Virus record (IMG/VR): IMGVR_UViG_3300040801_001593
Span: 1 to 64,000 of that record
Source: a virus
Strand: one strand, 5' to 3'
DNA length: 64,000 bases
This document shows positions 1 through 64,000 of the stretch, one piece after another. How positions within the stretch are numbered: position 1 is the first letter of the stretch; every line of letters begins with the position of its first letter. The notes under the pieces were generated by a model. That model was not told the DNA's origin and did no database searches. It saw nothing but the letters and a program-made list of their open reading frames with translations. The translations under genes were made by a program, and so were the position numbers.

Positions 1-9
1 TGATTGACT

Positions 10-813
10 ATGCCAAAAATAATAAAAGAAAGGGATAGGGTTGTGAGCAAGAATACAATACCAGCAGGAAAAAATTCCTGCAATTCAAAATTAAAATCAA
101 GAGATGGCTATTGCCAAAGCCCAGGTGTTACCAACTTCCATAGGTGCCCTGCTCATGGAGGGAAACTCTCTGTTGCTGCTATGGACTTATTTAAAAGTGC
201 AGTAGGTATAGACCAAGCTGCAAAGCTTCAAACTCTGGTAGAGGATACTCTGTCTATGGATAATGAGTTAGCTTCTGGGAAGACTATGTTGCTTCAAGAG
301 TTGGAAGATTATCGCAGAGCCTCTCATGTCTTAGAAGAGTACCAAGGCAATGCTCCTTCAAGACCTCATCCAGATGCAACCATTGCAGAAATAGAATCTT
401 ACAACTCAGCAGTAAACCTCCATATAGAGATGATGAATATAGCAACCAAGACAAAAGAGCAATCCTTTAAAAGAGCGCACGCCTTGATTAGGACATTGAG
501 CACTGGCATCCATAGAAATAGTAGAATCAAGGAAGGTTCAAAATTTCAATTAGATGCCAAGCAAGTAGCTTCTCTATTGAAAGTTCAACTGGATGTAATG
601 AGAGTAAACTGTAAAGGTTGCCCATCTCTTAAGAAAGTAATCCAAGGTATTAAAGAAGGAGTGAACATCATTCCTATAGATGGTAGTATATCAGAGGCAA
701 ATAAGAAAGCAATGGGAGCTAAAGCATATGGTCAAGCTTTTGAAGCTGTTTCTAATGCTGCTGATGGAATGCCTGATGAGCCTATAGATGCTGATGCTGA
801 GATATTAGATTAA
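10..813 (+). CDS. hypothetical protein with Cys/His-rich N-terminal segment
   Basis: The ORF is bounded upstream by TGA at 1-3. ATG at 10, with TTG at 4 as an alternative start. The N-terminus reads C..C-x-S-K...C-x..C-P-A-H-G-G, which is metal-binding-like. A hairpin terminator follows. Confidence 0.6.
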   Translation: MPKIIKERDRVVSKNTIPAGKNSCNSKLKSRDGYCQSPGVTNFHRCPAHGGKLSVAAMDLFKSAVGIDQAAKLQTLVEDTLSMDNELASGKTMLLQELEDYRRASHVLEEYQGNAPSRPHPDATIAEIESYNSAVNLHIEMMNIATKTKEQSFKRAHALIRTLSTGIHRNSRIKEGSKFQLDAKQVASLLKVQLDVMRVNCKGCPSLKKVIQGIKEGVNIIPIDGSISEANKKAMGAKAYGQAFEAVSNAADGMPDEPIDADAEILD

Positions 814-824
814 ATTAAACAACT

Positions 825-846
825 GGCTTAAATTAAGCCCTTTTTC
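825..846 (+). terminator. rho-independent terminator candidate
   Basis: GGCTTAA-A-TTAAGCC palindrome followed by CTTTTTC, directly after the stop at 813. Confidence 0.5.
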
Positions 847-848
847 AG

Positions 849-879
849 GCTCTTTTATACTATATTAATATAAAAGAGC
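849..879. repeat. perfect 11-bp inverted repeat (GCTCTTTTATA / TATAAAAGAGC), 9-nt spacer
   Basis: Read directly from the sequence. It lies between the terminator and the RBS of the next gene, so it could be a second hairpin or an operator. Confidence 0.4.
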
Positions 880-902
880 TTTAACTATATTAGGAGGTAA
901 AT

Positions 903-1358
903 TTGCAAGGTTCTCAGCGTAAGGCAAACACTATATCCTTACTTAAAGAAGAAGGATTGTGGGATATGAATAATGTTGGTGATATTTTAAAGGCAAAGCC
1001 ATTAAGTGATGAGCTTCATAGCCACTTCATCAAGTTAGTAAACTTCAACGGCTATGAAGCCTCTAATGCTAAAGAACATGCTATACCATTTTGTTTAGAC
1101 CTTTGGTCAGATATGAAGCATACTTTTTCTGACAATTGTAGTTTAGATGAAGCAATGAGAATGTATGACTTCTATGATTTCACAATTGCATGGATTAAAG
1201 GTAGAGATTATGACCCTTATGAATCTTATGCTTTTAAACAATCCCAAAAGAAAGTAAAATCCATAGCTAACATAGTATATGGAGTGTTTTTAGCTATGGC
1301 AGGTTTAGGGATTGTAAGCCTTTGGTTAAATTTATTCTTTTCTATCACTTTTAAATAA
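903..1358 (+). CDS. hypothetical protein with C-terminal transmembrane segment
   Basis: TTG start 6 nt after TAGGAGGT. The C-terminus IANIVYGVFLAMAGLGIVSLWLNLFF is hydrophobic. Confidence 0.6.
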   Translation: MQGSQRKANTISLLKEEGLWDMNNVGDILKAKPLSDELHSHFIKLVNFNGYEASNAKEHAIPFCLDLWSDMKHTFSDNCSLDEAMRMYDFYDFTIAWIKGRDYDPYESYAFKQSQKKVKSIANIVYGVFLAMAGLGIVSLWLNLFFSITFK

Positions 1359-1397
1359 AGTATATTATAAGGGAATTAAAAAGATAAGGAATGAGGT

Positions 1398-1715
1398 ATG
1401 AAGTTAAGTGAATTGAAAAAAGATTTAGAAGAATTGGACAGACTGAAAGCTCTCATAGAGAATAAGGTTAAGAAGATTTATCAGAAGCATGGAGACTTAA
1501 CCATATCTTGTGTAGAGGAAATAATTAGAAGGAAAGGAGGAGACCATTCAGATGGCTTTTTAAAGACCAACTTAGTCATGGAGTTCAAAGATGGACAATC
1601 TTGGCAAGTTATCCCTAATTACATGAAAGATGGCCACTTGAATAATACTATATGGAGACACAATGGTATACACGCTTTTGATATTAAGAAAATAAATGGA
1701 AAATTACCTTTTTGA
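1398..1715 (+). CDS. hypothetical protein
   Basis: ATG preceded by GAGG. Same strand and packing as its neighbours. Confidence 0.65.
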   Translation: MKLSELKKDLEELDRLKALIENKVKKIYQKHGDLTISCVEEIIRRKGGDHSDGFLKTNLVMEFKDGQSWQVIPNYMKDGHLNNTIWRHNGIHAFDIKKINGKLPF

Positions 1716-1729
1716 TTTAAGGAGTATGA

Positions 1730-2416
1730 ATGAGTACTGTTAAGAAATTGACCCAAGAAGATTTAGACAAGATGACTTCCCAGCAAGTCTTATCAATATC
1801 ACTGGAACAGATTCCAGATGGGTTTGATATTGAGAGTGATGGAGGAGAGAATGCAAAGCTTATCCCTATAGATGGGTATGTTGAGAACGGTAGCTTTGAT
1901 GAGGAAGAGAAACCTGCTGAGACAGAGCCAGTAGAATCTCCTGAACCAATAGTGGATGAGAAACTGCTACCAGAAAAGAAAACCCCTTCAAGACCACCTG
2001 ATGAAAAGAATACAGGTATCCTCTTTATAAGAATGTTCTCTAAAGATGATGCAAATGGGAAAATTTTGACAAGACTTAAAGGTAAAGTCTATTTTCCAAA
2101 AGACCCAACTATCAAACCAGGTTGGTATGTGGCTTGTGTGATAGAAGAGTTTGAAAGACATGGTGTTATGGACACTGTGGCTCCAGAAGAAATTTCTCCT
2201 AACCTTTGGAACTCTAAATACATCAAGGGTATCCACATAAAGAGGAATTACAGAGATAATAGGATTGAGATTTATCCATCAGTCCCAAAAGAGAAGCTTG
2301 CTACTGAGCAACCTCCTTGTATCCATTCCATACCAGTATCTGATAAAGCTTCAGGCAATCAAATTCAGAACATCTTAGAACAGAAACAAGCAGAAGCTTT
2401 AAAGGATATTAAGTAA
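1730..2416 (+). CDS. hypothetical protein (acidic/Pro-rich linker in N-terminal half)
   Basis: AAGGAG lies 7 nt upstream of the ATG. 228-aa ORF. Confidence 0.7.
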   Translation: MSTVKKLTQEDLDKMTSQQVLSISLEQIPDGFDIESDGGENAKLIPIDGYVENGSFDEEEKPAETEPVESPEPIVDEKLLPEKKTPSRPPDEKNTGILFIRMFSKDDANGKILTRLKGKVYFPKDPTIKPGWYVACVIEEFERHGVMDTVAPEEISPNLWNSKYIKGIHIKRNYRDNRIEIYPSVPKEKLATEQPPCIHSIPVSDKASGNQIQNILEQKQAEALKDIK

Positions 2417-2417
2417 T

Positions 2418-2888
2418 ATGAATAAACCTCCAAAGATTACCAATGAGTTCATTAGAACCAGAAAAGAAGCTATAAAGAAAATGGAAAAGATCCAAGGCAT
2501 AGACCAAGAAGCCTTTATGCTTGTTACTCTTGACCCTGCATACCGGATTATAAAAGAGAGGGTTGTATCTTTGGGGGGATTTTACATAAACCATGTCCCT
2601 TTGGGGGTTCTCTTTCAAAGGATATTGGAGGATAAGGCAAGGTACTTCATAGTAGGGCATAACCACCCTAATGGAGTTGGGCTTCCTTCTATAGATGACA
2701 TTATGGTAATGTATAAGATTCTCTACATTTGTGAATGTATGGGAGTAGATTTGGTGGACTCTATAATATTCCCTTATGGAAAGAAACCTGTTTGTTTAAG
2801 AAGTAAATACCCTAATGTGTTTAATGAGGTCTTATCTGAGAAAGTTGATGAGGTATTTGATAATCTTGTTCCAAGGAAGTTGAAGTAA
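2418..2888 (+). CDS. radC: RadC-like JAB/MPN-domain protein
   Basis: Contains GHNHPNGVGLPSIDD, matching the RadC/JAMM signature HNHPSG-x3-PS-x2-D. The downstream GVDLVDSIIF resembles the conserved RadC C-terminal strand. Confidence 0.75.
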   Translation: MNKPPKITNEFIRTRKEAIKKMEKIQGIDQEAFMLVTLDPAYRIIKERVVSLGGFYINHVPLGVLFQRILEDKARYFIVGHNHPNGVGLPSIDDIMVMYKILYICECMGVDLVDSIIFPYGKKPVCLRSKYPNVFNEVLSEKVDEVFDNLVPRKLK

Positions 2889-2889
2889 T

Positions 2890-3099
2890 ATGTACTATTC
2901 TAATCTGAAATGGAAGAATGGGATTGTGACTACTGAATCTCATGGAGATGATTTAGAAGGAGCCAAAGAAACTGTTAACAATCTATTGCACAATCCAAAA
3001 GTTTTTAGTAAACCAGTTGCCGGATGGGTAACATTTGACAATAGAAAGGAGCAGAGATGCTGCAAAAACAATGGGCAGAGCAACAAGCCTACAAATTGA
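2890..3099 (+). CDS. hypothetical protein
   Basis: TAATATG coupling to the upstream gene. 69 aa. Overlaps the next ORF by 43 nt. Confidence 0.5.
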   Translation: MYYSNLKWKNGIVTTESHGDDLEGAKETVNNLLHNPKVFSKPVAGWVTFDNRKEQRCCKNNGQSNKPTN

Positions 3100-3518
3100 T
3101 TCAAATCACTAATAATAATGAGGGCAATACAGAAGGGCTTATCAAAGACTTCTCTAATGCTATCCTTGTTATTGGTGCTGAAGCTTGTATTGAGAATGAG
3201 AAGTACAAAGGTTGTAAGAACTTCTCTACCTATGTGATAAAAGAGTGGATTAATAAAAGTGATTTCTCATACAAGAAAGCTATTCCTGAAGAAATTACAA
3301 AGGCAATCAATACTGCTAAAGAACAAGGCTATGATGAAGAAGGTCTTGCCATAGCAGCAACAAACCTTCTTAAGGAAAGCTTGTTGACTTCTCTGCAAGA
3401 AGAGATTACCTCAGCATTTGGAGAAAAGGATTGGATGACAGATGTCCTATTAACCCATCTTAAAACTGTGGATTGGGTAACCCTATGTAAGGATTTAGTG
3501 GAAGCAACCTTGGCTTAA
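3057..3518 (+). CDS. hypothetical protein
   Basis: AAGGAG lies 5 nt upstream of the ATG. 153 aa. Confidence 0.65.
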   Translation: MLQKQWAEQQAYKLIQITNNNEGNTEGLIKDFSNAILVIGAEACIENEKYKGCKNFSTYVIKEWINKSDFSYKKAIPEEITKAINTAKEQGYDEEGLAIAATNLLKESLLTSLQEEITSAFGEKDWMTDVLLTHLKTVDWVTLCKDLVEATLA

Positions 3519-3560
3519 ATAAAGTAAATCATGGCTAATAAAAAGGTAGCGCTCATGAAA

Positions 3561-3587
3561 GTTTTATAGTATATTTATACTATAATT
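3561..3587 (+). promoter_or_regulatory. reiterated AT-rich promoter/operator element, copy A
   Basis: GTTTTATAGTATATTTATACTATAATT. It contains the inverted half-sites TATAGTAT/ATACTATA and a TATAAT at 3581-3586. It lies about 45 nt upstream of the ATG at 3632. Confidence 0.45.
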
Positions 3588-3631
3588 AAAAGAGGAAAGA
3601 TTTTTAATTCAAACTATTAAAGGAGACTGCT

Positions 3632-4249
3632 ATGGCAGCAAAAACTAAAAAATCAGCCCAACAAACTTCCAGCAAAAAGAAAGCTGAGGAAGTTGAAGAT
3701 GATGACCTTGATGACCTTCTTGATGATGCAGGGATTGAGGATGAAGAGGAAGTAGAGGAAGAGGATTCTGATGATGCTGACCTTGATGACCTTGATGATG
3801 AGGAAGAGGAAGAAGCCCCTGCTCCCAAAAAGAAAGCAACCAAAAAGACTGCTAAAAAGAAAGCAACCAAAAAGCCTGCTAAAAAGGCAGAGGTTGAAGA
3901 AGACCTTGACCTTGATGATGAGGAAGAGGAAGAAGCTCCTGCTCCCAAAAAGAAACCTGCTAAAAAGAAAGCAGAAAGCTCAGAGGGTAAAATAGAAGGG
4001 CTCAGCAAGGCAACTGAAGAGTCTGGCACTATTACCTTTAATGAAGGTTCTGGTTCACAAGGTATTCTTATCCTTATCTCTAAGCTTGGCTATGATAGAG
4101 AGAAGGTTCTGAAAGCAGCAACTTCTACAGCTCCTAAGTTCAAGAAGTTTAATGAGAAATATTTCTCAAAATGTGACCCTGCTAAGAAGTATGGTAAAAT
4201 CTCTGGTATCATTAAGAAACTGGAAGATGCAGGATACAAACTGCCATAA
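3632..4249 (+). CDS. acidic/lysine-rich low-complexity protein with globular C-terminal domain
   Basis: AAGGAG RBS. Poly-D/E blocks alternate with APAPKKK(A/P)xKKxAKK blocks, and an internal DNA direct repeat occurs at about 3788-3832 and 3908-3953. Confidence 0.75.
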   Translation: MAAKTKKSAQQTSSKKKAEEVEDDDLDDLLDDAGIEDEEEVEEEDSDDADLDDLDDEEEEEAPAPKKKATKKTAKKKATKKPAKKAEVEEDLDLDDEEEEEAPAPKKKPAKKKAESSEGKIEGLSKATEESGTITFNEGSGSQGILILISKLGYDREKVLKAATSTAPKFKKFNEKYFSKCDPAKKYGKISGIIKKLEDAGYKLP

Positions 4250-4265
4250 ATTCCCGTTCTATAGA

Positions 4266-4316
4266 AGCAAGAGAGGTGAGCCTTTGAATCCTTGGTTCCC
4301 TCTTCTTGCTTTTTAT
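4266..4316 (+). terminator. rho-independent terminator candidate
   Basis: Imperfect stem AGCAAGAGAGG ... CCCTCTTCTTGCT followed by TTTTT, after the stop at 4249. Confidence 0.5.
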
Positions 4317-4347
4317 ACACTGTCTTATAAACCATTAGCTAACTATT

Positions 4348-4375
4348 AAATTTTATATTATATTTATAGTATAAG
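4348..4375 (+). promoter_or_regulatory. reiterated AT-rich promoter/operator element, copy B
   Basis: AAATTTTATATTATATTTATAGTATAAG. It shares TAGTATAAGATTAATTTA with copy C. Confidence 0.45.
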
Positions 4376-4412
4376 ATTAATTTAATAACTTAATAAGAAA
4401 GGGAGAGAACCC

Positions 4413-4826
4413 ATGAATAAAATGGTCATCTTCTATAAGGAAAACTCTGGTTCAATAATTGCAGAGTTTAGTCCATCCCCAGATAAGTTTCAAATCTCAG
4501 AGCTTCAAAAAGAGATTAAGATTGACTATCCTGATGAACCTATTTCTAAAATAACTGTAAAAGAGAATGCTAAAGAGGAGTGGGTATTTGAATGTACTGA
4601 GCCCATACAAATATTTGTAGCAATTAATTGGGTTGTGAGCCACACTCAATATGTCATAGTATCAGAACCTGATAGAGATTATGTGCCTCAGATACTTGAT
4701 ACATTCTCTGCAAATATCTTAAAACAAGTTTGGAAAAATATTAAGTCAGAAAAGGCTAAAGAAAAGGCTTTGGCTATGGGCTTGCTAAGATTCCAACATA
4801 TAGCCTTTGGAGTATTAAGGAGTTAA
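4413..4826 (+). CDS. hypothetical protein
   Basis: GGGAGAG RBS. 137 aa. Confidence 0.65.
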   Translation: MNKMVIFYKENSGSIIAEFSPSPDKFQISELQKEIKIDYPDEPISKITVKENAKEEWVFECTEPIQIFVAINWVVSHTQYVIVSEPDRDYVPQILDTFSANILKQVWKNIKSEKAKEKALAMGLLRFQHIAFGVLRS

Positions 4827-4827
4827 A

Positions 4828-4989
4828 ATGTCTGTACCAGAAAGATGCTTGTATTGCAACAAGAATGCCTTCACCTATTTCCATACTGATAAAGATGGAA
4901 CTGAACATTATCATTGTAGAAATTGTGGCTTGGATAATTTAAGCCCAAATACTAAACCAAAAGAAAAGGAAGAGAAAGATGCCAATTGA
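4828..4989 (+). CDS. small zinc-ribbon protein (53 aa, below ORF-track cutoff)
   Basis: My own translation is MSVPERCLYCNKNAFTYFHTDKDGTEHYHCRNCGLDNLSPNTKPKEKEEKDAN. It has CxxC...CxxC. The ATG lies 2 nt after the previous stop, and the ORF overlaps the ligase start by 11 nt. Confidence 0.55.
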   Translation: MSVPERCLYCNKNAFTYFHTDKDGTEHYHCRNCGLDNLSPNTKPKEKEEKDAN

Positions 4990-5986
4990 TTGTAACCTAT
5001 GGCCAATGAACATTCTCACTAAGCCAGTAGGAGAGAAAGACAGGAAGCTTATCATCCACCCTAAAGATGCAGTTTTGAGAAGTGGTATGGTAAGAAGTGC
5101 TAATGGGGATATAGAGATTGTAGACCCAAAAGCAGTAAAGATTAAAAGCGGTCTCTATTGCATAGAGAGAAAAGAGCAAGGTCATAGACATTTCCTTGTC
5201 AGAGAGCAGGGTAAACCTCCTGCTGTCTATGGTAGAAGGTTGAATGTTGAAAAGACTTATACCAACATCTACCCTAAATTGGAAAAATCTGTTGTGGCGA
5301 AAATATGGTATATGATGCCTGAGAATACTGTTTTTGACTTTGAGCTATGTTGGCCAGGTCATCCTGATTCAGAAGTAACAACGGCAATCAAAGAATGCCC
5401 TGAAGACCTCCATCCATACATCTTCTCAGTTCCTATCCTTGAAGGTAAACCCATGATGGGTTCTGACTCTATGGGATGGTTTGAAGGTAGAAGATGGTTG
5501 CAAGATTTTGTTGGTAAGGAATATATGACAAAAGGATTCAAACCTATAGAGCTTGGTGCAGATACTAAGGAATCAATAAAAACATTAGAAGCTCTACTCA
5601 ACATAGCAGATGGTAAGGGCTGGGAAGGTTTTGTCCTTAAAGGTATGTTCTGTGATGACTGGTGGAAGCTTAAAGGTATCAATGAAGCTGATGTGTTTGT
5701 TACCGGATTTAAAATCAGTACAGCAGAAACCAGAAAAGGATTGCCAACAGGAGTTAAGATAGCTGTTCTGGATGAAGATGAAAAGGTAGTGGATATGGGT
5801 AATGTTGCTGGGTTTAGTTTAGAGCTTATGAATGACATGAAGAATAATCCAGAGAAGTATCTTAATAAAGTGATGAGAGTTGTATACCAAGAGATTGCCG
5901 GAAAGGGAAAGATGAAGCATGGCTTCTTCAATTGTTGGAGAGATGATAAAAATTGGCAATCCTGTTCTATTAATCAATTCCAATAG
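4979..5986 (+). CDS. ATP-dependent DNA ligase (minimal T7/Chlorella-virus type)
   Basis: Nucleotidyltransferase motifs in the correct order: I ERKEQGHR (KxxGxR), III VFDFELCW, IV WEGFVLKG, V DWWKLKG, VI-like MKHGFFNCWRDDK. Confidence 0.8.
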   Translation: MPIDCNLWPMNILTKPVGEKDRKLIIHPKDAVLRSGMVRSANGDIEIVDPKAVKIKSGLYCIERKEQGHRHFLVREQGKPPAVYGRRLNVEKTYTNIYPKLEKSVVAKIWYMMPENTVFDFELCWPGHPDSEVTTAIKECPEDLHPYIFSVPILEGKPMMGSDSMGWFEGRRWLQDFVGKEYMTKGFKPIELGADTKESIKTLEALLNIADGKGWEGFVLKGMFCDDWWKLKGINEADVFVTGFKISTAETRKGLPTGVKIAVLDEDEKVVDMGNVAGFSLELMNDMKNNPEKYLNKVMRVVYQEIAGKGKMKHGFFNCWRDDKNWQSCSINQFQ

Positions 5987-5994
5987 GAGATGTT

Positions 5995-6618
5995 GTGGAA
6001 AGATGGGAAACTATCAAGAGTAATTGGCAGAATGGTAAGAGCATAGCATCAAAGCCTTGGGAAGAAGCAAACCCAAGGCTTTATAATATGATTAAGATGT
6101 GCAAGGTGCATTATTTATTGTTTCAGGATAATTACCGCCACTGGATAGAGAAGTCTAAACAATCTGGTACTCACATCTGTAGGTGCTGTAGGGGAAATAT
6201 ACCACCTCTTAATTGGCTTGGTAAGATTATGATTCCTCACCAAGCTCCTTTAAAAGATAGAGGGTTGGCTGTTGTTGATTATAAAGCACCTGTTTGCTTG
6301 AAGTGCCTCATTGAGCTTAAGAAAGAGCCTGTTCTTGAAACACCAGTTGGTTCTACTTTGACTGTAAGGAAAGAACTAATTAGAGAGCCAATTCAGAAAT
6401 GTGATATTAATAATAAACTCTTATGGTTTATACAAGAGAATAAAATGGTCAACTTTGAAAGACAAGTTAGAAAGGATTTGAAAAATGAGCTATGCAAACA
6501 TAAGTCACCCAACAAGGTTGACAATAAGCAATCTGACTGTAACAGAGGGGCTAAGAAGCTCAATAAAAAACAGATTGAGAGGATTTCCAAAACTTTGCGC
6601 AAAAGACGTTTTCTATGA
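5995..6618 (+). CDS. hypothetical Cys-rich (zinc-finger-like) protein
   Basis: GTG start 4 nt after AGGAGA. Contains HICRCCRGN ... CLKC. The 3' end overlaps the next gene by 134 nt. Confidence 0.55.
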   Translation: MERWETIKSNWQNGKSIASKPWEEANPRLYNMIKMCKVHYLLFQDNYRHWIEKSKQSGTHICRCCRGNIPPLNWLGKIMIPHQAPLKDRGLAVVDYKAPVCLKCLIELKKEPVLETPVGSTLTVRKELIREPIQKCDINNKLLWFIQENKMVNFERQVRKDLKNELCKHKSPNKVDNKQSDCNRGAKKLNKKQIERISKTLRKRRFL

Positions 6619-7129
6619 GTTGTGTTTTGCCATATGTAGCCCTCAGATAAAGTTTGAAACTAATAAGTATGCAAACTGGAAGCTAAGAGAGTTTGATTTT
6701 TTCTCTAAGGGTTTGACCCTAAACCAGTTGATAGAAATACTTAAAAGCTCAGGTATGAGATTCCACTCTAACAAAGCAAAGCAACTTTTCTTAGCAAGAT
6801 TAGATTTTGCTGAAATATATGACGCGGTAAAGTGTAGCACTTGCTCTGATATCAAAAAGAGAGAATGCTTGGTAAGGAATGTAAAGGGATTAGGGATGAA
6901 GACATCTTCCCACTTTCTAAGGAATATTGGAGATACTGACAACTTAGCAATCATAGATACCCACATAGCCAAGTTTCTGAAATCAGATTTGCCAAAGAAT
7001 AAGAAACAGTATATTGCTATGGAAACAGAGTTTCGTCAATTTGCTGTTAGAAACTTATTGACTGTTAGAGAGTTAGATGCTTTCATATGGGCTTACTATT
7101 CTAATAATGGCTTAGAATACGTAAGGTGA
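6485..7129 (+). CDS. ogg: 8-oxoguanine DNA glycosylase/AP lyase, Ogg2 (archaeal-type HhH-GPD) family
   Basis: FYELCFAICSPQ and VRNVKGLGMKTSSHFLRNIG...AIIDTHI match my recollection of the Ogg2 pattern (FxELxFCILTAN; G-x-G-x-K-x-ASHFLRN-x-G ... AIIDRHI). The catalytic Lys and Asp positions are present. The start is uncertain (6485 or downstream). Confidence 0.75.
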   Translation: MSYANISHPTRLTISNLTVTEGLRSSIKNRLRGFPKLCAKDVFYELCFAICSPQIKFETNKYANWKLREFDFFSKGLTLNQLIEILKSSGMRFHSNKAKQLFLARLDFAEIYDAVKCSTCSDIKKRECLVRNVKGLGMKTSSHFLRNIGDTDNLAIIDTHIAKFLKSDLPKNKKQYIAMETEFRQFAVRNLLTVRELDAFIWAYYSNNGLEYVR

Positions 7130-7169
7130 CAGCTATTCCCTTTAGTATATTAAAAATAAAGGAAGAGGG

Positions 7170-7265
7170 ATGAAACTGTTTTGGATACTTTTAGCTTTGG
7201 TTGTATCCACTATCATTTATAACTTAATAGTTATAGTAATATCTTTTAAAGGACTGTTTTTGTGA
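7170..7265 (+). CDS. small hydrophobic peptide (31 aa)
   Basis: GGAAGAGGG RBS. MKLFWILLALVVSTIIYNLIVIVISFKGLFL is a single transmembrane helix. Its stop overlaps the GTG start of the next gene. Confidence 0.45.
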   Translation: MKLFWILLALVVSTIIYNLIVIVISFKGLFL

Positions 7266-7954
7266 AAAGAGTGATGATAACTAAACCAATACCAAACAAG
7301 GCTTATGTTGAGGTTGGTGGAATATATAGAGTAATCAAAAGGCAAGGTTCATTATGGGTAAGGTCTTTGAACCGTCAATTGGTTATGATTAAAAAAGGAG
7401 AATTTGTATATGTTGAAGGAGGAAAGATGAAATTATCAGAGTTGGCAAGGTGCATTAAATATTTAGAGGTTCTTCACTTAAAGATGCTTCTGCCAGATTT
7501 TAAAAGTAGAAGCAAAGCAAGCCCTCCAATAGAAAGTTTTCTTGTTAATGAATTTCCATTTGGCTCTGCTTTCTGCTATGTGTTCAGAGGTAAGTGGACA
7601 AAGAAAAAGATTGATGGGTGTAGAACTTGCTTCTGTCCAAGGAAGCCTTTTGAACAGGATGACTGGAAAAGAGTTAGGAAGCCAAAAGATAAAAATAAGA
7701 GTATGCCTGAAGCAGAACACATATCTTGTAGAGTTCTTGCTACTGGTAAGATGAGAAGCATCAAAGACAGAATACAGGAAGTAGAAGAGATGTCCATAGA
7801 GACTATAATGAAATACATTAAAAAAGTCAAGTTAAGTAGAGAACAGCTCAGGCAACTCTCCCTACTCTGGCATTTTCATGTTTGGCAGCAATTAACTGTC
7901 AGCCATATTGATTCTAATAACCCGAATGAGTTTAAAAAGGGTTACCAACGCTAA
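7262..7954 (+). CDS. hypothetical basic protein
   Basis: GTG start. 230-aa ORF. The internal antisense and alternate-frame ORFs are judged spurious. Confidence 0.6.
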   Translation: MKRVMITKPIPNKAYVEVGGIYRVIKRQGSLWVRSLNRQLVMIKKGEFVYVEGGKMKLSELARCIKYLEVLHLKMLLPDFKSRSKASPPIESFLVNEFPFGSAFCYVFRGKWTKKKIDGCRTCFCPRKPFEQDDWKRVRKPKDKNKSMPEAEHISCRVLATGKMRSIKDRIQEVEEMSIETIMKYIKKVKLSREQLRQLSLLWHFHVWQQLTVSHIDSNNPNEFKKGYQR

Positions 7955-8070
7955 AATCCTTTTATTAACATGTGAATAAGGGTATATTTTATATAAATAA
8001 GGGGTTTTTATAGCCTAAAACTTTTCAAGGCTTAAAATAGCCTTAAAACGCTTTTAAAAGGATGGCTTAA

Positions 8071-8529
8071 ATGATTGCTAAATTGGCAAAATATTTAGAG
8101 TATTTGAAGATAGCTTCTGTTTTGATAGGATTTATCCGGTCAATTGGATTTAGTTTTAAGATGTTTGTTAAAAAGGAGCAATCTAAAACAAGGATTCTCT
8201 ATTATAGAGATTCCAAGGGCAGAGTCAACTATAAGACTCTCATAATAGAAGATGGAGTCACCTACAAGATGCATGTCTTTAACAGTAAAAAGGTTAAGTC
8301 CAAAGATTTATTAAAAGTAGAGCTGTTCTGCTTCCTAAGGACAGATTTTAGACTGGGCAGTGGTGAAGAGGTTTGCCTTAAACTTTATAAAGGAAGACCT
8401 GCTGGTGCTTGGTATATGGTAATGTATACTGAAAGAGGTGAAGAATTAGAGTTTCAAGAGTTAGGATTGATTACTATGAATCAAGCCAGAAACCATTATG
8501 GTAAGTTCCTTAAGGAAGTTGCACTATAA
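8071..8529 (+). CDS. hypothetical protein with N-terminal hydrophobic segment
   Basis: AAAGGA RBS. 152 aa. Confidence 0.6.
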   Translation: MIAKLAKYLEYLKIASVLIGFIRSIGFSFKMFVKKEQSKTRILYYRDSKGRVNYKTLIIEDGVTYKMHVFNSKKVKSKDLLKVELFCFLRTDFRLGSGEEVCLKLYKGRPAGAWYMVMYTERGEELEFQELGLITMNQARNHYGKFLKEVAL

Positions 8530-8568
8530 ATATTTAACGGTGAACTTTTTATTTATAGCTGAAAACTA

Positions 8569-8604
8569 AAAATTTTTATATATTATTAGTATAAGATTAA
8601 TTTA
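8569..8604 (+). promoter_or_regulatory. reiterated AT-rich promoter/operator element, copy C
   Basis: AAAATTTTTATATATTATTAGTATAAGATTAATTTA, upstream of the ATG at 8633. Confidence 0.4.
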
Positions 8605-8632
8605 CTTACTAATTTAAAAAAAAGGAGCTTTT

Positions 8633-8926
8633 ATGGAAGCTAAGGATATTCAATTAGAAGCAGTATCTGATTACCTCAATAAGAGGAGTAAAGGTTGCAA
8701 AGAAGTCCACTGGTGCAACTCTTATGCTTACCTTAAAGTAGAAGTTGAAAAGACAACTACTTATTCTATTAAAGATGTTAGGATTATGAAGATTTGCCAG
8801 CCAGAATTTTTAAATAGTTGTTTCTTCTTTAATGTAGCAGTACCTCTTCCTTGGTATGGTGATGCTGAAGAGTTTGAAGCCTTGCTATTGGAACTTGTTG
8901 AAGATTGGGGTGGATATGACATATGA
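8633..8926 (+). CDS. hypothetical protein
   Basis: AAGGAG RBS. 97 aa. Confidence 0.65.
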   Translation: MEAKDIQLEAVSDYLNKRSKGCKEVHWCNSYAYLKVEVEKTTTYSIKDVRIMKICQPEFLNSCFFFNVAVPLPWYGDAEEFEALLLELVEDWGGYDI

Positions 8927-9077
8927 TAAATATAGAGTTGATTTTGGAGATACCAGACCTTGGGGATCACAAACTCAAATATTTACTGAAAAGGGTTGGG
9001 TAATTGTAGACAGCCTAAAGGAAGCTGATGAGGAAATTGAGAGAATGATAAAAGAAGGAGTTATGGAACATGATTAG
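8916..9077 (+). CDS. hypothetical protein (53 aa; internal ATG of track ORF 8856..9077)
   Basis: ATG at 8916 overlaps the preceding stop by 11 nt. The upstream part of the track ORF lies inside the previous gene. Confidence 0.45.
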   Translation: MTYDKYRVDFGDTRPWGSQTQIFTEKGWVIVDSLKEADEEIERMIKEGVMEHD

Positions 9078-9456
9078 AAAAGGATTGCTTTGTAGTGTAT
9101 TTGTTGATAAGGGAATATCTTGTTGTACTAATGGGGCAACTGGATATGATTATGTAAGAGATGTTATTTTAGTCCATCCTCTACTACCAGAAATATTTTC
9201 TTCTGATAGGAAGACACCAGCATATAAGCTTGTCCTTCCAGAAAATGAAGGGTACTTTAGAGATAACATCATAGCAAGACCATTCTTAGCAGATAAAACT
9301 TTAGACTCTAAGACCTGCAATACATTTAGTTTTGGAGGCAATTTCCTATGGAGTTCAGATTCAAGGTTTAGGAAGTTGGTTGAACACCCTATTCCTGTTC
9401 ATGACAGATATGAGCCATATAATACTTACCCAGAGGTAGATTATGGCTTTGAATAG
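9070..9456 (+). CDS. hypothetical protein
   Basis: GGAG RBS. 128 aa. Confidence 0.6.
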   Translation: MIRKGLLCSVFVDKGISCCTNGATGYDYVRDVILVHPLLPEIFSSDRKTPAYKLVLPENEGYFRDNIIARPFLADKTLDSKTCNTFSFGGNFLWSSDSRFRKLVEHPIPVHDRYEPYNTYPEVDYGFE

Positions 9457-9682
9457 TAGGTGTAAGAAGGGAGCTAAACAATTTGACCTTTTGGTAAGGT
9501 ATTCTTTAGCTAAAAATAATACTGTTGATGTAAGCTTTGCTGTTATGGATACTCTATTTGAGATAGAGACTGAAACACAAAGGATGAATGTGATTTGTGC
9601 AATAGCAAAAAGGTATAAGGCAACTCCTAATATCAACTTTTGCTATAATATGGTGACTTTTTACAAAGAGGTTAAGTTATGA
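9443..9682 (+). CDS. hypothetical protein
   Basis: GAGGT RBS. 79 aa. Confidence 0.55.
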   Translation: MALNSRCKKGAKQFDLLVRYSLAKNNTVDVSFAVMDTLFEIETETQRMNVICAIAKRYKATPNINFCYNMVTFYKEVKL

Positions 9683-9792
9683 GTGCAGGTGGTGGTGTAA
9701 CAATTGGAGAGATTTTCCTTGGTATGTTTTTTATATTTATCTTTATAGTAATGTGCATTGTTGCCAACTTTATAGTAGAGGGCTTGGTATGA
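9679..9792 (+). CDS. small membrane peptide (37 aa)
   Basis: My own translation is MSAGGGVTIGEIFLGMFFIFIFIVMCIVANFIVEGLV. ATGA overlaps occur at both ends. Confidence 0.45.
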   Translation: MSAGGGVTIGEIFLGMFFIFIFIVMCIVANFIVEGLV

Positions 9793-9983
9793 GTTTAGTG
9801 TTTAAAACTAATGAATTAGAGCAGATAATCAAGATAGAAGATGAATCTGGCAAGGAACTTTACTACATAAAAACAAGAACCAGAATATACTACTACTTTT
9901 TAGAGTATTGTGCAAAGCAGTATCTTAAAGGTGACAAGAAAGCCTTAGACTTTATTAAACCATTAAAAGGAGATATAACATGA
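9789..9983 (+). CDS. hypothetical protein (64 aa)
   Basis: Internal ATG of track ORF 9753..9983, coupled to the previous stop by ATGA. Confidence 0.5.
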   Translation: MSLVFKTNELEQIIKIEDESGKELYYIKTRTRIYYYFLEYCAKQYLKGDKKALDFIKPLKGDIT

Positions 9984-10375
9984 GTAAAGGTTTTGGAGTA
10001 GGTTTTGGCCAAGTTGATGGAACACAGTTTCAAAAGTTTGCAGACAATTGGCCAGAGCTTCAAACACAAATGAGTAGAATCTTGAACTCTCAACAACTTG
10101 CAGATGCTAATGCCCCTGCTACAGAGTTTGCAGTGTATCAACATTTTATCCTAAAAAGAAATAAGCCTATTGAAAAAAGATTGGCAAAGCTTATCTCTAC
10201 TTTGATTAAGGAAGTAGCTCTAACAGGGCAGTCTTATAGGAAGGTCATAGAGTCTCCGGAAGGAGAGAAAGCATTGTTTAGCTATGTAGACCCTCAATCT
10301 GATGATGATGCAGGATATATAGTAGTAAAAACTCCAACCCACTTGGCAATAATGCTTGTATCTATAGTAAGATAG
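9980..10375 (+). CDS. hypothetical protein
   Basis: AAAGGAG RBS. 131 aa. Confidence 0.65.
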   Translation: MSKGFGVGFGQVDGTQFQKFADNWPELQTQMSRILNSQQLADANAPATEFAVYQHFILKRNKPIEKRLAKLISTLIKEVALTGQSYRKVIESPEGEKALFSYVDPQSDDDAGYIVVKTPTHLAIMLVSIVR

Positions 10376-10398
10376 CCAATGGTTAATTTTAAGTAGAT

Positions 10399-10450
10399 AA
10401 ATATTAAATTTTATAGTATATTTATAATAGAAAGTAAATATACTATAAAT
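10399..10450 (+). promoter_or_regulatory. reiterated AT-rich promoter/operator element, copy D (perfect 15-bp inverted repeat)
   Basis: TTTATAGTATATTTA (10410-10424), a 10-nt spacer containing TATAAT, then TAAATATACTATAAA (10435-10449). Nearly identical to copies E and F. Confidence 0.5.
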
Positions 10451-10472
10451 TTAAAAAATAGGAGGAATAGAG

Positions 10473-10691
10473 ATGTTGACCATTAAGATTGGTGATGAGG
10501 GTGAAGCATTTCAACCTAACCGTATCCCTGAAATGGTTAGGATTTTGAGAGACCTTTGTGATAGGTTAGAAAATCATGGAGGTGATGTCAGTTCAGTTCT
10601 TAGGGACTATAATGGCAACAAGGTAGGTAGAGCGCAGTTCCACCACAAAAATCAAGCCTTGCCTGAAAACTGGATAGAGGAAGGACTTTGA
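10473..10691 (+). CDS. hypothetical protein
   Basis: TAGGAGG RBS. 72 aa. Confidence 0.65.
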   Translation: MLTIKIGDEGEAFQPNRIPEMVRILRDLCDRLENHGGDVSSVLRDYNGNKVGRAQFHHKNQALPENWIEEGL

Positions 10692-10692
10692 T

Positions 10693-11343
10693 ATGGAATT
10701 GTCAAAAATAAAATCAAAAATTGAAAAACTGAAAAGGATGGCTGAAACTTCTGGACCAGAAGCAGAGAATGCCAAACGTCTTATTCAAAACCTTATTCAG
10801 AAGTATGAAGTCAATCCAGAAGAATTAGATGCTCCAAAAGAATGGATCACCTATAGACTTCATAGACTTAAGAAATATGGTATCCATTTGGCAAGATGGA
10901 TGCGAATTAAAGACTATAAAGTAAATGGCAAGCCAGACTACATAAAGATTGAAGTTGACCCTGATGAATACAGAATGTACCATGAACTAATGGGAGAGAT
11001 TAAGTTCTTGTTCAATAAAATGGAAAGAAAGTACTTGAAACAATTCCTTAGTGGTGCTCTGGTGAGTGAACCAAGAGCCAGAGCTTTAAAGAATGATGCT
11101 CTCAAATCTTTCATGAAAGGTTATATGGACACAAACTATCCTTATGATAAGAACCTTTGCCCCAACTGTCACTCAGGAGTCATTCAGTTTCCTACTGGCA
11201 AAAGACCTTATTGCCTTGAATGCAAGACTGTCTTTGGTGTTACTAAGTATCAAGGTTTTAATGAAAATGGAGATGCCTTTATGAGCGGTGTAGCTACTAA
11301 AAGGTCTATTGGTCAGGATAAATTAAGAATTGGAGGATATTAA
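10693..11343 (+). CDS. hypothetical protein, DUF2786-like N-terminus plus C-terminal zinc ribbon
   Basis: The N-terminal KIEKLKRMAETSGPEAENAKRLIQNLIQKYEV resembles the DUF2786 helix pair. CPNCHSG...CLECK lies near the C-terminus. Confidence 0.5.
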   Translation: MELSKIKSKIEKLKRMAETSGPEAENAKRLIQNLIQKYEVNPEELDAPKEWITYRLHRLKKYGIHLARWMRIKDYKVNGKPDYIKIEVDPDEYRMYHELMGEIKFLFNKMERKYLKQFLSGALVSEPRARALKNDALKSFMKGYMDTNYPYDKNLCPNCHSGVIQFPTGKRPYCLECKTVFGVTKYQGFNENGDAFMSGVATKRSIGQDKLRIGGY

Positions 11344-11579
11344 TGGGTATTACTGACAAGGATGGGCTATGGGATGTTAGACCATCAGAAGGAACCATCA
11401 GAAACTGCAAAACAGGAGAGGTTAAGAGAGTAGAGAATCTACCATCAGCAAATGCAATAGCTTATGCAAACTATAATGTCTATATGAGAAAGTGTGCAGC
11501 AGCCTTTGCTACTGGAAGTTGGCCAATGACAGAAAAGACTTGTGGCTATTGTAGACAGAAAAGGTATGAATCATTCTAA
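11343..11579 (+). CDS. hypothetical protein
   Basis: GGAGG RBS, TAATG coupling. 78 aa. Confidence 0.6.
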   Translation: MGITDKDGLWDVRPSEGTIRNCKTGEVKRVENLPSANAIAYANYNVYMRKCAAAFATGSWPMTEKTCGYCRQKRYESF

Positions 11580-11590
11580 AGGATAATATT

Positions 11591-11893
11591 ATGAGTAATA
11601 AAGATTATGTTCCATCAGCAATAACATTAGCACTGATGGAAGTGGCAGAATTTGATTGGGATGGCAAACTTTGTATTATGCCAGATGCAAATATGTATAA
11701 ATGGTCAAAAACTCAACCAGAAGCAGGAGGACAACCAGAGTATTGGTTATTCAAATATGATACAGATAAAGAAGAAGTTGTTGGAAAGCCAGTGCTAACT
11801 TCTAAAAACCCTTTGGTTGTCTTTTCAGCAAAGCCCTTCCCTATTGTAGAGAAAAGGAAGCATATCATAAAAGGAGTTGACTATGATAATTGA
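11591..11893 (+). CDS. hypothetical protein
   Basis: AAGGA RBS. 100 aa. Confidence 0.6.
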   Translation: MSNKDYVPSAITLALMEVAEFDWDGKLCIMPDANMYKWSKTQPEAGGQPEYWLFKYDTDKEEVVGKPVLTSKNPLVVFSAKPFPIVEKRKHIIKGVDYDN

Positions 11894-12572
11894 TGAAAAT
11901 TTTAAAGGGTTGATTAAAATGGATGGTTATTACACCATTAAGGATGTAATATGTAGTGAAAGCCTTACTATAACATTACCACTGATAATTCAAGGTGCAT
12001 TAAAAGTTGGTGGCTCATTAAAAGTTGGTGGCTGGTTAGAAGTTGGTGGCTCATTAAAAGTTGATGAATGGTTAGAAGTTGGTGGCTCATTAAAAGTTGG
12101 TGACTCATTAGAAATTAGTGGCTCATTAAAAGTTGGTGGCTCATTAGAAATTAGTGGCTCATTAAAAGTTGGTGGCTGGTTAGAAGTTGGTTACTCATTA
12201 AAAGTTGATGAATGGTTAGAAGTTGGTGGCTCATTAAAAGTTGATGAATGGTTAGAAGTTGGTCAATCATTAAAAGTTGGTGACTCATTAGAAATTAGTG
12301 GCTCATTAAAAGTTGGTGTCTGGTTAGAAGTTGGTGGCTCATTAGAAGTTGGTGAATGGAAATCTGTGCTTGGTATAAAAACTTCATCCTGCTACTTAAT
12401 ATTCTCAACTTATGCAATTACTGTATTAGACACTCACATCAAGATAGGATGCGAATTGCATCCTAAAGAGGAGTGGAAGAACTTCACTGATGAGCAGATA
12501 CTCAAGATGGATGGTAAAAAGGCATTAAGATTTTGGAAAACATGGAAACCTATACTATTCCCTAATGGCTAA
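11883..12572 (+). CDS. hexapeptide-repeat (beta-solenoid-like) protein with conserved C-terminal domain
   Basis: ATG at 11883 lies 6 nt after AAGGAG. About 20 consecutive 6-residue repeats of form x-[SW]-L-[KE]-[VI]-[GDS] (GSLKVG/GWLEVG/DSLEIS). The C-terminal part is non-repetitive. Confidence 0.75.
   Translation: MIIDENFKGLIKMDGYYTIKDVICSESLTITLPLIIQGALKVGGSLKVGGWLEVGGSLKVDEWLEVGGSLKVGDSLEISGSLKVGGSLEISGSLKVGGWLEVGYSLKVDEWLEVGGSLKVDEWLEVGQSLKVGDSLEISGSLKVGVWLEVGGSLEVGEWKSVLGIKTSSCYLIFSTYAITVLDTHIKIGCELHPKEEWKNFTDEQILKMDGKKALRFWKTWKPILFPNG
11990..12362 (+). repeat. 18-nt tandem coding repeat array
   Basis: GGTGGCTCATTAAAAGTT and variants are reiterated head to tail. This is the DNA image of the hexapeptide repeats. 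Confidence 0.85.
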
Positions 12573-12587
12573 TTTAACTATAGATTT

Positions 12588-12640
12588 ATACTATAAAATA
12601 TAGTATATTTATAATAGAAAGTAAATATATTATAAATTTA
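12588..12640 (+). promoter_or_regulatory. reiterated AT-rich promoter/operator element, copy E
   Basis: Half-sites ATACTATA (12588), TATAGTAT (12599) and a degenerate right arm TAAATATATTATAAA. Includes TATAAT. Confidence 0.45.
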
Positions 12641-12657
12641 ATAAAAGGATATTGTAA

Positions 12658-13152
12658 ATGAATGTATTTACCCTTGATGCAAACCCTCAAATTTCGGCTA
12701 AGTATACTTTTGATACTCATGTTAGAAAGATGACTGTAGAGCATGCTCAAATATGTTGTTCAGCATTAGATAGTTTAGGGTTATGGGAGCCTTGGATGTA
12801 TAAGCCAACTCACCTCCATCACCCTATTACTAAATGGGCTGGAGAGAATTTCCTCCACTGGAGGAAAGTCTTGGTAAGTGGTCATAAGCTTGCAATGGAG
12901 TTCTACTATAGATTCCAAAAGAGCCACAAAACCACAAAGCTATACATGGCTCTTGCTGATTATGCTTTAAGGGAAAAGGAAAAAATTAAAAACTCATTTC
13001 CTGACAATCCAGAAAGACCTCAACCTATTTGTTTAGAAGATTTTGCTATAATAGAAAATGATGTAGTTGCTTCCTATAGGAATGCGTACAATACTTATAA
13101 GCTTCACTTAAAAGGATATACCAGAAGGGCAGAGCCTGAATGGCTAATTTAA
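12658..13152 (+). CDS. conserved hypothetical protein
   Basis: 164-aa ORF. The N-terminal pattern LD-x-NP...D-x-H-x-x-KM-x-x-E-x-x-Q is one I recall from uncharacterised phage and large-virus proteins. I cannot name the family. Confidence 0.6.
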   Translation: MNVFTLDANPQISAKYTFDTHVRKMTVEHAQICCSALDSLGLWEPWMYKPTHLHHPITKWAGENFLHWRKVLVSGHKLAMEFYYRFQKSHKTTKLYMALADYALREKEKIKNSFPDNPERPQPICLEDFAIIENDVVASYRNAYNTYKLHLKGYTRRAEPEWLI

Positions 13153-13160
13153 CAGTAACT

Positions 13161-13215
13161 AAATATTAAATTTTATATTATATTTATAATAGAAGGAAAG
13201 ATACTATAAACTTAA
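13161..13215 (+). promoter_or_regulatory. reiterated AT-rich promoter/operator element, copy F
   Basis: AAATATTAAATTTTATATTATATTTATAATAGAAGGAAAGATACTATAAAC. Near-identical to copy D. Confidence 0.45.
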
Positions 13216-13229
13216 TAAAGGAGACTGAG

Positions 13230-13409
13230 ATGTCTAAAGAAACTAAAAAAATCAACTTTGAAAAGTTGGGAGAAGCTATTGCTTCAGAATTTGGTATTTC
13301 TGAGGTTGTAGGAGAGATTGAGCATCAAACAGGTACTGTTTGGGTAGACCTACCTGATGGAACTACTCTTGCAATAACTGCTATGGCTTGCGAAGACATG
13401 GAGGATTAA
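13230..13409 (+). CDS. hypothetical acidic protein (59 aa, below ORF-track cutoff)
   Basis: AAAGGAG RBS. My own translation is MSKETKKINFEKLGEAIASEFGISEVVGEIEHQTGTVWVDLPDGTTLAITAMACEDMED. Its stop lies 1 nt before the next ATG. Confidence 0.6.
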   Translation: MSKETKKINFEKLGEAIASEFGISEVVGEIEHQTGTVWVDLPDGTTLAITAMACEDMED

Positions 13410-13410
13410 T

Positions 13411-14013
13411 ATGGAAACTATAGAGTATAAGAGATTCAAAATTAAAATCAAGAATATGGACAATCCTCCTAACCCATTAGAGAAGTTTGATGGGTTCACT
13501 GTAATGCATTGCTTCCATGATAAGTATCAGTTGGGAGATGAAAATCCTTATTTAAGATCCAACTATAACTCTTGGGAAGAGTTTAGAAAAGAAATCATTA
13601 GAAATGAAGGCAGTTGTGCAATACTTCCTCTATACCTTTATGACCATAGTGGTATAACTATTAACACTACTGGGTTTAACTGCTCTTGGGATAGTGGTCA
13701 AGTGGGATGGGCTTACATTCCTTTTAAGAAAGCTTATGAGCAGTGTGGGTGGAAAAGAGTGACCTGTAGAAGACTTACTCAAATGTATGATTGGATTAGG
13801 TCTGAGGTTGCTTACTATGATAACTATCTTATTGGTAATGTTTATGAGTATGAGATAATTGATGAAACTGGACATCCATTAGATTCCTGCTCAGGCTATT
13901 ATGGATATGACCATGAACAGAGTGGATTATTAGAATCTGCTAAATCTTGTATAGATTACTATATTGAGAAAAGAGATGAACATCATGGAGTTCAACAAGT
14001 CTTAGAATTGTGA
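13411..14013 (+). CDS. conserved hypothetical protein
   Basis: GGAGG RBS. 200 aa. The pattern D-x-P-x-NP-x-E-x-x-D-G...H-x-x-Y-x-LGDE is one I recall from phage and plasmid proteins of unknown function. Confidence 0.65.
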   Translation: METIEYKRFKIKIKNMDNPPNPLEKFDGFTVMHCFHDKYQLGDENPYLRSNYNSWEEFRKEIIRNEGSCAILPLYLYDHSGITINTTGFNCSWDSGQVGWAYIPFKKAYEQCGWKRVTCRRLTQMYDWIRSEVAYYDNYLIGNVYEYEIIDETGHPLDSCSGYYGYDHEQSGLLESAKSCIDYYIEKRDEHHGVQQVLEL

Positions 14014-14015
14014 GT

Positions 14016-14057
14016 TTATTCAGTGCTAACCTAACTGGCACTAATTTAATATTGTAA
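14016..14057 (+). pseudogene. relic 3' end of a pentapeptide-repeat gene
   Basis: It reads LFSANLTGTNLIL-stop. It is part of a perfect 49-bp repeat (14023-14071 = 14515-14563) that otherwise forms the 3' end of the first pentapeptide gene plus the intergenic RBS. Confidence 0.5.
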
Positions 14058-14078
14058 ATAAATTTAAAGGAGCTTATT

Positions 14079-14549
14079 ATGCTAATTAAAAGAAAAGATG
14101 GTACTATTGTTATCAAAGATGATAAATGTAAAACAGTTGCTGAACTATTAAAGAAGTATAAGGGACTTGGCAAGGACTTAAGAGAGGCAGACTTAAGATT
14201 TGCCGACTTAAGTAAAGTTGACTTAACTGGTGCCAACTTAGAAAACGCCTACTTAACTGGAGTTGACTTAAGAGATGCTATCTTATTCAAAGCTAACTTA
14301 AAAAACACTAACTTAAAATACGCCGACTTAGGACAGGCGGACTTAAGAGAGGCTAATTTAGAAGATGCTAATTTAGAATATAGCCACTTAGGGAAAGCTA
14401 ACTTAGAAGATGCCGACTTAAGAGAGGCTAACTTAAAACATACCATCTTATTCAAAGCAGACTTAAGAAAAGCCGACTTAACTGGTGCTAACTTAAGAGA
14501 CACTAACCTATTAGGTGCTAACCTAACTGGCACTAATTTAATATTGTAA
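14079..14549 (+). CDS. pentapeptide-repeat protein, paralogue 1
   Basis: About two dozen A(D/N)LxX pentapeptides follow a 35-aa N-terminal module, MLIKRKDGTIVIKDDKCKTVAELLKKYKGLGKDLR. Confidence 0.85.
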   Translation: MLIKRKDGTIVIKDDKCKTVAELLKKYKGLGKDLREADLRFADLSKVDLTGANLENAYLTGVDLRDAILFKANLKNTNLKYADLGQADLREANLEDANLEYSHLGKANLEDADLREANLKHTILFKADLRKADLTGANLRDTNLLGANLTGTNLIL

Positions 14550-14570
14550 ATAAATTTAAAGGACTTACTA

Positions 14571-15218
14571 ATGGTAATTGAAAGAAATGATGGTACCATC
14601 ATCATTAAAGACGATGACTGTAAAACAGTTGCCGAACTATTAAAGAAGCATAAGGGACTTGGTAAGGATTTAAGATGTGCTAATTTATTCAATGCTAATC
14701 TATTCAATGTCAACTTAAAACATGCTGAATTAAAACAGGCTGACTTAAGGTGTGCTAACTTAAAACACGCTGAATTAAAACTGGCTGACTTAGGACAAGC
14801 TGACTTAAGATGCGCTAACTTAGAACAGGTTTACTTAGAACAGGCTAACTTGTTCAATGCTAACTTAAAACACACTAACTTAAAACAGGCTAACCTATCT
14901 GGTGCTATCTTAAGATATGCCAACTTGAAACACACTAACTTAAAACAGGCTAACCTATCTGGTGCTATCTTAAGATTTGCCAACTTAGAAGATGCTAATT
15001 TATTCAATGTCAACTTAGAACAAGCGGACTTAGAAGATGCCAACTTATTCAATGCCAACTTAACTGGTGCTAACTTAAGAGACACTAATTTATTCAATGC
15101 TAATTTAGAACAAGCGGACTTAGGACAGGCTATCTTAGAACAGGCGGACTTAACCTCTTCTAACTTAAAAGAGGCGGACTTAAGGTATGCCGACTTAACT
15201 GACACCAAGTTAGAGTAA
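14571..15218 (+). CDS. pentapeptide-repeat protein, paralogue 2
   Basis: Same N-terminal module (MVIERNDGTIIIKDDDCKTVAELLKKHKGLGKDLR), followed by about three dozen pentapeptides. Confidence 0.85.
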   Translation: MVIERNDGTIIIKDDDCKTVAELLKKHKGLGKDLRCANLFNANLFNVNLKHAELKQADLRCANLKHAELKLADLGQADLRCANLEQVYLEQANLFNANLKHTNLKQANLSGAILRYANLKHTNLKQANLSGAILRFANLEDANLFNVNLEQADLEDANLFNANLTGANLRDTNLFNANLEQADLGQAILEQADLTSSNLKEADLRYADLTDTKLE

Positions 15219-15479
15219 ACACAAGTAAAATATAAATTACCATTCTACCCTCAAACTGCATTGCCCACTGCCTCCACACCGGAGGTTATTTATAATATTC
15301 CTATAAAGGACTATATAAATAGAATAAAGTCTTTAATACTACTTAATAAAGGAATAAAGAGTATATTCCTTTATAATACCTTATAAGTTATCTAATAAGA
15401 GAAGAAGTAAGTTATATATAGAAAAAGGGTATATCTCCTATACCTATTATAAAATTCAAAAAAAAGAATAAGCTGTGAT

Positions 15480-16340
15480 GCTGATACTGAGAAAAAATGG
15501 GTAGGCATTGTTTTAGTGTTGGTGGGATTGGGTTGTGGTAAGGAATGGTGATTTTGTGCTATGACAATGGGGATGGTATTACATCCCTATCATGGTCAAC
15601 ATTGCCACCTGTTTTAGCCAAGAAAACATTGCTTATTGCCAGTATTAACAATTTTTATTGAGCAACATTGCCATGTGTCTAACCCGTCATGACGCCCATA
15701 AATCCATGATATCCATGACCAAAACTCAATAAGCCAAGTAGCCATTGCCATGTGTCCAACACGTCATGACGCCCATGACCATCTCCCATGATAATCCATG
15801 ATAATCTCCCATGACGCCCATGACCAAGTAGCCATAAAGTACTTGGCTATCCATGATATTTCCCATCTATTTTTAGTCATGACGCCCATGACCAAGTGAC
15901 CAAGTCATATGGCATTGCTGACTGATTATCATGATATTTCCCATCTATTTTTAGTCATGACGCCCATGACTTTCTCCCATGATATACCTGCCAAGTCATA
16001 TGGCAATGCTGACTGATTATCATGATAATTTCCCATGACGCCCATGACCAAAACTCAATCCATGACCATGTCCAAGTAGCCATAAAGCACTTGTCTATCC
16101 ATGACCAAAATTCAACCCAACTCTTGGACAAAATTCAACCCAACTCTTGGACAAAATTCAATGGACAAAATTCAATGGCAAAATTCAATGGCAAAATTCA
16201 ATGGCAAAATTCAACCCAAGTAGCCATCTATCCATGATAATCTCCCATGTCCATTTGTCCATGATATCCATCTACCATGACGCCCATAATAATCCATGAT
16301 AATCAAATGGCAATGTATAGATGCCAACATGTCTATTAAT
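15480..16340 (+). repeat. iteron field (dense same-strand short direct repeats, no credible ORF)
   Basis: Hand count. CCATGA occurs 19 times on the top strand. CATGACGCCCAT occurs 7 times, ATCCATGA 8 times and CCAAGTAGCCAT 4 times. There are also direct repeats of 41, 37 and 33 bp. Confidence 0.9.
16106..16217 (+). repeat. head-to-tail tandem array built on CAAAATTCAA
   Basis: The 23-mer CAAAATTCAACCCAACTCTTGGA occurs twice, then CAAAATTCAATGG(A) four times, then CAAAATTCAACCC. Confidence 0.95.
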
Positions 16341-16369
16341 CCTTTGGTCTACTTTATCTAATAAAACTA

Positions 16370-16398
16370 TTGCGAACGATAATATTTTATAGTATATT
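16370..16398 (+). promoter_or_regulatory. sigma70-type promoter (TTGCGA-17-TATATT)
   Basis: The spacer ACGATAATATTTTATAG and the downstream ATAAGAGTAGTTAAGAGA are shared with the three consensus promoters at 17.4-18.1 kb. It lies 55 nt upstream of the ATG at 16453. Confidence 0.55.
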
Positions 16399-16452
16399 AT
16401 AAGAGTAGTTAAGAGATACTACTTAAATAAACTTAATAAAAGGAGACTTATT

Positions 16453-16710
16453 ATGTCTAAAAGAAACTATACTTCTACTCCGGAGAGAAAAGCCCATTTC
16501 TTAGAAGTAGAGGAAATGCTACAAACCATGAAAGATACCTACGCTGACCATAAGGAAGCGTTCTCTACCATGCCCATTAGAAAGATAGAGAAATTGGTCA
16601 CTAAGCTTAAGAAGTTCTTGATGACTGGTAATGGTAGTAAAGAGGATAGAGAAGCTTTGGGCATTCTTAGAGGAGAGATTCAAAGAAGAGCGTCTTGGGG
16701 ACTACTTTAA
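16453..16710 (+). CDS. hypothetical protein (85 aa) embedded in iteron field
   Basis: AAAGGAG RBS. Helical, charged sequence. Confidence 0.65.
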   Translation: MSKRNYTSTPERKAHFLEVEEMLQTMKDTYADHKEAFSTMPIRKIEKLVTKLKKFLMTGNGSKEDREALGILRGEIQRRASWGLL

Positions 16711-16801
16711 TCCCTTAATAACTATAATAGTAGTATACTTTATCTTATTTATAGAGTATACTGCTATTACCTCTATACTTTTATAACAGGAGAGAGATAT
16801 A

Positions 16802-17137
16802 ATGGATAAGATTGTTTCTGGAGGTAATTATAAGTTTTTGACTAAAAAACTAAATGCTGTTTTTGGTCCAACAGAAGTGATGACCAATTCCATCAAGTCT
16901 GTATTTAAAGAGGACTGGGAAGTTGGTCTATTGGTAGAAGTAGATGGTAATGGTGTTAAAGACCTTATGGATAAGTATGCTTGTGTTCATTTCTTTGAGC
17001 ATGATAGCTTGGTTACTTCCTGTAACCTTGATGATGGCAAGTTTATTCTTAATAAGAATGATGATATGCTGTCCATCTCCTATCCTGCCATGGGCATCAC
17101 TTGGTACATTATCCCTATTAGACTGTTAGAAAACTAA
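16802..17137 (+). CDS. hypothetical protein (111 aa)
   Basis: CAGGAGAG RBS. A strong terminator follows. Confidence 0.65.
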   Translation: MDKIVSGGNYKFLTKKLNAVFGPTEVMTNSIKSVFKEDWEVGLLVEVDGNGVKDLMDKYACVHFFEHDSLVTSCNLDDGKFILNKNDDMLSISYPAMGITWYIIPIRLLEN

Positions 17138-17159
17138 TTGTCCTTTATTAAGTGGAATT

Positions 17160-17194
17160 GGGAAGCTGTTATGGCTTCCCATTCTTTTTATTTG
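17160..17194 (+). terminator. rho-independent terminator
   Basis: GGGAAGC-TGTTATG-GCTTCCC followed by ATTCTTTTTATTT. Confidence 0.7.
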
Positions 17195-17410
17195 TTTAGA
17201 CATATAGCATTGCCGTATGCTGACCATTGTTACCTGTACCTATAGATTGATATCTGTTATATGTGAATATACCATGATATCCCCCATAATATACAGGATT
17301 TACAAATGGACAAGAACAAGGCTATAAATTAGGTTTATAAAAAGTAAAGCTATTAATAAGAGGTAAATTCTAAAAAGTAAAGAGAAAAAATATTTTAAAA
17401 AATAAAGAAA

Positions 17411-17443
17411 ATCGTTGACAACGATTAAAAAATATAGTATAAT
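17411..17443 (+). promoter_or_regulatory. consensus sigma70 promoter 1 with palindromic -35 operator
   Basis: TTGACA (17415-17420), exact 17-nt spacer, TATAAT (17438-17443). The -35 box is centred in the perfect palindrome ATCGTTGACAACGAT (17411-17425). An A/T-rich tract lies upstream. Confidence 0.8.
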
Positions 17444-17484
17444 ATAAGAGTAGTTAAGAGATTAATTTAATAGGAGGGGTAAAG

Positions 17485-17637
17485 ATGGAAACGAATTATT
17501 TTTTTAATAGAGAAGAAAGAAAAGAAATAGAGAGAGAAAGGGCTTTTTCTATATCCGGTATTATAGAGTATAAAGACTATTACCTTATACCTATTAATAC
17601 CCTTAATAAGGAAGAAAAAAATATTTTAAAAAAATAA
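17485..17637 (+). CDS. small hypothetical protein, cassette 1 (50 aa, below ORF-track cutoff)
   Basis: TAGGAGGGG RBS. My own translation is METNYFFNREERKEIERERAFSISGIIEYKDYYLIPINTLNKEEKNILKK. It ends just before promoter 2. Confidence 0.5.
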   Translation: METNYFFNREERKEIERERAFSISGIIEYKDYYLIPINTLNKEEKNILKK

Positions 17638-17642
17638 AAATA

Positions 17643-17675
17643 ATCGTTGACAACGATTAAAAAATATAGTATAAT
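17643..17675 (+). promoter_or_regulatory. consensus sigma70 promoter 2 with palindromic -35 operator
   Basis: ATCGTTGACAACGAT (17643-17657), TTGACA at 17647-17652, 17-nt spacer, TATAAT at 17670-17675. Confidence 0.8.
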
Positions 17676-17715
17676 AAGAGTAGTTAAGAGACTAAAAGAA
17701 ATAGAAGGGGTAAAG

Positions 17716-18078
17716 ATGAAAACGAAAGATATTTTAAAAGTAGTAAGAGAAGAAGGCCTTAAACTCTCTAATAGAGAGTTTAAGGACGTATTAGAGACTT
17801 TAAGTATAAATACGGTACTATCTATAGATTACTCTTATATAGGAGATATCGCCTATATAGATAGTAGTAGCGATTCTTACCCGAACGAAGATTTTTTATC
17901 CGAGGAAAATCTAAAAGAGTTAGAAGAACTATATACCTTATCGGTAGTAGTAGTAGTAGAAGATAGAGAGGTAATCCTTTATAAAGTAAGTAAAGATAAT
18001 TTCCTCCTATATATAGAGGGAACGGATAGAGCCGAAGAATCCCTAATCTTTTTTAAAATAATCGTTGACAACGATTAA
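17716..18078 (+). CDS. hypothetical acidic protein, cassette 2 (120 aa)
   Basis: ATG at 17716 follows GAAGGGG. The track start at 17647 is the TTG of the -35 box itself. The 3' end (..IIVDND-stop) reads through promoter 3. Confidence 0.65.
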   Translation: MKTKDILKVVREEGLKLSNREFKDVLETLSINTVLSIDYSYIGDIAYIDSSSDSYPNEDFLSEENLKELEELYTLSVVVVVEDREVILYKVSKDNFLLYIEGTDRAEESLIFFKIIVDND

Positions 18079-18093
18079 AAAATATAGTATAAT
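18061..18093 (+). promoter_or_regulatory. consensus sigma70 promoter 3 with palindromic -35 operator
   Basis: ATCGTTGACAACGAT (18061-18075), TTGACA at 18065-18070, 17-nt spacer, TATAAT at 18088-18093. Confidence 0.8.
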
Positions 18094-18151
18094 ATAAGAG
18101 TAAGGTTAATAAAGACCTTACTTAATTCTAAACTTAATAAAAGGAGTTTCT

Positions 18152-18568
18152 ATGGAAACGAAAGCTACTAAAAAAGTTACTAAGAGAGAAGATTATAAGG
18201 GCGAAATCGCTCTTAAAAGAGCGAGAGTTAGCGGGATAGCGCTAAAAGCGAGTACTGCCCGTTCCGGAGGTATCTACGAAGTAAAGAGTAATAATAACGG
18301 TACGAGTACCGTTCTAAACGGAATATTTAAAGCTTACTTTCCGAAAAAAAAGGAGGTAAACGCCTCTCTATTCGGGGAGGTCTTAACCTCTCTCTTTACC
18401 GGTAAAGAGAAGGAGAAGGACGCTATAGTAGAAAAAGGAATATCTGGCTACGAGAAGACTACCGGAAGGAAGTATAAAAACTTCCCTACCCTTAGATCTC
18501 GCCTAATTTCCGAAATTAAGCGAGGGAATATATTATCGTTTAAGCTAATAAGCGAACCGGTACGCTAA
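18152..18568 (+). CDS. hypothetical basic protein, cassette 3 (138 aa), CpG-rich coding sequence
   Basis: AAAGGAG RBS. Heavy use of NCG codons, unlike the rest of the window. Confidence 0.7.
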   Translation: METKATKKVTKREDYKGEIALKRARVSGIALKASTARSGGIYEVKSNNNGTSTVLNGIFKAYFPKKKEVNASLFGEVLTSLFTGKEKEKDAIVEKGISGYEKTTGRKYKNFPTLRSRLISEIKRGNILSFKLISEPVR

Positions 18569-18576
18569 TTAATTTT

Positions 18577-18612
18577 ATCCCCCCTTCTTTAAAAAAGGAA
18601 GGGGAGGGGGGA
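18577..18612. terminator. bidirectional terminator candidate between convergent genes
   Basis: ATCCCCCCTTC...GGAAGGGGAGGGGGGAT forms an imperfect hairpin flanked by A/T runs on both sides. Confidence 0.5.
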
Positions 18613-18712
18613 TTTAAAATTTAGAAAACTTTTTCTTACCGCCCAATATAGCATCCCACACAAGCTCCGGAAATTTTTTATCAAAAAACTCATAATCCCA
18701 ATACTAAAACTT

Positions 18713-19126
18713 TTAATCGTTAGCAGTATCCAAATCCTTGAACCATAAACTGTAAACACTCACTTGTCTAATATCACCATCTGCACTCCTAATCATGGCA
18801 TACTGAGAATTATCACAGAACTCAATAAATTGCGCTTCAATAACTGCATCTTTAGGACTATCACATCTTACTTTGCACGCTTTCCCAAATAGCATGGGTA
18901 CTGAGTCTAATTTTAATTGCAGCCTGTTGATTTTGTTGTGAAGTTTATCAATCTCAGAAATAAGATGGGACATCTGGCTTTCTAATGGCTTATTGAACAA
19001 GAGAGGTTGCCCATCTTCTATTGACCCTGCTTCAGCTTTATGAACTTCGTCACATCCTGTATCCGGTAATATATTTTTAGGCTCCTCTACTTTTTTACCA
19101 TCAGAGCAAAACTTGACTTTTCTCAC
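18713..19126 (-). CDS. hypothetical protein
   Basis: GTG start 6 nt after AAAGGA, overlapping the upstream stop (GTGA). 137 aa. Confidence 0.65.
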   Translation of the reverse strand: MRKVKFCSDGKKVEEPKNILPDTGCDEVHKAEAGSIEDGQPLLFNKPLESQMSHLISEIDKLHNKINRLQLKLDSVPMLFGKACKVRCDSPKDAVIEAQFIEFCDNSQYAMIRSADGDIRQVSVYSLWFKDLDTAND

Positions 19127-19362
19127 TTCTTATCCTTTCTAATAAAATTATCCTGACGATTATCATGGTCTACTGCTCGTACTTCTTCTTTGTGAAAATA
19201 AAACACCCTTATGGCATCAGCACCAAAAAACGGCATAGCCTTGCCAGGCAACTGAACTTTATAATCATACTTGCTTGCATAGTCATTAGGTAATACAGTT
19301 CCAATTTCACCTGAAGTAAATCTGCCTGCCATATCAGATATGATTATCTCCACTTGTTTCAT
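19123..19362 (-). CDS. hypothetical protein (79 aa)
   Basis: AGGA RBS. The N-terminal MKQVEI and C-terminal RKDKK are shared with neighbouring genes. Confidence 0.6.
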   Translation of the reverse strand: MKQVEIIISDMAGRFTSGEIGTVLPNDYASKYDYKVQLPGKAMPFFGADAIRVFYFHKEEVRAVDHDNRQDNFIRKDKK

Positions 19363-19370
19363 AGTTAATC

Positions 19371-19676
19371 CTAAATGCTGTTTAAGATTCTATAAGTATG
19401 AGAAATGCTAACATTAAAGGCTTTAGATATGTCTGCAACCTTTGTGCCATTATTGCTCATGTCAAGCATCTTTCTATTGCGGTCTGGATTATTTGCTCTG
19501 GAGCTTAGAACTTTTAACTGCTTCCTTCTTAAATTAATGGCTTGGCGAGTTACACCATATTGGTCAGCAATTCCTTGGTCTGTTTTAAAAACTTTGACCA
19601 AGTCCATCATCTCTTCTCTGCCAATGTTTGCTACTGCACCTCTGTTTCTTGGTTTTTTAATTTCCACTTGTTTCAT
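19371..19676 (-). CDS. helix-turn-helix DNA-binding protein
   Basis: Two HTH-like segments: GIADQYGVTRQAINLRRKQL and TKVADISKAFNVSISHTYRIL. 101 aa. Confidence 0.55.
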   Translation of the reverse strand: MKQVEIKKPRNRGAVANIGREEMMDLVKVFKTDQGIADQYGVTRQAINLRRKQLKVLSSRANNPDRNRKMLDMSNNGTKVADISKAFNVSISHTYRILNSI

Positions 19677-19894
19677 TTCTTATCCTTTCTAATTTTTCCA
19701 GTACCTTTACAAATAGGGCACTTATGATACTTCTCGGTACTTTGGTAATAGTGCTTGCCAACACCATCACAGAAACTGCATTGACCAAAATTATCATCTC
19801 TCTTTTTAAGTAGAATAATAGTGACTGCTAAAAAGAGAGCAAATGCATTTATAGAGATACATATTATAGTGGTGCATATTATAGTATTATTCAT
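19673..19894 (-). CDS. membrane-anchored protein with DnaJ-type zinc finger
   Basis: N-terminal transmembrane helix, then CSFCDGVGKHY...CPICKGTGKI, which is two CxxCxGxG motifs. Confidence 0.6.
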   Translation of the reverse strand: MNNTIICTTIICISINAFALFLAVTIILLKKRDDNFGQCSFCDGVGKHYYQSTEKYHKCPICKGTGKIRKDKK

Positions 19895-19899
19895 TTGGG

Positions 19900-20199
19900 C
19901 TACTTTCCTTTAGGTTTGTCAAATGTTAGTTCTAAAAAGTAATATTGAAGATAGGATAAGCCAGAGCCATCCCAATACTCAAATTCTCTATGCAATAGGT
20001 AGTAGGCTTGACCCTTCTCTAAAGGAGAGGTCTGTTCAAACTTACCCTTCAAATATCTCATAGACCCATCTTCCCATTTAATCAGAATCTGATTACCAGA
20101 AAACTGAATATCAGATAAGACCTTGTGAGAAAGAGTGTCAAACTCAGATGCAAGTGATAGAGAACAGAAAACCAGTAAAAGCATTAGGCTTTTAAACAT
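19900..20199 (-). CDS. secreted protein (signal peptide)
   Basis: AAAGGAG RBS. MFKSLMLLLVFCSLSLA-SEF looks like a cleavable signal peptide. Confidence 0.65.
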   Translation of the reverse strand: MFKSLMLLLVFCSLSLASEFDTLSHKVLSDIQFSGNQILIKWEDGSMRYLKGKFEQTSPLEKGQAYYLLHREFEYWDGSGLSYLQYYFLELTFDKPKGK

Positions 20200-20220
20200 A
20201 ATAAAACTCCTTTAATAAAT

Positions 20221-20270
20221 TAAACTTATAAATATAGTATACTATAAAATTTTATATTATACTACCTGAA
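20221..20270 (-). promoter_or_regulatory. reiterated AT-rich promoter/operator element, copy H (leftward)
   Basis: The minus strand reads AAAATTTTATAGTATACTATATTTATAAG. TATAGTATACTATA (20233-20246) is a perfect 14-bp palindrome. Confidence 0.45.
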
Positions 20271-20422
20271 AATAAGACAGTGGCTCTTTATACTATCTTA
20301 TAGCTTCTAATAATAAACTCTATACCTTAAAAATCGTTAGAATAACACCTTGATAAGGGCTTAAACTAACCTTATACTACTATCCGGTAGTATAAATATA
20401 AATAAGCCCTTAAAAGGCTTTA

Positions 20423-20956
20423 TTAGCGCCTGAACCTTCTATTGAGCCTTCTTCTATTGATGCCATAATTTTTAGAAGGTGGAGGAGGTGCTGTTTTACT
20501 TATGGACTGTATGTTCTCAGGAACAGCATGCTCAATAACAGGCTCCTTACTTTTGAAATCTATATTAGCTATATATAAGGTAAAAGTTACACAGCCAACA
20601 TATGTTGAGAACTCAGCAACAGAACCTTGACCAAAAATTTCTACAACCTTACTTTTAATCAATTCAATATAATCAGCATTATAATAAATGCTATTAGGAG
20701 AGCAACCTAAGAACTTTCTATCAGCATTGTTATGAAAATCTCTATGATAATGATTCAAGTAAGGGTCATCAGAGCAATCAAGAATCAACCTACATCTTAT
20801 AGTTACAAGGGCATCCATACCTTCAGAGAATTCAACCTTTTCAAAATTAACCCTTATATACTTAGTGCGGATAGCTAATTTAAAATCAGCCATCCGCTTT
20901 TTTAAGTCTTTTCTTGATTTAATTAAGTCTGCTTCTTTATCAAAATTAAATCCCAT
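20423..20956 (-). CDS. hypothetical protein with Arg-rich C-terminus
   Basis: AAGGA RBS. 177 aa. Last gene of the leftward operon. Confidence 0.65.
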   Translation of the reverse strand: MGFNFDKEADLIKSRKDLKKRMADFKLAIRTKYIRVNFEKVEFSEGMDALVTIRCRLILDCSDDPYLNHYHRDFHNNADRKFLGCSPNSIYYNADYIELIKSKVVEIFGQGSVAEFSTYVGCVTFTLYIANIDFKSKEPVIEHAVPENIQSISKTAPPPPSKNYGINRRRLNRRFRR

Positions 20957-20959
20957 TTA

Positions 20960-21346
20960 TCATTCCTTAACTTTTTTAAGCCGGACTCCTCTTCTGGACT
21001 GAGCAAATTGCCGAGTCTTCAAAGCTTGTTTGCACTTTTTGCAACCAACAGGAGGTTTGGCTTTATTCTCTTCTTCTGATTCTTCCTCAGTTTCTTCAAC
21101 ACCAAGTTCACCACTTTCTGATTCAGAGTATCTTGGTGAAAAAGATGAACCTCCATCTCCAATATTAGGATACTCATCACTTCCACTTACATCAAATGCA
21201 GAAGGAACTTCATTAGAAATCTGAGGTACTTCTTTTTCTACATGTGTAGAGACTTTATCTCTTTCTTGCCTTCTGACAATATGAGCTTTGCGCTCTTTAT
21301 CCCTGAAAGCTTGAACCTGCTTTTGTGTTCTTTGATTCTTACCCAT
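20960..21346 (-). CDS. hypothetical basic-acidic-basic protein
   Basis: 128 aa. Starts 1 nt after the patatin stop. Confidence 0.6.
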   Translation of the reverse strand: MGKNQRTQKQVQAFRDKERKAHIVRRQERDKVSTHVEKEVPQISNEVPSAFDVSGSDEYPNIGDGGSSFSPRYSESESGELGVEETEEESEEENKAKPPVGCKKCKQALKTRQFAQSRRGVRLKKVKE

Positions 21347-21347
21347 A

Positions 21348-22295
21348 TTAGAAACCTTCCTTTAAAAGTTTAATCATATCAGGATTTACCTTTGTCACTA
21401 ATTTTTCTCCATAATCCAAGTATTCCTTAATGTGTTTAACACCATCAAGCTTGTCAAGCTTATTAGGTAGCTCAACATTAAGTCTAAATACCCTTACATT
21501 AGGATTCATTTGGTCTACATAATAGCCAGATAGCACTTGGTCTTGGGTAGCTTCTGCTCTTGCTTGACCTAAGTAAGACCCAATCTGTCTAATAGTTCTC
21601 ATTTTTCTGGCTTTGGAAATAGGGTTGTATTGATTAACATCTCCACAACCAATAGAGACAATTACTACCTTTTCATCTTTCCATTTTGCCAGAACCTCCA
21701 TAAGACTATTTTCAAGAGTACAACTATTAATACCTTGACCACCATCTTGGAACACTGCTCCTACCTTTTGACCAATACTGCCAGAAGGAGAAAAGTTCTT
21801 CCATCTGAAATTAGGTACAACCATCTTTCCAAAATATAGAACTGCACTCAATGCAGACCAAGCAATAACATCAATCAGTTTTTCACCACCATCTTTAACG
21901 TCATAACTTTTCAAGAAGTGAGTTCTCATAGAACAAAGGTTGAAAGTAGTAAGAATCATATTAGTCTTGGCATCTCTATACCTAAAGTCTTTAGGTATAT
22001 AGTCCTCCATAGTTTCAAGAAACTTATCCCTATCATACTTAACACCATGTCTAAGAAAATAGAAAGGGTTGAACTTGAATAATTTAGGAAGATGTTCAAG
22101 GTATAGCTCTTGAATATAAGCTGCACTTATACCATAACCAAGACAACCTCCAATTATAGCACCAGTAGAAGTTCCTGAGATGAGGTCAAATGTTTCATGA
22201 CTTTTCTCTCCAAGAGTTTCTTCTATGTACCTTAATACAGTTGCAGGGATTACTCCCTTACATCCGCCACCATCAATTTGAAGAATTTTTTTCAT
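21348..22295 (-). CDS. patatin-like phospholipase
   Basis: DGGGCKGV (oxyanion hole GGxKG), GTSTG (GxSxG nucleophile) and FQDGGQG (catalytic Asp, DGG) occur in canonical order. Confidence 0.85.
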   Translation of the reverse strand: MKKILQIDGGGCKGVIPATVLRYIEETLGEKSHETFDLISGTSTGAIIGGCLGYGISAAYIQELYLEHLPKLFKFNPFYFLRHGVKYDRDKFLETMEDYIPKDFRYRDAKTNMILTTFNLCSMRTHFLKSYDVKDGGEKLIDVIAWSALSAVLYFGKMVVPNFRWKNFSPSGSIGQKVGAVFQDGGQGINSCTLENSLMEVLAKWKDEKVVIVSIGCGDVNQYNPISKARKMRTIRQIGSYLGQARAEATQDQVLSGYYVDQMNPNVRVFRLNVELPNKLDKLDGVKHIKEYLDYGEKLVTKVNPDMIKLLKEGF

Positions 22296-22984
22296 TTGTT
22301 TAATCCCGCTTGGAATTTAAAGATATTGCTGGAGATTTTACAAAGCTCCATATCAATCAAATTTACATAAATAGGGTCTTTCTTATAGACTTCCCACCTT
22401 TTGAATAAATCCATTTGGTGAGCATCTTTCTTAAACCTTTTACCATCAAATGAGCTTCCTCCACCTCTTTCAGATAAGACCTTAACACCTTTGTGATAAG
22501 TATCTAAACAAAGTAGAGAAGCCACTGAACCCCTATAATCCTCAGAAGTAACCCAATCATTATACTTGATAGCAAGTACATTAGGGTTAACATTCTCAAA
22601 GAGCTTGGCTTGTTTTTTATAAAGCTCAATTCTTTTATTAATCCTTTTGAACATACCACCCCCACACTTCATAGAAGAAGCTATCCAGTTGAATGGGTCT
22701 CTAAGGACTACTGCCATATGAACCTCATCATAATCATTCCATATAGTAAGTTTCCTAACTTTCCCAACATTATCCACATTAAAGTCTTCCATGTTATAAA
22801 TGTGAACATCAGCCTTTCCATTGCCAAACTTGACTGGTTTAGTTTTATGGGCTGGTATAAAATCAGAACCATGTACCTTATAATCATTAAAGTGGATAGC
22901 AGGCTCTGAATTATATCCTATCCAATGTACTATGGCATGATGTCCACTTCTTTTCATACCAAAGATAATATATGCTTTTTTCAT
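22292..22984 (-). CDS. sulfotransferase-fold (P-loop) protein
   Basis: ATG at 22984 (MKKAYIIFGMKRSGHH). GMKRSGHH resembles the 5'-PSB loop and VLRDPFNWIASS resembles the RDP-x5-S 3'-PB motif of sulfotransferases. Overlaps the patatin start by 4 nt. Confidence 0.5.
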   Translation of the reverse strand: MKKAYIIFGMKRSGHHAIVHWIGYNSEPAIHFNDYKVHGSDFIPAHKTKPVKFGNGKADVHIYNMEDFNVDNVGKVRKLTIWNDYDEVHMAVVLRDPFNWIASSMKCGGGMFKRINKRIELYKKQAKLFENVNPNVLAIKYNDWVTSEDYRGSVASLLCLDTYHKGVKVLSERGGGSSFDGKRFKKDAHQMDLFKRWEVYKKDPIYVNLIDMELCKISSNIFKFQAGLNK

Positions 22985-22988
22985 TAGT

Positions 22989-23633
22989 TTACCTACCTTG
23001 AATATTGAACACAGATAAGGTATGCTTTTCATTGTGTACTATATGGCTTTTACAATTGCCATTAGTATGGATACCTGCTTCTGATAATAGAGTCATATAG
23101 TCTAAAGTAGACCTTGAAATAACATGAGGCTTTTTATCTCCTGCATCCTTCTCATAGAAACACAGTCTCTTAAGCCCAAGTAGATTATCTTTAAAACTTT
23201 TCAGTATCTTGATAACAAGCTCATCATCACAATGCTGTAGAACAGTAGTTGTCAAAACTTGCTCAATGTCAAATTTATACCTGATATTAAAAGTTTCAAC
23301 CTCTGTAAGATAAGGGTGGCTAAGGTGAACAAATCTTTTACCTTTGTTTCTTTTTCTTGCCAACTTAATAAGTTCTTTTGTCATATCAGCACCAACATAC
23401 TTAGAGAACTGCTGAGCATACCTACCTATACCGCAACCATAGTCAAGAGTTGGTAGGTAGGTATCTAAGTTTTTGAAAATGAAATTTGTTCTGATGTTGT
23501 AATTAATATCCTGTTCTTCAATAGCCCTACAATCAAACCCAACAGCACTCTCTTGGTGGGTCTTTGCTCTATCCTCCCAATAGGATTTGGCTTGGTCTTC
23601 ATTTAGCATCCTTAACAGCCTTTCTACCGCCAT
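22989..23633 (-). CDS. class I SAM-dependent methyltransferase
   Basis: Motif I LDYGCGIGRY, followed by acidic post-I and motif II-like segments. 214 aa. The start could instead be the internal MLNEDQ. Confidence 0.7.
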   Translation of the reverse strand: MAVERLLRMLNEDQAKSYWEDRAKTHQESAVGFDCRAIEEQDINYNIRTNFIFKNLDTYLPTLDYGCGIGRYAQQFSKYVGADMTKELIKLARKRNKGKRFVHLSHPYLTEVETFNIRYKFDIEQVLTTTVLQHCDDELVIKILKSFKDNLLGLKRLCFYEKDAGDKKPHVISRSTLDYMTLLSEAGIHTNGNCKSHIVHNEKHTLSVFNIQGR

Positions 23634-23943
23634 GGTTATAATTATGGTTGTATGCTTTTATTAAAGGGGCACAATTTTTACAAGTGCCATTCTTCTCAGT
23701 AGCTTCTTCCTTACCACAATGCCAACACATACCTGACTCTCTCAGAGAGAAGTTTCTAAATTTCATAGAGAGTTGTGCATTAGTAAAGTCTTCAAATATC
23801 CCATGTTTATCAACTTCTCTGAACTTAGCCCAATCAACACTAACTTTCTCAGCTTTCTTAGTTAGGTTCATGAAAAGTTTTTTGACACTTTCTTTTCTGA
23901 AAGTAACATCAACCTTTTTACCTTTAACCATTTTAATTGGCAT
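23599..23943 (-). CDS. hypothetical zinc-ribbon protein
   Basis: ATG at 23943 follows GGAAGGAG. CWHCG...CKNC. Confidence 0.55.
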   Translation of the reverse strand: MPIKMVKGKKVDVTFRKESVKKLFMNLTKKAEKVSVDWAKFREVDKHGIFEDFTNAQLSMKFRNFSLRESGMCWHCGKEEATEKNGTCKNCAPLIKAYNHNYNHGGRKAVKDAK

Positions 23944-24154
23944 CTTTAACTCCTTCCATAGCTGCAACTGCAGCATCTAATCTTCTTACAGTGACATCAG
24001 CTGAATCTACAGTAGTATCATTTACCCAAATTGCAAACCCAGTAAGTTTAGGGCTTTTAGGGCTTACATAGAACCGCCCTTGATTGGAAACATTAATACT
24101 CTCTAACCCTACATTAGCATGCTCACCTTTAAAAACTTCACCAACATCTATCAC
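23933..24154 (-). CDS. hypothetical protein (73 aa)
   Basis: GTG start 6 nt after AAAGGAG. Confidence 0.5.
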   Translation of the reverse strand: MIDVGEVFKGEHANVGLESINVSNQGRFYVSPKSPKLTGFAIWVNDTTVDSADVTVRRLDAAVAAMEGVKDAN

Positions 24155-24194
24155 AAATAGCTCCTTTAGTTATTATTTTAAGTTTCTAATAACT

Positions 24195-24223
24195 AATATA
24201 ATAAAATTTTTAATCGTTCGCTT
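24195..24223 (-). promoter_or_regulatory. weak member of the ACGATTAAA promoter family (leftward)
   Basis: The minus strand reads AAGCGA-ACGATTAAAAATTTTAT-TATATT, the same register as the promoter at 16370. Confidence 0.35.
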
Positions 24224-25184
24224 AATAAATCTTTAACAATGGTGAATTATAGAGGGATGGAGTCTCATACACCCTGCAAAGTTTATTCCAACCATCTCTA
24301 TTAGGTTCCACAACTGTAGAGTATTCATATTCTAAGTCCTCTACAAGTCTAACTACCTTCCAGTTAAGAATCATAAGCTTAATATAATCAAAAAGCTTTT
24401 TGACATCTTTGTGGTCTTCACCTCTACGCTTAATCATTAGCCTTAAAAAACCTTCAGGTGTTCCATCACAATCAAGGTAGCAATCTAAGTTCTTCTTGAA
24501 CTGGAAGCGATAGACAGACTTGACATTATCTCCTGAATCACCTCTAATAACTTTGTGCAACATTACCTTACTTTTGTCAGTAGTATCAAAATGCTTCTCT
24601 ACAACTTCATCAGTAGGAGGATTGCCATCTCCAAGTATGATAGTTAGATTTGGATATCTGGGAATCAGTTGCCACATATCCTTATCAGTTGAGAATAGAA
24701 ATATTTTACTATTCTGGTTTTTCTTGATGTAAGAAGCTATTACATCATCTGCTTCTTCTCCATCATGCCAAATAGAAGTGTGAGGAATATGTGCCATAAA
24801 ATCTTTGCAGATTTGCATAGGGTCATACCCAAGGTCTTCTTTCTCTCGGTTCCCTTTGTAGCGAATCCGTTCTTTTTCATTTTCTCCATCCCAACTCTTA
24901 TCAGGGGAGTGACTTGCAAGAGCTTCTTGATTATCTTCATAGAGTTTTCTTTTGCGAGTAGGAGACCTATCCTCACAAATGATAAGTTCAGGTATACTTC
25001 CACTCTCTGAGCAAAGGTTGATAGCCCTCTGCAACATCTTACATAGACCAAGTATACATCCTACATTAATCCCATCAGTGTTAATAGTTCCTTCATCCAT
25101 AGTTGCAAATAAACTTCTGTATACAGCATTAGAGAAATCTATCACAACTTTGGTACTGGTTATTTCTTTCATTCTTCTTTTCAC
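24222..25184 (-). CDS. 5'-3' exonuclease / flap endonuclease (Pol I 5'-nuclease, T5 D15-like)
   Basis: VVIDFSNAVYRSLFA, YKGNREK, EEADDVIASY, STDKDMWQL and VIRGDSGDNV match the conserved blocks of the 5'-nuclease family. GTG at 25184 lies 9 nt after AAGGAGGG; ATG at 25172 is an alternative start. Confidence 0.85.
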   Translation of the reverse strand: MKRRMKEITSTKVVIDFSNAVYRSLFATMDEGTINTDGINVGCILGLCKMLQRAINLCSESGSIPELIICEDRSPTRKRKLYEDNQEALASHSPDKSWDGENEKERIRYKGNREKEDLGYDPMQICKDFMAHIPHTSIWHDGEEADDVIASYIKKNQNSKIFLFSTDKDMWQLIPRYPNLTIILGDGNPPTDEVVEKHFDTTDKSKVMLHKVIRGDSGDNVKSVYRFQFKKNLDCYLDCDGTPEGFLRLMIKRRGEDHKDVKKLFDYIKLMILNWKVVRLVEDLEYEYSTVVEPNRDGWNKLCRVYETPSLYNSPLLKIY

Positions 25185-25522
25185 AGGTATCTTCCCTCCT
25201 TCGGGTTTAATATAATAAATTTTTAACTTGCTAAAAAGCTTTTTATTAAAATAAATTAAACAAAATAGAACAAACACTAATTATTCTGTTGTAAAAGTTT
25301 TATATTATTACTCAAAGTAGGGATAATTTTAACGGTGGGAAATACGGTTCCTATATAAAAAAATTTAATCGTACCCCCCCCTCTTAGTAGCGGTCAATGG
25401 CATTTAGTCTTAAAAGGTGGCTTATATAATAAATATATATTTATATAATAAATATATATATAATATAGGGCAGGTTGGAAGGGTAAACGGCAGAAGCCGT
25501 TCATCAATGAAAAAGGGATGGC

Positions 25523-25822
25523 ATGATACCTAGAATCCATAAGAAAAATGATGAAAAGATAGAGTATGGGAAACCTCATCAGTACCATACTAATGATGGG
25601 CTTAATACTTGCCAAGATTGTGGTGGAAGTTTTAAGAATAATGCAAAGTTTGTCTATGTTGATAAGAACTGTGAGTCTAAACTGGTTTGTGAACCATGTG
25701 TAAGAGAGGCAGTTAATAAAAAGTTGGTTATATTCTATGACACAGAAGATTTTTATGAGAAAAGATATGCATCTGGATTTATAGACAAGTTGGTAAAGGA
25801 GTTCCAAAATGTTAGAAATTAA
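25523..25822 (+). CDS. hypothetical Cys-rich protein
   Basis: 99 aa. CQDCGG...CEPC. First gene of the rightward late block. Confidence 0.55.
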   Translation: MIPRIHKKNDEKIEYGKPHQYHTNDGLNTCQDCGGSFKNNAKFVYVDKNCESKLVCEPCVREAVNKKLVIFYDTEDFYEKRYASGFIDKLVKEFQNVRN

Positions 25823-26141
25823 AAAAGTCCTTGACCTTCCTATCCAAAAAGGTTATATTAATTGGGACAACTTAGAAAAGAAAGTCCATGCAGCAATAGT
25901 AGCCTTGATTGAGAATGAGGAGATGGTGAAGGCAGGAGAAGCCCCTAAGCTTGGAGATGAAATAGACTTCTGTGCAAATGCCCCTGGTGATAAAGGCAAT
26001 ATGGTAAGATGGGCTTATAAGCTATACAGCCCTAGATTTCTTAAGGGCAAGCTATGGTGTTCAGGATTTATGCTTGGGAAATATATGAGTGAAAATGCTA
26101 ATGACCCATTATGGTTTCCTAAAACACAACAGAGGTTTTAA
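25809..26141 (+). CDS. hypothetical protein (positional candidate for small terminase)
   Basis: AAGGAG RBS. 110 aa. Lies immediately upstream of, and coupled (TAATG) to, the large terminase. There is no sequence motif support. Confidence 0.35.
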   Translation: MLEIKKVLDLPIQKGYINWDNLEKKVHAAIVALIENEEMVKAGEAPKLGDEIDFCANAPGDKGNMVRWAYKLYSPRFLKGKLWCSGFMLGKYMSENANDPLWFPKTQQRF

Positions 26142-28051
26142 TGAGCTTTGATAGAAAAAGAATTGCTTCAACTAATCAAGACATAAAGCGTCAAGGTGCA
26201 GATAATCTCAATGATTTCTACATGGATGAATTATTGAGTGGCTTAGATGAGCTTTCTATATCTGATGATGAGAGAAGAAGAGAGAACCGTATTGAGGACT
26301 TTGGTATTGAACAATTCCCTACTGGGTTTAGACCATACAATGGAGTGTGGAGATATGAACCTGTGGATTCTGTATACTTTTGTGATAAAATGTTGGGAGA
26401 AAAACCTACTCCTAAACAACAAGAGTTCTTTGATGTTGTATGTGGAAAAGACCCATTTGACATAACTGATTTGGGTTATAATGAAGCTGATTTAATGTGG
26501 GGTAAAGGAAGTGGTAAGGATTCTACAGCGGCAAAAACCATTACTTATCAGGCTTATAAATTATGTTGCATGGTAGACCCACAAGGCTCTTTAGGTCTAG
26601 GTGTTGGTTCACCTATTGACTTGATTAATGTTGCTGCAAATAGCCATCAAGCTAAAAATGTATTCTTTAAATACCTTCAATCATTTATAAAAAAATGTAG
26701 AGATGTTGATACTGGATATAACTGGTTTGCTACTAAGAACTTTCACTGGGATGCAGGTAAAAGAGATTTCAAGTATATGGACTTAAGAGAGAGGGATGGA
26801 GACATTAAGACTCGTGAAATTGATTTTGGAAGAAACATAACTTGCCACTCTCTTACTTCTGATAGGTTCACTGCTGAGGGTATGACAATTGTATTAGCAA
26901 TAATGGATGAAATAGGCGGAATGAGACCAGAGACTGTTTTTGGTGATGGTAAGAGTGATGGCAAATTAGTAGGTCAGCACAGGTCTATTGGTACATCTGT
27001 AAGACGTTCTTCAAAATATGGTAAGCTTGTTTGTATATCTTATAAATATGGCAAAAATTGCCCAATGACAATATTAGTCAAAAAGAACAAAACTGACCCA
27101 ACTAAATTTGTTAGGACTTACTCAACTTATGAGGTCAGGACTGATAAGACTGAGGAAGAGCTAAGGCAACAATTTGCTTCAGATTATAGAGAAGATCCTG
27201 AAATTGCAGCTATGATGTATGAGTGTAAAGACCCTGATGTAGAAAATGATGCATTTTTTAGCAATGAGTTTATAATCAGAGGAGCAATTGATTCCATTAA
27301 GAAGTACTCTGTAAACCCTTGCAAAGGTGGAATAATAACTACAACTGATGTTCACTTAGGTGTTGATGGAATATTAGAACCATGGTTCAAAGGCAACCCT
27401 GATTATTACTATACTCTACACGCTGACTTATCTAAAGGGCAGTTGTTTAAAAATGGAGATGCTGCCTCTATTGCTTTGGGGCACTTAGAAGAGATGAGGG
27501 TAAGTTATGATAAGGCTTGGGTTGAATATTATAAAAAAACTTATGGCATAGACTTATCAGAGTATGAAGGAGAATTGCGCGTTGGGGTTGTTATGGATTT
27601 AGTTCTACAACTAACATGTACAAAAGAGCAGAAAGAACTTAGGATTGCAGATGTGAGAAAATTTATAGAGGACTTGCAAGAAAAGAGAAACTTTGGTCTA
27701 ATGAAGGTTACTCTTGATAGATGGGGTTCTGCGGAAACTTTACAAGAGCTAGACCGGAAAGGTATAGCAGCAGAGTTATTATCTGTTGATAAAAGCTATG
27801 CACCTTGGCACACAACCAAGGATTATATGCAACAGGGGATATGGAAGACTTATAAACATCCAATATTACAAAGAGAGCTTTCAGAGTTAATAGATACTGG
27901 AAAGAAAATAGACCACCCTGTCATTAGCCAAAATAGATTTGTAGATGAAGGTATTGACAGAGGAAGTAAAGACTGTGCTGACTGTGGAGTAGCAGTAACT
28001 CACACCCTTGTGAAAGAACTTGTAGAAGGAGGAGGTGTTTTCTTTGGGTAA
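26141..28051 (+). CDS. terL: terminase large subunit
   Basis: Walker A WGKGSGKDS, Walker B VLAIMDEIGG. 636 aa. Followed by portal, protease, scaffold and capsid genes in canonical order. Confidence 0.85.
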   Translation: MSFDRKRIASTNQDIKRQGADNLNDFYMDELLSGLDELSISDDERRRENRIEDFGIEQFPTGFRPYNGVWRYEPVDSVYFCDKMLGEKPTPKQQEFFDVVCGKDPFDITDLGYNEADLMWGKGSGKDSTAAKTITYQAYKLCCMVDPQGSLGLGVGSPIDLINVAANSHQAKNVFFKYLQSFIKKCRDVDTGYNWFATKNFHWDAGKRDFKYMDLRERDGDIKTREIDFGRNITCHSLTSDRFTAEGMTIVLAIMDEIGGMRPETVFGDGKSDGKLVGQHRSIGTSVRRSSKYGKLVCISYKYGKNCPMTILVKKNKTDPTKFVRTYSTYEVRTDKTEEELRQQFASDYREDPEIAAMMYECKDPDVENDAFFSNEFIIRGAIDSIKKYSVNPCKGGIITTTDVHLGVDGILEPWFKGNPDYYYTLHADLSKGQLFKNGDAASIALGHLEEMRVSYDKAWVEYYKKTYGIDLSEYEGELRVGVVMDLVLQLTCTKEQKELRIADVRKFIEDLQEKRNFGLMKVTLDRWGSAETLQELDRKGIAAELLSVDKSYAPWHTTKDYMQQGIWKTYKHPILQRELSELIDTGKKIDHPVISQNRFVDEGIDRGSKDCADCGVAVTHTLVKELVEGGGVFFG

Positions 28052-28523
28052 TAAAGATTTAAAAGTGAACGATGAAATTGATGAGGTTCTTCTATCTGAG
28101 GAGCATGATTTTGTAGACACTATTGTAAAAGACCCTGTTGAGAATATTATTGAACACAATAAGGATAGGGCTAAGAAGAGAGAAGAAAGAGAAAAGAAAG
28201 AGAAAGAAATCCTTAAAAGGATGGAGAAGGATGTAAAGAGAGATAAAAGAACTGCTTGGTGGAAAAACTTCTTAAGCCTATTCCTACCTCCTACATGGAT
28301 TAAGTGGATACAATACTGGGAGGATTTATTACTTGTAATCTTTATAGATGCAACTCTTTTATCTATACTTTTCTCTCTCTTGGCAATAATGTATATTATA
28401 ATTACATTTGATGATGGAGATAACTGGATGGTTTTTGTGTGTAAACTTGTTGGAGCAGTATGCCTTGGAGTTTTAAGCTTGGTTGTTCAAATAAATACTA
28501 ATTCTCAGAATAAAGGGAAATAA
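28035..28523 (+). CDS. membrane protein with charged N-terminal half
   Basis: The start is GTG at 28035 or TTG at 28044, the latter 9 nt after AGGAGG. A K/E-rich segment is followed by two to three hydrophobic helices. Confidence 0.55.
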   Translation: MFSLGNKDLKVNDEIDEVLLSEEHDFVDTIVKDPVENIIEHNKDRAKKREEREKKEKEILKRMEKDVKRDKRTAWWKNFLSLFLPPTWIKWIQYWEDLLLVIFIDATLLSILFSLLAIMYIIITFDDGDNWMVFVCKLVGAVCLGVLSLVVQINTNSQNKGK

Positions 28524-28526
28524 AAT

Positions 28527-30236
28527 ATGCTCGGTACTTCAAAAATGGTATTAGGGAAATCTGCAAGTGTAAAAGGTATCCCAAGAAATAATATTTTATC
28601 AGGTTCTTATAATGGAGCCTATGGTGTGGATAATGCAGTAACTGATACAAGTGATATGGAAGTAACTAGAACTTTTATGACTGACGCTTATAGAGTATCA
28701 GAATGGATTAGGGCAATTGTTGATAGAGCTACAGAGAGAGTTGCAAAGGTAGAAGTATTCCCAAGACCTTTAGGAGCCAAGATTGGAACTAAGGATGGTG
28801 AATTAAACACTAAGACTCGCAAAGATATGGAAAATGTGATGAAGCTTCTCATGAAGCCAAACACTGATGGGGAAAGCTTTTCTTCTTTAAGAACAAAAGT
28901 GTATAGAGATATTTTGGTATATGATGAAGCAGGTATACAGATTGTTAATAATAGCAGATACTCTCAAACTAAAGAGAACCTTTCTCTATTTGCTAATGTG
29001 TCTGGTGAAGAGATTTTTGTAAACCCTAAGAGTAATGGAACATTACCTAAAACTAGAGCTTACTTGCAACTTAGAAATGGTCAAACTGAAATTGCAGCTT
29101 GGGGTAAGAATGACTTTATGAATTTTATCAGGAATGTGAGAGCAGGTTATTCAAATGGCTTCTCTCCTATTGAATCTTGTGTCACTTCTATTATGGGTGA
29201 CTTTGAGGCTATGAACTGGAATCTGAAATTTTTTGAAAACAATGCAAGACCTGATTTTGCATTCATATTTGAGAACTTAGGGTTTGGTAAGAGTGAGAAA
29301 GCTCTAGCAAAAGCAAAAGCTTGGTATGAGCAAAAGCACAAAGGCAATCCTCACTTGCCATTATTTATGGGTTCTGAGAAAGGTCAGGTAAAGCTTCAAG
29401 AGCTTAGAACTTCTCAGAAGGATATGGGATTCTTTGATTGGCAGACTATGCTACTTGCAAGGATGATGGCAGTATATGGTATGCAGTCTGTTGTATTAGG
29501 GGTTAATGGAACAGGAGATGCTATTGGTAAAATAGAAGCAGAGGTTCAAGGTTCAGAGTTCAAAAAGAACACCCTTATCCCTCTTGTGAAGATGTTCACC
29601 AATGTAATGAATTCAGGATTGGTTTGGAATGATTCTAATCTAAACTATGATGATATATATCTTACTTCTGAGAATCTTGATATTGATGATGAAAAGAAAC
29701 AAGCAGAAATTGATGAAGCTTATTTAGATAGAGGTGTAATAACTATTAATCAAGTTAGAAATAGATTACAAATGCCTCCTGTTGAATGGGGTTATATGCC
29801 ATTTGTACCTTTGAATTATGCCCCTTATGATACACTGGTTAAATACCAGCAATCTAAAATAGAGTCTAATATCAAAAGGGCTATGAGTGATGGTATTGAC
29901 AATAATGTGAATACACCAGAAGGTAATGAAGAAGCTAATAAAGAGATTTATGATGGAGGTATTGACCAAGCAGATATGACAGGACTTTATACTGCTCTTT
30001 ATGAATCTTCAAAAGACCCAAGTGAAGTTTATAGACATTCCGAGGTTATGAAAGAAGGCAAATTACTTACAGGTCTTGAAAAAGTTGAGCCTTCTATTGT
30101 TAAAGAAGTTATCAATAATATGATGAAGGAAAGAGAAACTAAGAACCATACTCCTATGAGCTATGGAGATGTTTCTCAAGGGAAGCTTTTTAGCACAGTA
30201 GATAGATTTGGTTTAAAATGGGGTAATATACTGTGA
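28527..30236 (+). CDS. portal protein
   Basis: 569 aa. Lies between the terminase and the protease/scaffold/capsid genes. This is an assignment by size and synteny. Confidence 0.7.
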   Translation: MLGTSKMVLGKSASVKGIPRNNILSGSYNGAYGVDNAVTDTSDMEVTRTFMTDAYRVSEWIRAIVDRATERVAKVEVFPRPLGAKIGTKDGELNTKTRKDMENVMKLLMKPNTDGESFSSLRTKVYRDILVYDEAGIQIVNNSRYSQTKENLSLFANVSGEEIFVNPKSNGTLPKTRAYLQLRNGQTEIAAWGKNDFMNFIRNVRAGYSNGFSPIESCVTSIMGDFEAMNWNLKFFENNARPDFAFIFENLGFGKSEKALAKAKAWYEQKHKGNPHLPLFMGSEKGQVKLQELRTSQKDMGFFDWQTMLLARMMAVYGMQSVVLGVNGTGDAIGKIEAEVQGSEFKKNTLIPLVKMFTNVMNSGLVWNDSNLNYDDIYLTSENLDIDDEKKQAEIDEAYLDRGVITINQVRNRLQMPPVEWGYMPFVPLNYAPYDTLVKYQQSKIESNIKRAMSDGIDNNVNTPEGNEEANKEIYDGGIDQADMTGLYTALYESSKDPSEVYRHSEVMKEGKLLTGLEKVEPSIVKEVINNMMKERETKNHTPMSYGDVSQGKLFSTVDRFGLKWGNIL

Positions 30237-31945
30237 TGGATATAATCCAAGGTGTTGACTTTGAAAAATATGGGTTTGTCAAAACAGGAGACAAGCTCAT
30301 ATTTTCTGTATATAAAGCAACACAAAATAAGGATTGGAGAACATTCATAAAAGCTTCTTTTGAAGACTTTGTTAAGTGTTACTATAAGGCTATGAGTCTT
30401 GATGCAGAGCTTCCTAGAGACCGCAAAAGGAAACTTTCTACTTTCTTGAAATCTATATATGACCAAACCAATCCTTTAGTTGCATTGGTTATGATTAAGG
30501 CAGTATCTAAGTTTATTGATGAGGGAAAAGAGGAAGCAGATATTGTTTCTACAGTTGTGAGGAGTACTTTGCCAGATGCAGGATTTTCAAAAAGCCTGAT
30601 TGATGGTAAGTATGTATGGAAAATAGATGATAAGAAAAAATTCAAGCATAGTATAGGAAAAGCTTTTGTTTTAAATTATATTAATAACAGTTTTGATAAA
30701 GACTCTGTTTGGAAATGGTTGAAAAAGCATTGTTATCAAAATGCTGATGGAATGTGGCAATATAAAAGCCAAAATTCAAAACAAAAACTTATTAACATTG
30801 TAAAATCGTTTATCAAAGATGGAGGTATCCTTGTGGAAGAAAATATAAACAAAGACTTTAATGCCTTTGTTCCACTAAAAGTTCTAAATAAAGATTTGAG
30901 TGGCTCTGACCGCTTTGTTATGACCAAAGAAGTTGATGGAGTTAAAAACTACTATGTGACCGGAGTGGCTGCAAACACTTCTGTTGACAGAGATGAAGAA
31001 AGAATTGGTGAAAACTTTATTGCAAAGATGAAAGAACAAGCAAAGGGACTTCCTCTATTAGCTAACTCTCATTATGCTAAAGAGATGGATGACACCATTG
31101 GTGTAGTTGAGCAGACTTCTGGGGATAAGACTACTTTTGAAATTGTAGCAAAACTTGAAGACCCAGAAATGAATCCAAATGTTAAGAAATTCCTAAGTAA
31201 AGCTCAACTCGGAGTAAATTATGGATTCTCTGTTGGAGGAAGAATAACAAAGGCTTTTAGAGAGTATAATAAAGACCTTGATAAAGAGATTGTTGTTCTA
31301 GCTGATGGAGGTTTACACCACGTACTACTTACTAATCAGCCTGCAAACCCTGAGACCTTTGCAGAAGCTATTGCTAAGAGCTTAAATAAGGACTGTTTAG
31401 AGGGAGAGGGAGCTAAAGAGGGTAAGAGAAGTTTAGAGAAGATTTACAGTGTTAAACACCGCTCTGCACTGCACAAGAATGAACCTTCTATTGAAGAAGT
31501 TATGAAATCAGTTTCTGAATTACCAGATACTGCTTTCCCTATAAATCATAAAGAGAAGAAAGTCTGTAAAGACTATGCTCATCATTTTGAGGAAAATGGA
31601 GAACTTTACCTTCACAAAAGTCTTTTAGTGAAAGCTTATAAAAAGGCTGTTGAGGAAAATGCTGACAAGTTTGTTATTAATCACTTACAGAATCACCTAT
31701 ATACAATAGGTTTGAGTAAGATGATTGATGAAATTGAAGGCATTAAGAGTTCTGTTGAGAATCTTGAAGAAGTTGAAAGCTTGACTAAGGAAATTGCTTC
31801 TGAACTGAAAGAGCTTTTTAAAAGCGTTCAATCAGTTAAGAAGTTGGGAGCATCTAAAGTTGAAAAAGTTGATATGTTGAAAAGTGTTATTGCTGATGTG
31901 AGCCAGAATATATATAAAAGTATTGAAAAAATTAATGTGGAGTAA
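30236..31945 (+). CDS. prohead protease (HK97/S78-like) fused to N-terminal and coiled-coil C-terminal domains
   Basis: The central region GLPLLANSHY...DTIGVV ... NYGFSVGGRI resembles the His and Ser blocks of S78 prohead proteases. TGATG overlap with the portal gene. Confidence 0.55.
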   Translation: MDIIQGVDFEKYGFVKTGDKLIFSVYKATQNKDWRTFIKASFEDFVKCYYKAMSLDAELPRDRKRKLSTFLKSIYDQTNPLVALVMIKAVSKFIDEGKEEADIVSTVVRSTLPDAGFSKSLIDGKYVWKIDDKKKFKHSIGKAFVLNYINNSFDKDSVWKWLKKHCYQNADGMWQYKSQNSKQKLINIVKSFIKDGGILVEENINKDFNAFVPLKVLNKDLSGSDRFVMTKEVDGVKNYYVTGVAANTSVDRDEERIGENFIAKMKEQAKGLPLLANSHYAKEMDDTIGVVEQTSGDKTTFEIVAKLEDPEMNPNVKKFLSKAQLGVNYGFSVGGRITKAFREYNKDLDKEIVVLADGGLHHVLLTNQPANPETFAEAIAKSLNKDCLEGEGAKEGKRSLEKIYSVKHRSALHKNEPSIEEVMKSVSELPDTAFPINHKEKKVCKDYAHHFEENGELYLHKSLLVKAYKKAVEENADKFVINHLQNHLYTIGLSKMIDEIEGIKSSVENLEEVESLTKEIASELKELFKSVQSVKKLGASKVEKVDMLKSVIADVSQNIYKSIEKINVE

Positions 31946-31950
31946 ACATT

Positions 31951-32604
31951 ATGAAAATGAATCATGAAGAAATCCAAAACCTTCTCAAAGATGCAGTATC
32001 AAGTGCACTTGGAGAAGAAGTTCCTGCTGCAACTGAAAAAGAATCTGACCTAACTAAACAGGTCAAAGCTCTTTCTGCTCAGGTATCTGCTTTGACAAAA
32101 GCTGCTGCAACTGGTTTTGAAAAGCCAAAAACCACTGAAGATCTTGTTAAAGAGGCAGTTGCTCCTTTAATGGCTCAGGTTGAAGAGCTTAAAAAATCTT
32201 CTGGTGAAGAAGCTCCTGCAAAGCTTCCTGAAACTGCTGAAGAACTTAATGAGATTATTGCAAAAAGCGTTAAAGAAGCACTTGCAAAATCTACTGATGA
32301 AAATGAGCCTTCTGGTAAAGGAAAAGATGACCTTGCTAAAATGATAGAGAATATGTCTGATGAAGAAGCAGGGGAGCTTATTAAAAGCCTTTCTGATGAC
32401 TCTGAAGGTGTAGAAGGTACACCTGTTACTAAAAAGAATCTTAGTAAATCAGTAGAGCTTTCTGAAGAGCTTGAAGATGCAAATGGTAACCCTCTTACTA
32501 AAGAACAGCGTGCAAGCCGTGCTGCTCTTGATAATTTCTTCGGTAAAACTATGGAGCAGAGTGCTGCAAGATTTACCGGTATGAATGAATCTGACGAGGA
32601 CTAA
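31951..32604 (+). CDS. scaffolding protein
   Basis: 217 aa. Ala/Glu/Lys-rich, helical and acidic. Lies directly upstream of the capsid gene. Confidence 0.65.
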   Translation: MKMNHEEIQNLLKDAVSSALGEEVPAATEKESDLTKQVKALSAQVSALTKAAATGFEKPKTTEDLVKEAVAPLMAQVEELKKSSGEEAPAKLPETAEELNEIIAKSVKEALAKSTDENEPSGKGKDDLAKMIENMSDEEAGELIKSLSDDSEGVEGTPVTKKNLSKSVELSEELEDANGNPLTKEQRASRAALDNFFGKTMEQSAARFTGMNESDED

Positions 32605-32609
32605 TCTAT

Positions 32610-32632
32610 AAGGGGCTTGCGCCCCTTTATTT
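32610..32632 (+). terminator. rho-independent terminator/attenuator
   Basis: AAGGGGC-TTGC-GCCCCTT followed by TATTT. Confidence 0.6.
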
Positions 32633-32714
32633 GAGGAAACTGTAAGATTTGTAAACTCACCCAAAACAACTTATGTTGCATTAAACTATTAATTAACCTG
32701 TGAATGAGGTATTT

Positions 32715-33698
32715 ATGAAACTCAAATCTATGAATGATATTAAAAGCCTTTTACAAAAGGCTGTCCGTATTGGTGCAGGTCAGACAAACAATGTGGCTAA
32801 TCCATTTTTGCCTGAACCACTTGCAGCAACTTTTATTGACATTGTTACAGAGTACAACAATTTCCGCAAAATCTTCCGTTCTATGAAAATGAATAGTGCT
32901 ACACGTACTATTCCTAAACTTCTAACTGGAACTGAAGTGTATTACCAACCTTATGAAGCAACTGCAGGAGAAGAAACTAACTTCACAGCAAGTAGCATTC
33001 AACTGGTTGCTAAGAAACTTTTCTCTTGGTTAGAAATTTCAGAAGAAACCTTTGAAGATGGTATTGTTGACATGCGTACTATGATTCGTATGCTTTTCGC
33101 TCGTGGTATGGGTATCTCTGAAGAGAAAGCATTCCTTACTGGTGATGTTGATTATCCTAATACTACTGCTGTTAAAGCTAATGCTACCGATACTGTTTGG
33201 TTCAATAAAGATGCAAGACTTGCATTTGATGGACTTCTAACTATAGGTCGTGAATCTGGAACTCGTCAGACTGTAAATGGTGCTGCAACTGTAGATGTAT
33301 TTGGTGAAGCAATTTACCGTATGGGTCTATATGCAAAACGTATGGGAGACCTTGTGTCTTTTGTCAATCCTTGGTCTGCTAACCAGTTGCTAAGAGATGA
33401 CACTCTTCTTACTGTTGACAAGTATGGTAGTAAAGCTACTATTCTATCTGGTGAGATTGGTAAAATCTTTGGTAAATGGACTATAATCAACAGTGATTAT
33501 ATTCCTGCTGGAGAAGCTGTTTCTACAGTAAGAGATAATGTTATTCTTGGTGACCGTAGAATGGTTAAATTCCAAGAAGACTTGGCTATCAAAAATGACA
33601 GCCAGATTTGGGCAATATCTGAACGTGTTGCCATGGAAGTTGAATATGACGAAGCTGTGCTTTATATGCATGGTCTTCAAAAACCTTCTGCTTCATAA
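32715..33698 (+). CDS. major capsid protein (HK97-fold by position and size)
   Basis: ATG at 32715 follows TGAGG. About 327 aa. Follows the protease and scaffold genes and is followed by a strong terminator. Confidence 0.7.
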   Translation: MKLKSMNDIKSLLQKAVRIGAGQTNNVANPFLPEPLAATFIDIVTEYNNFRKIFRSMKMNSATRTIPKLLTGTEVYYQPYEATAGEETNFTASSIQLVAKKLFSWLEISEETFEDGIVDMRTMIRMLFARGMGISEEKAFLTGDVDYPNTTAVKANATDTVWFNKDARLAFDGLLTIGRESGTRQTVNGAATVDVFGEAIYRMGLYAKRMGDLVSFVNPWSANQLLRDDTLLTVDKYGSKATILSGEIGKIFGKWTIINSDYIPAGEAVSTVRDNVILGDRRMVKFQEDLAIKNDSQIWAISERVAMEVEYDEAVLYMHGLQKPSAS

Positions 33699-33731
33699 TT
33701 TTATAAACTGTTTATTTATAAAATTAAACAA

Positions 33732-33760
33732 GGGAGTCCTAATTTTAGGATTCCCTTTTT
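33732..33760 (+). terminator. rho-independent terminator
   Basis: GGGAGTCCT-AATTTT-AGGATTCCC (one mismatch) followed by TTTTT. Confidence 0.7.
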
Positions 33761-33824
33761 AATTTAGGGGCAATGTATTATATTAGAGTAAAGGAAAGAG
33801 TGTATTTTATAAATTGGAGGATAT

Positions 33825-36146
33825 ATGTTACCAGAAACCAGCCAAAATCGCAACTTAAGGAAAAGAGGACTTTCTACAAGGCAAGCAAAGAGAAGAAGTG
33901 ACAACTTAATTAAACACCAAACAGAGAAGAGTCCTGAGCAAGGAGATATTCTTTGCAAATTTGGTAAAGACTCTAAAGTAGTAAGAGGAAATTCCGGCTT
34001 CTCTATTGACATTAGTGATGTTGATGCAAATGATGTTGGAGCAATAGAGATTGCTCAGGCTTGGGAAGTTGCACGTGGTCCAATGGTTAAATTCCTAAAG
34101 AATGGAACTCAACAAGTAATAGCTCCTACCAGAAAAGCTAGACCTAAAATGATTCATTTTGGTCTTTGGATGAATAATGTAAGCCATTACTCTGGAGGAA
34201 GAGTTCACTTGATGCTTATGGCTTATAACCTTGCTGCAATGGGGCACAAAGTTACAATAGTAACTGACAGGCTTCCTAAATTCCTTGATGACCTTAAATA
34301 CATTGAAGTAGAAGATAGAATTGAGTTTGTTGAAGGGGAGAAGTGTTTAGAAACCAATTGGCTCATGAAATCTACTATGAACAATATTGATGTGGTAATT
34401 GCTACTCCTAGAATATATGAAGCCTTTCACTATGCTAAGAAATGGGGATGTACATGTTATGCATTTCTACTTGAAACTCCTAACTATGTATCTCAATTTA
34501 GAGGTGGTCAGGATTCTACAGAAGTTTACTGGAAAGACTACAAACAGCTTATAATGCAGACTGCTGATTTTGTGCTTTGCAACCCTGGTCCAACCATTGA
34601 AGGGGCAAAAGAATGGCTAAAGGATTTTAGAGGTAAGTTCTTTGAAATGCCTCCTGCTATAAATACTGAAGCAGCAGATAAAGTAGAATGTGAGGAAGAG
34701 AATGAAGTTTGTTTTGTAGGGAGACACCTTGATTTCAAATGCCCTGATGATGTAGTATTTGCTATAAGTAAAATACCAGAAGGGATAAGACCAGTAATAA
34801 ACTATATAGGTTCTCACAATGATAGGGTAAGGAAAAGAATACTGGATAAGGCTAGACCTTTAAAGGTAGGGGTGAGATTTTATGCTGGTGTTGACGATTA
34901 CGAAAAGTTCCTTCTTATAAAGCGCTCAAAATTAATGATTATCCCTACTAAGTTTGAAGGCTTTGGTATGCCTCCTGCTGAAGCAATATATTGTAACACT
35001 ACGGTAGTGTGCTATGAGCTACCTATTACCCGTCACATCTACGGAGACTCTGTGCAGTATGTGAAATCAGGGGATACTAATGCATTAGGTAAGAAAGTAA
35101 GGGAGCTAATAGAAAACCCTGAGAAACGGCTTAAAATAGCTGAGGAAGCTCGCAAAAACATGTTTAACCCTAAAAGTAACAATCCTTGTCTACCTTATAA
35201 GATTAAAAACATATGTAGGGATGCTTTTTATGGTAAAAGTGAAGAGCTTAAGATGACTGCTGGAATTATTGTTCTTAATGGTGCTGATGTAGTAAGGTTA
35301 GCAATTGAGTCTGTATATGATTCTATGGAGCACATAATTGTGGTAGAAGGAATTGTTGAGCACTATGCAAAGCAGAATCCTACTCACCATAATATGGGAC
35401 ATTCTATTGACAAGACATTAGAAGTTATAAGCCAAATTGATGACCCTCTGGGTAAAATTGAGGTAGTCACTATTGAAGATGCTTTCCCTAACAGAGAGAA
35501 GCCTTTCTGGAAGAATAAGAATGAAATGCAGAATGAGATTGCTAAAAGAGTGAACACTCCTTTATACCTTAAAGTTGATTCTGATGAGATATGGAAAGAG
35601 TCAGACATTGAGTATGTCAAAAGAGTATTTCTCAATGACCCTAAATTAACTACTATGTATATGAGAAGATGGCACTTTTGGAAGAATCTTGAAACAGTTG
35701 CTGTTGGCGGTCAATGGGATTGTGCTGAGGCTCGTGCTTGGAGATGGGAAAAAGGTTTCCATCATAATATGGAAGATAAGAAAGGCTTCAACTATTTAGT
35801 AGATAGCCAAGGTAAGAGAGTTGCTGACCCTCAATATAAGAGTATTCAAATAATGGAGAGACTTCACTACCATTTAGGATACTGCCGGAAAGAAGAGCAT
35901 ATTCAAGGTAAGATTAGATACTATGCAAATAGAGGAATTGAGCAGAATGTTAAGGATAATTACACTGATTGGAAAGAGGGTCAACCTACCAATTCCACTC
36001 ACCCTTCTGGAACAACTGCTATACCATTCAAAGGTAAACTTCCTTTTATACTTCACAGTAGCTATCACAAGAAGTTAGAACAGAACCCTAAAGAATGTGT
36101 TCAAAATAATGATGGCATGCTAAATGCACGTGGAAAGGATGATTAA
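33825..36146 (+). CDS. two-domain glycosyltransferase (GT-B/GT4-like plus GT-A/GT2-like)
   Basis: The N-terminal half has SGGRVH..LA..GHKVTIVTD and the EX7E motif FEGFGMPPAEAIY. The C-terminal half has TAGIIVLNGADVV... and a DxD-like VDSDEIW. Confidence 0.7.
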   Translation: MLPETSQNRNLRKRGLSTRQAKRRSDNLIKHQTEKSPEQGDILCKFGKDSKVVRGNSGFSIDISDVDANDVGAIEIAQAWEVARGPMVKFLKNGTQQVIAPTRKARPKMIHFGLWMNNVSHYSGGRVHLMLMAYNLAAMGHKVTIVTDRLPKFLDDLKYIEVEDRIEFVEGEKCLETNWLMKSTMNNIDVVIATPRIYEAFHYAKKWGCTCYAFLLETPNYVSQFRGGQDSTEVYWKDYKQLIMQTADFVLCNPGPTIEGAKEWLKDFRGKFFEMPPAINTEAADKVECEEENEVCFVGRHLDFKCPDDVVFAISKIPEGIRPVINYIGSHNDRVRKRILDKARPLKVGVRFYAGVDDYEKFLLIKRSKLMIIPTKFEGFGMPPAEAIYCNTTVVCYELPITRHIYGDSVQYVKSGDTNALGKKVRELIENPEKRLKIAEEARKNMFNPKSNNPCLPYKIKNICRDAFYGKSEELKMTAGIIVLNGADVVRLAIESVYDSMEHIIVVEGIVEHYAKQNPTHHNMGHSIDKTLEVISQIDDPLGKIEVVTIEDAFPNREKPFWKNKNEMQNEIAKRVNTPLYLKVDSDEIWKESDIEYVKRVFLNDPKLTTMYMRRWHFWKNLETVAVGGQWDCAEARAWRWEKGFHHNMEDKKGFNYLVDSQGKRVADPQYKSIQIMERLHYHLGYCRKEEHIQGKIRYYANRGIEQNVKDNYTDWKEGQPTNSTHPSGTTAIPFKGKLPFILHSSYHKKLEQNPKECVQNNDGMLNARGKDD

Positions 36147-36147
36147 T

Positions 36148-36615
36148 ATGGTGTTTGTAAAAAGATGTCTTAGAGTTCAAGAGAGGGGAGGGAAACCCTC
36201 AATGAACTCACGTTGTAAAAACAATACAGAGGTTAATGGAGTACTTTGTAAGGATTGTCTTAAGGAAGCCAAACAACATCCAGTTTATATTCTTATGAAT
36301 AATGCTGTGACATCTATATTTAATATTCCTTTTAAGAATCAACTTTTTGTTAAGTTAGATTTAAGTAAGAAGGTTAAGGATTTAAAACCAAAATCTGAAT
36401 CCTCTCAAAACTTAAAAATAAAAGCATTGCAAAGCAATCTTATGGAGGAGCTAGACAAACTCTCTGATTCTAAGCTTAAAGCAATGCATGATGAATTGGG
36501 GTTAAATATATGGAACACTTTAAAGAAGCAAAAAAAGACTAAGTATGCAATAAGGTACATGACTTCTAAGGAAATCATAAATAGATTTGCAATATCAGGA
36601 ATTAGCCAAGGATAA
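36148..36615 (+). CDS. hypothetical basic protein
   Basis: ATG lies 2 nt after the glycosyltransferase stop. Contains C-x12-C-x2-C. Confidence 0.5.
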   Translation: MVFVKRCLRVQERGGKPSMNSRCKNNTEVNGVLCKDCLKEAKQHPVYILMNNAVTSIFNIPFKNQLFVKLDLSKKVKDLKPKSESSQNLKIKALQSNLMEELDKLSDSKLKAMHDELGLNIWNTLKKQKKTKYAIRYMTSKEIINRFAISGISQG

Positions 36616-36676
36616 CTATTTTAAAAAAATATGTTATTATGTATATTTAAGTATAAAACTTAATAAGGAGATTTTA

Positions 36677-37096
36677 ATGAGTCTTACTAAACAATACCTA
36701 GCAATATCTGAGACTGGGGCTATAAGCGATAAGACACTTATAGAACCTGGTGTAACAGTAATGTCAGGAACTAATATACTTGATAAGTATATTAGAATTA
36801 AGCTCCATGAAGTAGACCTTACTATTGATGCTCAAGCTACAGTAGAGTTTAAACTTGGCTCTGTTAGCATATTCAAGAGGTCTCTAAACCAAAATGGAGA
36901 AATACATGCCCTTGATAGAGATATGGGATTGGTTGAGAACCTTAAAGGTTCAGAGCCTCTCACTATGTCTATTGTAGGAACAGCTAATGTCACTGGTTTT
37001 ATCCGGTGGAGTTGGGAATGGGCTGGTGGAAATAGAGCTTTGAAAGCTCAAGATACTTATGGTGAAGAAATAAGTAACACTGCAATTTATAATTAA
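36677..37096 (+). CDS. hypothetical virion-module protein (139 aa)
   Basis: ATG follows TAAGGAG. The upstream part of the track ORF is AT-rich intergenic sequence. Confidence 0.6.
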   Translation: MSLTKQYLAISETGAISDKTLIEPGVTVMSGTNILDKYIRIKLHEVDLTIDAQATVEFKLGSVSIFKRSLNQNGEIHALDRDMGLVENLKGSEPLTMSIVGTANVTGFIRWSWEWAGGNRALKAQDTYGEEISNTAIYN

Positions 37097-37117
37097 TAAT
37101 TTCTAAGGAGATTTAAA

Positions 37118-37501
37118 ATGGCAATAACACTACCTACTGGTACAAGAAACACTTTGGCTGATGCAGTTGATTCTTTAGTAAATGCTGGTTCAGCTAATGC
37201 AGCAGGTCTTTTAAGAATTGGCACAACTGGTATGGCATCAGTTCTTTCTGAGCATGATTTAAGTAACCCTGCTTTTGGAGCTGCTGCTTCAGGAGTAATC
37301 ACAGCCAATTCTATTTCAGATGATACTTCTGCAAACAATACTGGTACAGCAGCAGAAGCTCAACTGTTAGACAGAGACCGTAATATTATTATGACTCTTG
37401 AAGTTGGAGTCGGTAAGGAAATTACTATGGATAACTATGCTATACAAGCAGGAACTACTGTAAAAGTAAACTCTTTAACTATTACAATGCCTGCATCTTA
37501 A
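37118..37501 (+). CDS. conserved phage structural-module protein (Ala/Gly/Thr-rich, 127 aa)
   Basis: AAGGAG RBS. The pattern LP..RN...DA...L...G...G.L.I.T......LS.PAFG.A..G..TAN.I..DTSA..TG resembles a family I recall near capsid genes. Confidence 0.6.
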   Translation: MAITLPTGTRNTLADAVDSLVNAGSANAAGLLRIGTTGMASVLSEHDLSNPAFGAAASGVITANSISDDTSANNTGTAAEAQLLDRDRNIIMTLEVGVGKEITMDNYAIQAGTTVKVNSLTITMPAS

Positions 37502-37512
37502 GGAGGTAATTT

Positions 37513-37833
37513 ATGACAATGTTTGAAAGCATTGATAGAGGGTTGAGAAATGTAAATAGTGTTTGGTCAAATGTAGTACTTCTTTCCACTGGTGCTTTAA
37601 CCATGGAAGAAGTTTCTTTGCAACAAACTGAAAATCCCTTAACTGCAGATGAAGCTAACCAACTTTCAGAAGTTTTACAACACATAGGGAGTTTTACTAA
37701 TGAAGGTGACAAATCCACAGTTAGACAGAAACTAATGTCTGCTATGCATCTCTATGAACAACATAAGATTACTGTTGAAAAGTTTGAAGAGATTTTCAAT
37801 TTAACACCTTGCGGGTATTCATATCAGGGATAA
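37513..37833 (+). CDS. hypothetical protein
   Basis: AAGGAGG RBS. 106 aa. Confidence 0.6.
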   Translation: MTMFESIDRGLRNVNSVWSNVVLLSTGALTMEEVSLQQTENPLTADEANQLSEVLQHIGSFTNEGDKSTVRQKLMSAMHLYEQHKITVEKFEEIFNLTPCGYSYQG

Positions 37834-37842
37834 GGAGCTTTT

Positions 37843-39453
37843 ATGGCTAGTGAGATAAGGGCAATTGAAGGTACATTTAAATCCACAGATGCCACTGTGG
37901 ATCTAACCATATCAGGATTTGGTACTCCTCAAGCTTGTATAATATACATGCAAAAGATGCTCACAACTTCTATACCTGTTAAAGATAATGACTCGCTTTT
38001 ATACTCTACAGTTTTTTGGGATGGGACAAGGACAAGGACAACTGGATTAGTAGTAAGAGAAGGCATGGCAACTAGTGTTGCAAAAAATTATGGTAATGAT
38101 GGCAAAGCAGGAGTAGGAGGTGAAGGATTTGTAGAATACTCAATATCTTCTATTACAGATGGTATAAGGCTAACAAAAGTAAGTAATAATATAGCAAGAA
38201 CTAGATACACAGTTCTTTTTATTAAAGGTATGGAAAGTGTAAGAGTTGATGACTTTCGCCCAAATACTAGTAATGATGGCACTGTGTCAGTATCAGACCC
38301 TTCATTCCAACCAAGTGGAGCATTCTTTGCTAGAGCAGAGTGTCAGTATCCAGTAGAATCCATGGCAACTACTTTAAGATCAGATGCATTCTTAGTAGAA
38401 GGGGTTATGACTTATGATGGGTCAACTATAAACCAAGGAAGCTTAAATTGGTTTAGTGATGATGCACAAGCAACAACCTCATTAAGAGCAAAGATGTCAA
38501 ATTCAAGAATATCTTCACTGACTACCTTACAGGATTTAGAGATAACTTCTGTAAACTCTAATGGCTTTGTTTGCACATCAAGGGATGCCGAAGCTTCTAC
38601 CTATAGAGATGTAGCATACCTTGCTTATGAGCTACCTGCAGGTGAAAAGGCAGCACTGACTTTTGAAGACACTCCAACTTCTACAGGAAATGAAACTTAC
38701 TCAGGGTTAGGTATAACTCCTGACCATGTACTAACTTATGGGTTTAAAGGGACTAGCCTCAATACAGAATACAATGACCAAACTGCAGACTCTTTCTATG
38801 TTGGGTTTTTTAATGATAATGGAGAATCATTGTCTAATGGTGGAGGTGAGAGTGATGGAGCATCAACTTCTGCACCATATGTTTTTACATCTGATGGAGA
38901 TTGTATATTCCTTTATGATAATGGAGCTTCTCCAATATTAGAGGCAAGTTACTCATCCATGGCAGCAGGAAGCTACACCCTTAACTTTTCAACAGTGATG
39001 GCTTCATCTGCTAAATTTATGAGTTTAGCTATTGGTGAAGAAATAGAGTCCAATGCAGAGGGTTCAGCAACCCTACCTATGACAACTGCTGATGGAGATG
39101 CAAACCAAGAGTTTAATGCAGAGGGGTCAGGAACTATCCCTCAGTTCACTGCAGAGGGTTCAGCAACCCAAGAGTTTAGTGCAGAGGGTTCTGCAAACCT
39201 TCCTATGTTAGGTGCTGATGGGGAAGCAGGATGGTCTTTTAATGCAGATGGTTCAGCAACTCTTCCTTTATTAACGGCTGATGGTGAAGCAGAGTTGGAA
39301 TTTAATGTTAATGGCTCAGCAGTACTGCCACTGGTTGAAGCAAGTGGTGAGGCTGAAAATCCTCAACATGCTCCTTCATCTTTCAACCATTGGTATGAAT
39401 ATGAAGATGATGTTTATGAACCTTTAGGAGATGAACTTGACCCAAGTTTTTAA
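37843..39453 (+). CDS. structural protein with C-terminal A(E/D)GSATLP repeat array
   Basis: AAGGAG RBS. 536 aa. About six repeats lie between roughly nt 39052 and 39360. Confidence 0.7.
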   Translation: MASEIRAIEGTFKSTDATVDLTISGFGTPQACIIYMQKMLTTSIPVKDNDSLLYSTVFWDGTRTRTTGLVVREGMATSVAKNYGNDGKAGVGGEGFVEYSISSITDGIRLTKVSNNIARTRYTVLFIKGMESVRVDDFRPNTSNDGTVSVSDPSFQPSGAFFARAECQYPVESMATTLRSDAFLVEGVMTYDGSTINQGSLNWFSDDAQATTSLRAKMSNSRISSLTTLQDLEITSVNSNGFVCTSRDAEASTYRDVAYLAYELPAGEKAALTFEDTPTSTGNETYSGLGITPDHVLTYGFKGTSLNTEYNDQTADSFYVGFFNDNGESLSNGGGESDGASTSAPYVFTSDGDCIFLYDNGASPILEASYSSMAAGSYTLNFSTVMASSAKFMSLAIGEEIESNAEGSATLPMTTADGDANQEFNAEGSGTIPQFTAEGSATQEFSAEGSANLPMLGADGEAGWSFNADGSATLPLLTADGEAELEFNVNGSAVLPLVEASGEAENPQHAPSSFNHWYEYEDDVYEPLGDELDPSF

Positions 39454-39462
39454 GGAGATGAT

Positions 39463-40752
39463 ATGGCAATAAAATCTAAAAGTGAATTAGAGTCTGAGTA
39501 CCTTGATAATAGTACAGGACTATTTAAAGATAATAGTGATGGAGGAATAACACCAGAGTCTTTAAGGGATTGGTGTCAAGATGCATTAGATACAGAGTAT
39601 AATGATTTGGTATCTACTTTTGAAAATCTTAATTCTGCAGGAGATATAGGAACAGGAGTAGACCAAGTTGCTCAAGGTTCTCATACTCATGATGATAGGT
39701 ATTATACAGAAGCTGAAACTTATAGCCAGTCAGAAGTAGATACAGCCCTTTCTTCTAAGTTAGAAGCTAATGATGTAGATTATAGCTTATTAGATACTAA
39801 TAATTTGATAGGTAATGGAAATGACCAAGTAGCTCAAGGAGACCACATTCATGATGATAGGTATTATACTGAAGCAGAAGCAGATTCAAGATTTCAGCCT
39901 ATAGGTGAAGTAGACTATATTGATTTTAATAGTGCTGTAGAAACTCCTTCTTTTTTAGAAGGAAGGACATTTTGGGATTCTCAAGACCATGCAATTGCAG
40001 CAATGATGGACATACCTGGTGTTATAATCCAAATAGGGCAAGAGGTTTTCTTTAGGTTTGTTAATAAGACTGGTGCAACATTAGCTAATGGTACAGTGGT
40101 GTACATAAGTGGAGCACAAGGTAACAGACCAACAGTATCAATTTGTTATCTTGATGGTCACCCTGCTCATGAGCCATTTGGTATGTTGACTCATGATGTT
40201 GAAAATAATGCAGAAGGTTTGGCAACAATAGTTGGCAATGTTAGAGGGTTGGATACTTCTAGCTGGTCAAATGGTGATGATATTTATCTTACTACTACTG
40301 CAGGGGTTCTTACTAATCAAACTCCTTCTGCTAAGTATCCTTCTTGGAGAATTGGTAAGGTTATTGCGTCTCACAATACTCAAGGCATTATCTTTGTAAA
40401 TCCAAGGATTTTAGGAGATAAAAGATTGGGAAGCCAAGTTATATCATCAACAGCGGATGCAATAACCTCTAATTATAATAGAGTTAAATTAACTTGTGAT
40501 GCTGCAAGCTTCTCCCTTACTTCTACTCCAACAATTGCTGCTGGTACAGATGGTCAAAGATTACTAATAAGAGGAGCAGATGCCATTAACACAGTAACTA
40601 TGCAAGATGAGAGAAATTTGTCAGGTTCAGGGTTAAGAATGTCTGGTGGAATTGATTTCACTTTGAGCAAGTATGATACTATTGAATTTGAATACTGTGG
40701 AACAGATTCAAAGTGGGTAGAAATATCCCGTTCTAATAACAGTGATAATTAG
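39463..40752 (+). CDS. fibre-like protein
   Basis: The motif DQVAQG-x-H-x-HDDRYYTEAE is duplicated. HxH-containing repeats of this kind are typical of phage fibre proteins. Confidence 0.55.
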   Translation: MAIKSKSELESEYLDNSTGLFKDNSDGGITPESLRDWCQDALDTEYNDLVSTFENLNSAGDIGTGVDQVAQGSHTHDDRYYTEAETYSQSEVDTALSSKLEANDVDYSLLDTNNLIGNGNDQVAQGDHIHDDRYYTEAEADSRFQPIGEVDYIDFNSAVETPSFLEGRTFWDSQDHAIAAMMDIPGVIIQIGQEVFFRFVNKTGATLANGTVVYISGAQGNRPTVSICYLDGHPAHEPFGMLTHDVENNAEGLATIVGNVRGLDTSSWSNGDDIYLTTTAGVLTNQTPSAKYPSWRIGKVIASHNTQGIIFVNPRILGDKRLGSQVISSTADAITSNYNRVKLTCDAASFSLTSTPTIAAGTDGQRLLIRGADAINTVTMQDERNLSGSGLRMSGGIDFTLSKYDTIEFEYCGTDSKWVEISRSNNSDN

Positions 40753-40760
40753 GAGCAATA

Positions 40761-41354
40761 ATGCAAAGAGGGTATAATAAGAATGAAAGATTCAAAGTAA
40801 GTTGGGATGACCAGCAAGGTATAGTAGTAACAGGTAGAGGTAGTTCATCATGGACAACTGAAGAGTATAGAGATACTAATTTCAGGATGCCATTCTTATC
40901 AAACAACCAAGATGATGATATCCATCAAGTGTATCAAATGACGCACAGATATGATGGGGAATCTAATGCAAAGCTTCACTTACATGCATTGCCAATGGCA
41001 AGTGCTTCAGGTATTGTTTACCTTGAGTATCAATGGTGTTGGCTTCCAGCAGGTGTGGAAATTCCTGCATTGTCTGGATGGAATACTGGAAATATATCCT
41101 TATCAGTAGATGCAGCAGACCAATACAAGGGCAAAATTTACTCTCTTTTAGATATGGTAAACTCTAACAATGCAGGAGAATCTTCTATATTGAGGCTTTA
41201 CATTTCAAGACTAGGAACTAATGTCAATGATACATATAGCGGTAATAAAGACCATGGAACTGGAGCTGCTAACTTTGGTATAGATTACTTTGACTTACAC
41301 ATAGGGTGTAATAAAGTAGGTACTGATAATGACCTACCTCCTTTTAATAACTAA
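40761..41354 (+). CDS. hypothetical structural-module protein
   Basis: TAGGAG RBS. 197 aa. Confidence 0.6.
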   Translation: MQRGYNKNERFKVSWDDQQGIVVTGRGSSSWTTEEYRDTNFRMPFLSNNQDDDIHQVYQMTHRYDGESNAKLHLHALPMASASGIVYLEYQWCWLPAGVEIPALSGWNTGNISLSVDAADQYKGKIYSLLDMVNSNNAGESSILRLYISRLGTNVNDTYSGNKDHGTGAANFGIDYFDLHIGCNKVGTDNDLPPFNN

Positions 41355-41363
41355 GGATTAATT

Positions 41364-41993
41364 ATGGCAATAGCAGATAAATCTAAAATAGCAATAATAT
41401 CTGGAAAGGATGAAGCAGACATAAATGACTTATGGGTAACACTTGCTGATTCTTATATACAGGCTTTATTGAACAGGGACTTCTCAGGAACTAAAACAGG
41501 TTCTGATTATTTAGACATAAGAAGGATTAATGATTTTTACACTGAATACACTGGAGTAAGAAAATTTGCTATAAGTAAATGCCCTCTTAAATCTGTTGAT
41601 GAGGTTACTGTAAACCCTGATTCTTCAGACCCTGAGACTTTAGTTGAAGGAACTGACTACTTTATTGACCTTGCAGAAGGTACTCTTGAATTTGCTGATG
41701 ACTTTATTATCAATTTAGGCTTAAGGAAATATAAGATTGATTATACTTATGGTTTTGATGATGCTCCTGATATAGTAAAAGATTTTGCTAACTATTGGGC
41801 AGCATTTATGCTAGAGTCTGACCCTGCTAAAAGCTCAGATTCAGGGGCTATTCTTAAAGAGGTGCAGATAGGTAGGTATAAGGAATCTTATGCAACTGCA
41901 AGCACTGCATTAAAGGCTAAATATAGTATCCTATACCAGATTGAACCTATAATCATTAATCTTTATAAAGATTGGGATATAGCATGCCAATAG
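41364..41993 (+). CDS. head-tail connector/adaptor candidate
   Basis: Assigned by position upstream of the neck and tail genes. The N-terminal ..EADINDLWVTLADSYIQALLNRDF resembles gp6-like adaptors. Confidence 0.4.
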   Translation: MAIADKSKIAIISGKDEADINDLWVTLADSYIQALLNRDFSGTKTGSDYLDIRRINDFYTEYTGVRKFAISKCPLKSVDEVTVNPDSSDPETLVEGTDYFIDLAEGTLEFADDFIINLGLRKYKIDYTYGFDDAPDIVKDFANYWAAFMLESDPAKSSDSGAILKEVQIGRYKESYATASTALKAKYSILYQIEPIIINLYKDWDIACQ

Positions 41994-42430
41994 TACAAGG
42001 TTTATTAGTTGAGACTTTTAAGGTATATACCTATGCAGAAGATTCCATGCCAAATGATATTGGAGAGTGGGGAGACTCTTACACTGTACCTGCTGCTGGA
42101 TTCAGCTCTGGATTCAGTTCTGGATTTGCTTCTGAATCATCAAACATGGAAGTTAAAGGACAAGTAAAGGGTAGGATAACACCTGGTGATAGCTTGGAGC
42201 CTGATGTTCTTGGAGCTTTGAAAGTCTCTTCTATTGATGTCTCTTCTATGTGGATAGGTTTCTTTAACCCAACAGAAGGATTTAAACTTGAAACTGGTGA
42301 CTGGGTTCAGTCTACTACTGATAGCACAAGAAAGTTCCAAGTTCAATTTATTGACAGATACCCAGGTGGAAAGTTTGGTCACCATTATGAGTGCAGGCTT
42401 CTAACTACTGAGTTGGAAAGGAATCAATAA
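41984..42430 (+). CDS. head-closure/neck protein candidate
   Basis: Assigned by position only. ATG at 41984 overlaps the previous stop. Confidence 0.35.
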   Translation: MPIVQGLLVETFKVYTYAEDSMPNDIGEWGDSYTVPAAGFSSGFSSGFASESSNMEVKGQVKGRITPGDSLEPDVLGALKVSSIDVSSMWIGFFNPTEGFKLETGDWVQSTTDSTRKFQVQFIDRYPGGKFGHHYECRLLTTELERNQ

Positions 42431-43050
42431 TGGCAAGTCCATATTTAAGTAGAGGGTATACTGCTCAGAAAGATGCTCAAATAAAAATTGATGATGGGTT
42501 CTTAGAGTTCTTTAGAGTCCCCATAATAAAAAGGAAAGGCTTTTTAAGAGAAGTGGAAAGAGGCATGAGACGTGCTGCAGTTGCTGGAGCTAATTCTGTA
42601 AAAGACCAAATACAAGTTATGAATGCTGTTGCATTTGGATTTATGAGAAAAAGTGTTACTTACAGTATGAAAACTAAAACTGATGGGGAGTTTCTAATAA
42701 CTGGTAAGATAGGTACTAAGGCTTGGTATGATATACTTGTACATGAAGGATTAGGTAGACATGGTGGAAGCCGTTCTGTACCTTCTGAGTATAGACCTAC
42801 TGCTGCTCAACTAGCAATTGTAGATCCTGATTGGGAGACTAGGAATAAGCCAGAGAATAGAGCAAGGTATTGGAAACCTTCTCCAAAGACTCCAAGACCA
42901 TTCCTTACCACAGGTATTAAGAAAGCTAAAAATAAAATGAAGTCAGAAGTTATGTCAGGAATCCGTAAAGGACTTAAAACTTTTAAAGGTAAGGGAAAAG
43001 GGACTCCTAGACATGATATATCTGCTTTATTCCTTGGAGGTAAATTTTGA
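42430..43050 (+). CDS. neck/tail-completion protein candidate (HK97 gp10-like by position)
   Basis: TAATG coupling. 206 aa. Assigned by synteny. Confidence 0.35.
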   Translation: MASPYLSRGYTAQKDAQIKIDDGFLEFFRVPIIKRKGFLREVERGMRRAAVAGANSVKDQIQVMNAVAFGFMRKSVTYSMKTKTDGEFLITGKIGTKAWYDILVHEGLGRHGGSRSVPSEYRPTAAQLAIVDPDWETRNKPENRARYWKPSPKTPRPFLTTGIKKAKNKMKSEVMSGIRKGLKTFKGKGKGTPRHDISALFLGGKF

Positions 43051-43541
43051 ATAGTGTTAATGTATTAAAAGCATTAAGATATGCTATTGCTAATGATGCA
43101 GAGCTTAGAAGTATTATGGGAGAAACTACTGAGAATGGTATGTTAGAAAGATTACACTATAGAGACTCCATATACTCTTCTAGGAATGCAAGTGGCAGAA
43201 GAGGTTTCAAATATCCTCACTTTGCTCTAAGTATGGATGATGATAATCCACAAATTAGAGGTGGTGATGATAATTCTGTTATGTTAGAGATTATTATTGT
43301 AAATTTGTTTAAGAATACTTCGTCTGCATTGGTTAACATCCAATTGAAAGACAGATTGAAGGAGCTGTTGGAAGATAGCCATGAGGTTGTCAATGCGAGA
43401 GGACTGATACTTTCTCCTCCTGTTAATATTAAAGTTAGGGACATTGCTTGGGTGAGTGCTGTAAACTATACTGAGAAGGAACAGGGTTCAGAGAGATTGC
43501 ACAAGTATATATGTAACATGAAATTAGTCATAGGAGATTAA
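43047..43541 (+). CDS. tail terminator candidate
   Basis: TTG start 6 nt after GGAGG. Lies directly upstream of the major tail protein. Confidence 0.35.
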   Translation: MNSVNVLKALRYAIANDAELRSIMGETTENGMLERLHYRDSIYSSRNASGRRGFKYPHFALSMDDDNPQIRGGDDNSVMLEIIIVNLFKNTSSALVNIQLKDRLKELLEDSHEVVNARGLILSPPVNIKVRDIAWVSAVNYTEKEQGSERLHKYICNMKLVIGD

Positions 43542-43542
43542 T

Positions 43543-44016
43543 ATGGCTTATCATTTTGGAATTGGTACTTTGTATGCTGGACCAGCAAATGATGAAACTG
43601 AGTTTGGTTGTATACAGGGTGTCACTCTTGACTTTGGGTTTGACAAGGCGATGCTTCACTGCGGTTCTGGTCTATACCCTTCTGATGTACGTATTCACTC
43701 TGCTAGCATTACTGGTAGAAGTCAATATGCTGATATTGATGCAGAATCTGTTTATATCCTTCTTGGTGGAGAAGGTTATACTGCTGGAGACTCTGTGGTA
43801 ACTTTGAACAATACAACTAAGCCTTCTGGCTTCCGTATTCGCTTCTTAACTACTACTGATGGAGTAAATCTACAATTTACTATGCAGAACTGTATTACTG
43901 ACTCTTTGAGTTGGTCTTTTGCAAGAACTGATTATGTAATTCCTGACTTTGGTTTCACCTGCTATGCAGATGCAAACGGAGTGGTTGCGGTTCTTAATCT
44001 TGGCGATGCTTCTTAA
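43543..44016 (+). CDS. major tail (tube) protein
   Basis: 157 aa. Directly precedes the chaperone pair and tape measure, and a long hairpin terminator follows. Confidence 0.55.
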   Translation: MAYHFGIGTLYAGPANDETEFGCIQGVTLDFGFDKAMLHCGSGLYPSDVRIHSASITGRSQYADIDAESVYILLGGEGYTAGDSVVTLNNTTKPSGFRIRFLTTTDGVNLQFTMQNCITDSLSWSFARTDYVIPDFGFTCYADANGVVAVLNLGDAS

Positions 44017-44041
44017 TCTTCTGATTATTTAGTATCTTATA

Positions 44042-44100
44042 AGAGTGAAAGGTTTGGAGGGGTTTGGCTGGTTACCTCCCTCACCTTTCACTCTATTTTA
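44042..44100 (+). terminator. long hairpin terminator/attenuator
   Basis: AGAGTGAAAGGT ... ACCTTTCACTCT, a 12-bp perfect outer stem with a G/C-rich inner stem, followed by ATTTTATT. Confidence 0.65.
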
Positions 44101-44136
44101 TTAACCAGTACATAACCAGTTTAATTAGGAGGTCTT

Positions 44137-44574
44137 ATGTCAGAAGAAGCTTTAAAAGAAGCTACAGAAACTATTAAGGAAGCAACTACAGAAGCTGCTT
44201 CTAACATCACAGATGGGATGGATAATGTTAAGGATATGAAAGGTACTTCCCAAACAGGAGTCCCTGTAACTGGAAGAAGTGGAAAGGTCTATTGGGTTAA
44301 ACCTTGTGGCATTGAATCAATTCCTCTACTTGTTGCTGAAGTCAAGAAAATTGATGATGCTTTAAAAGCAGGTAATGGCAACCCTCTTGAAATGCTCATT
44401 GCTAATGACAATGCAGTTATTAAAGGCATGGCTAAAGTTATTGAGCTTGGTGTTGATGACATTACTGCAAGTGAAGTTGGAAAAGAGTTTACTCTTGGAA
44501 CATTCCCTACAGTATATAAAACTATTCTGGACTTAAACGATTTTTTGGAAGGGATGAGGACTCTTTACCAGTAG
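44137..44574 (+). CDS. tail assembly chaperone (G-like)
   Basis: TAGGAGG RBS. 145 aa and acidic. Lies immediately upstream of the tape measure. Confidence 0.7.
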   Translation: MSEEALKEATETIKEATTEAASNITDGMDNVKDMKGTSQTGVPVTGRSGKVYWVKPCGIESIPLLVAEVKKIDDALKAGNGNPLEMLIANDNAVIKGMAKVIELGVDDITASEVGKEFTLGTFPTVYKTILDLNDFLEGMRTLYQ

Positions 44575-45215
44575 AGGAGAATAAGCGTGCAGATGTTCCC
44601 AAGTATAGCAAAAATTACTATTCTGATGTTATTGACCTTTTTGCAAAAAGGTATGGCTGGACTATTGATTATATACTTGGGCTTACTCGCAAGCAAATTA
44701 GACTTCTTATGGTTAGTGCTGGTGACCATGAACGGATGCCAGAACGTGAGGGTTCTCAGGAAAATGAATATAATCCTACTGATGAGGAACGTGATGCGGT
44801 TTTTGAAAAGGAACATCTTAGACAGATTAGAAAAGGTGTCAAGCTTAAGAAGAAATCTAAAGTGGTTGATAACATTATTGGTATGTCTATGGAAGAGTAT
44901 CAAAAATCTCTTGCACAGAGGTCAGGGAAAGCTCCTAATACTGGAAGCTCTGAGAAACAGCCTAATTCAGCTGTTAAGCAGAGGTATAGTAAAAGTAATA
45001 AGACTTTACCTAATAGGGCTGAAAACAGACCTCCTAGACCGGATGCACAGGATGTTAAGAGACCGCCCAAACCTAGTAAAGGGCTATTGATGAATAAACC
45101 TGTTGATATGAATGGTGATAATGATATGGCTAAAGTATTTAACCTAGCCAATCAAGGTAAAAATGGTTTTAAAATGTCCAATAAGCTTAGAAATAAATTA
45201 TTTCGGAGAAAATAA
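44137..45215 (+). CDS. tail assembly chaperone G-T fusion (via -1 frameshift at 44541-44547)
   Basis: The -1 frame continues as ..FFGRDEDSLPVEENKRADVPKYSKNYYSDVIDLFAKRYGWTIDYILGLTRKQIRLL.. and joins track ORF 44709..45215. Its stop overlaps the tape measure ATG (TAATG). Confidence 0.65.
44541..44547 (+). promoter_or_regulatory. -1 programmed ribosomal frameshift slippery heptamer T_TTT_TTG
   Basis: The zero frame reads GAT TTT TTG. I translated the -1 frame, and it is open from here to the stop at 45213-45215. Confidence 0.7.
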
Positions 45216-48200
45216 TGGCTCAGGAAATATTAGGGAGTGGTATATTTGAGATTGGCTTTAGGGGTAATGCTAATGATGTTAATAAATTTAGAGACAGCAT
45301 AAAGCAACTTTCCTCTCCAGCCAGTCAAGTAGCTTCTTCATTTAAGAATGTAAATACTGGTGTTCAAAACTTTAATGTGAACATAAGGCAAGCAGGTCAA
45401 GCCACCCAAGGCTTCTCAGCATCACTAGGGAATTTCTCTAAGGAGATGTTCTTTACTGCTACTGCTATTGGGGCAGTTAATGTTGCGCTTTTAGCTCTTA
45501 ATAGGAGTGTGGCAGAGACTGCTTTTGGGTTTGACCGTAACATGACTATGATTAAGGCAGTAACTAATGCCTCAGCATCAGAGTTTGAGAAACTTGGTGA
45601 AATTGCTCGTGATATGGGTCAACAAACTGAGTTTGGAGCAACCCAAGCAGCAGAAGGTTTATTGGTCCTTGCCCGTATGGGTCTAAGTGTTTCTGAAAGT
45701 ATGGAAGTATTAGAGCCTGCCATGAAGCTGGCACAATCTCAGCAATACTCAATGGCAGAGTCTACTGAATTAGTAATCTCTCAATTAAGAGTGTTTGGAG
45801 AATCTGTTGAGGCTTCATCTAAGTTTGCAAACGTACTTGCAGCAACATCATCTAAGTCTGCTGCAGATTTAGAGAAGTTGAACCTATCCCTTTCATATGT
45901 TGGTCCAGTTGCTAATGCTGCTGGAAGAAGTTTTGAAGAGGTTAATGCTACTTTAGGACTTATGTTCAATGCAGGTATTAGAGCAAGTAGAGCAGGTACT
46001 TCACTAAGGTTTGCTTTTGCTAACTTAATGAACCCAACAAAAAGAGTAGAGAAAACTATTAAGGCATTAGGTCTTACAGTTGATAGCTTAAACCCTAATG
46101 TCAATAGTATGAATGATATTTTTGTAACTTTGGCTAAAAGGTTAGAAGGTGTTCAAAATAAAGCAGCAATAATGTTTGAGCTTTTTGGGAAGCGTGCAGC
46201 TCCTGCTATGACTGCTGTGGTGAATGAGGTCACTAGGAATAATGATGCATTCCAAGATATGCAAGACTCTATTACTGGAACAAATGAGGTGCAAAGGCAG
46301 TTTGAAGAACAAACTAAATCATTCTCAGGTTCTGTAAAGTTATTAAGTTCAAGTTGGGAAGAAGTCTCTTTGCAATTAGGTGATACTTTGCTACCTACTA
46401 TGAGATTAGTTATTGACTCTCTTCAGAATTTGTCAGAATGGTTCAAGAACTCAGGTGAATCTAACAAGACCGCTATTGGGTTTCTTATCCAGACTGCAAC
46501 AGTAGCAACTACATTAGCTGCAGCATTTGCATCAACAGCTTGGGTAGTAGGTACTATTGCAAAGGCAATGAAAGGCTTAGCAGTTACATCAGGAGCATTA
46601 GGAGCTGCCCTTAAAGGCAACATAGCTACAGCTAGAGCAAATAAGATAGCAACTCAAGAGCAACTTATAGCAACTACTGCATTAGATGCAGCTTTACAAA
46701 AGAGTATTAGAACTGACCTAAGAAAGCAGATGTCTAAAATAGGTATTGCAAAGTCAAGTGCAAAATTGATAGCTAGTACCATGGCTGAAACAGTTGCCAC
46801 AAAGGCAAGTGGTAAAGAAAAGCTTACAGCTGCTATGTCCACTATAAAACTTACTGCTGCTCAATATGGTCTTACTGCTGCAGAACAAAAACAGTTGGTA
46901 GCTACTATTCAAAATGTTTCAGGTCAAAAATCATTCAAAGCTGCATTGGACGCATCCTCTGTTTCTGCAAAAGGTTTAGGAACTTCTTTGAAAGGACTAA
47001 CAGCAGCACTTGGTGGTCCAATTGGAATCATTACCACACTTGCTACTATAGCACTACCTGCTTTGATAAGTTCAGTTGTAAAACTTAAGGCAGAGGATGA
47101 AGAAGCAAGGAGACTTACTCTTCAAAGAGTGGAAGCTCTTAATTCATTAAAGAAAGGATTAGACTCTGTAAGGGATAGTATTAAGTCTTTAGAGTCTGAC
47201 CAAAAGAATGCTAATAAGAGTGCTGCAGAACAAGAAGCAATTGCTAAAAGGCTTGCCAATCTGAATGTCAAAGAAGCAGATAATATAAGAGAAATTGTTA
47301 AATTGATGCCAGAGTGGATTCAGGGTTATGATAAGGTAACTGGGCAGTTTGAGTTAAATGAAGAAGCTATGAGAAAGTATCTTGTTAAAAACCAAGAACT
47401 TTTAAAGGTAGAAGAAAAAGCTGCAAAGCAAAATTTTAGTAGCCGAGAAGAAGAGTTGAAGTTCTATGAGAAAGAATTAGAGAATATAAGAGAGAAGATT
47501 TCACTAACAAGTGAAACTTTGCAACAAGATAAGGAAGCTATTGGTAATACCAAGAGGAGACTAGAAGCAGAAAGAAAAATGGCTCAAACTCTTAGCACAA
47601 TTGTTACACCAGAAGGAGAAGACCCTAGTTCTGAGGCTATGATTCAAGCACAAGAAGATTTATCAAAGTATAATGATAAGATAGATGAAACTGGAGGCAA
47701 GTTAAGAAAATTAATAGATGCTCACCAATCTCTTTCAGAGAAGATTGAAAGGTTGGGAGGAGTTGCTGATAGTACTGGTGATGAGGTTATTAACTTAGGT
47801 CAAGATGGTTCAGATTCTGCCGATAAGTTTAGTGACAGCTTAGACAAATTAATCTTGAATCTTGAAAAGCTTAGACAGAAACTCTTAGATATTGAAAACC
47901 AAAGGAAAAGAGAAATTGATGTCCTTAATACTGCATCCCAATTTGATAGGGAGATGCTAAAGATAACTAATGCAGGGCTTAAAGAAAAGGAAGGGCTTCT
48001 TGCTAGTGTCCAAGAGAAAGAAAAGGAGCTTGCAGCTTTAAAGAAGGAACAAGCTCAAGGTGATAATTTAGTATCTGAAGAAGATATGGCAAAGGCAGAG
48101 AAAGCTCTTAAATCTGTACAAGACCAATATACAAAGACTGCCAGAGTTATAACTGAAAAATCTAAAATTATGGGAGGACAACTTAAGGAAAAGACCCTTA

Positions 48201-51200
48201 AGGCAATGAAAGATTCCACCAATGGTATAATTAATGCTACTGAAGAGATGCAGAGGAAAATTGAAGAATTTGCAGGGCTAAATTACTCTACTATGGTAGA
48301 GAGGGTGCAGTCTGAGAAGCAATTAAAGATTGATGCTATAAATGAAGAGATTGAGGGGATTAAAAAAGGACTCTCTAAAGATGAAAGCATAAGAAAAGAA
48401 CAAATAAAGAAAATTGAAGCTTTAGAAAAGCAGAAGAAGAAAATTGCTGAAGATACTCAACAAGAGATATATGAAGTTGCTTTAGAGTATGAAAAGAAAA
48501 GGGCAGAGCTTGAGCTGATAAGATTAAGGAATATGGGGGCTGGTGATGATACCCTGACTCAATTGAAAATAAAACAGTTGAAAGAATACCTTGAAAAATT
48601 AGAAGCTGCAGGCAAGACAGAAACAGATATATATGCAAAAACTAAAGCAGAGATGCAAGACATTGAAGATTCTTTCTTAGATAAAACTCTTGATAAATGG
48701 GAAGAGTGGGGAGGAGTAGTAAGGTCAATTGTAAAATCTATTGCTCCTGAATTTGAGTATTTAATAGATATACTTGAAGATACAATTGACCTTGTTAAAG
48801 GTATTGTTTCAGAGAATTATGCAGAAGCTGCTGCTTCATTAGTTGGCATAGTTACCACTATAGTAAGTAAAGTCAAACAGAACAGAGAAGATGCAGAGAA
48901 GAGAAGAATAGAGCAAATAGAAAAGCTTGCAAAGTATGAAACAGAGTTAGTACAAAGTACTCTTGATTTAAGGGATGCATTTGTTACTGTGGCAAGAGAT
49001 GTCCTTTCAATAAGTGGGTCTCAAGAAGGTGCAACTATGAATTGGGAGGATGCAGCAGAGGGTATTATAAAAGCAGCCTCAACAGCAAATGAACAACCTG
49101 TGGACACTACTATAAATGCTGTAGAAGAAATGTTCAAGCTCATACCTAAAGACATTGCTATGGAAATAATGAAGGGAGGAGAGGCTGGAGATAAGGCGCT
49201 GAAAGATTGGCTACAAAAATATTTCCCATCTGACAAGTCTATATATGCAGGTGCAACACTTATAGGGACTAAAGATATCCAACAAAAGAGCATTAAGGAT
49301 GAAACAGGTATCAATAATGCTCAAATGGAAGCTTTGTGGCAAACATTTATAGAAAGCGGTATGGTGCAGTCCAATAGAAGTGGGTCAAGAGCAACTTTTG
49401 ATTACAATCTTGACCCGCAATTCTTAACAGCAATGGGAACAGCAATGACCTCTTTCTATACTAATAGGCTTAGAGAACAAGCTCTTGGAGGCATAATAGA
49501 TCCAGATTCTGCTACTATGAGCTTTGATGAGCTTACTGGAACAATTGCAGATAGTGTGAGCAAACTTCAAGAGATAGCAGTACAAACTGATGGAAAGGGT
49601 AAGTCTCCTGTTGTAACTGAAGATTTTATAAGTATGGTAGAAAGGCTATTTGAAAGAAGAATGGCATCTGCTGAAAATGAAGAGGACATAGCAAAAGCAT
49701 TTTCAGATAGGTTCTCTCAATTAGCATTTGTGAAGAGAACAGAGGCGCTTTGGAGCCAACTATCTACCACAAGGCAGATAGATTTACAAGATGAGTTCTT
49801 AAATATGGATAAAAATCAGAAAGATTTCAACAAGGCTCTTTCTGATTTTAGAGAAGGCAATCTTGCTACTGAAGATAATGAAGAGTTGAAGGAGTATGCA
49901 GGAGAACTTCAATCTGCAGCAGGAGATATAGCTGCTGCATTTGACTCTGGAGCATTGACTTATAAAGAGGCAGTATCTGCTCTTGACAAAATAGAAGCCA
50001 ATTTAAGTAAAGTGCCAAAGCAAATGAGGACAGCTATTGAGGATTCTATAAGGAGCGCAAGAATAGATGTACTAAGTGGAGAGCAGGATAAAAAGACTGC
50101 GGGAGAGGAATCTTTAGAAAAGGTGAATAATCTTACTGAGGAATACCTCTCTAATATAGACAGGGTAAAAGAAGAGACTGATGATATAATAAATAGTTGG
50201 TATGATTTAATAGCAGAAAAGGACAACATAACCAATCAATTCATTAAAGAGTCCCAACAATTATCTAAAGAGTCTGATAAAAGAATATCTGAACTGGAAA
50301 GTGAAAGAAGTGCAATACTTGGAACATTTGACTTTAGCCAGACTCAATCTATCCGCTCTAATCTATTCCAAAAAGTGTCAGAAGCAGATAAGAAGATTTC
50401 TGATGAAAGGAAAAGTGCTGCAAGAGAGCTTTTGGAACTTGAAACAGAATATGAAGAAAAGATAATTGAAATAACTGAAAAGATGTCTGAGTGGACATCA
50501 GAGTATGGCTCTATCCAAAAAGTGTATGAGACTGCTGCTGAAAGAAGGAATGCCATTGAATCCGAATTTGTTACAATACTTAATGAAGAAATAGATAAAA
50601 TGAGGGAGTTGTTTGGAGTCACTATGGATGTTATGGGTGCTTTATCTACTGCTTCAGGAGACACTGCTGCATCAATAATACAATCAGGGATAGATTCTTT
50701 AGGTGATACTTCTGATTTGGCAAAACTTGAAGAAGAAAGAAAACAAAGCCAGAAAGATAAAGTTACTAGCTCAGTACAAGATGCAGGTTCTTTTTCTGTA
50801 AATAGTGACCTTGGAACTTTGCAGCCAGAAGACTTTACAAAGCTTGGTCAACAAGAGTTGATTGATAGAGTGAAGTCAGAATGGCAGAAAGTGGCAGACT
50901 TGATAGCATATAATGCAAAACAAACTGAGGAATATGATAAGAAAATCAAGGAGATAAATAAAAGCTATAAAGATGGTTTGATTGATATTAACACAATGTT
51001 AGAGCAAAAAAGGCAGGCTGGAATTGATAGAGACTATAAAGACATCATTCCTCAACAAGATATTGTACAGCAGTTTAAAGATTTATACACTTATACTTAT
51101 GGGCAATGGGATGATTCCTTACTTGCAAGTGGACCAAAATCTATGGTTCAAACATCTAACCAGAATGCAGGAGGTTATTCTATTCCAAGTGCTGCAGGAC

Positions 51201-51583
51201 TTGACTGGGGACAAACTGCAAGTAAACAAATTACAGATGCAACTAAAGACCCATTTAGTAATGCTTTCTTTGGGATAGACCCAATATTTGCTCAACATGG
51301 TTTCCAAGGAATAGTCAAGAAACCTACTATGTTCATGACTGGTGAGAATAATAAGCCTGAGTTTGTGAATGTTACTCCTCTATCTGGGCTTAGTGATTAT
51401 GAAGGTGGTATGGCAGGAGGAGGACAAACTGTTATCCAAATAACTGAGAATATTGACTTAAGAGGGGCTTATGGAATATCCTCTCCTCAGGTAGCTGAGA
51501 AGGTATGGAAAGATGTTTGGGCTCCAGCAAGAAGAAGAACAACAAACCGTTTACTTGATATGAGAGGAAAGGTTCAAAGATGA
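45215..51583 (+). CDS. tail tape measure protein (2122 aa)
   Basis: The N-terminal region AAEGLLVLARMGLSVSESMEVLEPAMKLAQ is typical of the TP901-type tape measure core. It also has central hydrophobic segments, very long coiled-coil stretches, and lies after G/G-T. Confidence 0.85.
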   Translation: MAQEILGSGIFEIGFRGNANDVNKFRDSIKQLSSPASQVASSFKNVNTGVQNFNVNIRQAGQATQGFSASLGNFSKEMFFTATAIGAVNVALLALNRSVAETAFGFDRNMTMIKAVTNASASEFEKLGEIARDMGQQTEFGATQAAEGLLVLARMGLSVSESMEVLEPAMKLAQSQQYSMAESTELVISQLRVFGESVEASSKFANVLAATSSKSAADLEKLNLSLSYVGPVANAAGRSFEEVNATLGLMFNAGIRASRAGTSLRFAFANLMNPTKRVEKTIKALGLTVDSLNPNVNSMNDIFVTLAKRLEGVQNKAAIMFELFGKRAAPAMTAVVNEVTRNNDAFQDMQDSITGTNEVQRQFEEQTKSFSGSVKLLSSSWEEVSLQLGDTLLPTMRLVIDSLQNLSEWFKNSGESNKTAIGFLIQTATVATTLAAAFASTAWVVGTIAKAMKGLAVTSGALGAALKGNIATARANKIATQEQLIATTALDAALQKSIRTDLRKQMSKIGIAKSSAKLIASTMAETVATKASGKEKLTAAMSTIKLTAAQYGLTAAEQKQLVATIQNVSGQKSFKAALDASSVSAKGLGTSLKGLTAALGGPIGIITTLATIALPALISSVVKLKAEDEEARRLTLQRVEALNSLKKGLDSVRDSIKSLESDQKNANKSAAEQEAIAKRLANLNVKEADNIREIVKLMPEWIQGYDKVTGQFELNEEAMRKYLVKNQELLKVEEKAAKQNFSSREEELKFYEKELENIREKISLTSETLQQDKEAIGNTKRRLEAERKMAQTLSTIVTPEGEDPSSEAMIQAQEDLSKYNDKIDETGGKLRKLIDAHQSLSEKIERLGGVADSTGDEVINLGQDGSDSADKFSDSLDKLILNLEKLRQKLLDIENQRKREIDVLNTASQFDREMLKITNAGLKEKEGLLASVQEKEKELAALKKEQAQGDNLVSEEDMAKAEKALKSVQDQYTKTARVITEKSKIMGGQLKEKTLKAMKDSTNGIINATEEMQRKIEEFAGLNYSTMVERVQSEKQLKIDAINEEIEGIKKGLSKDESIRKEQIKKIEALEKQKKKIAEDTQQEIYEVALEYEKKRAELELIRLRNMGAGDDTLTQLKIKQLKEYLEKLEAAGKTETDIYAKTKAEMQDIEDSFLDKTLDKWEEWGGVVRSIVKSIAPEFEYLIDILEDTIDLVKGIVSENYAEAAASLVGIVTTIVSKVKQNREDAEKRRIEQIEKLAKYETELVQSTLDLRDAFVTVARDVLSISGSQEGATMNWEDAAEGIIKAASTANEQPVDTTINAVEEMFKLIPKDIAMEIMKGGEAGDKALKDWLQKYFPSDKSIYAGATLIGTKDIQQKSIKDETGINNAQMEALWQTFIESGMVQSNRSGSRATFDYNLDPQFLTAMGTAMTSFYTNRLREQALGGIIDPDSATMSFDELTGTIADSVSKLQEIAVQTDGKGKSPVVTEDFISMVERLFERRMASAENEEDIAKAFSDRFSQLAFVKRTEALWSQLSTTRQIDLQDEFLNMDKNQKDFNKALSDFREGNLATEDNEELKEYAGELQSAAGDIAAAFDSGALTYKEAVSALDKIEANLSKVPKQMRTAIEDSIRSARIDVLSGEQDKKTAGEESLEKVNNLTEEYLSNIDRVKEETDDIINSWYDLIAEKDNITNQFIKESQQLSKESDKRISELESERSAILGTFDFSQTQSIRSNLFQKVSEADKKISDERKSAARELLELETEYEEKIIEITEKMSEWTSEYGSIQKVYETAAERRNAIESEFVTILNEEIDKMRELFGVTMDVMGALSTASGDTAASIIQSGIDSLGDTSDLAKLEEERKQSQKDKVTSSVQDAGSFSVNSDLGTLQPEDFTKLGQQELIDRVKSEWQKVADLIAYNAKQTEEYDKKIKEINKSYKDGLIDINTMLEQKRQAGIDRDYKDIIPQQDIVQQFKDLYTYTYGQWDDSLLASGPKSMVQTSNQNAGGYSIPSAAGLDWGQTASKQITDATKDPFSNAFFGIDPIFAQHGFQGIVKKPTMFMTGENNKPEFVNVTPLSGLSDYEGGMAGGGQTVIQITENIDLRGAYGISSPQVAEKVWKDVWAPARRRTTNRLLDMRGKVQR

Positions 51584-54500
51584 GCAAATTATCTATAAGC
51601 TCTGAAACTATTAAGAAACTAGGTATCACTGGGATAGGTATAGACTCTATTGAGCACCAATTCTTTCTATTCCAGCAGTTTGAACCTAAGATTGTAAATC
51701 ACAAACCTGCAAACAATCCTACAAATTCTGGGATTTATTATGTAGAGGGGGACATAACTGATTTTATATCTGGCTATGATTACTTCTGGGTGAACACAAG
51801 GTCATCAGAAGATGTTAATATCTTTCAAGTGGATAGTGCTACTTATGATTCAGATAATTTATGGACAGAGATTACAGTAACAAATAATGCTTCCTATAAA
51901 ACAAAGCATTTAGATATAGGTTCTAACATTTGTGGAAGAATGGATGCTACAGATTTATTGAAATCTATAGGTTCTTTTGAAAGCACTTTGATGGAAGATG
52001 GTTCAATATCAAATGCAGTAGCTTCTTCTATAAGTTTTGAGATTAATGATGAGGATAGAGTATTCTATGACCGGAATAATAAGACAGGGTACTTTTACCA
52101 AAAGGATGCAATCACAGAAGTAAGGTCAGTACAGAGCTTATCTGATTATGCACCAAAAGGGAATATTCACTCTACATTTGTTAAGGTTAAGAATATTCCA
52201 AAAGCTTGGAAAAGCTCTGACTTTATAAATGGACATGTTGAGTTTATTACAGGAGATGCAGCAGGGGCAAAATCAATAATAACTGGCTCAAATGGATACA
52301 ATCTTAAACTACTTGGATACTATGCTCCTAATTATGTAGCAGATTCAAAGTTCCATTTAGAAGTTAAGAATGGAGATACTGTAAGACTATATAAGTCAGA
52401 ATCATTCTGGTATAAGTTAGATGTTTGGCACAGAAGTCATATTGATGAGAAAGTATCTGTTGCTTTTGGTAAGTTGGACTTAGGAACCATAATGGTCAAT
52501 GATAAGACAAGACTATTTAATATCCAAGGCTTTAATACCATAAAAGACTTATACAATAAAGACATAAGGAATATGACCTTTGAAGGAGGGTCTAATTTAA
52601 GCCGTTTAACAGAGGTTAGACCTTTACTGGTTAATAAACCTACTAGAGGAGATTTCAAGCCTGTACAGCGTGCTGAAGGGGATAATTTACTCAATAGTGT
52701 TAAGGTTATGCAGGTAGCTTTTGATGTACCAGAAGGATGGCACATTTTAGACTATCACCCTTATGGGAATTTATTTAGGTTTGACTTAGGTAGATGGTAC
52801 TCAGTAAGAGATGAAGGTAGTTTTGAGAAGTCTACTGGACAAGTATTCTTAACTGCTTTTGACTATGCAAATAAGTTTCAAAATCCGGCAAAGATGCCTG
52901 CTCATGATGGGATATGGGCAGGTGAAGTTGTAGATTGGACAAATAGCCCTCCATTGTCACCAACATATGGGGATACTTACATAGTGGGCAGTTCTCCTAC
53001 TGGCGATTGGTCAAGACGGGCAAACTATATAGCCACAAGAGGGTATAGCTCTTGGGAGTATATAAAACCTACCTTTGGTCATAGAGCTTATGATGCAACA
53101 GGCACTCAGAGCATAATGTTTAATGGTGAGGAGTGGACTACTGATATTGATGCTGTGAATAATATATTAGTAGAAAGAAACTGGCATGGAAAATGGTGTT
53201 CAATAAAGATAGATGTTGAAGATGTTATAAACATAGGAAGTACTTCTGGTCAATACTTAGGTGCTCAAAATTATCAATTTAAAAAACTTAAAGGATTGCC
53301 AGACACTCCCTATAGAATTTTATTCTATGTTGACTCTGATAGAAGAATATCTAGCCAGACTCCTTTTGCATATTCTTATGATAATGGAGGACTATTTAAT
53401 CCTCATATTGTATTTGACTTTATTCAGGAATGGGACATTAAAGAGGGAGAGCTTTATAGAGATTTGACTTATGAAGTTGGAATGGGAGCTTCTTTTGAGA
53501 GACTTGCTGATTATGAGCCACCTCTTTATTATGCAGGAGGTAGTGCTGAAGTTAGGTCTTTAAGGTGCTATCATCATAAACCATTTAATGGTATAATCCT
53601 TAACTTTGATAATAAAGGATATGATGCTTTAGACCCAACAACTTATGGTTCATTTAGCCATGCTTTGTTTTCAGAGATGATGTTGAAGTTCTCTCAGGGA
53701 GATGGCGAGTTTTCTTCTAATATGAATCTAAGGTATTGGGGAGGGAAGTTATCAACAGTAACAGACTCTGCTAACTTTACAATTCAAGGAACTAACATTT
53801 CTGAATCTTGGGATGAAAATTGTACTAAAATGGCAGGCATGAGATTGGTCATTTCTTCTAATGATGGATTCCTTGAAACCAGAAAGATAAAATCAGTAAC
53901 ACAAGATGGTACTAGATTGGATAAGGCAATCATAGAATTAGAAGAGGGTTTCAGTGTAACTCCAACAACTGATACAACAGTATCTGTAATAAATAAAAAC
54001 TTTGATTTAAAAGTGTATGACCTTGGACAAAGTTTTAAGGATGGTTTAAGACCTGATATTTGTGCATATAAAAGGACAAGGAATGGAGAAGAGTTTAGGG
54101 ACTTTATCTATCACTCTTATGACTCCATAGAAGGTCTAAGTGGTCAAATACAACCTCTTGATGAAATATACTTTGGATACCGTTCTAAGTTTGATTCTGT
54201 TATGGTAGCTATTACTGGTGATGTAACAGGGGTTTATGATGACTATGCTAACCAAGGTTGGTACCAAAGAGAGATGAAGTTTGTGGTAGAGTATTGGGAT
54301 GGATATAATTGGAAAACAAGTAATAACATATCAGTAATACCTACCACTCAAAATCCTATTAGAGATTATTCTGGAACATCTGATACATCTGATGATTACA
54401 TAAAGTATAAAATATCTTTTGAAGCAGAAGATTGGAACACTGGAGGTTATGACCACACTAATTGGACAAATGCTCAACTTACAGCAGCGCCAAGCAATAT

Positions 54501-57500
54501 AGATGAAGATGAAGTATATTGTATAAGGATAAGAGTTCTTACAGGTATTGCTCCATTTATCCAAAACCTATCTTTATGTAGAGAAGATGACTTGAATGTA
54601 TGCTTGTTATGGGAAGACTTTGAGAGTTGGTACCCAAACTTAGTATCTCAACCTGAGAACTTAGTAAGGGCTGATTCTTTGAACATAGAAGATATGGCAC
54701 TGCCTCTATTTGGTGTAGAACTTTATTGGTCACCTGATGAGAATACTACTGCTAAGAGTAGCACAGGAATATTGAAGATGGCTAGACCTGTAACAAGGTT
54801 GCAAGGTTCTTTAGAAGATAGTCTATTCATTGGGATTGACTACAACAATATAAATCCTGACAATACTGTTGATGCAATTGTAACCAATACTAATACAGAT
54901 AAGGGCTTTTCTATTATACCCAGAAACTTTAATCTGTTGCATATGACAGAAAAGATTTTGGACACAGCAGGTTTTAAGCAAAACAAGCAATTGCTATCTT
55001 TTAGAGATAGTTACAATAAAGCAGAAAAGGACATTCCATCTATAATTGGTAGTGATTATGATGGGGTATATCCTTTTGATGTAGGATGGGATGCAGCTTT
55101 GCAACCAGAGACTTTTACAGATTACATGCAAGACCTACCTGCTAATGCTTTAGACATTTGTATTAGAAGAGTTGATGATATGTGGTACTGTTGGGTCTTA
55201 GAATCTGACCAACAAACTATATCACTATATCAATCTTATGATTTGAAAACTTGGGAGTTTTGGTATAATGATATTGTAGATAATATTGGTACTAAGCTTA
55301 TAACTGCCATTGATGTAATATATAATAGACCAAATTCAGGATTCCTTTTTTATGTTACTTATAAAACATCTGCTTCAGGTAGTTATAGAGTATCTGTGTA
55401 TCACAGCAGTGTTGGAAATTACTGGGATGCAAACTCTGCTACTGAAATAATAGTAGATGCTTCTAACCATTATGGCAAAGTAACTGCTGTGCAGTTAGAA
55501 GGAGACATGAATGCATCTTCTGGTTGTGCAAGGTTGCTATGGGTAGAGAAATTTTCTGGAACAGGAGAGTCTGGTGGTAAGCCAACAGGAACTCCAAGCA
55601 TACTTCTATACTCTAATGCAGATGCTGCTCACACTGGAACTTGGACTTTAAGAGATACAAAAGCAGGATATAGAAATCCTATATTTGTCAAAGCTTTCTA
55701 TACCACAACTTCAGTAGCTCCATTTAACTTAGCTACAGCTCCTGCCACCTCATCTATAATAGTTGCAGAGAAGGAATCTGATTCTAATCTTTACAGGCTG
55801 TCTGGTAATTTACCTTTGACTTCTGCTTGGTCAGATGGGGTATTAATATCTGGAGGGGCTAATCCTTTAGCAAGCTTGACATTTATTTGTGATAGTGTGA
55901 ACTATAATCTTAGGAACCAGACCGGAGAAACCGCCACTGCTCTAATCCCTGCAACTGATGAAGTAGGTCTTGTTGGAGGAATAGATAGTAATGGAGATAT
56001 AAAAGTATTATCTTTGAACTCAGATATTAATGACTGGGATGCAAATGGTTACTTTAAGAATCAGCTCATTGAGCACAACTCTCTTGATTGGTTTAGGTCT
56101 TATAAGAATAGTATAACATTTGATAGGAAGAATGGAGACCAAGATAACCGCACAAAAATGTACTTTGGATTTAGAAAGCCTTTTGGTAAGATGGACAGCA
56201 TACCTCAAACCAGTTCTCAATACCATAAGCTTTTACAGTTAAGGTATTGGAATGGCAATGAGTGGAACATAGTACCTAATATATATCAAAATAATAGGGT
56301 AAGGACTGATGGTAAGTTCCACCCAAATTATGGGTTATCTTTTGAGAAGCCTTTAGATTGGTCTGCTGATATTTTCCTTAATGTGGTAGAGGGAGATATA
56401 GACATATCTCAGAACATAAATGCCTTATACTGGGTAGAGGTATCATTAGGGGATTATGCAGCTGATACAGACACTGTAGCAATCCGTAGAATAGCAAACT
56501 GCTTCACTTCTCTATTCCTTACTAAAGGTAGAAGTATCTACTACATGGAAGATTGGGACTATGTAAGGTCTATATGGACTTATCCTTTTGAGACTGATAA
56601 GAAAATTAAGATTGATAGTGTTTCAGGGGATTATGAAAGTAAATTAATATTTGCTAATATTGTTGATGAAAACCCTTACTTTACAGACCCAACCCAAACT
56701 GTTGTATTTGATATGTTTGGGAAGTTTAAAGATACTTACCCATTATGGCTAGATCCAATGAATGATGAAAGCAACAGTAATCAATACCAAATGAGAGCTG
56801 ATGAACCAACTAATATTTACAGGTTTGGTTATGACCACGAATGGGATATAACATCTCCTGCTAAAACAGTGAACTCTTATGCTATAGGTACTTGGACAGA
56901 AGAGTTTATGCAATTCCTTTATGATGGGGGAACTCATAGTGTTGGAAATGGAAAGGATAGTGTTGGTTGGAATATACCTGTACCTTTTGAGCAGAAACTT
57001 AGGAAGAAAACTTATAGAGGATTAGGTTGGATAAACCCATTTTCATCTACATCTTGGAACCCAAACTTTTCTAATAATGTAATAATATCAAGGAGAGGGT
57101 CTTTAGAAGATTACCCAGTTGATACTTACCAATACAATGACAATGTATCAAAATTAGTAGCTTCTATAAGTAACTGTGGTTTGCTTCATGAAGAGCTGAT
57201 AAATTCTCCTTATGTAAGTGTAACACCAGGTTGGTATGCTGCTTTGGAGAAATCCTTCTTAGTAAGGTCACAGCAATTTGATGTTTATGTAAAAGACTAT
57301 TATAGTGGGGCTGCAACTCCTAACACTGGAGATGTATATTTGTATAATTCTGGGTATGAAATATATTCCTTAGTATATTGGGATGGATCTACTTGGCAAA
57401 CAAGACCTCAAGAAGCTGGCACTATAATCTATAATGCTATAGAAGCTGAGTATTGGATATGGTCAGGTAATAATTGGATTAACCTTGATAGTGATGTAGT

Positions 57501-58908
57501 TTGGCCTGGAAGAGAATCTTCCAATCAGGTACACGGAATAGGTTTAGAGTGGTCAATGGGTGCAGAAGGGGTGAACTTAAGCCAATTCAGACCATACAAC
57601 TTAAGACCTTCTATTTACAAGAATGGGAATGTGCTTCCTGAATTTGATTATAAGATTTCTGCAGCAAATAGAAATATGAGGTTGTCTCCAGGTTCAGATG
57701 TATTGATGGGTCATAATAGTTATGCAAACTATATAACTTTGCCTCAGGAAATTAAGGTAACTTGTGCAGCAGAGATGAGAGACCTTTCTGCTATGAAAGA
57801 CTCTCCTCAGAGCACTGATGCTAAAAGGATTCAGGAGTCTAGCCAATTAGGAGCAGTATATGGTATGTTTGCCTTTAATGATTTAGATTACGCTAACGGC
57901 TCTATTCCAGATAGACTCAATACAGAAGGAGGAGGTGACAAAGTTGAACCTTTAGGGATGTCAGCTATAAGTATCCACAAACCTTTTAGTAAAGTAAGAG
58001 ATTGGAAGAAAGCATGGCACTATGATTGGCTCACTGGTACTTACTCTGACATTACTGATGCTATGAATTATAGAACTTTACAGAACAACTATGAACTTAA
58101 TAGTAATGGTAGTTATATATACCTTTGTATGGATACAAGATTCTTTGCATTGACTTACGGGAAGTCAGACGACCTAGATAGAAGTGATTTATACACTCAA
58201 TACTATAGTGCAAATACTGGTTGGGAATATATGAGTTATGGCACTAATCCAAATTGGCAAAGTTTACCTGATGAAACAGAGAGCCAAGTAAATTTTGATA
58301 AGTGGTCAAGGAAAACTTGTGGTTATAACACAGTATGGAACCCATTCCTAAAAGATTGGACTAAGTCAACTATAAATGGAGTGAACGGGTATTGGGTTAG
58401 AATAAGGTATGACTCTGCCAGTACTGCTCTTATTAGCTGGGTAACTTGCTCTGGTATGCATGTTTGGGATAATATGAGATGGTGGCAGGATTACTCAATA
58501 ATATCAGATACTATGCCCTCATCTCCATCTACCCAAGAAGACTATGCATTCTTTGATTCTTGGTTCCCAATATCTGTTGAGTATGATGAATCAAGAAATA
58601 GAATTTCTGGATGCTTCTGGAACTTTGCTGCTTCTGTTAATAGATATTATCCTTTCACTATACAATTTGATAGGAGTGAAATCAAGGGAGGTACTTATGA
58701 CAACTGGAGTTGGGAATTAGACAGAATGGAAATCATTGATAGAGAGGGGTTAGATTATTCTAATAAAATACAAAGTATCAAAAACACTTCTCCTGTTGAT
58801 AATAAGGCTTTGTTGATACAAGAAGCCAAAGCAGACTCTACGCCTGTTATGGCTAGTATAAAGAACTTTCACAATGGTGACTTACTATTTGCTAATGATA
58901 TAGATTAG
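51580..58908 (+). CDS. giant distal tail/baseplate protein (2442 aa)
   Basis: ATGA overlap with the tape measure stop. Uninterrupted ORF. Aromatic/Asn/Asp-rich, beta-type composition. It occupies the Dit/Tal position. Confidence 0.7.
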   Translation: MSKLSISSETIKKLGITGIGIDSIEHQFFLFQQFEPKIVNHKPANNPTNSGIYYVEGDITDFISGYDYFWVNTRSSEDVNIFQVDSATYDSDNLWTEITVTNNASYKTKHLDIGSNICGRMDATDLLKSIGSFESTLMEDGSISNAVASSISFEINDEDRVFYDRNNKTGYFYQKDAITEVRSVQSLSDYAPKGNIHSTFVKVKNIPKAWKSSDFINGHVEFITGDAAGAKSIITGSNGYNLKLLGYYAPNYVADSKFHLEVKNGDTVRLYKSESFWYKLDVWHRSHIDEKVSVAFGKLDLGTIMVNDKTRLFNIQGFNTIKDLYNKDIRNMTFEGGSNLSRLTEVRPLLVNKPTRGDFKPVQRAEGDNLLNSVKVMQVAFDVPEGWHILDYHPYGNLFRFDLGRWYSVRDEGSFEKSTGQVFLTAFDYANKFQNPAKMPAHDGIWAGEVVDWTNSPPLSPTYGDTYIVGSSPTGDWSRRANYIATRGYSSWEYIKPTFGHRAYDATGTQSIMFNGEEWTTDIDAVNNILVERNWHGKWCSIKIDVEDVINIGSTSGQYLGAQNYQFKKLKGLPDTPYRILFYVDSDRRISSQTPFAYSYDNGGLFNPHIVFDFIQEWDIKEGELYRDLTYEVGMGASFERLADYEPPLYYAGGSAEVRSLRCYHHKPFNGIILNFDNKGYDALDPTTYGSFSHALFSEMMLKFSQGDGEFSSNMNLRYWGGKLSTVTDSANFTIQGTNISESWDENCTKMAGMRLVISSNDGFLETRKIKSVTQDGTRLDKAIIELEEGFSVTPTTDTTVSVINKNFDLKVYDLGQSFKDGLRPDICAYKRTRNGEEFRDFIYHSYDSIEGLSGQIQPLDEIYFGYRSKFDSVMVAITGDVTGVYDDYANQGWYQREMKFVVEYWDGYNWKTSNNISVIPTTQNPIRDYSGTSDTSDDYIKYKISFEAEDWNTGGYDHTNWTNAQLTAAPSNIDEDEVYCIRIRVLTGIAPFIQNLSLCREDDLNVCLLWEDFESWYPNLVSQPENLVRADSLNIEDMALPLFGVELYWSPDENTTAKSSTGILKMARPVTRLQGSLEDSLFIGIDYNNINPDNTVDAIVTNTNTDKGFSIIPRNFNLLHMTEKILDTAGFKQNKQLLSFRDSYNKAEKDIPSIIGSDYDGVYPFDVGWDAALQPETFTDYMQDLPANALDICIRRVDDMWYCWVLESDQQTISLYQSYDLKTWEFWYNDIVDNIGTKLITAIDVIYNRPNSGFLFYVTYKTSASGSYRVSVYHSSVGNYWDANSATEIIVDASNHYGKVTAVQLEGDMNASSGCARLLWVEKFSGTGESGGKPTGTPSILLYSNADAAHTGTWTLRDTKAGYRNPIFVKAFYTTTSVAPFNLATAPATSSIIVAEKESDSNLYRLSGNLPLTSAWSDGVLISGGANPLASLTFICDSVNYNLRNQTGETATALIPATDEVGLVGGIDSNGDIKVLSLNSDINDWDANGYFKNQLIEHNSLDWFRSYKNSITFDRKNGDQDNRTKMYFGFRKPFGKMDSIPQTSSQYHKLLQLRYWNGNEWNIVPNIYQNNRVRTDGKFHPNYGLSFEKPLDWSADIFLNVVEGDIDISQNINALYWVEVSLGDYAADTDTVAIRRIANCFTSLFLTKGRSIYYMEDWDYVRSIWTYPFETDKKIKIDSVSGDYESKLIFANIVDENPYFTDPTQTVVFDMFGKFKDTYPLWLDPMNDESNSNQYQMRADEPTNIYRFGYDHEWDITSPAKTVNSYAIGTWTEEFMQFLYDGGTHSVGNGKDSVGWNIPVPFEQKLRKKTYRGLGWINPFSSTSWNPNFSNNVIISRRGSLEDYPVDTYQYNDNVSKLVASISNCGLLHEELINSPYVSVTPGWYAALEKSFLVRSQQFDVYVKDYYSGAATPNTGDVYLYNSGYEIYSLVYWDGSTWQTRPQEAGTIIYNAIEAEYWIWSGNNWINLDSDVVWPGRESSNQVHGIGLEWSMGAEGVNLSQFRPYNLRPSIYKNGNVLPEFDYKISAANRNMRLSPGSDVLMGHNSYANYITLPQEIKVTCAAEMRDLSAMKDSPQSTDAKRIQESSQLGAVYGMFAFNDLDYANGSIPDRLNTEGGGDKVEPLGMSAISIHKPFSKVRDWKKAWHYDWLTGTYSDITDAMNYRTLQNNYELNSNGSYIYLCMDTRFFALTYGKSDDLDRSDLYTQYYSANTGWEYMSYGTNPNWQSLPDETESQVNFDKWSRKTCGYNTVWNPFLKDWTKSTINGVNGYWVRIRYDSASTALISWVTCSGMHVWDNMRWWQDYSIISDTMPSSPSTQEDYAFFDSWFPISVEYDESRNRISGCFWNFAASVNRYYPFTIQFDRSEIKGGTYDNWSWELDRMEIIDREGLDYSNKIQSIKNTSPVDNKALLIQEAKADSTPVMASIKNFHNGDLLFANDID

Positions 58909-58917
58909 GAGACTGAT

Positions 58918-60513
58918 ATGGAAAAACTATACCAATTCAAAGATATTATTTTTGGGTATACTAATGATGGTACAGATAGGGCTATAACTAAACATCAAGA
59001 TGGGAATAGTTATATAAGCTATCCAAATGCTTCCTTTGCAAATGATGAAAGGGTAACTTGTTTCTTATCTTTTGAAGGTAAACTCCATGCATTAATAACT
59101 GATGATACTGATACTGGTAGATTACTAAGGTTAGATGTTTTAAAAACAGGAGAAGCTGACACATGGACAGAGATATGCTCTATTGCTGACTTAGATTCTC
59201 CCCCTGCTTTGATGGAATACTTAGAGGATAGTATATTCATATTCTCCACTTCTGAAGTTTGGGAGTGGGATGGTACAAGTCTAACTTCTAAAACTACATC
59301 TTTGCCAACCCAACTTACTTCCATATATTCTTCCACTTACTTTCAAGATAAAATAATTTTATTGGGAGAAGGGGCAGCAAGTAATCACTTAGTAAGTTAT
59401 GATGGTAATACTACTTTTGAAACATTAGCAGATAACAACTCTGCAATAGACTTCCCTACAGGTTTCCAACCTATAGGTAAAAACTTAATGCAAGAGTACA
59501 AAGGAGTCATATACTGGCTAGAAAAAGCATCAAGCTTTCACTTCTTGTGCTCTTATGATATAAGTGATGGTCTACAAGAGAGCTTTTTATTAAACATAGG
59601 CTCTTATCTTCCCACATCAGTATTAGTAGATAGAGGCATAGTTTATATAGGGGTCTATAACAATACCACATCTCGCTCTAACATTACAACTTATGTACCT
59701 GTACCTTTTGAAAAGGAGCAACCTTTAGTATCAGGAGAGGGAAGGATTTGGCAAGGGCTTAAGAAGGTTACTAGTGACCCTGTATTCCTTGTATCTGAGC
59801 CTAAGTTAGGTAAGGTTAGCTATTTTAAGGAGTACCCTGTATTAGCTGTTTTAAGGGGCAAATTAAACCCTGTTATTAAGTATGCTAAGAGATTAGAGTT
59901 CTATTCTGATATCAATGATGTATCCGCACTTGCAGGGGTTACATTAAAGGATATGATTGATATGCTCAACTCTCCTGCAAATAACTTCCTACAAGTAGAT
60001 GCTAACAATACTGCTAAAATATTCCCAAGAGATTTAGTTGGGTATTCTAACAAAGATTTGGAGTTTGCTAGTAGTAGTGATTATGGAGACCAGATAATAA
60101 ATGAAGTTATTAATGTAGAATCTTACCAGCACAACTTTAGAAAGATTGTAGTAAATTGGTCAAATACAAAGTGGCAAAATAATACTTCTGTTGCAGTTGG
60201 TGCAGTTGAAATAGGAGATGCAGCTGTGTATGAGGAGAACTCAATATTTGTTAATGACCCAATATTGGCAAAATCTATAGGACTTTACTTATTAGACAAT
60301 ATGGATGTTTCAGAAGCTATGTCTATTCAACTATCCTATGCTTATTTTATGGAAGGTGGAGAGAATGTATCATTTGATGTTACTGATGATGTAATAGAAA
60401 TAGATAAGGATAGAGAGTGGAAAGTCATAGGGGTGGTAAATAGCAAAGAAGAGATGACCACTACTTTATTTGTCTTAGAAAGAAGTTTATTAGAAGAAAG
60501 AGAGACAGCTTAG
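58918..60513 (+). CDS. tail protein (N-terminal beta-propeller-like)
   Basis: TAGGAG RBS. 531 aa. Kelch-like periodicity: GKLHALI...WEWDG...LVSYDG. Confidence 0.55.
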   Translation: MEKLYQFKDIIFGYTNDGTDRAITKHQDGNSYISYPNASFANDERVTCFLSFEGKLHALITDDTDTGRLLRLDVLKTGEADTWTEICSIADLDSPPALMEYLEDSIFIFSTSEVWEWDGTSLTSKTTSLPTQLTSIYSSTYFQDKIILLGEGAASNHLVSYDGNTTFETLADNNSAIDFPTGFQPIGKNLMQEYKGVIYWLEKASSFHFLCSYDISDGLQESFLLNIGSYLPTSVLVDRGIVYIGVYNNTTSRSNITTYVPVPFEKEQPLVSGEGRIWQGLKKVTSDPVFLVSEPKLGKVSYFKEYPVLAVLRGKLNPVIKYAKRLEFYSDINDVSALAGVTLKDMIDMLNSPANNFLQVDANNTAKIFPRDLVGYSNKDLEFASSSDYGDQIINEVINVESYQHNFRKIVVNWSNTKWQNNTSVAVGAVEIGDAAVYEENSIFVNDPILAKSIGLYLLDNMDVSEAMSIQLSYAYFMEGGENVSFDVTDDVIEIDKDREWKVIGVVNSKEEMTTTLFVLERSLLEERETA

Positions 60514-60568
60514 TTTTTATTCAGGGGTGAATATATTATATTAAGTAATAACTAAAGGAAAGAAATAA

Positions 60569-61288
60569 ATGGGCTTCATTAATGATATTTTAATAACTGA
60601 CAGTTTGATGCTATTAGGAAGAGGTTCTGCTGAAAGCTCAGGTATATATGATGACTTCTCAGGGGCAACTTTTAACTCTTTTTGGCAGAGTGGTTTCAAA
60701 ACTAATTGGAGCCTCACTCATTACCCTCCAGCATCAAGCAGTTATACTGCAGTGAGAGGAAGTTCTTCAGTAGACAACCTGACCAGCAATTCAGTCCCTA
60801 TTGGAGGAGATTTTTCTGTAGAGGTAGGATTTATTACAGGAGCAAATAATACCGGAAATGTATCTTGTAAATTAGAGTTCTTTAATTATACTATACAGAC
60901 ACAAAAAGAGATTGTTGCCAAGATAAATGGCACAGATTTATCTATTGAAAGGTATGGTCATACTCAAGTAGACCAGAGTGTTGGTAGCTTCTCTGCATAT
61001 ACTGAATATAAAATTAAGGTTGAGAGAATAGGTTCAACAACTAATTATTATTATGATATTGGTGCAGGATATGTTTCATGGTTCTCAGAAACATCTTCTT
61101 ACACAGGTGATGTATTCTTTAAAGTAGAAGGAGCAGACCTTCATGGAATTTCCTTTTTAAATATGACCGCTGAATATGGACTTCCTACTGTTAGCTCAAC
61201 CGGAGACTTTTCTGCACACAGACTAGATAGAGAGGTAGCAAACCAAGCTGATTTAATAGAAATGTGGGATGGTTTAAGTTCATTATAA
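60569..61288 (+). CDS. tail-associated protein (beta-rich, lectin/jelly-roll-like)
   Basis: 239 aa. Assigned by position. The fold guess is weak. Confidence 0.45.
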   Translation: MGFINDILITDSLMLLGRGSAESSGIYDDFSGATFNSFWQSGFKTNWSLTHYPPASSSYTAVRGSSSVDNLTSNSVPIGGDFSVEVGFITGANNTGNVSCKLEFFNYTIQTQKEIVAKINGTDLSIERYGHTQVDQSVGSFSAYTEYKIKVERIGSTTNYYYDIGAGYVSWFSETSSYTGDVFFKVEGADLHGISFLNMTAEYGLPTVSSTGDFSAHRLDREVANQADLIEMWDGLSSL

Positions 61289-61300
61289 TTAGGAGGATTT

Positions 61301-61786
61301 GTGTTCAAGTTACACTTTGGTAAATGGATGTTATGGATTATTGTTTTGCTTGCTTTGGGGGTTCTTATCCAAGCCAAAGGTGATACTCATCAAGAGTTGC
61401 CAAAAATCATAACAGGAATTAATTATTTAATAACTACGCTTGCAGGGTCTGCCGTAGGTGGTCTAGTAGTGTACTTCTTCTCTACTAGGAATATGGAGGT
61501 AAGGATGAAAGATGTGGTAAAAGAGCAAATATCTACTCACAATGAAATAAGCCACCAAGAAAGTGCATATGTTATAGTAGAAAGAGATATAGACAGACAC
61601 AAACAAGAATGTGGAACAAAGATGGAGAAAAAAATATCATCATTAGAGTCCCAAATACGTTCTATAGAAAATAAACAGACTGAGACAAAGACAATAGTTT
61701 CAAGTATGAGTCTAACATTGACTCAAATTGCCAGAAAGATGGGAGTGATACAATTGCCTCCATCTCCAGAAAATACAGGAGGATGA
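61301..61786 (+). CDS. membrane protein with two TM segments and coiled-coil tail (holin-like candidate)
   Basis: GTG start after TAGGAGG. WMLWIIVLLALGVLI and LITTLAGSAVGGLVVYFF are hydrophobic helices. Confidence 0.4.
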   Translation: MFKLHFGKWMLWIIVLLALGVLIQAKGDTHQELPKIITGINYLITTLAGSAVGGLVVYFFSTRNMEVRMKDVVKEQISTHNEISHQESAYVIVERDIDRHKQECGTKMEKKISSLESQIRSIENKQTETKTIVSSMSLTLTQIARKMGVIQLPPSPENTGG

Positions 61787-61787
61787 C

Positions 61788-62726
61788 ATGGCAATATATT
61801 ACCCAAACCCTACTTCTCACCCATGGAATGAAGATGTTGTTGGAGGAAGTGCAGGGAATCCTAAGATATTCTTATTAGAGGAGGAAAATAAGATAGATAA
61901 TGGGTACTTTAGAGACAACATAATAAATTGGAGTTTAACTTCTGCAAATAGGGAAGCTTTCTCTGAGGCTATGAGAGGGAGTTATGTTTGCAAGATAGAG
62001 TCTGGTGGAAAGATTCACCAAGCCATTACCAAACCTGACAATTTGATTTTATTAACAGGATATGTTAGAGTTACTGAGTTTATAGGTTTTGGGGAATCTC
62101 AAGCTATAGATATTTACATATACCCTAAAAATGATGCCACTGATACAGGGATACCTGCCAATTATTTTAAGTTGACAATAAATCCTGAAAATGGTGGAGC
62201 ATCTGCAAATGAATGGATACCTTTCTATATGGTAGCAGATACTGCTACATGGAACCCATATACTTACTTACATATTCAGATAGAGGGAGTCAACCAAGGC
62301 AGTAATGATGTTTATGTTGATGACTTAAGACTTTACCCTATAACTGAAATGATTGATTTAGATTGTCCCCAAACTCTTAAGTTGGTTTGGCAGAGAGAGT
62401 CAGATGCAGATTATAAAATGTTTAATGGTGATATGAAGTCTTATGTAAAAGGTTGGAGACCAAAATTTTCTATTGGGTATGAGTATTGTTCCAGAGAACA
62501 GTTAATAAAAGATATAAATATATCAGAGTCTATGTTCTCATTCTTTGTGCCACAAGATGATGGTCTTATGGGTATTTACACTAGGATGACGAATGATTTT
62601 GATTCAAGTTATTTTAAAAACAAATTTGTAGGGCATTCTCAGGCTTTGGAGCTTCCTTCTGTATTCTTACAGAGGTATAAGAATAAGCAATACGGGATTA
62701 GCTATTACACTCCTACATTTGTTTAA
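61788..62726 (+). CDS. tail protein, putative carbohydrate-binding/receptor-binding
   Basis: CAGGAGG RBS. 312 aa. The N-terminal IDNGYFRDNIINWS resembles the NG-x-FE...W start of CBM4/9-like jelly rolls. This is weak evidence. Confidence 0.4.
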   Translation: MAIYYPNPTSHPWNEDVVGGSAGNPKIFLLEEENKIDNGYFRDNIINWSLTSANREAFSEAMRGSYVCKIESGGKIHQAITKPDNLILLTGYVRVTEFIGFGESQAIDIYIYPKNDATDTGIPANYFKLTINPENGGASANEWIPFYMVADTATWNPYTYLHIQIEGVNQGSNDVYVDDLRLYPITEMIDLDCPQTLKLVWQRESDADYKMFNGDMKSYVKGWRPKFSIGYEYCSREQLIKDINISESMFSFFVPQDDGLMGIYTRMTNDFDSSYFKNKFVGHSQALELPSVFLQRYKNKQYGISYYTPTFV

Positions 62727-62750
62727 AATAAATTAAACAGACCCTTTTAA

Positions 62751-62785
62751 AACTCTTTACTTTTTATTATATTAAGTAAAGAGTT
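62751..62785 (+). terminator. hairpin terminator candidate at end of virion module
   Basis: AACTCTTTACT - 13-nt loop - AGTAAAGAGTT followed by ATTTTAT. Confidence 0.5.
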
Positions 62786-62824
62786 ATTTTATAATTAGGA
62801 AAGATATTTACTATAAGAGGTTAC

Positions 62825-64000
62825 ATGGTTAAGTTTTTTAGGAATGTGGATTCTCCACATAAGGTTAATGTCAGCTGGAGTTGTAGGGATAGAAAGAATT
62901 TTTATGATATATTAAATATTGTAAAAAGCTTTGTTGGTGCATACAGAAAAGATAGGATTTGGAGAATAAGTATTGATGATGCAAGAACATGTATTGATAA
63001 TCTTGTAGAAGATACCTCTGAAACCATACATGTAGATATGGAAATATTCTCAAGCTTATTCAAGAACTTTAAAAAGAAAAAGTCTCTTAAGACTCTGAGG
63101 AATAAGTTAGAAGGGGTTGACTCTGGGATAGAGTTACAAGGTGATTTCAACCTCCTACCTTTCCAACACGTAGGAGTTAAATTTGCTTCCATTGTAAAGA
63201 ATTTGATAATTGCTGATAAAGTAGGGTTAGGTAAGACTATATCTGGGTTTTGCTCTGCTTGGAAATTGAAACAAGATGGAGTGATAGAAAAAGCTCTGGT
63301 TGTTGTACCATCTTCTATTAAGGTTAAGTGGGCAAGAGACATTATGAAGTTTTTAGGGGAAGAGTCTCACACCTTAGAAGGTACACCTGCTCAAAGAACA
63401 GATGTGTGGAGAAAGTGGCAGAATGATGACTCTACATATTGTATAACTTCTTATGACACTATTAAGAGAGATGTCCTTCAAAAAGTGGAGAGAGGTTATG
63501 ATTTCAATGAGGAGTCTTACCTTGCTCAGTATACCAAGAAGAATTATGCTATAATATTAGATGAAATACAAAGAGTGAGGAACCCTGTTACTGCTCGCTC
63601 AAAGTGCTGCAGAGTGTTATCTACTTATAAAAAGTGTACAGCAAGGATAGGGCTATCTGCTACTTATATTGAAACAGGGTTAGAAGATTTATTTGGAGTT
63701 ATGCTGGTAATTGATGACAGTATATTTGGTAATAATGTGTATGCATTTGACTCTCAATTCATCCAGAGAGACTACATGGGCAAGATTAATTCCTATAAGA
63801 ATGTGGATGAAGCAGCAGAAAGAATGCAATATGTTTCTGTGAGAAGAAACAAGGAGATGGTTAAAGATCAGCTCAATGCAATGCTCCCTAAAGTCAATGA
63901 GAACACTTTATGGTTAGAACTTACTAAGAAGCAAAAAGCTTTGACAAACCAAATAATAACTAAGACTGTAGATGTTTTGAAAAATATGGAAAAGACAGAT
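62825..64000 (+). CDS. SNF2-family helicase (5' part; runs off window)
   Basis: In my own translation the frame has no stop from ATG 62825 to the window end. Motif I ADKVGLGKT, motif II ILDEIQRVRN, motif III GLSATYIE. Confidence 0.8.
   Translation, partial: MVKFFRNVDSPHKVNVSWSCRDRKNFYDILNIVKSFVGAYRKDRIWRISIDDARTCIDNLVEDTSETIHVDMEIFSSLFKNFKKKKSLKTLRNKLEGVDSGIELQGDFNLLPFQHVGVKFASIVKNLIIADKVGLGKTISGFCSAWKLKQDGVIEKALVVVPSSIKVKWARDIMKFLGEESHTLEGTPAQRTDVWRKWQNDDSTYCITSYDTIKRDVLQKVERGYDFNEESYLAQYTKKNYAIILDEIQRVRNPVTARSKCCRVLSTYKKCTARIGLSATYIETGLEDLFGVMLVIDDSIFGNNVYAFDSQFIQRDYMGKINSYKNVDEAAERMQYVSVRRNKEMVKDQLNAMLPKVNENTLWLELTKKQKALTNQIITKTVDVLKNMEKTD

What the first reader, a model, noticed from the sequence alone, without database searches (positions are those of the whole stretch)
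15480..16340. Strand-polar iteron field: candidate replication origin, partition site or genome terminus
There is no believable ORF for more than 1.2 kb between the stop at 15218 and the gene at 16453. The core of this gap is built almost entirely from short direct repeats, all in one orientation.

Hand counts:
- CCATGA occurs 19 times on the top strand between 15703 and 16297. I saw its complement TCATGG once nearby.
- The 12-mer CATGACGCCCAT occurs 7 times (15688, 15765, 15810, 15878, 15956, 16034, 16276). Three of the six intervals are 77-78 bp.
- ATCCATGA occurs 8 times and CCAAGTAGCCAT 4 times (15734, 15824, 16072, 16216).
- Longer direct repeats: 41 bp perfect (15852-15892 = 15930-15970), 37 bp with 1 mismatch (15900-15936 / 15991-16027), and 33 bp with 2 mismatches (15667-15699 / 15744-15776).

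Phased, same-orientation iterons next to an AT-rich tract (15300-15480) are the classical layout of iteron-type origins and of plasmid or phage centromeres. The arrangement also resembles the repeat-rich ends of T7/T5-type genomes, where strong host-type early promoters sit just inside the terminus, as they do here at 16370 and 17415-18093. No initiator is recognisable, so the cognate binding protein would be new.
Basis: partly seen in the sequence, partly recalled or inferred. Interest (0 to 1): 0.8.

Follow-up and report, generated by a model that had tools for sequence, protein, structure and literature searches.

The report
One-directional repeat field in phage genome
A gene-free 1.2-kb stretch of an uncultured microbial-mat phage is packed with short DNA repeats that all point the same way, and it most likely marks where the phage's genome ends or DNA packaging begin (less likely where replication starts), which is a known kind of element with an entirely new sequence.

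Summary
The 1,234-bp gap (15219-16452) is non-coding and matches no Rfam family.

Its core (15660-16310) holds 25 YC-CATGA-Y sites, all on the top strand. These include 7 copies of CATGACGCCCAT, which occurs nowhere else in the 64 kb. Three further repeat families are present. The tract beside it is the least stable duplex stretch in the window. The 'phasing', however, comes from nested duplications, not helical register.

Nothing similar exists in any collection searched. No initiator or partition protein is recognisable in the window.

New evidence comes from independent single-sample DNA assemblies of the same French microbial mats. They recover the 3 kb just right of the field in six samples. 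The left flank is recovered in none. Regions further right are recovered in progressively fewer samples. Every such contig stops inside the field.

The field sits between a terminator and four early sigma70-type promoters. The terminase is distantly related to those of terminal-repeat phages. Phage T5 has a similar repeat field at its terminal-repeat boundary.

I therefore favour a packaging or terminal-repeat boundary site (~0.4) over an iteron origin (~0.27). A partition site is unlikely. Read mapping would settle the question. Interest is moderate: a new member of a known kind.

The parts
15270..15286 (+). Intrinsic-terminator-like hairpin (GCCTCCACACCGGAGGT followed by a T-rich tail) that closes the long rightward gene block ending at 15218.
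15286..15470 (.). AT-rich tract (about 80% AT) with no gene downstream. It contains a 14-nt inverted repeat (15302-15315 / 15362-15375). It is the least stable 150-bp duplex stretch in the 64-kb window.
15480..15660 (+). G/T-rich left arm of the field. It carries the first CAACATTGCCA box (15597-15619). No single-sample contig reaches this part.
15660..16310 (+). Core repeat field. It holds 25 (T/C)C-CATGA-(C/T) sites, all on the top strand, in about 19 different flanking contexts. Composition is C 27% and G 14%.
15688..15702 (+). 15-mer iteron copy 1 (CATGACGCCCATAAA, 2 mismatches).
15765..15779 (+). 15-mer iteron copy 2 (CATGACGCCCATGAC, exact).
15810..15824 (+). 15-mer iteron copy 3 (exact).
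15878..15892 (+). 15-mer iteron copy 4 (exact).
15956..15970 (+). 15-mer iteron copy 5 (exact). One population variant, G15968T, is seen in contig L025.
16034..16048 (+). 15-mer iteron copy 6 (exact).
16276..16290 (+). 15-mer iteron copy 7 (CATGACGCCCATAAT, 2 mismatches).
15852..15970 (+). 78-bp tandem duplication containing the 41-bp perfect repeat (15852-15892 = 15930-15970). One unit (15849-15926) is missing in contig L024 from another sample.
15597..15760 (+). Three forward copies of the box CA(A/G)CATTGCCA(T/C), with CATTGCCA at 15600, 15666 and 15743.
15994..16320 (-). Two reverse copies of the same box (TGGCAATG at 16001 and 16308). They form inverted-repeat pairs with the left-hand boxes across the core.
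16106..16214 (+). Tandem arrays sharing CAAAATTCAA (7 copies): a 23-bp unit x2.4, then a 13-bp unit x4.8.
16370..16398 (+). First and weakest copy of the four-fold repeated early promoter unit (TTGCGA-17-TATATT). It drives the 85-aa gene at 16453-16710.
17415..18093 (+). Three perfect sigma70-consensus promoters (17415, 17647, 18065). Each carries the near-palindrome AATCGTTGACAACGATT over the -35 element. They drive small genes with no known relatives.
15690..18995 (.). Block recovered in six single-sample assemblies. The left ends of all contigs fall inside the field (15690-16305). Several right ends cluster at 18968-19245, where there is no repeat.

Best explanation
The field is a cis-acting DNA site on which many copies of an unidentified phage protein assemble head-to-tail. 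That protein is most plausibly the small terminase or an end-processing factor. The field marks the left boundary of the packaging unit of a linear genome. That boundary is either the edge of a roughly 3-kb direct terminal repeat or the start point of a rightward packaging series. The terminal repeat would carry the host-promoter-driven early genes.

On this reading, a concatemer is recognised and cut in or beside the field. The first DNA behind it is the early module with its four sigma70-type promoters.

**Shown:**
- the anatomy of the field;
- that it is non-coding and unique;
- its place in the transcription map;
- the over-representation of the DNA to its right.

**Inferred:**
- protein binding;
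- the identity of the binding protein;
- that the over-representation reflects physical genome ends.
For: 1. **Population data.** The single-sample assemblies are DNA metagenomes of the same microbial mats (PMC8605020).
   - Exact-protein contig counts are 6-7 for the four early genes at 16453-18568.
   - They are 3, 2 and 3 for genes at 19.4, 21.0 and 25.8 kb, and 1 at 32 and 43.5 kb.
   - They are 1 for all seven left-flank genes tested between 2.4 and 14.0 kb. That single contig is the 89.7-kb co-assembly contig.
   - The contigs are 99.9-100% identical to the window and align over their full length, apart from L024's left end, where one 78-bp repeat unit is absent. None extends left of 15690.
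   - Several right ends cluster at 18968-19245, where there is no repeat.
   - The left flank has the same palindrome-avoidance and tetranucleotide signature as the rest of the genome (r = 0.9). The join is therefore not chimeric.
2. **Position in the transcription map.** The order is terminator (15270), field, then four copies of one early promoter unit driving small genes without relatives, then a convergent terminator hairpin at about 18.6 kb.
3. **Terminase relatives.** The large terminase's detectable relatives (about 28% identity) include the Streptomyces cluster BE phages. Those phages have direct terminal repeats of about 11 kb (PMC5764925).
   - One of them, Birchlyn, starts with 906 ORF-free bp containing several direct-repeat families.
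4. **T5 analogue.** T5 has an ORF-free region of 1.2-1.9 kb with several repeat families. These include a 15-mer present 9 times on one strand at irregular spacing, straddling the end of its terminal repeat.
5. **Short core in many contexts.** The core motif recurs in about 19 different flanking contexts at 9-13-bp spacing, as expected for cooperative head-to-tail binding.
Against: - **No read-level data.** Contig counts are only a proxy for coverage.
- **Repeats alone could break assembly.** Four of the six left contig ends coincide with internal repeats. The field could therefore break assemblies whether or not it is a physical end.
- **No common end point.** Left ends are scattered over 600 bp rather than piling up at one position.
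- **Odd right boundary.** A terminal-repeat edge near 18.97 kb would fall inside an ORF (18713-19126).
- **Distance from the terminase.** The terminase genes lie 10 kb away. In many siphoviruses pac or cos sits next to the small terminase gene.
- **Weak terminase evidence.** Similarity is only about 28%. There is no Pfam or PDB match, so packaging type cannot be read from the terminase.
- **Origin-like layout.** An AT-rich, easily melted tract next to direct repeats is equally the textbook layout of an origin.
- **No relatives.** No relative carrying the field exists, so conservation cannot be tested.
Confidence: 0.4

Rival explanations
1. The field is a replication origin. A phage initiator binds the CATGA heptamers and 15-mers, melts the adjacent AT-rich tract (15286-15470) and loads the replisome. 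The excess of DNA to the right would then reflect rightward (unidirectional) replication intermediates in infected mat cells.
For: - An array of direct repeats sits beside the least stable duplex stretch of the window.
- That AT tract has no gene to serve as a promoter for.
- The repeats are unique to this locus.
- DNA over-representation falls off with distance to the right.
- Short 6-8-bp iterons flanking an AT-rich region are known from staphylococcal pathogenicity-island origins. Non-coding repeat-rich origins are known from lactococcal phages (my own knowledge, not checked here).
Against: - The repeats have no helical phasing.
- There are no DnaA or IHF boxes.
- No initiator, helicase, primase or polymerase is recognisable anywhere in the window. 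The nearest DNA-metabolism genes (ligase-like, Ogg-like, RadC) are 8-13 kb to the left.
- Over-representation is one-sided, with a sharp left edge: 0 of 7 left-flank genes against 6-7 contigs 0.1-2 kb to the right. A bidirectional origin would not give this pattern.
Confidence: 0.27
2. The field has no dedicated function. It is an unstable non-coding spacer that grew by slippage and unequal recombination. Its strand polarity is simply inherited from the duplicated units.
For: - Nested recent duplications are evident: a 41-bp perfect repeat, a 78-bp tandem, and 23-bp and 13-bp tandems.
- Copy number differs between samples, with a 78-bp unit missing in L024. One sample carries a SNP inside an iteron.
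- No relatives exist with which to show conservation.
Against: - The 5-7-bp core recurs in about 19 different flanking contexts, not only inside large duplicated blocks.
- Four distinct repeat families coexist, two of them arranged as inverted boxes bracketing the core.
- Elsewhere the phage genome is tightly packed.
- This reading does not explain the copy-number step at the field.
Confidence: 0.12
3. The field is a T5-style injection-stop or early-regulation site. Host or phage proteins bound to it would pause genome entry after the early module. Alternatively they would insulate or regulate the early promoters just downstream.
For: - The architecture matches T5 Repeat Region 3: ORF-free, several direct and inverted repeat families, and a 15-mer 9 times on one strand, next to pre-early genes with strong host promoters.
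- If the right end of the 15.7-19.0-kb block is the end that enters first, the order is terminus, early genes, promoters, repeat field. That mirrors the T5 left terminal repeat.
Against: - The paired DnaA boxes proposed as the working parts in T5 are absent.
- No A1 or A2 homologues were detected by Pfam or PHROGs.
- The function of the T5 region is itself unproven.
- Two-step injection is known only in T5-like phages.
Confidence: 0.1
4. The field is an array of orientation-dependent nuclease-attenuating (Chi-like) motifs. It would protect a linear end or a rolling-circle tail from the host RecBCD or AddAB enzyme.
For: - Strict strand polarity of a short core repeated 25 times.
- The bottom strand is G-rich, as known Chi sequences are (Chi properties from my own knowledge).
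- The field lies next to the inferred genome end.
Against: - The host and its Chi sequence are unknown.
- The heptamer shows no strand bias elsewhere in the phage: 11 copies on the top strand and 12 on the bottom.
- The longer exact 15-mers and the other repeat families are not needed for this function.
Confidence: 0.05
5. The field is a partition (centromere) site of a plasmid-like prophage. A ParR, ParB or TubR-type adaptor would bind it.
For: Arrays of short same-orientation repeats at about 9-13-bp spacing resemble the parC and tubC centromeres (my own knowledge).
Against: - No ParA, ParM, TubZ or adaptor gene is found next to the field or anywhere in the window. The only faint hit (Alp7A_C, below threshold) lies in the scaffold-protein position of the head module.
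- No integrase, repressor, protelomerase or other sign of lysogeny is found.
- This reading does not explain the one-sided DNA excess.
Confidence: 0.03

Closest known systems
Phage T5 'Repeat Region 3' / injection-stop (iss) region at the inner end of the left terminal repeat
   Same: - ORF-free for 1.2-1.9 kb.
- Several overlapping families of direct repeats, inverted repeats and palindromes.
- One 15-mer (TGTGCAAATCCGACA) occurs 9 times on one strand at irregular spacing.
- The region lies at a terminal-repeat boundary, next to pre-early genes driven by strong host-type promoters.
   Different: - No sequence similarity.
- No paired DnaA boxes.
- No A1, A2 or dmp homologues.
- The core unit here is a much shorter heptamer at 9-13-bp spacing.
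- A terminal repeat is inferred here, not demonstrated, and would be about 3 kb rather than 10 kb.
Repeat arrays flanking the terminal repeat of T7 (SRL/SRR), followed by the A1-A3 host promoters (my own knowledge: Dunn and Studier 1983; not checked here)
   Same: - Short imperfect repeats in a non-coding stretch at the concatemer junction.
- The stretch is immediately followed by a cluster of strong sigma70 promoters for early genes.
   Different: - T7 is a podovirus with a 160-bp repeat and its own RNA polymerase.
- This phage is a long-tailed phage with an unrelated terminase.
- No similarity in repeat sequence.
Iteron-type origins (lambda ori, P1 oriR/incA, pathogenicity-island and lactococcal phage origins) (my own knowledge)
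   Same: Same-orientation direct repeats beside an AT-rich, easily melted tract, in a non-coding region.
   Different: - Repeats are not 17-22 bp and not at helical-turn spacing.
- No initiator gene overlaps or adjoins the field.
- No DnaA or IHF sites.
P1 pac site (my own knowledge)
   Same: A short hexamer centred on a 4-bp palindromic methylation-type site (GATC in P1, CATG here), repeated many times around a packaging cleavage region.
   Different: - P1 has 7 copies in 162 bp inside pacA. Here there are 25 copies in 650 bp, 10 kb from the terminase genes.
- No CATG methylase has been identified.
Left end of Streptomyces phage Birchlyn (cluster BE, terminal-repeat phage, relative by large terminase)
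   Same: - The first 906 bp at the physical end are ORF-free and contain several direct-repeat families, for example CTATGTCTTATAT 4 times at 47-58-bp spacing.
- The terminal repeat carries many small genes.
   Different: - Far fewer repeats, of different sequence.
- Terminase identity is only about 28%.
- The host and the rest of the genome are unrelated.
Type II/III plasmid centromeres (parC of R1, tubC of pBtoxis) (my own knowledge)
   Same: Arrays of about 10 short direct repeats, all in one orientation, that are coated by an adaptor protein.
   Different: Those centromeres sit directly beside their partition operon. No such genes are present here.

Membership tests
Iteron-type replication origin | Three or more direct repeats of about 17-22 bp, spaced in helical register | tested here: not met
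   The repeats are 15-mers at 45, 68, 78, 78 and 242 bp, plus heptamers at 9, 10 and 13 bp. No periodicity is seen between 8 and 14 bp.
Iteron-type replication origin | Adjacent AT-rich DNA-unwinding element | tested here: met
   Positions 15286-15435 are 80% AT and form the least stable 150-bp stretch of the window. Promoter regions come close to this value.
Iteron-type replication origin | Cognate initiator gene overlapping or adjoining the repeats | tested here: not met
   Pfam and PHROGs find no initiator, helicase or primase in any neighbouring gene or elsewhere in the 64 kb. About 26 kb of the genome lies outside the window.
Iteron-type replication origin | Host factor sites (DnaA boxes, IHF) | tested here: not met
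   Only two 1-mismatch DnaA-box matches, which is the chance level, and no IHF consensus.
Iteron-type replication origin | Supports autonomous or phage-dependent replication | not testable with these tools
   Requires cloning or marker-frequency sequencing.
Terminal-repeat boundary / packaging start site | Step in DNA copy number starting at the site | tested here: inconclusive
   By proxy only. Genes just right of the field are found on 6-7 contigs, and all seven left-flank genes on 1. No contig crosses the field. Read depth was not available.
Terminal-repeat boundary / packaging start site | Pile-up of read or molecule starts at fixed positions | not testable with these tools
   Contig left ends are scattered between 15690 and 16305, and most sit at internal repeats. 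Reads are needed.
Terminal-repeat boundary / packaging start site | Terminase belongs to a clade with that packaging mode | tested here: inconclusive
   The best relatives (about 28% identity) include cluster BE phages with 11-kb terminal repeats. There is no Pfam or PDB match.
Terminal-repeat boundary / packaging start site | Lies at the start or end of the transcription map, next to host-promoter-driven early genes | tested here: met
   The order is terminator at 15270, the field, then four early promoter copies at 16370-18093.
T5-type injection-stop region | ORF-free region of at least 1 kb with multiple direct and inverted repeat families beside pre-early genes | tested here: met
   compared with the T5 record.
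T5-type injection-stop region | Paired DnaA boxes and A1/A2 genes | tested here: not met
   No DnaA boxes. The early proteins match no family.
Partition centromere | Adjacent partition operon (ParA/ParB, ParM/ParR or TubZ/TubR) | tested here: not met
   No such family appears in any scanned protein of the window.
Structured non-coding RNA | Match to a curated RNA family, or a conserved structure | tested here: not met
   Rfam gives no hit and there are no tRNAs. The top-strand fold z-score of -5.1 comes from the few inverted boxes. No relatives exist for a covariation test.

The most novel reading that the evidence does not exclude
The heptamer array is not a terminase or initiator site. Instead it is a new kind of polar end-protection or entry-control element. 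Two possibilities are a dense Chi-like array that switches off the host's end-degrading nuclease as it enters from the genome end, or a landing pad for an early protein without known relatives that caps or pauses the incoming DNA. Either would make it the first such element described for a phage of a microbial-mat host, possibly a cyanobacterium.
Probability: 0.07. Interest if true: 0.7.

Novelty: new member of a known kind. Interest (0 to 1): 0.38.

Why it matters
This phage has no sequenced relatives. It comes from a hypersaline or brackish microbial mat, its terminase matches no family model, and its early genes have no relatives.

Locating its genome ends or origin would anchor the whole gene map into early, middle and late classes. 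It would also define a new pairing of DNA motif and binding protein.

The case also shows that counts of single-sample contigs can reveal a copy-number step in an uncultured phage. The practical value is modest, because repeat-rich non-coding fields at phage termini and origins have been known since T5, T7 and lambda.

Tried and rejected
**Searches for related DNA: nothing found.**
- GenBank phages, near and distant modes.
- PLSDB plasmids.
- IMG/VR, with the 16-mer and with a 39-mer from the left arm. The 16-mer gave only single chance hits.
- JGI metagenome scan with a pattern of two 12-mers. It returned only high-GC tandem repeats and a eukaryotic telomere-like array.

**Relatives found by protein: no comparison possible.**
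- The 85-aa gene next to the field has no homologue beyond itself.
- The 200-aa left-flank protein belongs to a large, widespread family that carries no shared gene order (L023).
- The nearest relative by exonuclease and terminase is a 105-kb IMG/VR contig. It has no gap or repeat field within 20 kb on that side.
- The terminase finds nothing in the GTDB genomes.

**Alternative readings of the sequence: rejected.**
- Coding under a reassigned stop codon. All three stop codons occur in every frame, and the rest of the genome is open in the standard code.
- Restriction-site decoy. TCATGA is not avoided elsewhere in the genome.
- DnaA or IHF sites. None are present.
- Circular mini-element. No contig has overlapping ends.
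- Chimeric join. The composition signatures of the two flanks match.
- Metatranscriptome artefact. The samples are DNA metagenomes.

**Candidate binding protein: no result.**
- The structure prediction of the 85-aa protein gave a helical bundle (pLDDT 72) with no informative fold match.

**Look-ups that were uninformative.**
- Several left-flank and other genes were 'not on record'. The position index lacks the co-assembly contig, and the start codons I chose may differ from those called.
Full report
**1.

The stop at 15218 and the next credible start at 16453 leave 1,234 bp. All six frames in that gap are broken by stops of all three kinds. The longest ORF (71 aa) is made of the repeats themselves.

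- CCATGA occurs 19 times on the top strand of 15480-16340, against 11 in the remaining 63 kb. TCATGG occurs once.
- CATGACGCCCAT occurs 7 times at the stated positions. It is never on the other strand and never elsewhere.
- ATCCATGA occurs 8 times and CCAAGTAGCCAT 4 times.

The 15-mer CATGACGCCCATGAC with up to 3 mismatches hits 8 times, always inside the field. Shuffles give 0.38 expected.

The 41-bp perfect repeat, the 37-bp repeat with 1 mismatch and the 33-bp repeat with 2 mismatches are exact as described.

CATG density is 44 per kb in the core against 2.1 per kb elsewhere.

One correction is needed: the repeats are not helically phased. The 77-78-bp intervals are the period of a 78-bp tandem duplication and a 77-bp duplication. 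The 25 CATGA sites show no periodicity between 8 and 14 bp. Their local spacings are 9 bp (6 times), 13 bp (4 times) and 10 bp.

**2. Anatomy, from left to right**

1. A terminator-like hairpin at 15270-15286 closes the long rightward gene block.
2. An 80% AT tract follows at 15286-15470. It contains an inverted repeat and has no gene downstream. It is the least stable 150-bp duplex stretch of the window, although several promoter regions come close.
3. A G/T-rich arm runs from 15480 to 15660.
4. The core runs from 15660 to 16310 and is C-rich and G-poor (27% against 14%).
   - It holds 25 sites of consensus (T/C)C-CATGA-(C/T). All are on the top strand, in about 19 different flanking contexts.
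   - Seven of these sites are part of the 12-15-mer.
5. Three further repeat families are interleaved with the core motif:
   - CCAAGTAGCCAT, 4 copies.
   - CAAAATTCAA, 7 copies, arranged as 23-bp and 13-bp tandem arrays at 16106-16214.
   - The box ACATTGCCA, with three forward copies on the left (15600, 15666, 15743) and two reverse copies on the right (16001, 16308).

None of these motifs occurs as a cluster anywhere else in the window.

**3. What the field is not**

- It is not coding, even with a reassigned stop codon.
- It matches no Rfam family and contains no tRNA.
- The top strand folds better than shuffles do (z = -5.1). This comes from the few inverted boxes, and the bottom strand does not fold better (z = -1.9).
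- It has no DnaA or IHF consensus sites.
- It is not a cluster of an avoided restriction site. TCATGA is present at about the expected frequency elsewhere.

**4. Genome context**

The window is a tailed phage with no close relatives. Recognisable genes include:
- a large terminase (26141-28051), portal, capsid and a 2,122-aa tape measure protein;
- a leftward block at 18.7-25.8 kb with a 5'-3' exonuclease, a patatin-like protein, a methyltransferase and a helix-turn-helix protein;
- a rightward block at 1-15.2 kb with RadC, an Ogg-like glycosylase, a ligase-like protein and two pentapeptide-repeat proteins.

Immediately right of the field lie five small genes without relatives. They are driven by four copies of one promoter unit.
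- The copies at 17415, 17647 and 18065 match the sigma70 consensus 12/12.
- Each of those three carries the near-palindrome AATCGTTGACAACGATT over the -35 element.
- The copy at 16370 is degenerate.

No initiator, helicase, primase, polymerase or partition protein is recognisable in the 64 kb. About 26 kb of the genome lies outside the window.

**5. No homologues, so no conservation test**

- The field and its flanks match nothing in GenBank phages, PLSDB plasmids, IMG/VR or the JGI metagenome scan.
- The gene next to the field has no homologue.
- The closest relative by exonuclease and terminase has a different layout on that side.

**6. Population evidence, which is the new information**

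The proteins of the window sit on an 89,736-bp JGI contig. I infer that this contig comes from the co-assembly.

The related short contigs come from IMG 3300040774-79. These are single-sample DNA metagenomes (PCR-free libraries, assembled with MEGAHIT) of brackish and hypersaline microbial mats in southern France. They were also co-assembled as 3300040801 (PMC8605020).

Exact-protein contig counts are as follows:

| Genes | Contigs carrying the exact protein |
|---|---|
| Seven left-flank genes, 2.4-14.0 kb | 1 each (the long contig) |
| Four early genes, 16453-18568 | 6-7 |
| 19371 | 3 |
| 20960 | 2 |
| 25809 | 3 |
| 31951 | 1 |
| 43543 | 1 |

The short contigs map as follows:

| Contig | Window coordinates |
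|---|---|
| L025 | 15690-18968 |
| L024 | 15741-21841 |
| L027 | 15928-17302 |
| L029 | 16087-18995 |
| L028 | 16185-17439 |
| L026 | 16305-19245 |
| L066 | 18976-21339 |
| L067 | 19063-20143 |
| L068 | 24953-26975 |
| L069 | 25564-26510 |

- All are 99.9-100% identical to the window and align over their full length, apart from L024's left end (see below). They therefore belong to the same phage, not to a mosaic relative.
- None extends left of 15690.
- L024 lacks one 78-bp unit, and L025 has a SNP inside an iteron.
- The left flank has the same extreme palindrome avoidance and tetranucleotide usage as the rest of the genome (r = 0.9). The long contig is therefore not chimeric at the field.

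Averaged over the other 12 loci, a locus is recovered in about 8% of sample-by-locus cells. On that basis, six of six samples recovering the same 1-3 kb by chance is of the order of 1e-6. This is my own rough estimate, not a tool output.

The DNA just right of the field is therefore more abundant than the rest, and the edge lies in the field.

Caveats:
- Four of the six left ends coincide with internal repeats, so the field would break assemblies anyway.
- The left ends are scattered rather than coincident.
- These are contig counts, not read depths.
- Right ends cluster at 18968-19245, where there is no repeat or polymorphism. This hints at a second boundary about 3.3 kb away.

**7. Most likely mechanism**

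A sharp, one-sided step in copy number is what physical genome ends give.
- A terminal repeat is present twice per genome and appears as a block of doubled coverage (PMC10438801).
- A rightward headful packaging series starting at a pac site gives a step followed by a decline.

The field also sits exactly where the transcription map starts over: terminator, field, then early host-type promoters.

The large terminase's only detectable relatives (about 28% identity) include Streptomyces cluster BE phages. These carry terminal repeats of about 11 kb (PMC5764925).
- One of them begins with 906 ORF-free bp containing several direct-repeat families.
- Its terminal repeat carries many small genes.

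I therefore favour this reading (confidence about 0.4): the field is the boundary site of the packaging unit. A phage protein, with the small terminase as the obvious candidate, polymerises head-to-tail on the CATGA heptamers and 15-mers. The concatemer is processed in or beside the field. The early module is the first DNA behind the end.

Protein binding, the identity of the binder and the physical ends are inferred, not shown.

**8. Comparison with known systems**

The closest architectural match is T5 Repeat Region 3 (the iss region).
- It is ORF-free for 1.2-1.9 kb and has many direct, inverted and palindromic repeat families.
- These include a 15-mer present 9 times on one strand at irregular spacing, straddling the end of the 10,139-bp terminal repeat.
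- It lies beside pre-early genes with strong host promoters.

This field differs from the T5 region in four ways:
- it has no sequence similarity;
- it lacks the paired DnaA boxes;
- the phage lacks A1 and A2;
- the field is built on a shorter core motif.

The T7 repeat arrays around its terminal repeat, followed by the A1-A3 promoters, and the P1 pac hexamers centred on a methylation-type palindrome, are further analogues. I recall these from my own knowledge and did not check them here.

Against the defining features of an iteron origin, the field meets only the AT-rich neighbour criterion. It fails on repeat length and phasing, on an adjoining initiator gene and on host-factor boxes. Against a centromere, it fails on the partition operon.

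**9. Rival explanations**

| Rival | Confidence | Main point |
|---|---|---|
| Origin with rightward replication | 0.27 | Would explain both the AT tract and a one-sided gradient |
| Functionless expansion | 0.12 | Does not explain the many flanking contexts of the core motif or the copy-number step |
| T5-like entry or regulatory site | 0.10 | Same architecture as T5, but lacks its proposed working parts |
| Chi-like polar nuclease-attenuating array | 0.05 | Explains the polarity, but host and Chi sequence are unknown |
| Partition site | 0.03 | No partition genes anywhere in the window |

Mapping the public reads onto the contig would separate these explanations at once.

**10. Verdict**

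The finding is real and statistically overwhelming. It is almost certainly a functional cis-acting element, with a completely new sequence and an unidentified binding protein.

The kind of element is known: a repeat-rich non-coding field at a phage genome landmark.

- Novelty: a new member of a known kind.
- Interest: 0.38.

Noticed in passing
whole window: The genome avoids short palindromes to an extreme degree. TCGA occurs 0 times against about 204 expected, GATC 14, ACGT 20, CGCG 2 (of 63) and GGCC 8. CTAG occurs 0 times in the left 15 kb. Many 6-bp sites are absent altogether (GAGCTC, TCTAGA, TGATCA, TTCGAA and others). This suggests a host with many restriction systems. Together with the pentapeptide-repeat genes and the mat origin, the host may be a cyanobacterium.
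   Followed up: partly
16370-16417, 17410-17462, 17637-17691, 18055-18102: One early promoter unit is present four times. Three copies match the sigma70 consensus 12/12. Each of those three carries the near-palindrome AATCGTTGACAACGATT across the -35 element, which is probably an operator. All four copies share a conserved TAAGAGTAGTTAAGAGA start region.
   Followed up: partly
3562-3579, 4344-4368, 10398-10442, 12599-12629, 13160-13188: Intergenic motifs recur in the left block: TTTTATAGTATATTTATA(ATAGAAAGTAAATATA) and TATTAAATTTTATATTATATTTATA. They probably represent a second (middle or late) promoter class without a -35 element. The weak promoter at 16384 resembles this class.
   Followed up: no
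18968-19245: Five ends of independent single-sample contigs fall within 280 bp, three of them within 27 bp. They lie inside the ORF 18713-19126, where there is no repeat or polymorphism. This may be the right edge of an over-represented block of about 3.3 kb.
   Followed up: partly
11998-12347 (gene 11877-12572): This gene contains in-frame 36-bp tandem repeats in many copies. They give a repetitive protein that looks like a beta-helix or bactofilin (weak Pfam hints only).
   Followed up: no
14023-15218: Two adjacent paralogous pentapeptide-repeat genes (156 and 215 aa) have a duplicated 49-bp leader (14023-14071 = 14515-14563). They are the last genes before the field.
   Followed up: no
18570-18620: A hairpin built on C6 and G6 runs (CCCCCCTTCTTTAAAAAAGGAAGGGGAGGGGGG) lies between the convergent early and leftward gene blocks. 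It is probably a bidirectional terminator that the simple scan missed.
   Followed up: no
45215-58908: Two giant tail genes lie side by side: a 2,122-aa tape measure protein and a 2,442-aa protein with a DUF2793 domain. They imply a very long tail.
   Followed up: no
25422-25459: A perfect 19-bp AT-only tandem duplication (TTATATAATAAATATATAT, 2 copies) lies in the divergent intergenic region. It is just upstream of the zinc-ribbon gene, the putative small terminase gene and the large terminase gene. This is an alternative place to look for a packaging site.
   Followed up: no

Follow-up and report, generated by a model that had tools for sequence, protein, structure and literature searches.

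In the 64-kb window, by which we mean the whole stretch of phage DNA that was analysed, three small genes follow one another on the plus strand, each headed by its own copy of a single promoter module, and the array is closed by a G+C-rich hairpin terminator (Table 1). The whole array is contained in an island in which the dinucleotides CA and TG are almost missing and CpG is abundant. This composition, which is absent from the earlier note on this DNA, is the most unusual property of the block.

Table 1. Features of the cassette array and of its upstream neighbour (coordinates refer to the window)
Feature	Coordinates	Strand	Description
Degenerate fourth promoter copy	16370..16398	+	TTGCGA-17-TATATT, same TAAGAGTAGTTAAGAGA leader, outside the island
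CA/TG-free, CpG-rich island	17318..18643	.	~1.3 kb, holds the whole cassette array
Upstream leader	17343..17410	+	A/T-rich, two AAAAGTAAAG repeats, UP-element-like tracts, CA/TG-free
Promoter 1	17411..17443	+	Palindrome ATCGTTGACAACGAT, -35 box 17415-17420, 17-nt spacer, -10 box 17438-17443
Cassette 1 ORF	17485..17637	+	50 aa (METN...), preceded by AGGAGGGG
Promoter 2	17643..17675	+	35-nt core identical
Cassette 2 ORF	17716..18078	+	120 aa, pI 4.28, net charge -14; stop codon within promoter 3
Promoter 3	18061..18093	+	35-nt core identical
Leader of cassette 3	18094..18151	+	10-bp hairpin at 5' end, AAGGAG ribosome-binding site
Cassette 3 ORF	18152..18568	+	138 aa, basic, pI 10.1
Terminator closing the array	18577..18613	+	G+C-rich hairpin, fold energy -24.3 kcal/mol

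The earlier note had reported a palindrome over the -35 box of three perfect promoters, and both observations hold. The 15-mer ATCGTTGACAACGAT occurs exactly at 17411, 17643 and 18061, where 0.04 matches would be expected with up to two mismatches allowed, and has no further occurrence in the window, though it consists of 7-bp arms around an unpaired central A and thus differs from its reverse complement at the centre base. The sigma70-type pattern (-35 TTGACA, a spacer of 17 ± 1 bp, -10 TATAAT) is matched at 12 of 12 positions three times, at 17415, 17647 and 18065, always with the same spacer ACGATTAAAAAATATAG, and no other 12/12 site exists in the 64 kb. Since palindrome, 17-nt spacer and TATAAT all belong to one 35-nt block, AATCGTTGACAACGATTAAAAAATATAGTATAATA, which is identical in 3/3 copies, the three palindromes represent one evolutionary event and not three independent ones. 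Over the 65-nt repeat, copy 1 is 89% identical to copy 2 and 71% to copy 3. The similarity also extends, as had been claimed, through the ribosome-binding site into the first codons: this region is 72% alike among the copies and has ATG-RAA-ACG as its start, after which each copy continues into an unrelated small ORF.

The degenerate fourth copy heads ORFs 16453-16710 and 16802-17137, in a unit closed by a terminator at 17159-17181. At equivalent places the relatives have TTGCGA-17-TATATT or TATCTT, with TTG retained (L006); in the same relative, TAAAGTAAA repeats occupy the position of the upstream leader. Elsewhere between the genes of the phage itself, the -10 core ATAGTATAWT is found again. 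Two further candidates were dropped, namely a partial minus-strand copy at 18701-18721, which falls within a gene's 3' end and is not shared by L013, and the motif AACGA as a recurrent protein-binding half-site (seven in the island versus three elsewhere), the surplus of which follows from the CpG contrast and from the duplicated promoter and start modules.

The same note had taken the palindrome for the binding site of a dimeric repressor of these promoters, and this part of it fared badly. Such control would resemble that of anti-CRISPR promoters by Aca proteins. It is true that each of the three copies has a 7+7-bp dyad with the -35 box at its centre, that HTH repressors binding inverted repeats often silence strong early promoters (PMC9410906, PMC13551039), and that a gene for an HTH protein lies at a distance of 1.3 kb. 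However, the three copies are a single 35-nt duplicate and lend one another no independent support, there is no other copy of the palindrome in 64 kb, and the HTH gene (19371-19676) lies on the opposite strand, in a convergent operon, so that the unit itself holds no HTH gene. Moreover, the dyad is absent from the fourth copy and from the promoters of L006 and L016: L006 has CTTGCGAACGAAG and the fourth copy CTATTGCGAACGAT, in which the right half AACGA alone is conserved, and the promoters of L016 lack any TTG. TTGACAA is in itself a 3+3 palindrome, and about five more matching positions, with a chance of ~1 in 1000 per promoter, complete the 15-mer. Aca-repressed anti-CRISPR operons do resemble the array in their strong early promoter, the dyad over its core elements and the small variable cargo (PMC9410906, PMC13551039), but the array is without an aca-like HTH gene, and its dyad is not conserved in relatives. 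We consider an operator improbable; the palindrome may instead be a lineage-specific by-product of an upgrade from TTGCGA to TTGACA beside the conserved AACGA.

As to the genes, the note's description of unrelated coding bodies is borne out by BLASTP, in which the three ORFs show no mutual similarity, and the cassettes do abut or enter the next promoter, with the stop codon of ORF 1 placed 10 nt upstream of the -35 box of promoter 2 and that of ORF 2 inside promoter 3; the product of cassette 2 is as acidic as had been stated. The cassette 1 ORF is weakly similar to a 51-aa ORF of L006, and cassette 2 is 25% identical, over its full length, to a 111-aa ORF of the same relative, in which gene order and content differ and promoters precede only some of the genes, a reshuffling that agrees with the suggestion that cassettes could be gained, lost or swapped. 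Cassette 3, the leader of which has a fold energy of -14.8 kcal/mol (z-score -3.2), is the conserved core gene of such islands, with homologues P0002 and P0004-P0006 and 63 additional representatives. Its structural model reached a pLDDT of 80, and a fold search with it against PDB and BFVD returned nothing below E = 0.3, while the AlphaFold model of cassette 2 (pLDDT 45) was unusable. Searches of the three proteins against Pfam and PHROGs yielded no family match and no HTH, and neither the PDB sequence search nor Rfam gave a match. Cys, His, Gln, Trp and internal Met do not occur a single time in any of the three proteins.

The terminators at 17159-17181 and 18577-18613 bound a self-contained unit. 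It has its own promoters and its own terminator between backbone genes, its composition is unlike that of its flanks, its content varies among relatives, and its junctions are conserved in L013 and L015, where the GGGGAGGGGGG terminator hairpin and the CCAATAT junction after the hairpin are also present. Codon usage sets it apart as well, the correlation with the backbone being r = 0.46 for the island versus 0.85 for neighbouring genes. In these respects the array is like a phage moron, an autonomous promoter-gene-terminator unit of odd composition and variable content inserted between backbone genes, but it has three promoters, resides in an apparently lytic phage, and owes its composition to a maintained dinucleotide exclusion and not to the signature of a donor genome. 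Integron-type cassettes are not indicated, as the window holds no integrase and what is repeated is a promoter and not an attC site. Non-coding DNA rich in repeats is found 1-2 kb upstream.

The island contains 11 CA/TG dinucleotides, against ~166 expected from backbone density or 136 from base composition, and these 11 are accounted for by the three TTGACA boxes, the three ATG starts and two others. Composition switches abruptly at both borders, and the 98 nt that precede the first -35 box contain none at all. CpG, in turn, has an observed/expected ratio of 1.55 in the island versus 0.13 in the backbone, which is extremely CpG-poor. The exclusion is visible within codons and between them: the genes use no NCA or NTG codons and are enriched in GTA, CTA and ATA, and C|A and T|G codon junctions number 0-1 and 3, respectively, versus 21-29 and 30-43 expected. 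The ratio (CA+TG)/(AC+GT) equals 0.10 and TA/AT equals 1.6; TC is not depleted, and GGAGG, which resembles a Shine-Dalgarno site, shows a four-fold enrichment in the island. CCGG, GCGC, ACGT and GATATC all occur, and the loss is local and concerns a dinucleotide, as opposed to the genome-wide loss of 4-6-bp sites that marks the avoidance of restriction sites. A point against the reading favoured below is that a CpG-rich island would be exposed to CG-containing restriction sites, which the backbone lacks. Vertebrate CpG islands are likewise CpG-rich promoter regions in a CpG-depleted genome, but their CA/TG content is normal. As CA and TG survive almost solely in the TTGACA boxes and the ATG starts of an otherwise purged block, both appear to be under purifying selection, which agrees with the earlier note's view of the promoters as genuine sigma70-type ones, and we regard all three as likely to be functional.

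The exclusion extends far beyond this phage. It recurs in five further lineages with cassette 3 homologues, at GC contents of 32-57%, and five islands pooled contain 32 CA/TG versus 538 expected, 18 of them being starts or -35 boxes; in a sixth island, that of L016, two ATG starts and one CTG are all that is found in 1130 nt. Ahead of the first promoter it takes in 98-170 nt, and it includes the terminator region. Between the window and L006, synonymous sites are saturated (pS 0.75) and dN/dS is ~0.1, and the exclusion has thus outlasted a divergence over which silent changes can no longer be counted. Of the 64 family representatives, 39 have no Cys, His, Gln, Trp or internal Met, which are expected to make up ~10% of residues; this protein composition implies the exclusion in ~39 lineages, six related DNA sequences displaying it directly, while 16 lineages of the same family are normal. 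Neighbouring genes can obey half of the rule: L016 397-797 avoids CA on the sense strand only (1 CA, 34 TG), whereas the genes next to the island in L015 and at 2-346 in L016 avoid TG and keep CAA. Recent horizontal transfer from a CpG-rich donor was dropped as an origin, since it explains neither the absent CA/TG nor their persistence over saturated divergence.

Searches outside this circle returned little. The deposited-phage collection yielded no near-identical or distant match to the region or to cassette 3, in DNA or protein, and the portal protein of the phage shares no more than 23% identity with its counterpart in Thermus phage phiYS40. Scanning for the promoter pattern gave no match in viral contigs, and in metagenomes a single genuine relative (L008) besides two matches that are probably due to chance (L007, L009). 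In three more distant phage relatives (L010, L011, L012) the island was not found within the flanks examined; the cassette 3 profile matched nothing in viral and genome contigs, and neither a look-up of the adjacent 137-aa ORF nor a homologue search with the 85-aa ORF brought anything new.

As to the reason for the exclusion, we infer that it is probably selection. The block may be an immediate-early module read by host RNA polymerase and held CA:TG-free by persistent selection, a reading of its sequence that we put forward tentatively and would not yet call probable. On this reading the three repeats arose by tandem duplication of a single strong promoter module and each comprise an A/T-rich upstream tract, a sigma70-type -35/-10 pair, a leader with a Shine-Dalgarno site, and the ATG-RAA-ACG start. 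They would yield nested transcripts of three small genes ending at one common terminator. Host RNA polymerase would read the module, presumably straight after DNA entry, and the unit, self-contained, compositionally distinct and variable in content, would act like a moron or host-takeover block. Its DNA, non-coding flanks included, would be kept CA:TG-free by long-lasting purifying selection, with the surviving CA and TG marking those signals that need them, i.e. start codons and the -35 box. CpG would persist in the island because its decay would produce the forbidden TG and CA.

Known early regions offer partial parallels. In T7 (A1-A3), T5 (pre-early) and SPO1 (the host-takeover module), near-consensus host-type promoters are also clustered with small family-less genes, arranged in one direction and ended by a terminator; unlike these, the cassette promoters are exact copies of one another, and leader and first codons were duplicated with them. 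To our knowledge, no CA/TG-free block has been described for T7, T5 or SPO1, and the literature searched likewise held no precedent for a CA/TG-free region in phages. Whether early-expression modules of phages are widely kept dinucleotide-free, and so escape some process by which the remaining phage genome, or the host, is marked or attacked, appears to us evenly balanced. That process may be a TG-directed DNA hypermodification or a CA/TG-directed immune factor, and the conserved basic protein of these modules, with no fold match in PDB or BFVD, may itself belong to the mechanism.

Among possible agents we rank one acting at the level of DNA as the most likely, given that the exclusion also covers the stretch before the first promoter and the terminator region, and the most concrete candidate is a TG-directed thymine hypermodification of the phage's own DNA, which is possible, though we would not expect it. 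If so, the island would be the sole unmodified template and promoter DNA open to host polymerase. In other phages thymine hypermodification hits TG on both strands (PMC13458397, PMC6449724), and among documented phage processes it is the only one that we found to act on TG in both strands of the duplex, as in SH-Ab 15599, PhiW-14, M6 and ViI. Being phage-encoded, it would be independent of host and GC content. On the other hand, we know of no report of an unmodified or TG-free island in these phages, and TC, which is also targeted in some of them, shows no depletion here. The -35 box TTGACA has TG on both strands and would itself be modified. No genes for 5-hmdU kinase, aGPT-Pplase or dUMP hydroxymethylase were found in the L010-L012 fragments or in the 64-kb window, which covers all but ~26 kb of an 89.7-kb contig, the replication genes being in the part outside it. 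We also know of no such islands in T4 and SPO1, hypermodified phages that are transcribed by host polymerase. Finally, the one-sided avoidance in the genes adjoining the islands of L015 and L016 indicates that the rule can apply to one strand alone, and this is not predicted for an agent that acts purely on the duplex.

Alternatively, the island could evade, or be immune to, an early-infection factor for which CA or TG, in DNA or RNA, is the recognition signal, such as a host nuclease or sensor (a 5'-CA-guide Argonaute), a MazF-type endoribonuclease toxin (ACA), or an island-encoded effector that spares its own genes. The exclusion is indeed confined to the presumed earliest-expressed genes, the sense-strand loss of CA in L016 397-797 fits an RNA-level or single-strand agent, and the basic cassette 3 protein is the constant member of such islands. 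Most TtAgo guides begin with dC-dA (PMC4390867), and MazF spares ACA-less mRNAs (PMC9102682, PMC5408214). The latter case and the avoidance of restriction sites by phages share with the island the depletion of a short sequence, on both strands, far beyond chance and over long divergence; yet known examples concern 3-6-nt motifs in whole genomes or in single engineered genes (PMC9102682, PMC5408214), whereas here a dinucleotide step is missing from one 1.1-1.6-kb module only, at the cost of five amino acids to its proteins. We think evasion unlikely, inasmuch as no known nuclease or sensor has plain CA/TG specificity, the remaining genome, rich in CA/TG, would still be a target, and the exclusion includes DNA upstream of the first promoter. 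In addition, the constraint is equal from 32% to 57% GC, and this uniformity argues for a phage-borne agent and not for one that varies with the host.

A further possibility is that start codons are excluded in all six frames, so that ribosomes start at the three designated ATGs only and never on antisense RNA. On this account the loss of TG and CA is a loss of start codons, because every TG sits in an NTG and every CA is its complement. The TGs that remain are genuine ATG starts, and no ATG or CAT is found among the 14 non-essential leftovers of the five islands (L016 not counted), where 31% would be expected; the enriched GGAGG, moreover, is harmless only without a following start codon. However, the 14 leftovers consist of 6 CTG, 5 TTG and 3 GTG, GTG being as frequent as CTG, and CTG/CAG are still ~10-fold depleted, with CAG observed 0 times versus ~40 expected. 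Normal genes tolerate hundreds of internal NTG, and there is no evident gain for the antisense strand or for non-transcribed DNA. We consider this explanation distinctly doubtful.

Still less favoured is hypermutation, in which a CpA-specific cytosine deaminase, RIP-like or transcription-coupled and AID-like, would have turned CA/TG into TA in the most-transcribed DNA, with no selection for the exclusion and only lethal changes prevented. The RIP-type indices of the island are extreme, its 0.10 and 1.6 comparing with thresholds of <1.03 and >0.89, the enriched codons GTA, CTA and ATA are the products that such an enzyme would leave, and the borders match the transcription unit. Leftover TGs are located at NNT|GNN junctions or in Cys codons, where G-to-A is non-synonymous, and at those junctions a synonymous T-to-C fix is available; leftover CAs in L016 are mostly in CAA, where C-to-T creates a stop codon. 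Fungal RIP likewise removes CA/TG and enriches TA, but it lowers GC and destroys genes, while the island genes are under purifying selection (dN/dS ~0.1) and show no decay. Some islands are GC-rich, and those of L013 and L014, at 55-57% GC, exceed the L013 backbone, opposite to a C-to-T drive. Highly expressed late genes are unaffected, and most leftover CAs in L015 span NNC|ANN junctions, at which a C-to-T change would be synonymous. We know of no CpA-specific deaminase in bacteria or phages, and hypermutation seems to us very improbable.

An assembly chimera or sequencing artefact joining foreign DNA to the phage, which the abrupt composition change at both borders might suggest, is a negligible prospect: four other samples yielded contigs with no difference over either border, the same island adjoins the same CCAATAT junction in relatives from ENA, JGI and Logan, and the backbone promoter at 16370 has its leader and -10 core in common with the island.

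Selection for the exclusion, if real, would imply that the conflict between phage and host involves a dinucleotide-specific agent that has so far not been sought by anyone, and the occurrence of 39 free and 16 normal lineages in one gene family makes its cause directly testable by comparative genomics. The island also amounts to a natural mutagenesis screen, in that it flags the few functional CA/TG, at -35 boxes and start codons, and it indicates that 15 amino acids suffice for folded, conserved proteins. CA/TG-free segments, or proteins free of Cys, His, Gln, Trp and internal Met, provide a computational handle on immediate-early or anti-defence modules of uncultivated phages. Should the exclusion be tied to thymine hypermodification, it would be a way in which such phages retain a template readable by host polymerase. 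If early-expression modules of phages are indeed widely kept CA/TG-free and so escape such an agent, they would represent a new principle, a local sequence stealth that removes five amino acids from the encoded proteins.

The 15-mer ATCGTTGACAACGAT, made up of two 7-bp arms around a central A, is present in three exact copies, at 17411, 17643 and 18061, with an expectation of 0.04 in the window when up to two mismatches are allowed, and the corresponding perfect TTGACA-17-TATAAT promoters start at 17415, 17647 and 18065. No further site within three mismatches of the promoter 29-mer was found across the 64 kb, and in an 18-kb scan these three were the only promoter-like sites scoring 12/12. 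All three copies have exactly the same 35-nt core, AATCGTTGACAACGATTAAAAAATATAGTATAATA; over the wider 65-nt repeat, copy 1 is 89% identical to copy 2 and 71% to copy 3, and similarity is 72% across the leader, ribosome-binding site and opening codons. The small ORFs behind the promoters (cassettes 1-3) showed no relationship when compared with one another; the stop of ORF 1 precedes the following -35 box by 10 nt, and that of ORF 2 falls within promoter 3. A fourth, degenerate promoter copy precedes ORFs 16453-16710 and 16802-17137, in a unit ended by a terminator at 17159-17181. The array occupies the meeting point of a plus-strand gene block and a convergent minus-strand block (25277 to 18713), and is identical, with both borders, in contigs from four other JGI samples. 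Rechecking of repeat, promoter and ORF coordinates bore out everything by which the earlier note had described the array; what that account overlooked is the near-absence of CA and TG from the surrounding island.

Features of the window and CA/TG-free islands in related contigs
Sequence	Feature	Position	Details
Window	Fourth, degenerate promoter copy	16370-16398	TTGCGA-17-TATATT, same TAAGAGTAGTTAAGAGA leader
Window	Cassette 1 ORF	17485-17637	50 aa
Window	Cassette 2 ORF	17716-18078	120 aa
Window	Cassette 3 ORF	18152-18568	138 aa
Window	Array-closing hairpin	18577-18613	-24 kcal/mol
Window	Portal protein	28527-30236	
Window	Major-head-like protein	32700-33698	
Window	Tape measure protein	45215-51583	2122 aa
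L006	Island	1503-3102	CA 0, TG 10; 6/10 are ATG starts or TTGCGA boxes
L013	Island	1-589	ATG as sole CA/TG
L014	Island		ATG and one CA
L015	Island		8 CA/TG altogether
L016	Island	1043-2173	Two ATG starts and one CTG

The 1326 nt from 17318 to 18643 contain 11 CA/TG, compared with ~166 expected from backbone density and 136 from their own base composition. Each of the three TTGACA boxes accounts for two of the 11 (a TG and a CA) and each of the three ATG starts for one TG; the other two are TGs at codon junctions. Comparable depletion occurs in no other 300-nt window and no other gene of the 64 kb. NCA and NTG codons are entirely missing, as are Cys, His, Gln, Trp and internal Met (0 in 308 residues, versus 9.9% in the backbone), and GTA, CTA and ATA are over-used. 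Codon junctions are likewise affected, with 0-1 C|A observed versus 21-29 expected and 3 T|G versus 30-43, and the exclusion takes in the terminator and, ahead of the first -35 box, another 98 nt. While the window has 313 CG versus 2018 expected, with a backbone CpG observed/expected ratio of 0.13, the island shows the opposite (1.55); CpG retention is a consequence of the exclusion, since CpG decays into TG and CA. The backbone ratio is lower in this phage than in its relatives (L006, ~0.9; L011, 0.42; L010, 0.56). High growth temperature has been linked to CpG depletion in bacteria (PMC11282364); the closest portal matches of this phage are Thermus phages. The longest CA/TG-free stretch outside the island, 180 nt at 15277-15457, comes directly after the terminator that ends the pentapeptide-repeat genes. 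A/T-rich and with no convincing ORF, it holds CCTTATAAG and TACTACTTAATAAAGGA motifs resembling island leaders and may be a remnant island.

Homologues of cassette 3 on short contigs from other samples (57% identical in L006 and L008, 52% in L013, 40% in L015, 36% in L014; also in L016) are CA/TG-free in each case, together with their surroundings. Summed over five islands, 32 CA/TG are observed versus 538 expected, and the rule is unchanged at island GC contents of 32% to 57%, with wholly different codon choice. Comparison of the window with L006 gives saturation at synonymous sites (pS 0.75) and a dN/dS of ~0.1; the cassette genes are therefore real, and the constraint has acted all through a long divergence. 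The right-hand junction (hairpin, CCAATAT, convergent gene) is common to the window, L013 and L015, and ordinary CA/TG density returns there immediately. Searching 1.84 billion representative proteins with a profile yielded 63 members of the cassette-3 family. Among 64 family sequences, the excluded residues are absent from 39, number one or two in 9, and are at ordinary levels in 16; the chance of finding none in a 140-aa protein is ~5e-7. The ordinary members form three or four clades in a rough tree, and one of them, L017, has the same synteny with normal CA/TG, so the CA/TG-free state is widespread and probably ancestral, with several losses since. Some genes next to the islands of relatives show exclusion on one side only. 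In L016, the gene at 397-797 has 1 CA and 34 TG on its sense strand, and that at 2-346 has 1 TG and 9 CA (8 of 9 in CAA context, 4 as Gln codons); in L006, a 118-aa ORF (494-850) has normal TG but a CA observed/expected ratio of 0.47. The two constraints, on CA and on TG, can therefore be separated from each other and can be strand-specific. The exclusion is real and local, of long standing and widespread; non-coding DNA is included, and only necessary signals are spared.

The purge acts like a natural mutagenesis screen, leaving CA/TG almost only in -35 hexamers and start codons; their survival is the best evidence available that these elements are functional, as they probably are. In the relatives, the -35 box is TTGCGA, the nearest to TTGACA attainable without a CA, followed by a 17-nt spacer and TATATT or TATCTT. 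The order in L006 is a 105-aa ORF with no window counterpart, a distant cassette-2 homologue, a promoter running directly into a leaderless cassette-1 homologue, and a cassette-3 homologue without its own promoter. This different content and order supports the cassette exchange proposed in the earlier note, just as the retained -35 boxes and ATGs support its promoter-cassette interpretation. The start motif ATG-(A/G)AA-ACG-A (M-K/E-T) opens unrelated ORFs in all islands, even without a promoter ahead, and is therefore more than a duplication scar. The ATAGTATAWT core recurs at intergenic sites 3566, 10413 and 12600 and is therefore the general -10 region of this phage. These sites, with ~13198, form a plus-strand promoter-like family (TTTTATAGTATATTTATAATAGAAAGTAAATATACTATAAA) that has this core in common with the cassette promoters, lacks a good -35 box, and carries a 13-nt inverted repeat (TATAGTATATTTA / TAAATATACTATA) across the -10 box and leader and ATGGYTAAT ~40 nt upstream. 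An 18/21 match to the cassette-promoter spacer and -10 box (AACGATTAAAAGTTTTAGTAT; 18701-18721, minus strand), inside the 3′ end of ORF 18713-19126, has no -35 box, is not conserved in L013 and is likely chance or a relic. An unrelated A/T-rich contig (L009, OGJF01000014.1; 115 kb, 26% GC) has two tandem consensus promoters at 3539-3700, each followed by AAATACATAAGGTTGA; one (TTGACAACGATAAAAAAATATAGTATAAT) is 28/29 identical to that of the window, probably by convergence on the consensus and not homology.

The palindrome, by contrast with the promoters, had been taken for an operator, and here the comparison argues otherwise. The dyad is very probably incidental, since it is not conserved (the corresponding sequence is CTTGCGAACGAAG in L006 and CTATTGCGAACGAT in the fourth window copy, with only the right-hand AACGA in common, and L016 promoters have no TTG whatever), TTGACAA by itself is a 3+3 palindrome, the three copies represent a single duplication, the window holds no further copy, and no regulator gene was found inside the array unit. 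The hairpin that it would give in read-through RNA is weak (-5.6 kcal/mol). No sequence matches to the cassette proteins were found in Pfam, PHROG or PDB. Cassette 3 encodes a basic protein (pI 10.1) whose Lys-rich N-terminus is disordered; its alpha/beta model, confident at pLDDT 80, has no fold match in PDB or BFVD; cassette 2 is acidic (pI 4.28), and its model is unusable. Position and architecture would suggest host takeover or anti-defence.

The cause of the exclusion can only be inferred, and we consider four candidates, leaving the remaining probability on none of them. Tentatively first is a DNA-level agent such as post-replicative thymine hypermodification, which occupies almost every TG of either strand in SH-Ab 15599 and PhiW-14, and targets TG and TC in M6 and ViI (PMC13458397; PMC6449724); no other documented phage process with TG specificity was found in the literature searched. 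An island free of TG on either strand would be the sole unmodified DNA in the virion, which could matter in the first transcription round by host polymerase. Hypermodification would account for independence from host and GC content, for loss of the state in some clades, and for L016 genes lacking only sense-strand CA, because sense-strand CA is template-strand TG and its removal leaves the template strand clean. However, pathway genes were not found in the readable sequence (the 64-kb window and fragments of relatives), the -35 box itself contains TG, and L015 and L016 2-346 show the opposite asymmetry. Somewhat weaker is the possibility that the island evades a nuclease, sensor or RNase of host or phage origin: ACA-less mRNAs escape MazF-type toxins, and TtAgo guides begin with 5′-CA (PMC4390867). 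Six-frame exclusion of start codons is doubtful; GGAGG is enriched in the island and none of 14 leftovers in the five islands (leaving out the one CTG of L016) is ATG or CAT, but CAG is missing as well. RIP-like or AID-like deamination at CpA is improbable, as indices and product codons agree with it but GC-rich islands and purifying selection do not.

The window, which also encodes an ATP-dependent ligase and a 5′-3′ exonuclease, belongs to a tailed phage far from every deposited phage: megablast against these gave no match, and portal identity to Thermus phage phiYS40 is 23%. The tape measure gene and an adjacent gene for a 2442-aa structural protein (45215-58908, plus strand) imply an exceptionally long tail or large tail-tip complex. 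An 8-oxoguanine-type helix-hairpin-helix DNA glycosylase (6485-7129, plus strand; Pfam Ogg-HhH, E = 4e-33) and, beside it, a RadC-like JAB protein (2418-2888) and the ligase (4979-5986) make up a repair set unusual for a phage, with a possible bearing on base modification or deamination. Two adjacent pentapeptide-repeat proteins of 156 and 215 aa (14079-15218, plus strand) have a common N-terminal domain, M..R.DGTI.IKDD.CKTVAELLKK.KGLGKDLR; DNA mimicry is known for proteins of this type, so the pair may act in anti-defence or in gyrase protection. The non-coding 850 nt at 15480-16330 are dense with direct repeats (CCATGACGCCCATGACC, CATTGCCATGTGTC...CGTCATGA, 78-nt units, and CAAAATTCAATGG four times in tandem at 16152-16214), differ from contig L001 by a repeat-copy indel, and may be an origin, packaging site or regulatory region; related motifs (CATTGCC, ATGATAT, CAAAAYTCAAT) lie directly upstream of the islands in L006 (240-420, 1375-1425) and L016 (854-1042). 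The convergent minus-strand operon (20423-25277) includes a patatin-like phospholipase (21348-22295) and a SAM methyltransferase (22989-23633), as well as a small Cys4 zinc-ribbon protein (19673-19894) and an HTH_7 protein (19371-19676). Fetched fragments of two more distant relatives (L011 and L012) encode several methyltransferases, glycosyltransferases and a sulfotransferase.

In architecture, the locus resembles the promoter arrays of the T7 A1-A3, T5 pre-early and SPO1 takeover regions, and also a moron. It is neither an Aca-type operator system, two defining features being absent, nor an integron. Known site avoidance concerns longer motifs and whole genomes, as opposed to dinucleotides in a local island; RIP destroys genes, whereas those of the island are under purifying selection; and CpG islands keep the CA/TG that the phage island excludes. 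No report of such dinucleotide exclusion, or of such a region, in phages was found in the open-access literature, which does not by itself prove novelty. Taken by itself, the promoter array would be a neat but ordinary case of phage early promoters; the CA/TG-free island is highly unusual, statistically unassailable and conserved across dozens of lineages.

Follow-up and report, generated by a model that had tools for sequence, protein, structure and literature searches.

The 64,000 nucleotides of the virus record IMGVR_UViG_3300040801_001593 analysed here (positions 1 to 64,000, hereafter the window) contain a genuine operon belonging to a novel tailed phage; it runs leftward and diverges from the terminase genes. 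We found all eight minus-strand open reading frames described in an earlier sequence-only reading, and reading their junctions in the sequence bears out the tight coupling reported there. The genes in operon order, the flanking elements and two genes of the virion module are as follows:

24222..25184, minus strand: 5'-3' exonuclease/flap endonuclease (FEN), first gene of the operon, conserved core
23933..24154, minus strand: orf73, small protein of unknown function, beginning at a GTG behind an AAAGGAG Shine-Dalgarno sequence
23599..23943, minus strand: Zn-ribbon protein, 114 aa, CxxC...CxxC, conserved core
22989..23609, minus strand: class I SAM-dependent methyltransferase, 206 aa, conserved core
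22292..22984, minus strand: sulfotransferase-fold protein, 230 aa, accessory in the clade
21348..22295, minus strand: patatin-like phospholipase, 315 aa, Ser43/Asp184 dyad intact, accessory cassette
20960..21346, minus strand: p128, charged protein of unknown function with a C-terminal CxxC
20423..20956, minus strand: p177, protein of unknown function whose C-terminal tail is basic, last in the operon
20404..20420, minus strand: terminator-like hairpin with a T-rich tract behind it, immediately downstream of p177
25185..25522, no strand assigned: AT-rich intergenic region from which the operon (leftward) and the packaging genes (rightward) diverge
32700-33698: major capsid protein (Phage_capsid, 6e-13)
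33825..36146, plus strand: two-domain glycosyltransferase, 773 aa, directly after the major capsid gene

The FEN gene starts with GTG at 25184, preceded by an AGGAGG Shine-Dalgarno sequence, and is separated from orf73 by 67 nt. Orf73 and the Zn-ribbon gene overlap by 11 nt, as do the end of the Zn-ribbon gene and the start of the methyltransferase gene; a gap of 4 nt, an ATGA overlap and gaps of 1 nt and 3 nt follow at the methyltransferase/sulfotransferase, sulfotransferase/patatin, patatin/p128 and p128/p177 junctions, respectively. The Zn-ribbon protein most likely starts not at 23976 but with the ATG at 23943, where the tblastn alignments from relatives begin, and its Pfam Zn-ribbon matches are all sub-threshold. 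For the methyltransferase the most likely start is 23609, in agreement with the gene call of the collection (P0184), and the start of the sulfotransferase-like protein at 22984 agrees with gene call P0001. Downstream of p177, a 7-bp stem AAGCCTTTTAAGGGCTT followed by ATTTATATTT resembles a terminator by consensus match only. The intergenic region presumably holds promoters: it contains a 20-nt palindrome (25425-25467, inverted repeat I1), a G-run and several minus-strand promoter-like matches, none of them significant singly. As tight gene packing is usual in phage operons, the packing observed here is not evidence for a shared pathway.

Comparison with ten related phage contigs covering the region shows the block being a mosaic and not one pathway. 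The FEN, the Zn-ribbon protein and the methyltransferase are each present in all ten relatives and constitute, together with an optional small ORF, a conserved core, just downstream of which lies a variable slot where sulfotransferase-fold and lipolytic enzymes are carried or lost independently. Seven of the ten relatives have the sulfotransferase-like gene, and five have a lipase in the slot that comes next, or six if a distant second patatin of L005 is counted. Four relatives have both genes, three only the sulfotransferase, two only the lipase and one (L101) neither; since all four combinations are seen, neither gene depends on the other. In the closest relative, L098, the sulfotransferase-like gene is missing and the patatin orthologue directly follows the methyltransferase, while in L004, L103 and L105 a class-3 lipase unrelated to patatin fills the lipase slot. 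In TerL and FEN trees, the phages with the class-3 lipase and those with the patatin fall into sister subclades, the window belonging to the patatin subclade. The remaining genes are sparsely distributed: orf73 has a single weak homologue, in L098 (4e-7), with ORFs of 71-75 aa at its position in L099, L101 and L105, p128 has weak homologues in L003 and L101, and p177 has one in L003 only (38% identity). Searches of Pfam, PHROG, NCBIfam and PADLOC returned no match for these three proteins. The sequence-only reading correctly identified the FEN, the class I methyltransferase, the sulfotransferase fold, the glycosyltransferase at 33825 and the patatin as an intact one, but the single pathway into which it joined nuclease, methyltransferase, sulfotransferase and patatin is not supported, as these genes are not co-conserved, an outcome which that reading had itself named as a refutation. 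The FEN (Pfam 5_3_exonuc_N, 3e-17; PHROG 107 exonuclease, 5.5e-20) is best read as an ordinary replication/recombination nuclease having no chemical tie to the other genes of the operon.

The methyltransferase matches Methyltransf_11 with 24.6 bits (cut-off 21.2), has an invariant motif I (LDYGCGIGR) and is modelled by AlphaFold2 as a Rossmann methyltransferase fold (pLDDT 92), for which a fold search returns small-molecule and protein methyltransferases as best matches, including the protein N-terminal methyltransferases NTMT1/NRMT; Trm9 and METTL6 are also among the matches. Searching its profile against PDB sequences gives phosphoethanolamine N-methyltransferases as best hits (1e-8), with mostly the SAM-binding motif being covered. 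A homologue with 39% identity, P0192, is encoded within a glycan island of another phage, together with RgpF, GT2 genes, a cupin and a canonical Sulfotransfer_2 gene. We infer the enzyme to be a glycan O-methyltransferase.

The P-loop protein (AlphaFold2 model, pLDDT 90) is a member of a large sulfotransferase-fold family of ~3,900 clusters, which has no Pfam model although some members show weak matches to Sulfotransfer_1 to _4. The GxxRSG and RDP-x5-S motifs noticed earlier are real: all 32 homologues keep G-M-K11-R12-S13-G14 and R95-D-P-x5-S103 unchanged, as well as E66 and GGGSSF at 174-179. The two motifs correspond to those binding the 5'-phosphosulfate and the 3'-phosphate of PAPS, and the distance of 8 from Arg to Ser is the canonical one. 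The best Foldseek matches in the PDB are all sulfotransferases (TPST2 with 1.9e-4, Teg12, StaL and SULTs) at modest scores (TM 0.4-0.55), the tyrosylprotein sulfotransferases TPST1 and TPST2 being on top. These top matches leave room for a protein acceptor.

Several observations connect the family to PAPS and to glycans. In the phage locus L018 the sulfotransferase-like domain is fused to an APS kinase, in L097 an APS kinase adjoins the sulfotransferase-like gene and in L069 it lies 3.8 kb away. The closest relative keeping the gene, L003, encodes CysD and CysN/C 3 kb downstream; no PAPS-synthesis genes were found within the window, beyond which the contig continues for another 25.7 kb. Other family members are fused to a GT41 O-GlcNAc-transferase-like domain (5e-127), a GT4 or a KpsC-like domain. 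Viral neighbours of the family comprise Methyltransf_24 (6), GT2 (4), GT1 (3), GT7C (3), GT8 (2), sugar-nucleotide enzymes and one Stf0 sulfotransferase; bacterial neighbours comprise Sulfotransfer_3 (6), GT2 (4), GT1/GT4 (3), methyltransferases and a GDP-mannose dehydratase. Within the same loci, genes at least seven positions away from the sulfotransferase homologues still give ~9 glycosyltransferase and 2 methyltransferase matches, so that adjacency by itself enriches glycosyltransferases only ~2-fold and methyltransferases ~4-fold. This control weakens the case from adjacency, the family being tied to glycan-rich regions and not to strict neighbours. The protein would be a PAPS-dependent glycan sulfotransferase, its acceptor being suggested only by the genomic context of distant family members (25-30% identity).

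The candidate maker of the glycan tailored by both enzymes is the glycosyltransferase encoded after the major capsid gene, which has a GT4 domain at residues ~110-480 (Glycos_transf_1, 2.2e-19) and, as read from the sequence, a GT2-like C-terminal domain bearing a DSDE motif. The order of capsid gene and two-domain glycosyltransferase gene is found in all six relatives covering this region. The methyltransferase and sulfotransferase-like genes lie ~10 kb away on the opposite strand, in an operon that is presumably earlier; since both the methyltransferase and the glycosyltransferase belong to the core, finding them together is uninformative. Overall, the explanation we favour, and to which we give an even chance, is a mosaic operon with two enzymes that methylate and sulfate a glycan made by the phage, the patatin being separate. 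The earlier proposal of glycan methylation and sulfation linked to the glycosyltransferase at 33825 is partly supported: for the methyltransferase and the sulfotransferase-like protein it is the reading with the best support, given the APS-kinase fusion, the neighbouring CysD and CysN/C, the glycosyltransferase fusions and neighbours and the glycan island of P0192, whereas the patatin would have no part in it.

Clearly less probable is a tailoring of host envelope glycans (cytoplasmic-face intermediates of O-antigen, capsule or exopolysaccharide) instead of a virion glycan, resulting for example in receptor masking against superinfection or an altered cell surface in infection. Bacterial members of the sulfotransferase-like family occur in polysaccharide clusters that also encode ABC exporters, GT9 heptosyltransferases and epimerases, and both phage genes are part of a non-structural leftward operon far from the capsid-adjacent glycosyltransferase. 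However, neither of the two soluble proteins shows a membrane or export signal in its sequence, and in all six relatives the virion module retains the phage's own two-domain glycosyltransferase. The loss of the sulfotransferase-like gene at least three times in this small clade fits a dispensable decoration equally well as exclusion.

We consider it unlikely that methyltransferase, sulfotransferase and lipase act on one membrane lipid or glycolipid, by head-group methylation or sulfation plus deacylation, resulting in an envelope being remodelled or breached. The two unrelated lipases at the same position in sister subclades, their direct translational coupling to the methyltransferase or sulfotransferase-like gene and the phosphoethanolamine N-methyltransferase hits all fit such a pathway, but the independent assortment of sulfotransferase-like gene and lipase (4, 3, 2 and 1 relatives, L101 lacking both) speaks against it. 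No lipase enrichment was found beside sulfotransferase homologues outside the clade, and the fusion partners of the family are glycosyltransferases and APS kinase, never lipid enzymes. Of the lipid- or envelope-remodelling and lysis module suggested earlier, only the part of a lipase acting alone can be retained.

Rather improbable is an action directed at proteins, i.e. sulfation of tyrosine (or Ser/Thr) and direct methylation of virion or host proteins without a glycan, for which the leading TPST1 and TPST2 matches, the NTMT1/NRMT matches of the methyltransferase and the fusion of one family member to a GT41-type protein O-glycosyltransferase could be put forward; with TM 0.4-0.6 and 10-15% identity, these structural matches are weak and unspecific, and the genomic context consists mainly of sugar-nucleotide and polysaccharide genes. 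Very unlikely is the previously suggested nucleic-acid or nucleotide modification by a kinase-like P-loop protein and a methyltransferase acting on DNA or RNA. Such a modification would fit the adjoining FEN, the kinship of the sulfotransferase fold with nucleotide kinases (a uridine-cytidine kinase is found at rank 18 of the fold search) and the Trm9 and METTL6 matches. We rejected the kinase assignment because KRSG and RDP-x5-S stand in place of a Walker A motif (GxxxxGK[ST]), which was not found in the protein sequence, and because sulfotransferases rank above kinases in the fold search; furthermore, the methyltransferase carries a VLQHCDD motif of the small-molecule type and neither of the DNA-methyltransferase motifs (D/N/S)PP(Y/F) and PCQ was found in it, and no hydroxymethylase or other hypermodification genes were found among the scanned ORFs of the window.

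The patatin (Pfam Patatin, 2e-14, 54.7 bits, cut-off 27.7) shows G9-G10-G11-x-x-G14, G41-T-S43-T-G45 and D184-G-G invariant across 14 homologues. The three motifs described before are thus intact, whereas the term triad is not appropriate, the catalytic centre being a Ser-Asp dyad plus oxyanion loop. We give hardly any credence to a captured CBASS-type effector, be it a cyclic-nucleotide decoy or sponge or a signal-triggered lysis or exclusion device, despite a full-length match to the PADLOC phospholipase-effector model (4.7e-37, residues 3-305) and cGAMP-activated phospholipases being the closest solved structures (1e-14). The PDB alignments are confined to the N-terminal catalytic half, and a sponge would not need an intact dyad. 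The earlier comparison with the CBASS effector CapV is not supported: the patatin stays below the cut-off of the NCBIfam CBASS_lipase model (87 versus 200 bits), and no cyclase (CD-NTase) was found beside its closest bacterial homologues (44-48% identity; Leptospira, Spirochaetota, Thioploca), which stand alone. The patatin is best read as an independent accessory phospholipase with its catalytic residues intact, probably a phospholipase A of the stand-alone bacterial type. The occurrence of two unrelated lipolytic folds at one position in sister subclades is a sign that the lipase could be functionally tied to the module.

As a summary, our data are compatible with a model according to which the sulfotransferase-like protein takes sulfate from PAPS, for which the host would be the source in this phage, and passes it to a sugar hydroxyl, while the methyltransferase would O-methylate the same glycan, most likely built by the two-domain glycosyltransferase. 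The patatin may work separately on host membrane phospholipids, in late membrane breakdown or fatty-acid release, a role that is loosely constrained. The product of the tailoring would be a decorated virion glycan, the main alternative being a glycan of the host surface. Precedents for such a decoration are Cluster O mycobacteriophages, whose virion genes include those for glycosyltransferases and an O-methyltransferase (PMC4351075), and the glycosylation clusters of Megavirinae giant viruses, in which a sulfotransferase is predicted and which also carry a bifunctional sulfate adenylyltransferase/APS kinase (PMC10117803).

We assign the window to a novel tailed phage: blastn of the eight-gene block against GenBank phages gave no nucleotide match for this tailed-phage genome, and its large terminase (TerL) is about 28% identical to any deposited GenBank phage. 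The sequence-only reading had described a tightly coupled leftward operon, and this layout was confirmed, all eight minus-strand ORFs being found between 25184 and 20423 at the positions it had proposed, with two start codons corrected. The Zn-ribbon gene most likely starts at the ATG at 23943, where the tblastn alignments of relatives begin, and the methyltransferase start at 23609 agrees with the collection's gene call P0184.

Features of the leftward operon in order of transcription (minus strand; junctions read from the sequence)
GTG at 25184: start of the 5'-3' exonuclease/flap endonuclease gene (FEN), with an AGGAGG Shine-Dalgarno sequence ahead
FEN/orf73 junction: 67-nt gap
orf73/Zn-ribbon junction: 11-nt overlap
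Zn-ribbon/methyltransferase junction: 11-nt overlap
methyltransferase/sulfotransferase-like junction: 4-nt gap
sulfotransferase-like/patatin junction: ATGA overlap
patatin/p128 junction: 1-nt gap
p128/p177 junction: 3-nt gap
directly 3' of p177: terminator-like hairpin (sequence match)

Domain searches upheld the identities of FEN (5_3_exonuc_N, 3e-17 in Pfam), the class I methyltransferase and the patatin, and the motifs quoted by the sequence-only reading are found in the proteins and are invariant among their homologues. The products orf73, p128 and p177 gave no match in Pfam, PHROGs, NCBIfam or PADLOC, and for the Zn-ribbon protein we considered a role as a Trm112-like activator. Where the leftward operon and the packaging genes diverge, the intergenic sequence (25372-25467) includes a 20-nt palindrome consisting of A and T only (25425-25444 / 25448-25467, 90% complementary) and a stretch of about ten G; these may form a regulatory or an origin-like element. 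On the same strand 3' of the operon (19673-20199), two small proteins are encoded: the first (73 aa) has a transmembrane helix at its N-terminus and a zinc finger of the DnaJ type (CxxCxGxG), and the second (99 aa) has an N-terminus resembling a signal peptide. A further gene, at 19371-19676, codes for a helix-turn-helix protein of the resolvase type. Elsewhere in the window, the left arm encodes a RadC-like JAB domain protein (2418-2888, 6e-20) and an Ogg-type 8-oxoguanine DNA glycosylase (6485-7129, 4e-33), two adjacent plus-strand genes at 14079-15218 encode pentapeptide-repeat proteins of 156 and 215 aa (Pfam Pentapeptide, 1e-36 and 2e-70) that could be DNA mimics or anti-defence candidates, and the late region (45215-58908) holds two consecutive very large ORFs of 2,122 and 2,442 aa, presumably tail or fibre proteins.

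Relatives were gathered by exact-protein look-ups of sulfotransferase homologues and by IMG/VR profile scans with the sulfotransferase family and the terminase, and every operon gene was mapped onto them by phmmer and tblastn. Ten independent clade members, with TerL proteins 58-76% identical, cover the operon.

Operon genes in the ten clade members (L numbers denote the loci of relatives)
FEN, Zn-ribbon protein and methyltransferase: 10/10
sulfotransferase-like gene present: 7/10 (window, L003, L004, L005, L100, L102, L103)
sulfotransferase-like gene absent: L098, L101, L105
lipase slot immediately 3' of the methyltransferase or sulfotransferase-like gene occupied: 5/10
slot lipase a patatin: window, L098
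slot lipase a class-3 alpha/beta-hydrolase: L004, L103, L105 (Pfam 1e-27 and 1e-24)

L005 encodes a different patatin (29% identity) 4.4 kb further down, and p128 and p177, present in three and two clade members, respectively, are confined to the nearest relatives. With the distant patatin of L005 counted as a lipase, four members carry both sulfotransferase-like gene and lipase, three the sulfotransferase-like gene only, two a lipase only and one neither, so that all four combinations occur, as predicted by independent assortment. In neighbour-joining trees of TerL and FEN, the carriers of the class-3 lipase fall into one subclade and those of the window's patatin type (patatin-A) into the other, the sulfotransferase-like gene occurring in both and having been lost at least three times. 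In the operon, the core is conserved and the accessory slot behind it varies. The sequence-only reading had treated the block as a tightly coupled operon and had named a lack of co-conservation as its refutation; the gene content of the relatives reveals exactly this lack for the patatin and partly for the sulfotransferase-like gene, and we abandon the idea of a single co-inherited module. The patatin is a case for caution: genes of a phage operon may be tightly coupled in translation without sharing a pathway.

The 230-aa sulfotransferase-like protein carries a candidate 5'-phosphosulfate loop after strand 1 (G-M-K11-R12-S13-G14-H-H), in which R12, S13, G14 and H16 are invariant among 32 homologues and K11 is present in at least 90%, followed by an invariant E66, the motif R95-D-P-F-N-W-I-A-S103 with R95, D96, N99, A102 and S103 invariant and an Arg-to-Ser spacing of 8, and an invariant G174-G-G-S-S-F179. 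We take the first and the third of these motifs to be the sulfotransferase 5'-phosphosulfate and 3'-phosphate binding motifs, including the canonical Arg...Ser spacing. In Foldseek searches with an AlphaFold2 model built from the family alignment (pLDDT 90), ranks 1-16 in the PDB are all sulfotransferases, i.e. TPST2 (E 1.9e-4, probability 1.0), TPST1, Teg12/14, StaL and SULTs, at modest TM-scores of 0.4-0.55. An ordinary nucleotide kinase is rejected by the lack of a Walker A motif and by the fold search, in which nucleoside kinases are listed only from rank 18. Curated sequence models do not capture the protein: it has no match in Pfam, PHROGs, NCBIfam or PADLOC, the PDB sequence-profile search with its family gave no meaningful match, and a few of the 32 family members match Sulfotransfer_1 to _4 weakly (Sulfotransfer_2 at 1.2e-5 in one, Sulfotransfer_4 at 6e-4 in two). 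Judged by its predicted PAPS-binding motifs and modelled fold, the window protein is a putative sulfotransferase outside the curated sequence models, in agreement with the fold that had been proposed for it as a P-loop protein.

Detection of this family on viral contigs requires a profile, a single-sequence scan of these contigs with the window protein having returned nothing. The profile search of 1.84 billion representative proteins retrieved 3,856 clusters at E <=1e-3 and 3,297 at <=1e-10, i.e. a family size of about 3,900 clusters counted at 50% identity. Members occur on 59 IMG/VR contigs, jumbo phages and one giant-virus MAG (L060) among them, and in 23 bacterial genomes, e.g. of Planctomycetes, Okeania, Microcystis and Hyphomicrobium. 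The family, of sulfotransferase fold, is large, lacks a Pfam model and is missed by current domain libraries; in the literature on phage sulfotransferases we found no characterised case.

Four gene contexts point to PAPS as the predicted donor of the family. On an 82-kb IMG/VR phage contig (L018:9851-11233), a single 460-aa ORF joins the sulfotransferase domain (51-274) to an APS kinase domain (289-446) that is 42% identical to CysC, a fusion implying that the family uses PAPS. In an Arenimonas locus (L097), the homologue is directly preceded by an APS kinase gene, and on a 180-kb phage contig (L069) such a gene is found at a distance of 3.8 kb. L003, the closest relative keeping the sulfotransferase-like gene (64% identity), encodes CysD (PAPS_reduct family, 7e-49) and a CysN/CysC fusion (GTP_EFTU and APS_kinase) 3 kb downstream on the same strand (6374-9042). 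Within the 64-kb window we found no PAPS-synthesis genes.

Concerning the acceptor, glycoconjugates are suggested as the candidate pathway of the family by three members with several domains: the sulfotransferase domain is joined to a TPR and GT41 O-GlcNAc-transferase/SPINDLY-like region (5e-127) in P0325, follows TPR and GT4 domains at the C-terminus of P0250 and is joined to a KpsC-like Kdo-transferase domain in P0260. Among the genes directly adjoining the homologues in 55 viral loci are Methyltransf_24 (6) and other methyltransferases, GT2 (4), GT1 (3), GT7C (3) and GT8 (2), and furthermore Caps_synth, GT17, UDP-GlcNAc 2-epimerase, UDP-galactopyranose mutase, GDP-mannose dehydratase and an Stf0 sulfotransferase; in bacteria, Sulfotransfer_3 (6), GT2 (4), GT1/GT4 (3), methyltransferases and GDP-mannose dehydratase are found. 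The within-locus control with genes at least 7 positions away still yields about nine glycosyltransferase and two methyltransferase matches in the viral loci, the enrichment from adjacency itself being only about 2-fold for glycosyltransferases and about 4-fold for methyltransferases. Since the distant genes are also of glycan type, the association is one with glycan-rich regions. In the window itself, no glycosyltransferase adjoins the sulfotransferase-like gene.

The neighbouring core gene encodes a predicted class I SAM-dependent methyltransferase showing the fold, motif I and the acidic residue of strand 2. It matches Methyltransf_11 above the Pfam cut-off, belongs to a small family of 19 clusters in which motif I (LDYGCGIGR) and D75 are invariant, and its AlphaFold model (pLDDT 92) has 528 methyltransferase matches at E below 1e-3 in Foldseek. 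These and the PDB profile matches are generic small-molecule and protein methyltransferases only, i.e. ChlM, NTMT1, DhpI, NNMT, anthraquinone O-methyltransferase, Trm9 and phosphoethanolamine N-methyltransferases, and do not assign the substrate. A DNA methyltransferase is rejected, motif IV, (D/N/S)PP(Y/F) or PCQ, being absent from the alignment; its position is occupied by TVLQHCDD, typical of small-molecule methyltransferases. A 39%-identical homologue is located inside a glycan island of an unrelated 128-kb phage contig (L121:3952-16511) with the order Methyltransf_23/11, canonical Sulfotransfer_2, RgpF, double-GT2 protein, homologue, cupin, PhoH and another GT2. The sulfotransferase of this island lies outside the family of the window protein and is non-homologous to it, so that methylation and sulfation beside glycosyltransferases recur in phages with unrelated sulfotransferases. 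A second homologue (L122) is encoded near a weak GT9 match.

The candidate enzyme building the glycan is encoded in the head module:

33825-36146, plus strand: glycosyltransferase of 773 aa, GT4/GT1 domain (2.2e-19)

Its N-terminus is a basic region of about 100 aa and its C-terminus, by inspection, a GT2-like domain with a DSDE motif; the PDB search returned generic GT4 proteins only. The gene is positioned directly 3' of the HK97-type major capsid gene, and this order is kept in all six clade members covering the region (the window and five others), an arrangement that, at the level of genes, is that of mycobacteriophage-type virion glycosylation. We propose that the methyltransferase and the sulfotransferase-like protein may tailor the glycan built by this capsid-adjacent glycosyltransferase, a link between genes lying 10 kb apart on opposite strands; co-occurrence of methyltransferase and glycosyltransferase is uninformative here because both are core genes. 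This leads to a tentative model, which we consider possible and on balance rather unlikely, according to which the phages of this clade and many other carriers of the family would add glycans bearing methyl and sulfate groups to their virions by means of their own glycosyltransferase, methyltransferase and sulfotransferase, some of them also contributing genes of their own for PAPS synthesis (CysD/CysN/C or APS-kinase fusions). A glycan-tailoring pathway linked to the virion glycosyltransferase had been among the hypotheses of the sequence-only reading; it gains support for two of the eight genes, i.e. those encoding the methyltransferase and the sulfotransferase-like protein. A unified pathway of the operon is not supported. 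A glycan on the host surface and a protein are both live alternatives as the acceptor.

Several described systems resemble the proposed virion glycan tailoring in part. The fibril-glycosylation clusters of Megavirinae (Moumouvirus australiensis, Cotonvirus) encode a predicted sulfotransferase, Ma461, and a bifunctional sulfate adenylyltransferase/APS kinase, Ma457, and sulfation of the sugars of virion-associated glycans was proposed by the authors and not validated experimentally (PMC10117803). The likeness lies in viral genes for a sulfotransferase, for PAPS synthesis, for glycosyltransferases and for methyltransferases acting on sugars, Ma461 being likened here by description. Those viruses are giant, infect eukaryotes and have their glycan genes in compact clusters, whereas we describe a tailed phage in which the glycosyltransferase is encoded apart and the PAPS genes are found in some relatives only. 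In Cluster O mycobacteriophages, the Corndog O-methyltransferase gp35 and the glycosyltransferases gp36-38 are encoded among the head genes (PMC4351075), and such cassettes modify capsid and tail proteins (PMC4351075; Freeman et al. 2023). The likeness consists in a gene for a glycosyltransferase among the head genes and one for a methyltransferase. However, the methyltransferase of the window resides in a divergent non-structural operon, whereas theirs lies beside the glycosyltransferases, host and lineage are unrelated, and no sulfotransferase is described for the mycobacteriophage cassettes in these sources. With the canonical PAPS-dependent sulfotransferases (Sulfotransfer_1 to _4, Stf0; TPST, StaL/Teg, SULTs) the window protein shares fold, Lys loop and Arg...Ser spacing, and it differs from them by having no Pfam, NCBIfam or PDB sequence match and by the family-specific GGGSSF loop and E66-D67 pair. 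Rhizobia tailor Nod factors, which are secreted lipo-chitooligosaccharide signals, by the sulfotransferase NodH, by NodP/NodQ (paralogues of CysD/CysN/C) and by the methyltransferase NodS. The enzymatic logic would be alike, with PAPS supply, a sulfotransferase of about 250 aa and a class I methyltransferase acting on an oligosaccharide, as an analogy only.

A lipid-directed reading of the operon has a low probability. In its favour, lipases were recruited repeatedly into the operon, three separate lipolytic lineages (patatin-A, patatin-B and class-3 lipase) having entered within one small clade, two of them into the identical slot with translational coupling to the methyltransferase or the sulfotransferase-like gene. 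The independent assortment of the genes argues against a biochemical dependence of the lipase on the sulfotransferase-like gene. The repeated recruitment suggests selection for a lipase in the hosts and may reflect a host-specific need.

The patatin of the window scores 54.7 bits against a Pfam cut-off of 27.7 (PF01734). Ser43 (GTSTG), Asp184 (DGG) and the loop G9-G11/G14 do not vary among 14 homologues, and since the catalytic residues are invariant the enzyme is probably active; the catalytic motifs are intact as had been proposed, forming a Ser-Asp dyad rather than a triad. The enzyme may serve to break down membranes, to scavenge lipids or for a purpose specific to the host. At 44-52% identity, patatins encoded by bacteria (Spirochaetota, Leptospira, Bacteroidota and Thioploca) are the closest relatives of the window protein; the presence of homologues in Spirochaetota, Leptospira and Bacteroidota and a GC content of about 35% give a hint to the host that is suggestive only. 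Among GenBank phages, tblastn with the patatin revealed only weak matches to Wolbachia WO and one uncultured phage, and a literature search on patatins of lytic phages returned no characterised case. An unrelated 170-kb IMG/VR phage (L001:8001-8954) encodes a 45%-identical patatin in its replication module between primase and ThyX, 1.7 kb upstream of a FEN gene and with no methyltransferase or sulfotransferase nearby. This copy shows that phages took up a patatin of the window's type more than once.

An analogy to the CBASS effector CapV had been drawn. Like the cGAMP-activated CapV, the window protein has a patatin fold, a GGG-x-x-G oxyanion loop, a GxSxG serine and a DGG aspartate, the PADLOC phospholipase-effector model is matched over its full length (4.7e-37), and the nearest solved structures are cGAMP-activated phospholipases, matched in the N-terminal half only (1e-14). 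Unlike CapV, it misses the equivalog cut-off of the NCBIfam model CBASS_lipase (87.3 bits against 200), has no cyclase partner and is phage-borne rather than encoded in a defence island. Its gene is adjoined by the sulfotransferase-like gene and p128, not by a CD-NTase gene, and no cyclase is found within 5 kb either side of the Leptospira, Spirochaetota and Thioploca homologues examined. The missed cut-off and the lack of cyclase context reject a CBASS effector or decoy, a CapV-like score in a defence-model library not making a protein a CBASS effector. We regard the window protein as a cellular-type patatin picked up repeatedly by phages. A lysis cassette is rejected by the lack of any endolysin or holin domain among the genes near the operon. 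Mycobacteriophage LysB is a lipolytic lysis enzyme encoded beside the endolysin in the lysis cassette. The resemblance to LysB and to other lipolytic lysis enzymes of phages lies in a phage serine esterase/lipase predicted to act on host envelope lipids and in the alpha/beta-hydrolase in the slot of sister relatives; different from LysB, no lysis gene was found near the operon and no signal peptide is visible in the patatin sequence.

Virus-encoded glycan tailoring is already known, and what is new is the unannotated sulfotransferase family together with the phage-borne PAPS-synthesis genes of relatives in tailed phages. The main yield is a functional lead for this family and a testable prediction of sulfated and methylated phage glycans. 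If the prediction is true, a sulfated virion glycan would be known for the first time in Caudoviricetes, a function and working annotation would be available for a family of about 3,900 clusters without a Pfam model, and the PAPS-synthesis genes of some phages would serve glycan sulfation and not general sulfur metabolism. Sulfation would then be added to glycosylation and methylation as surface chemistry of phage particles, by which adsorption, immune recognition, binding to mucus or exopolysaccharide and phage therapy could be affected.
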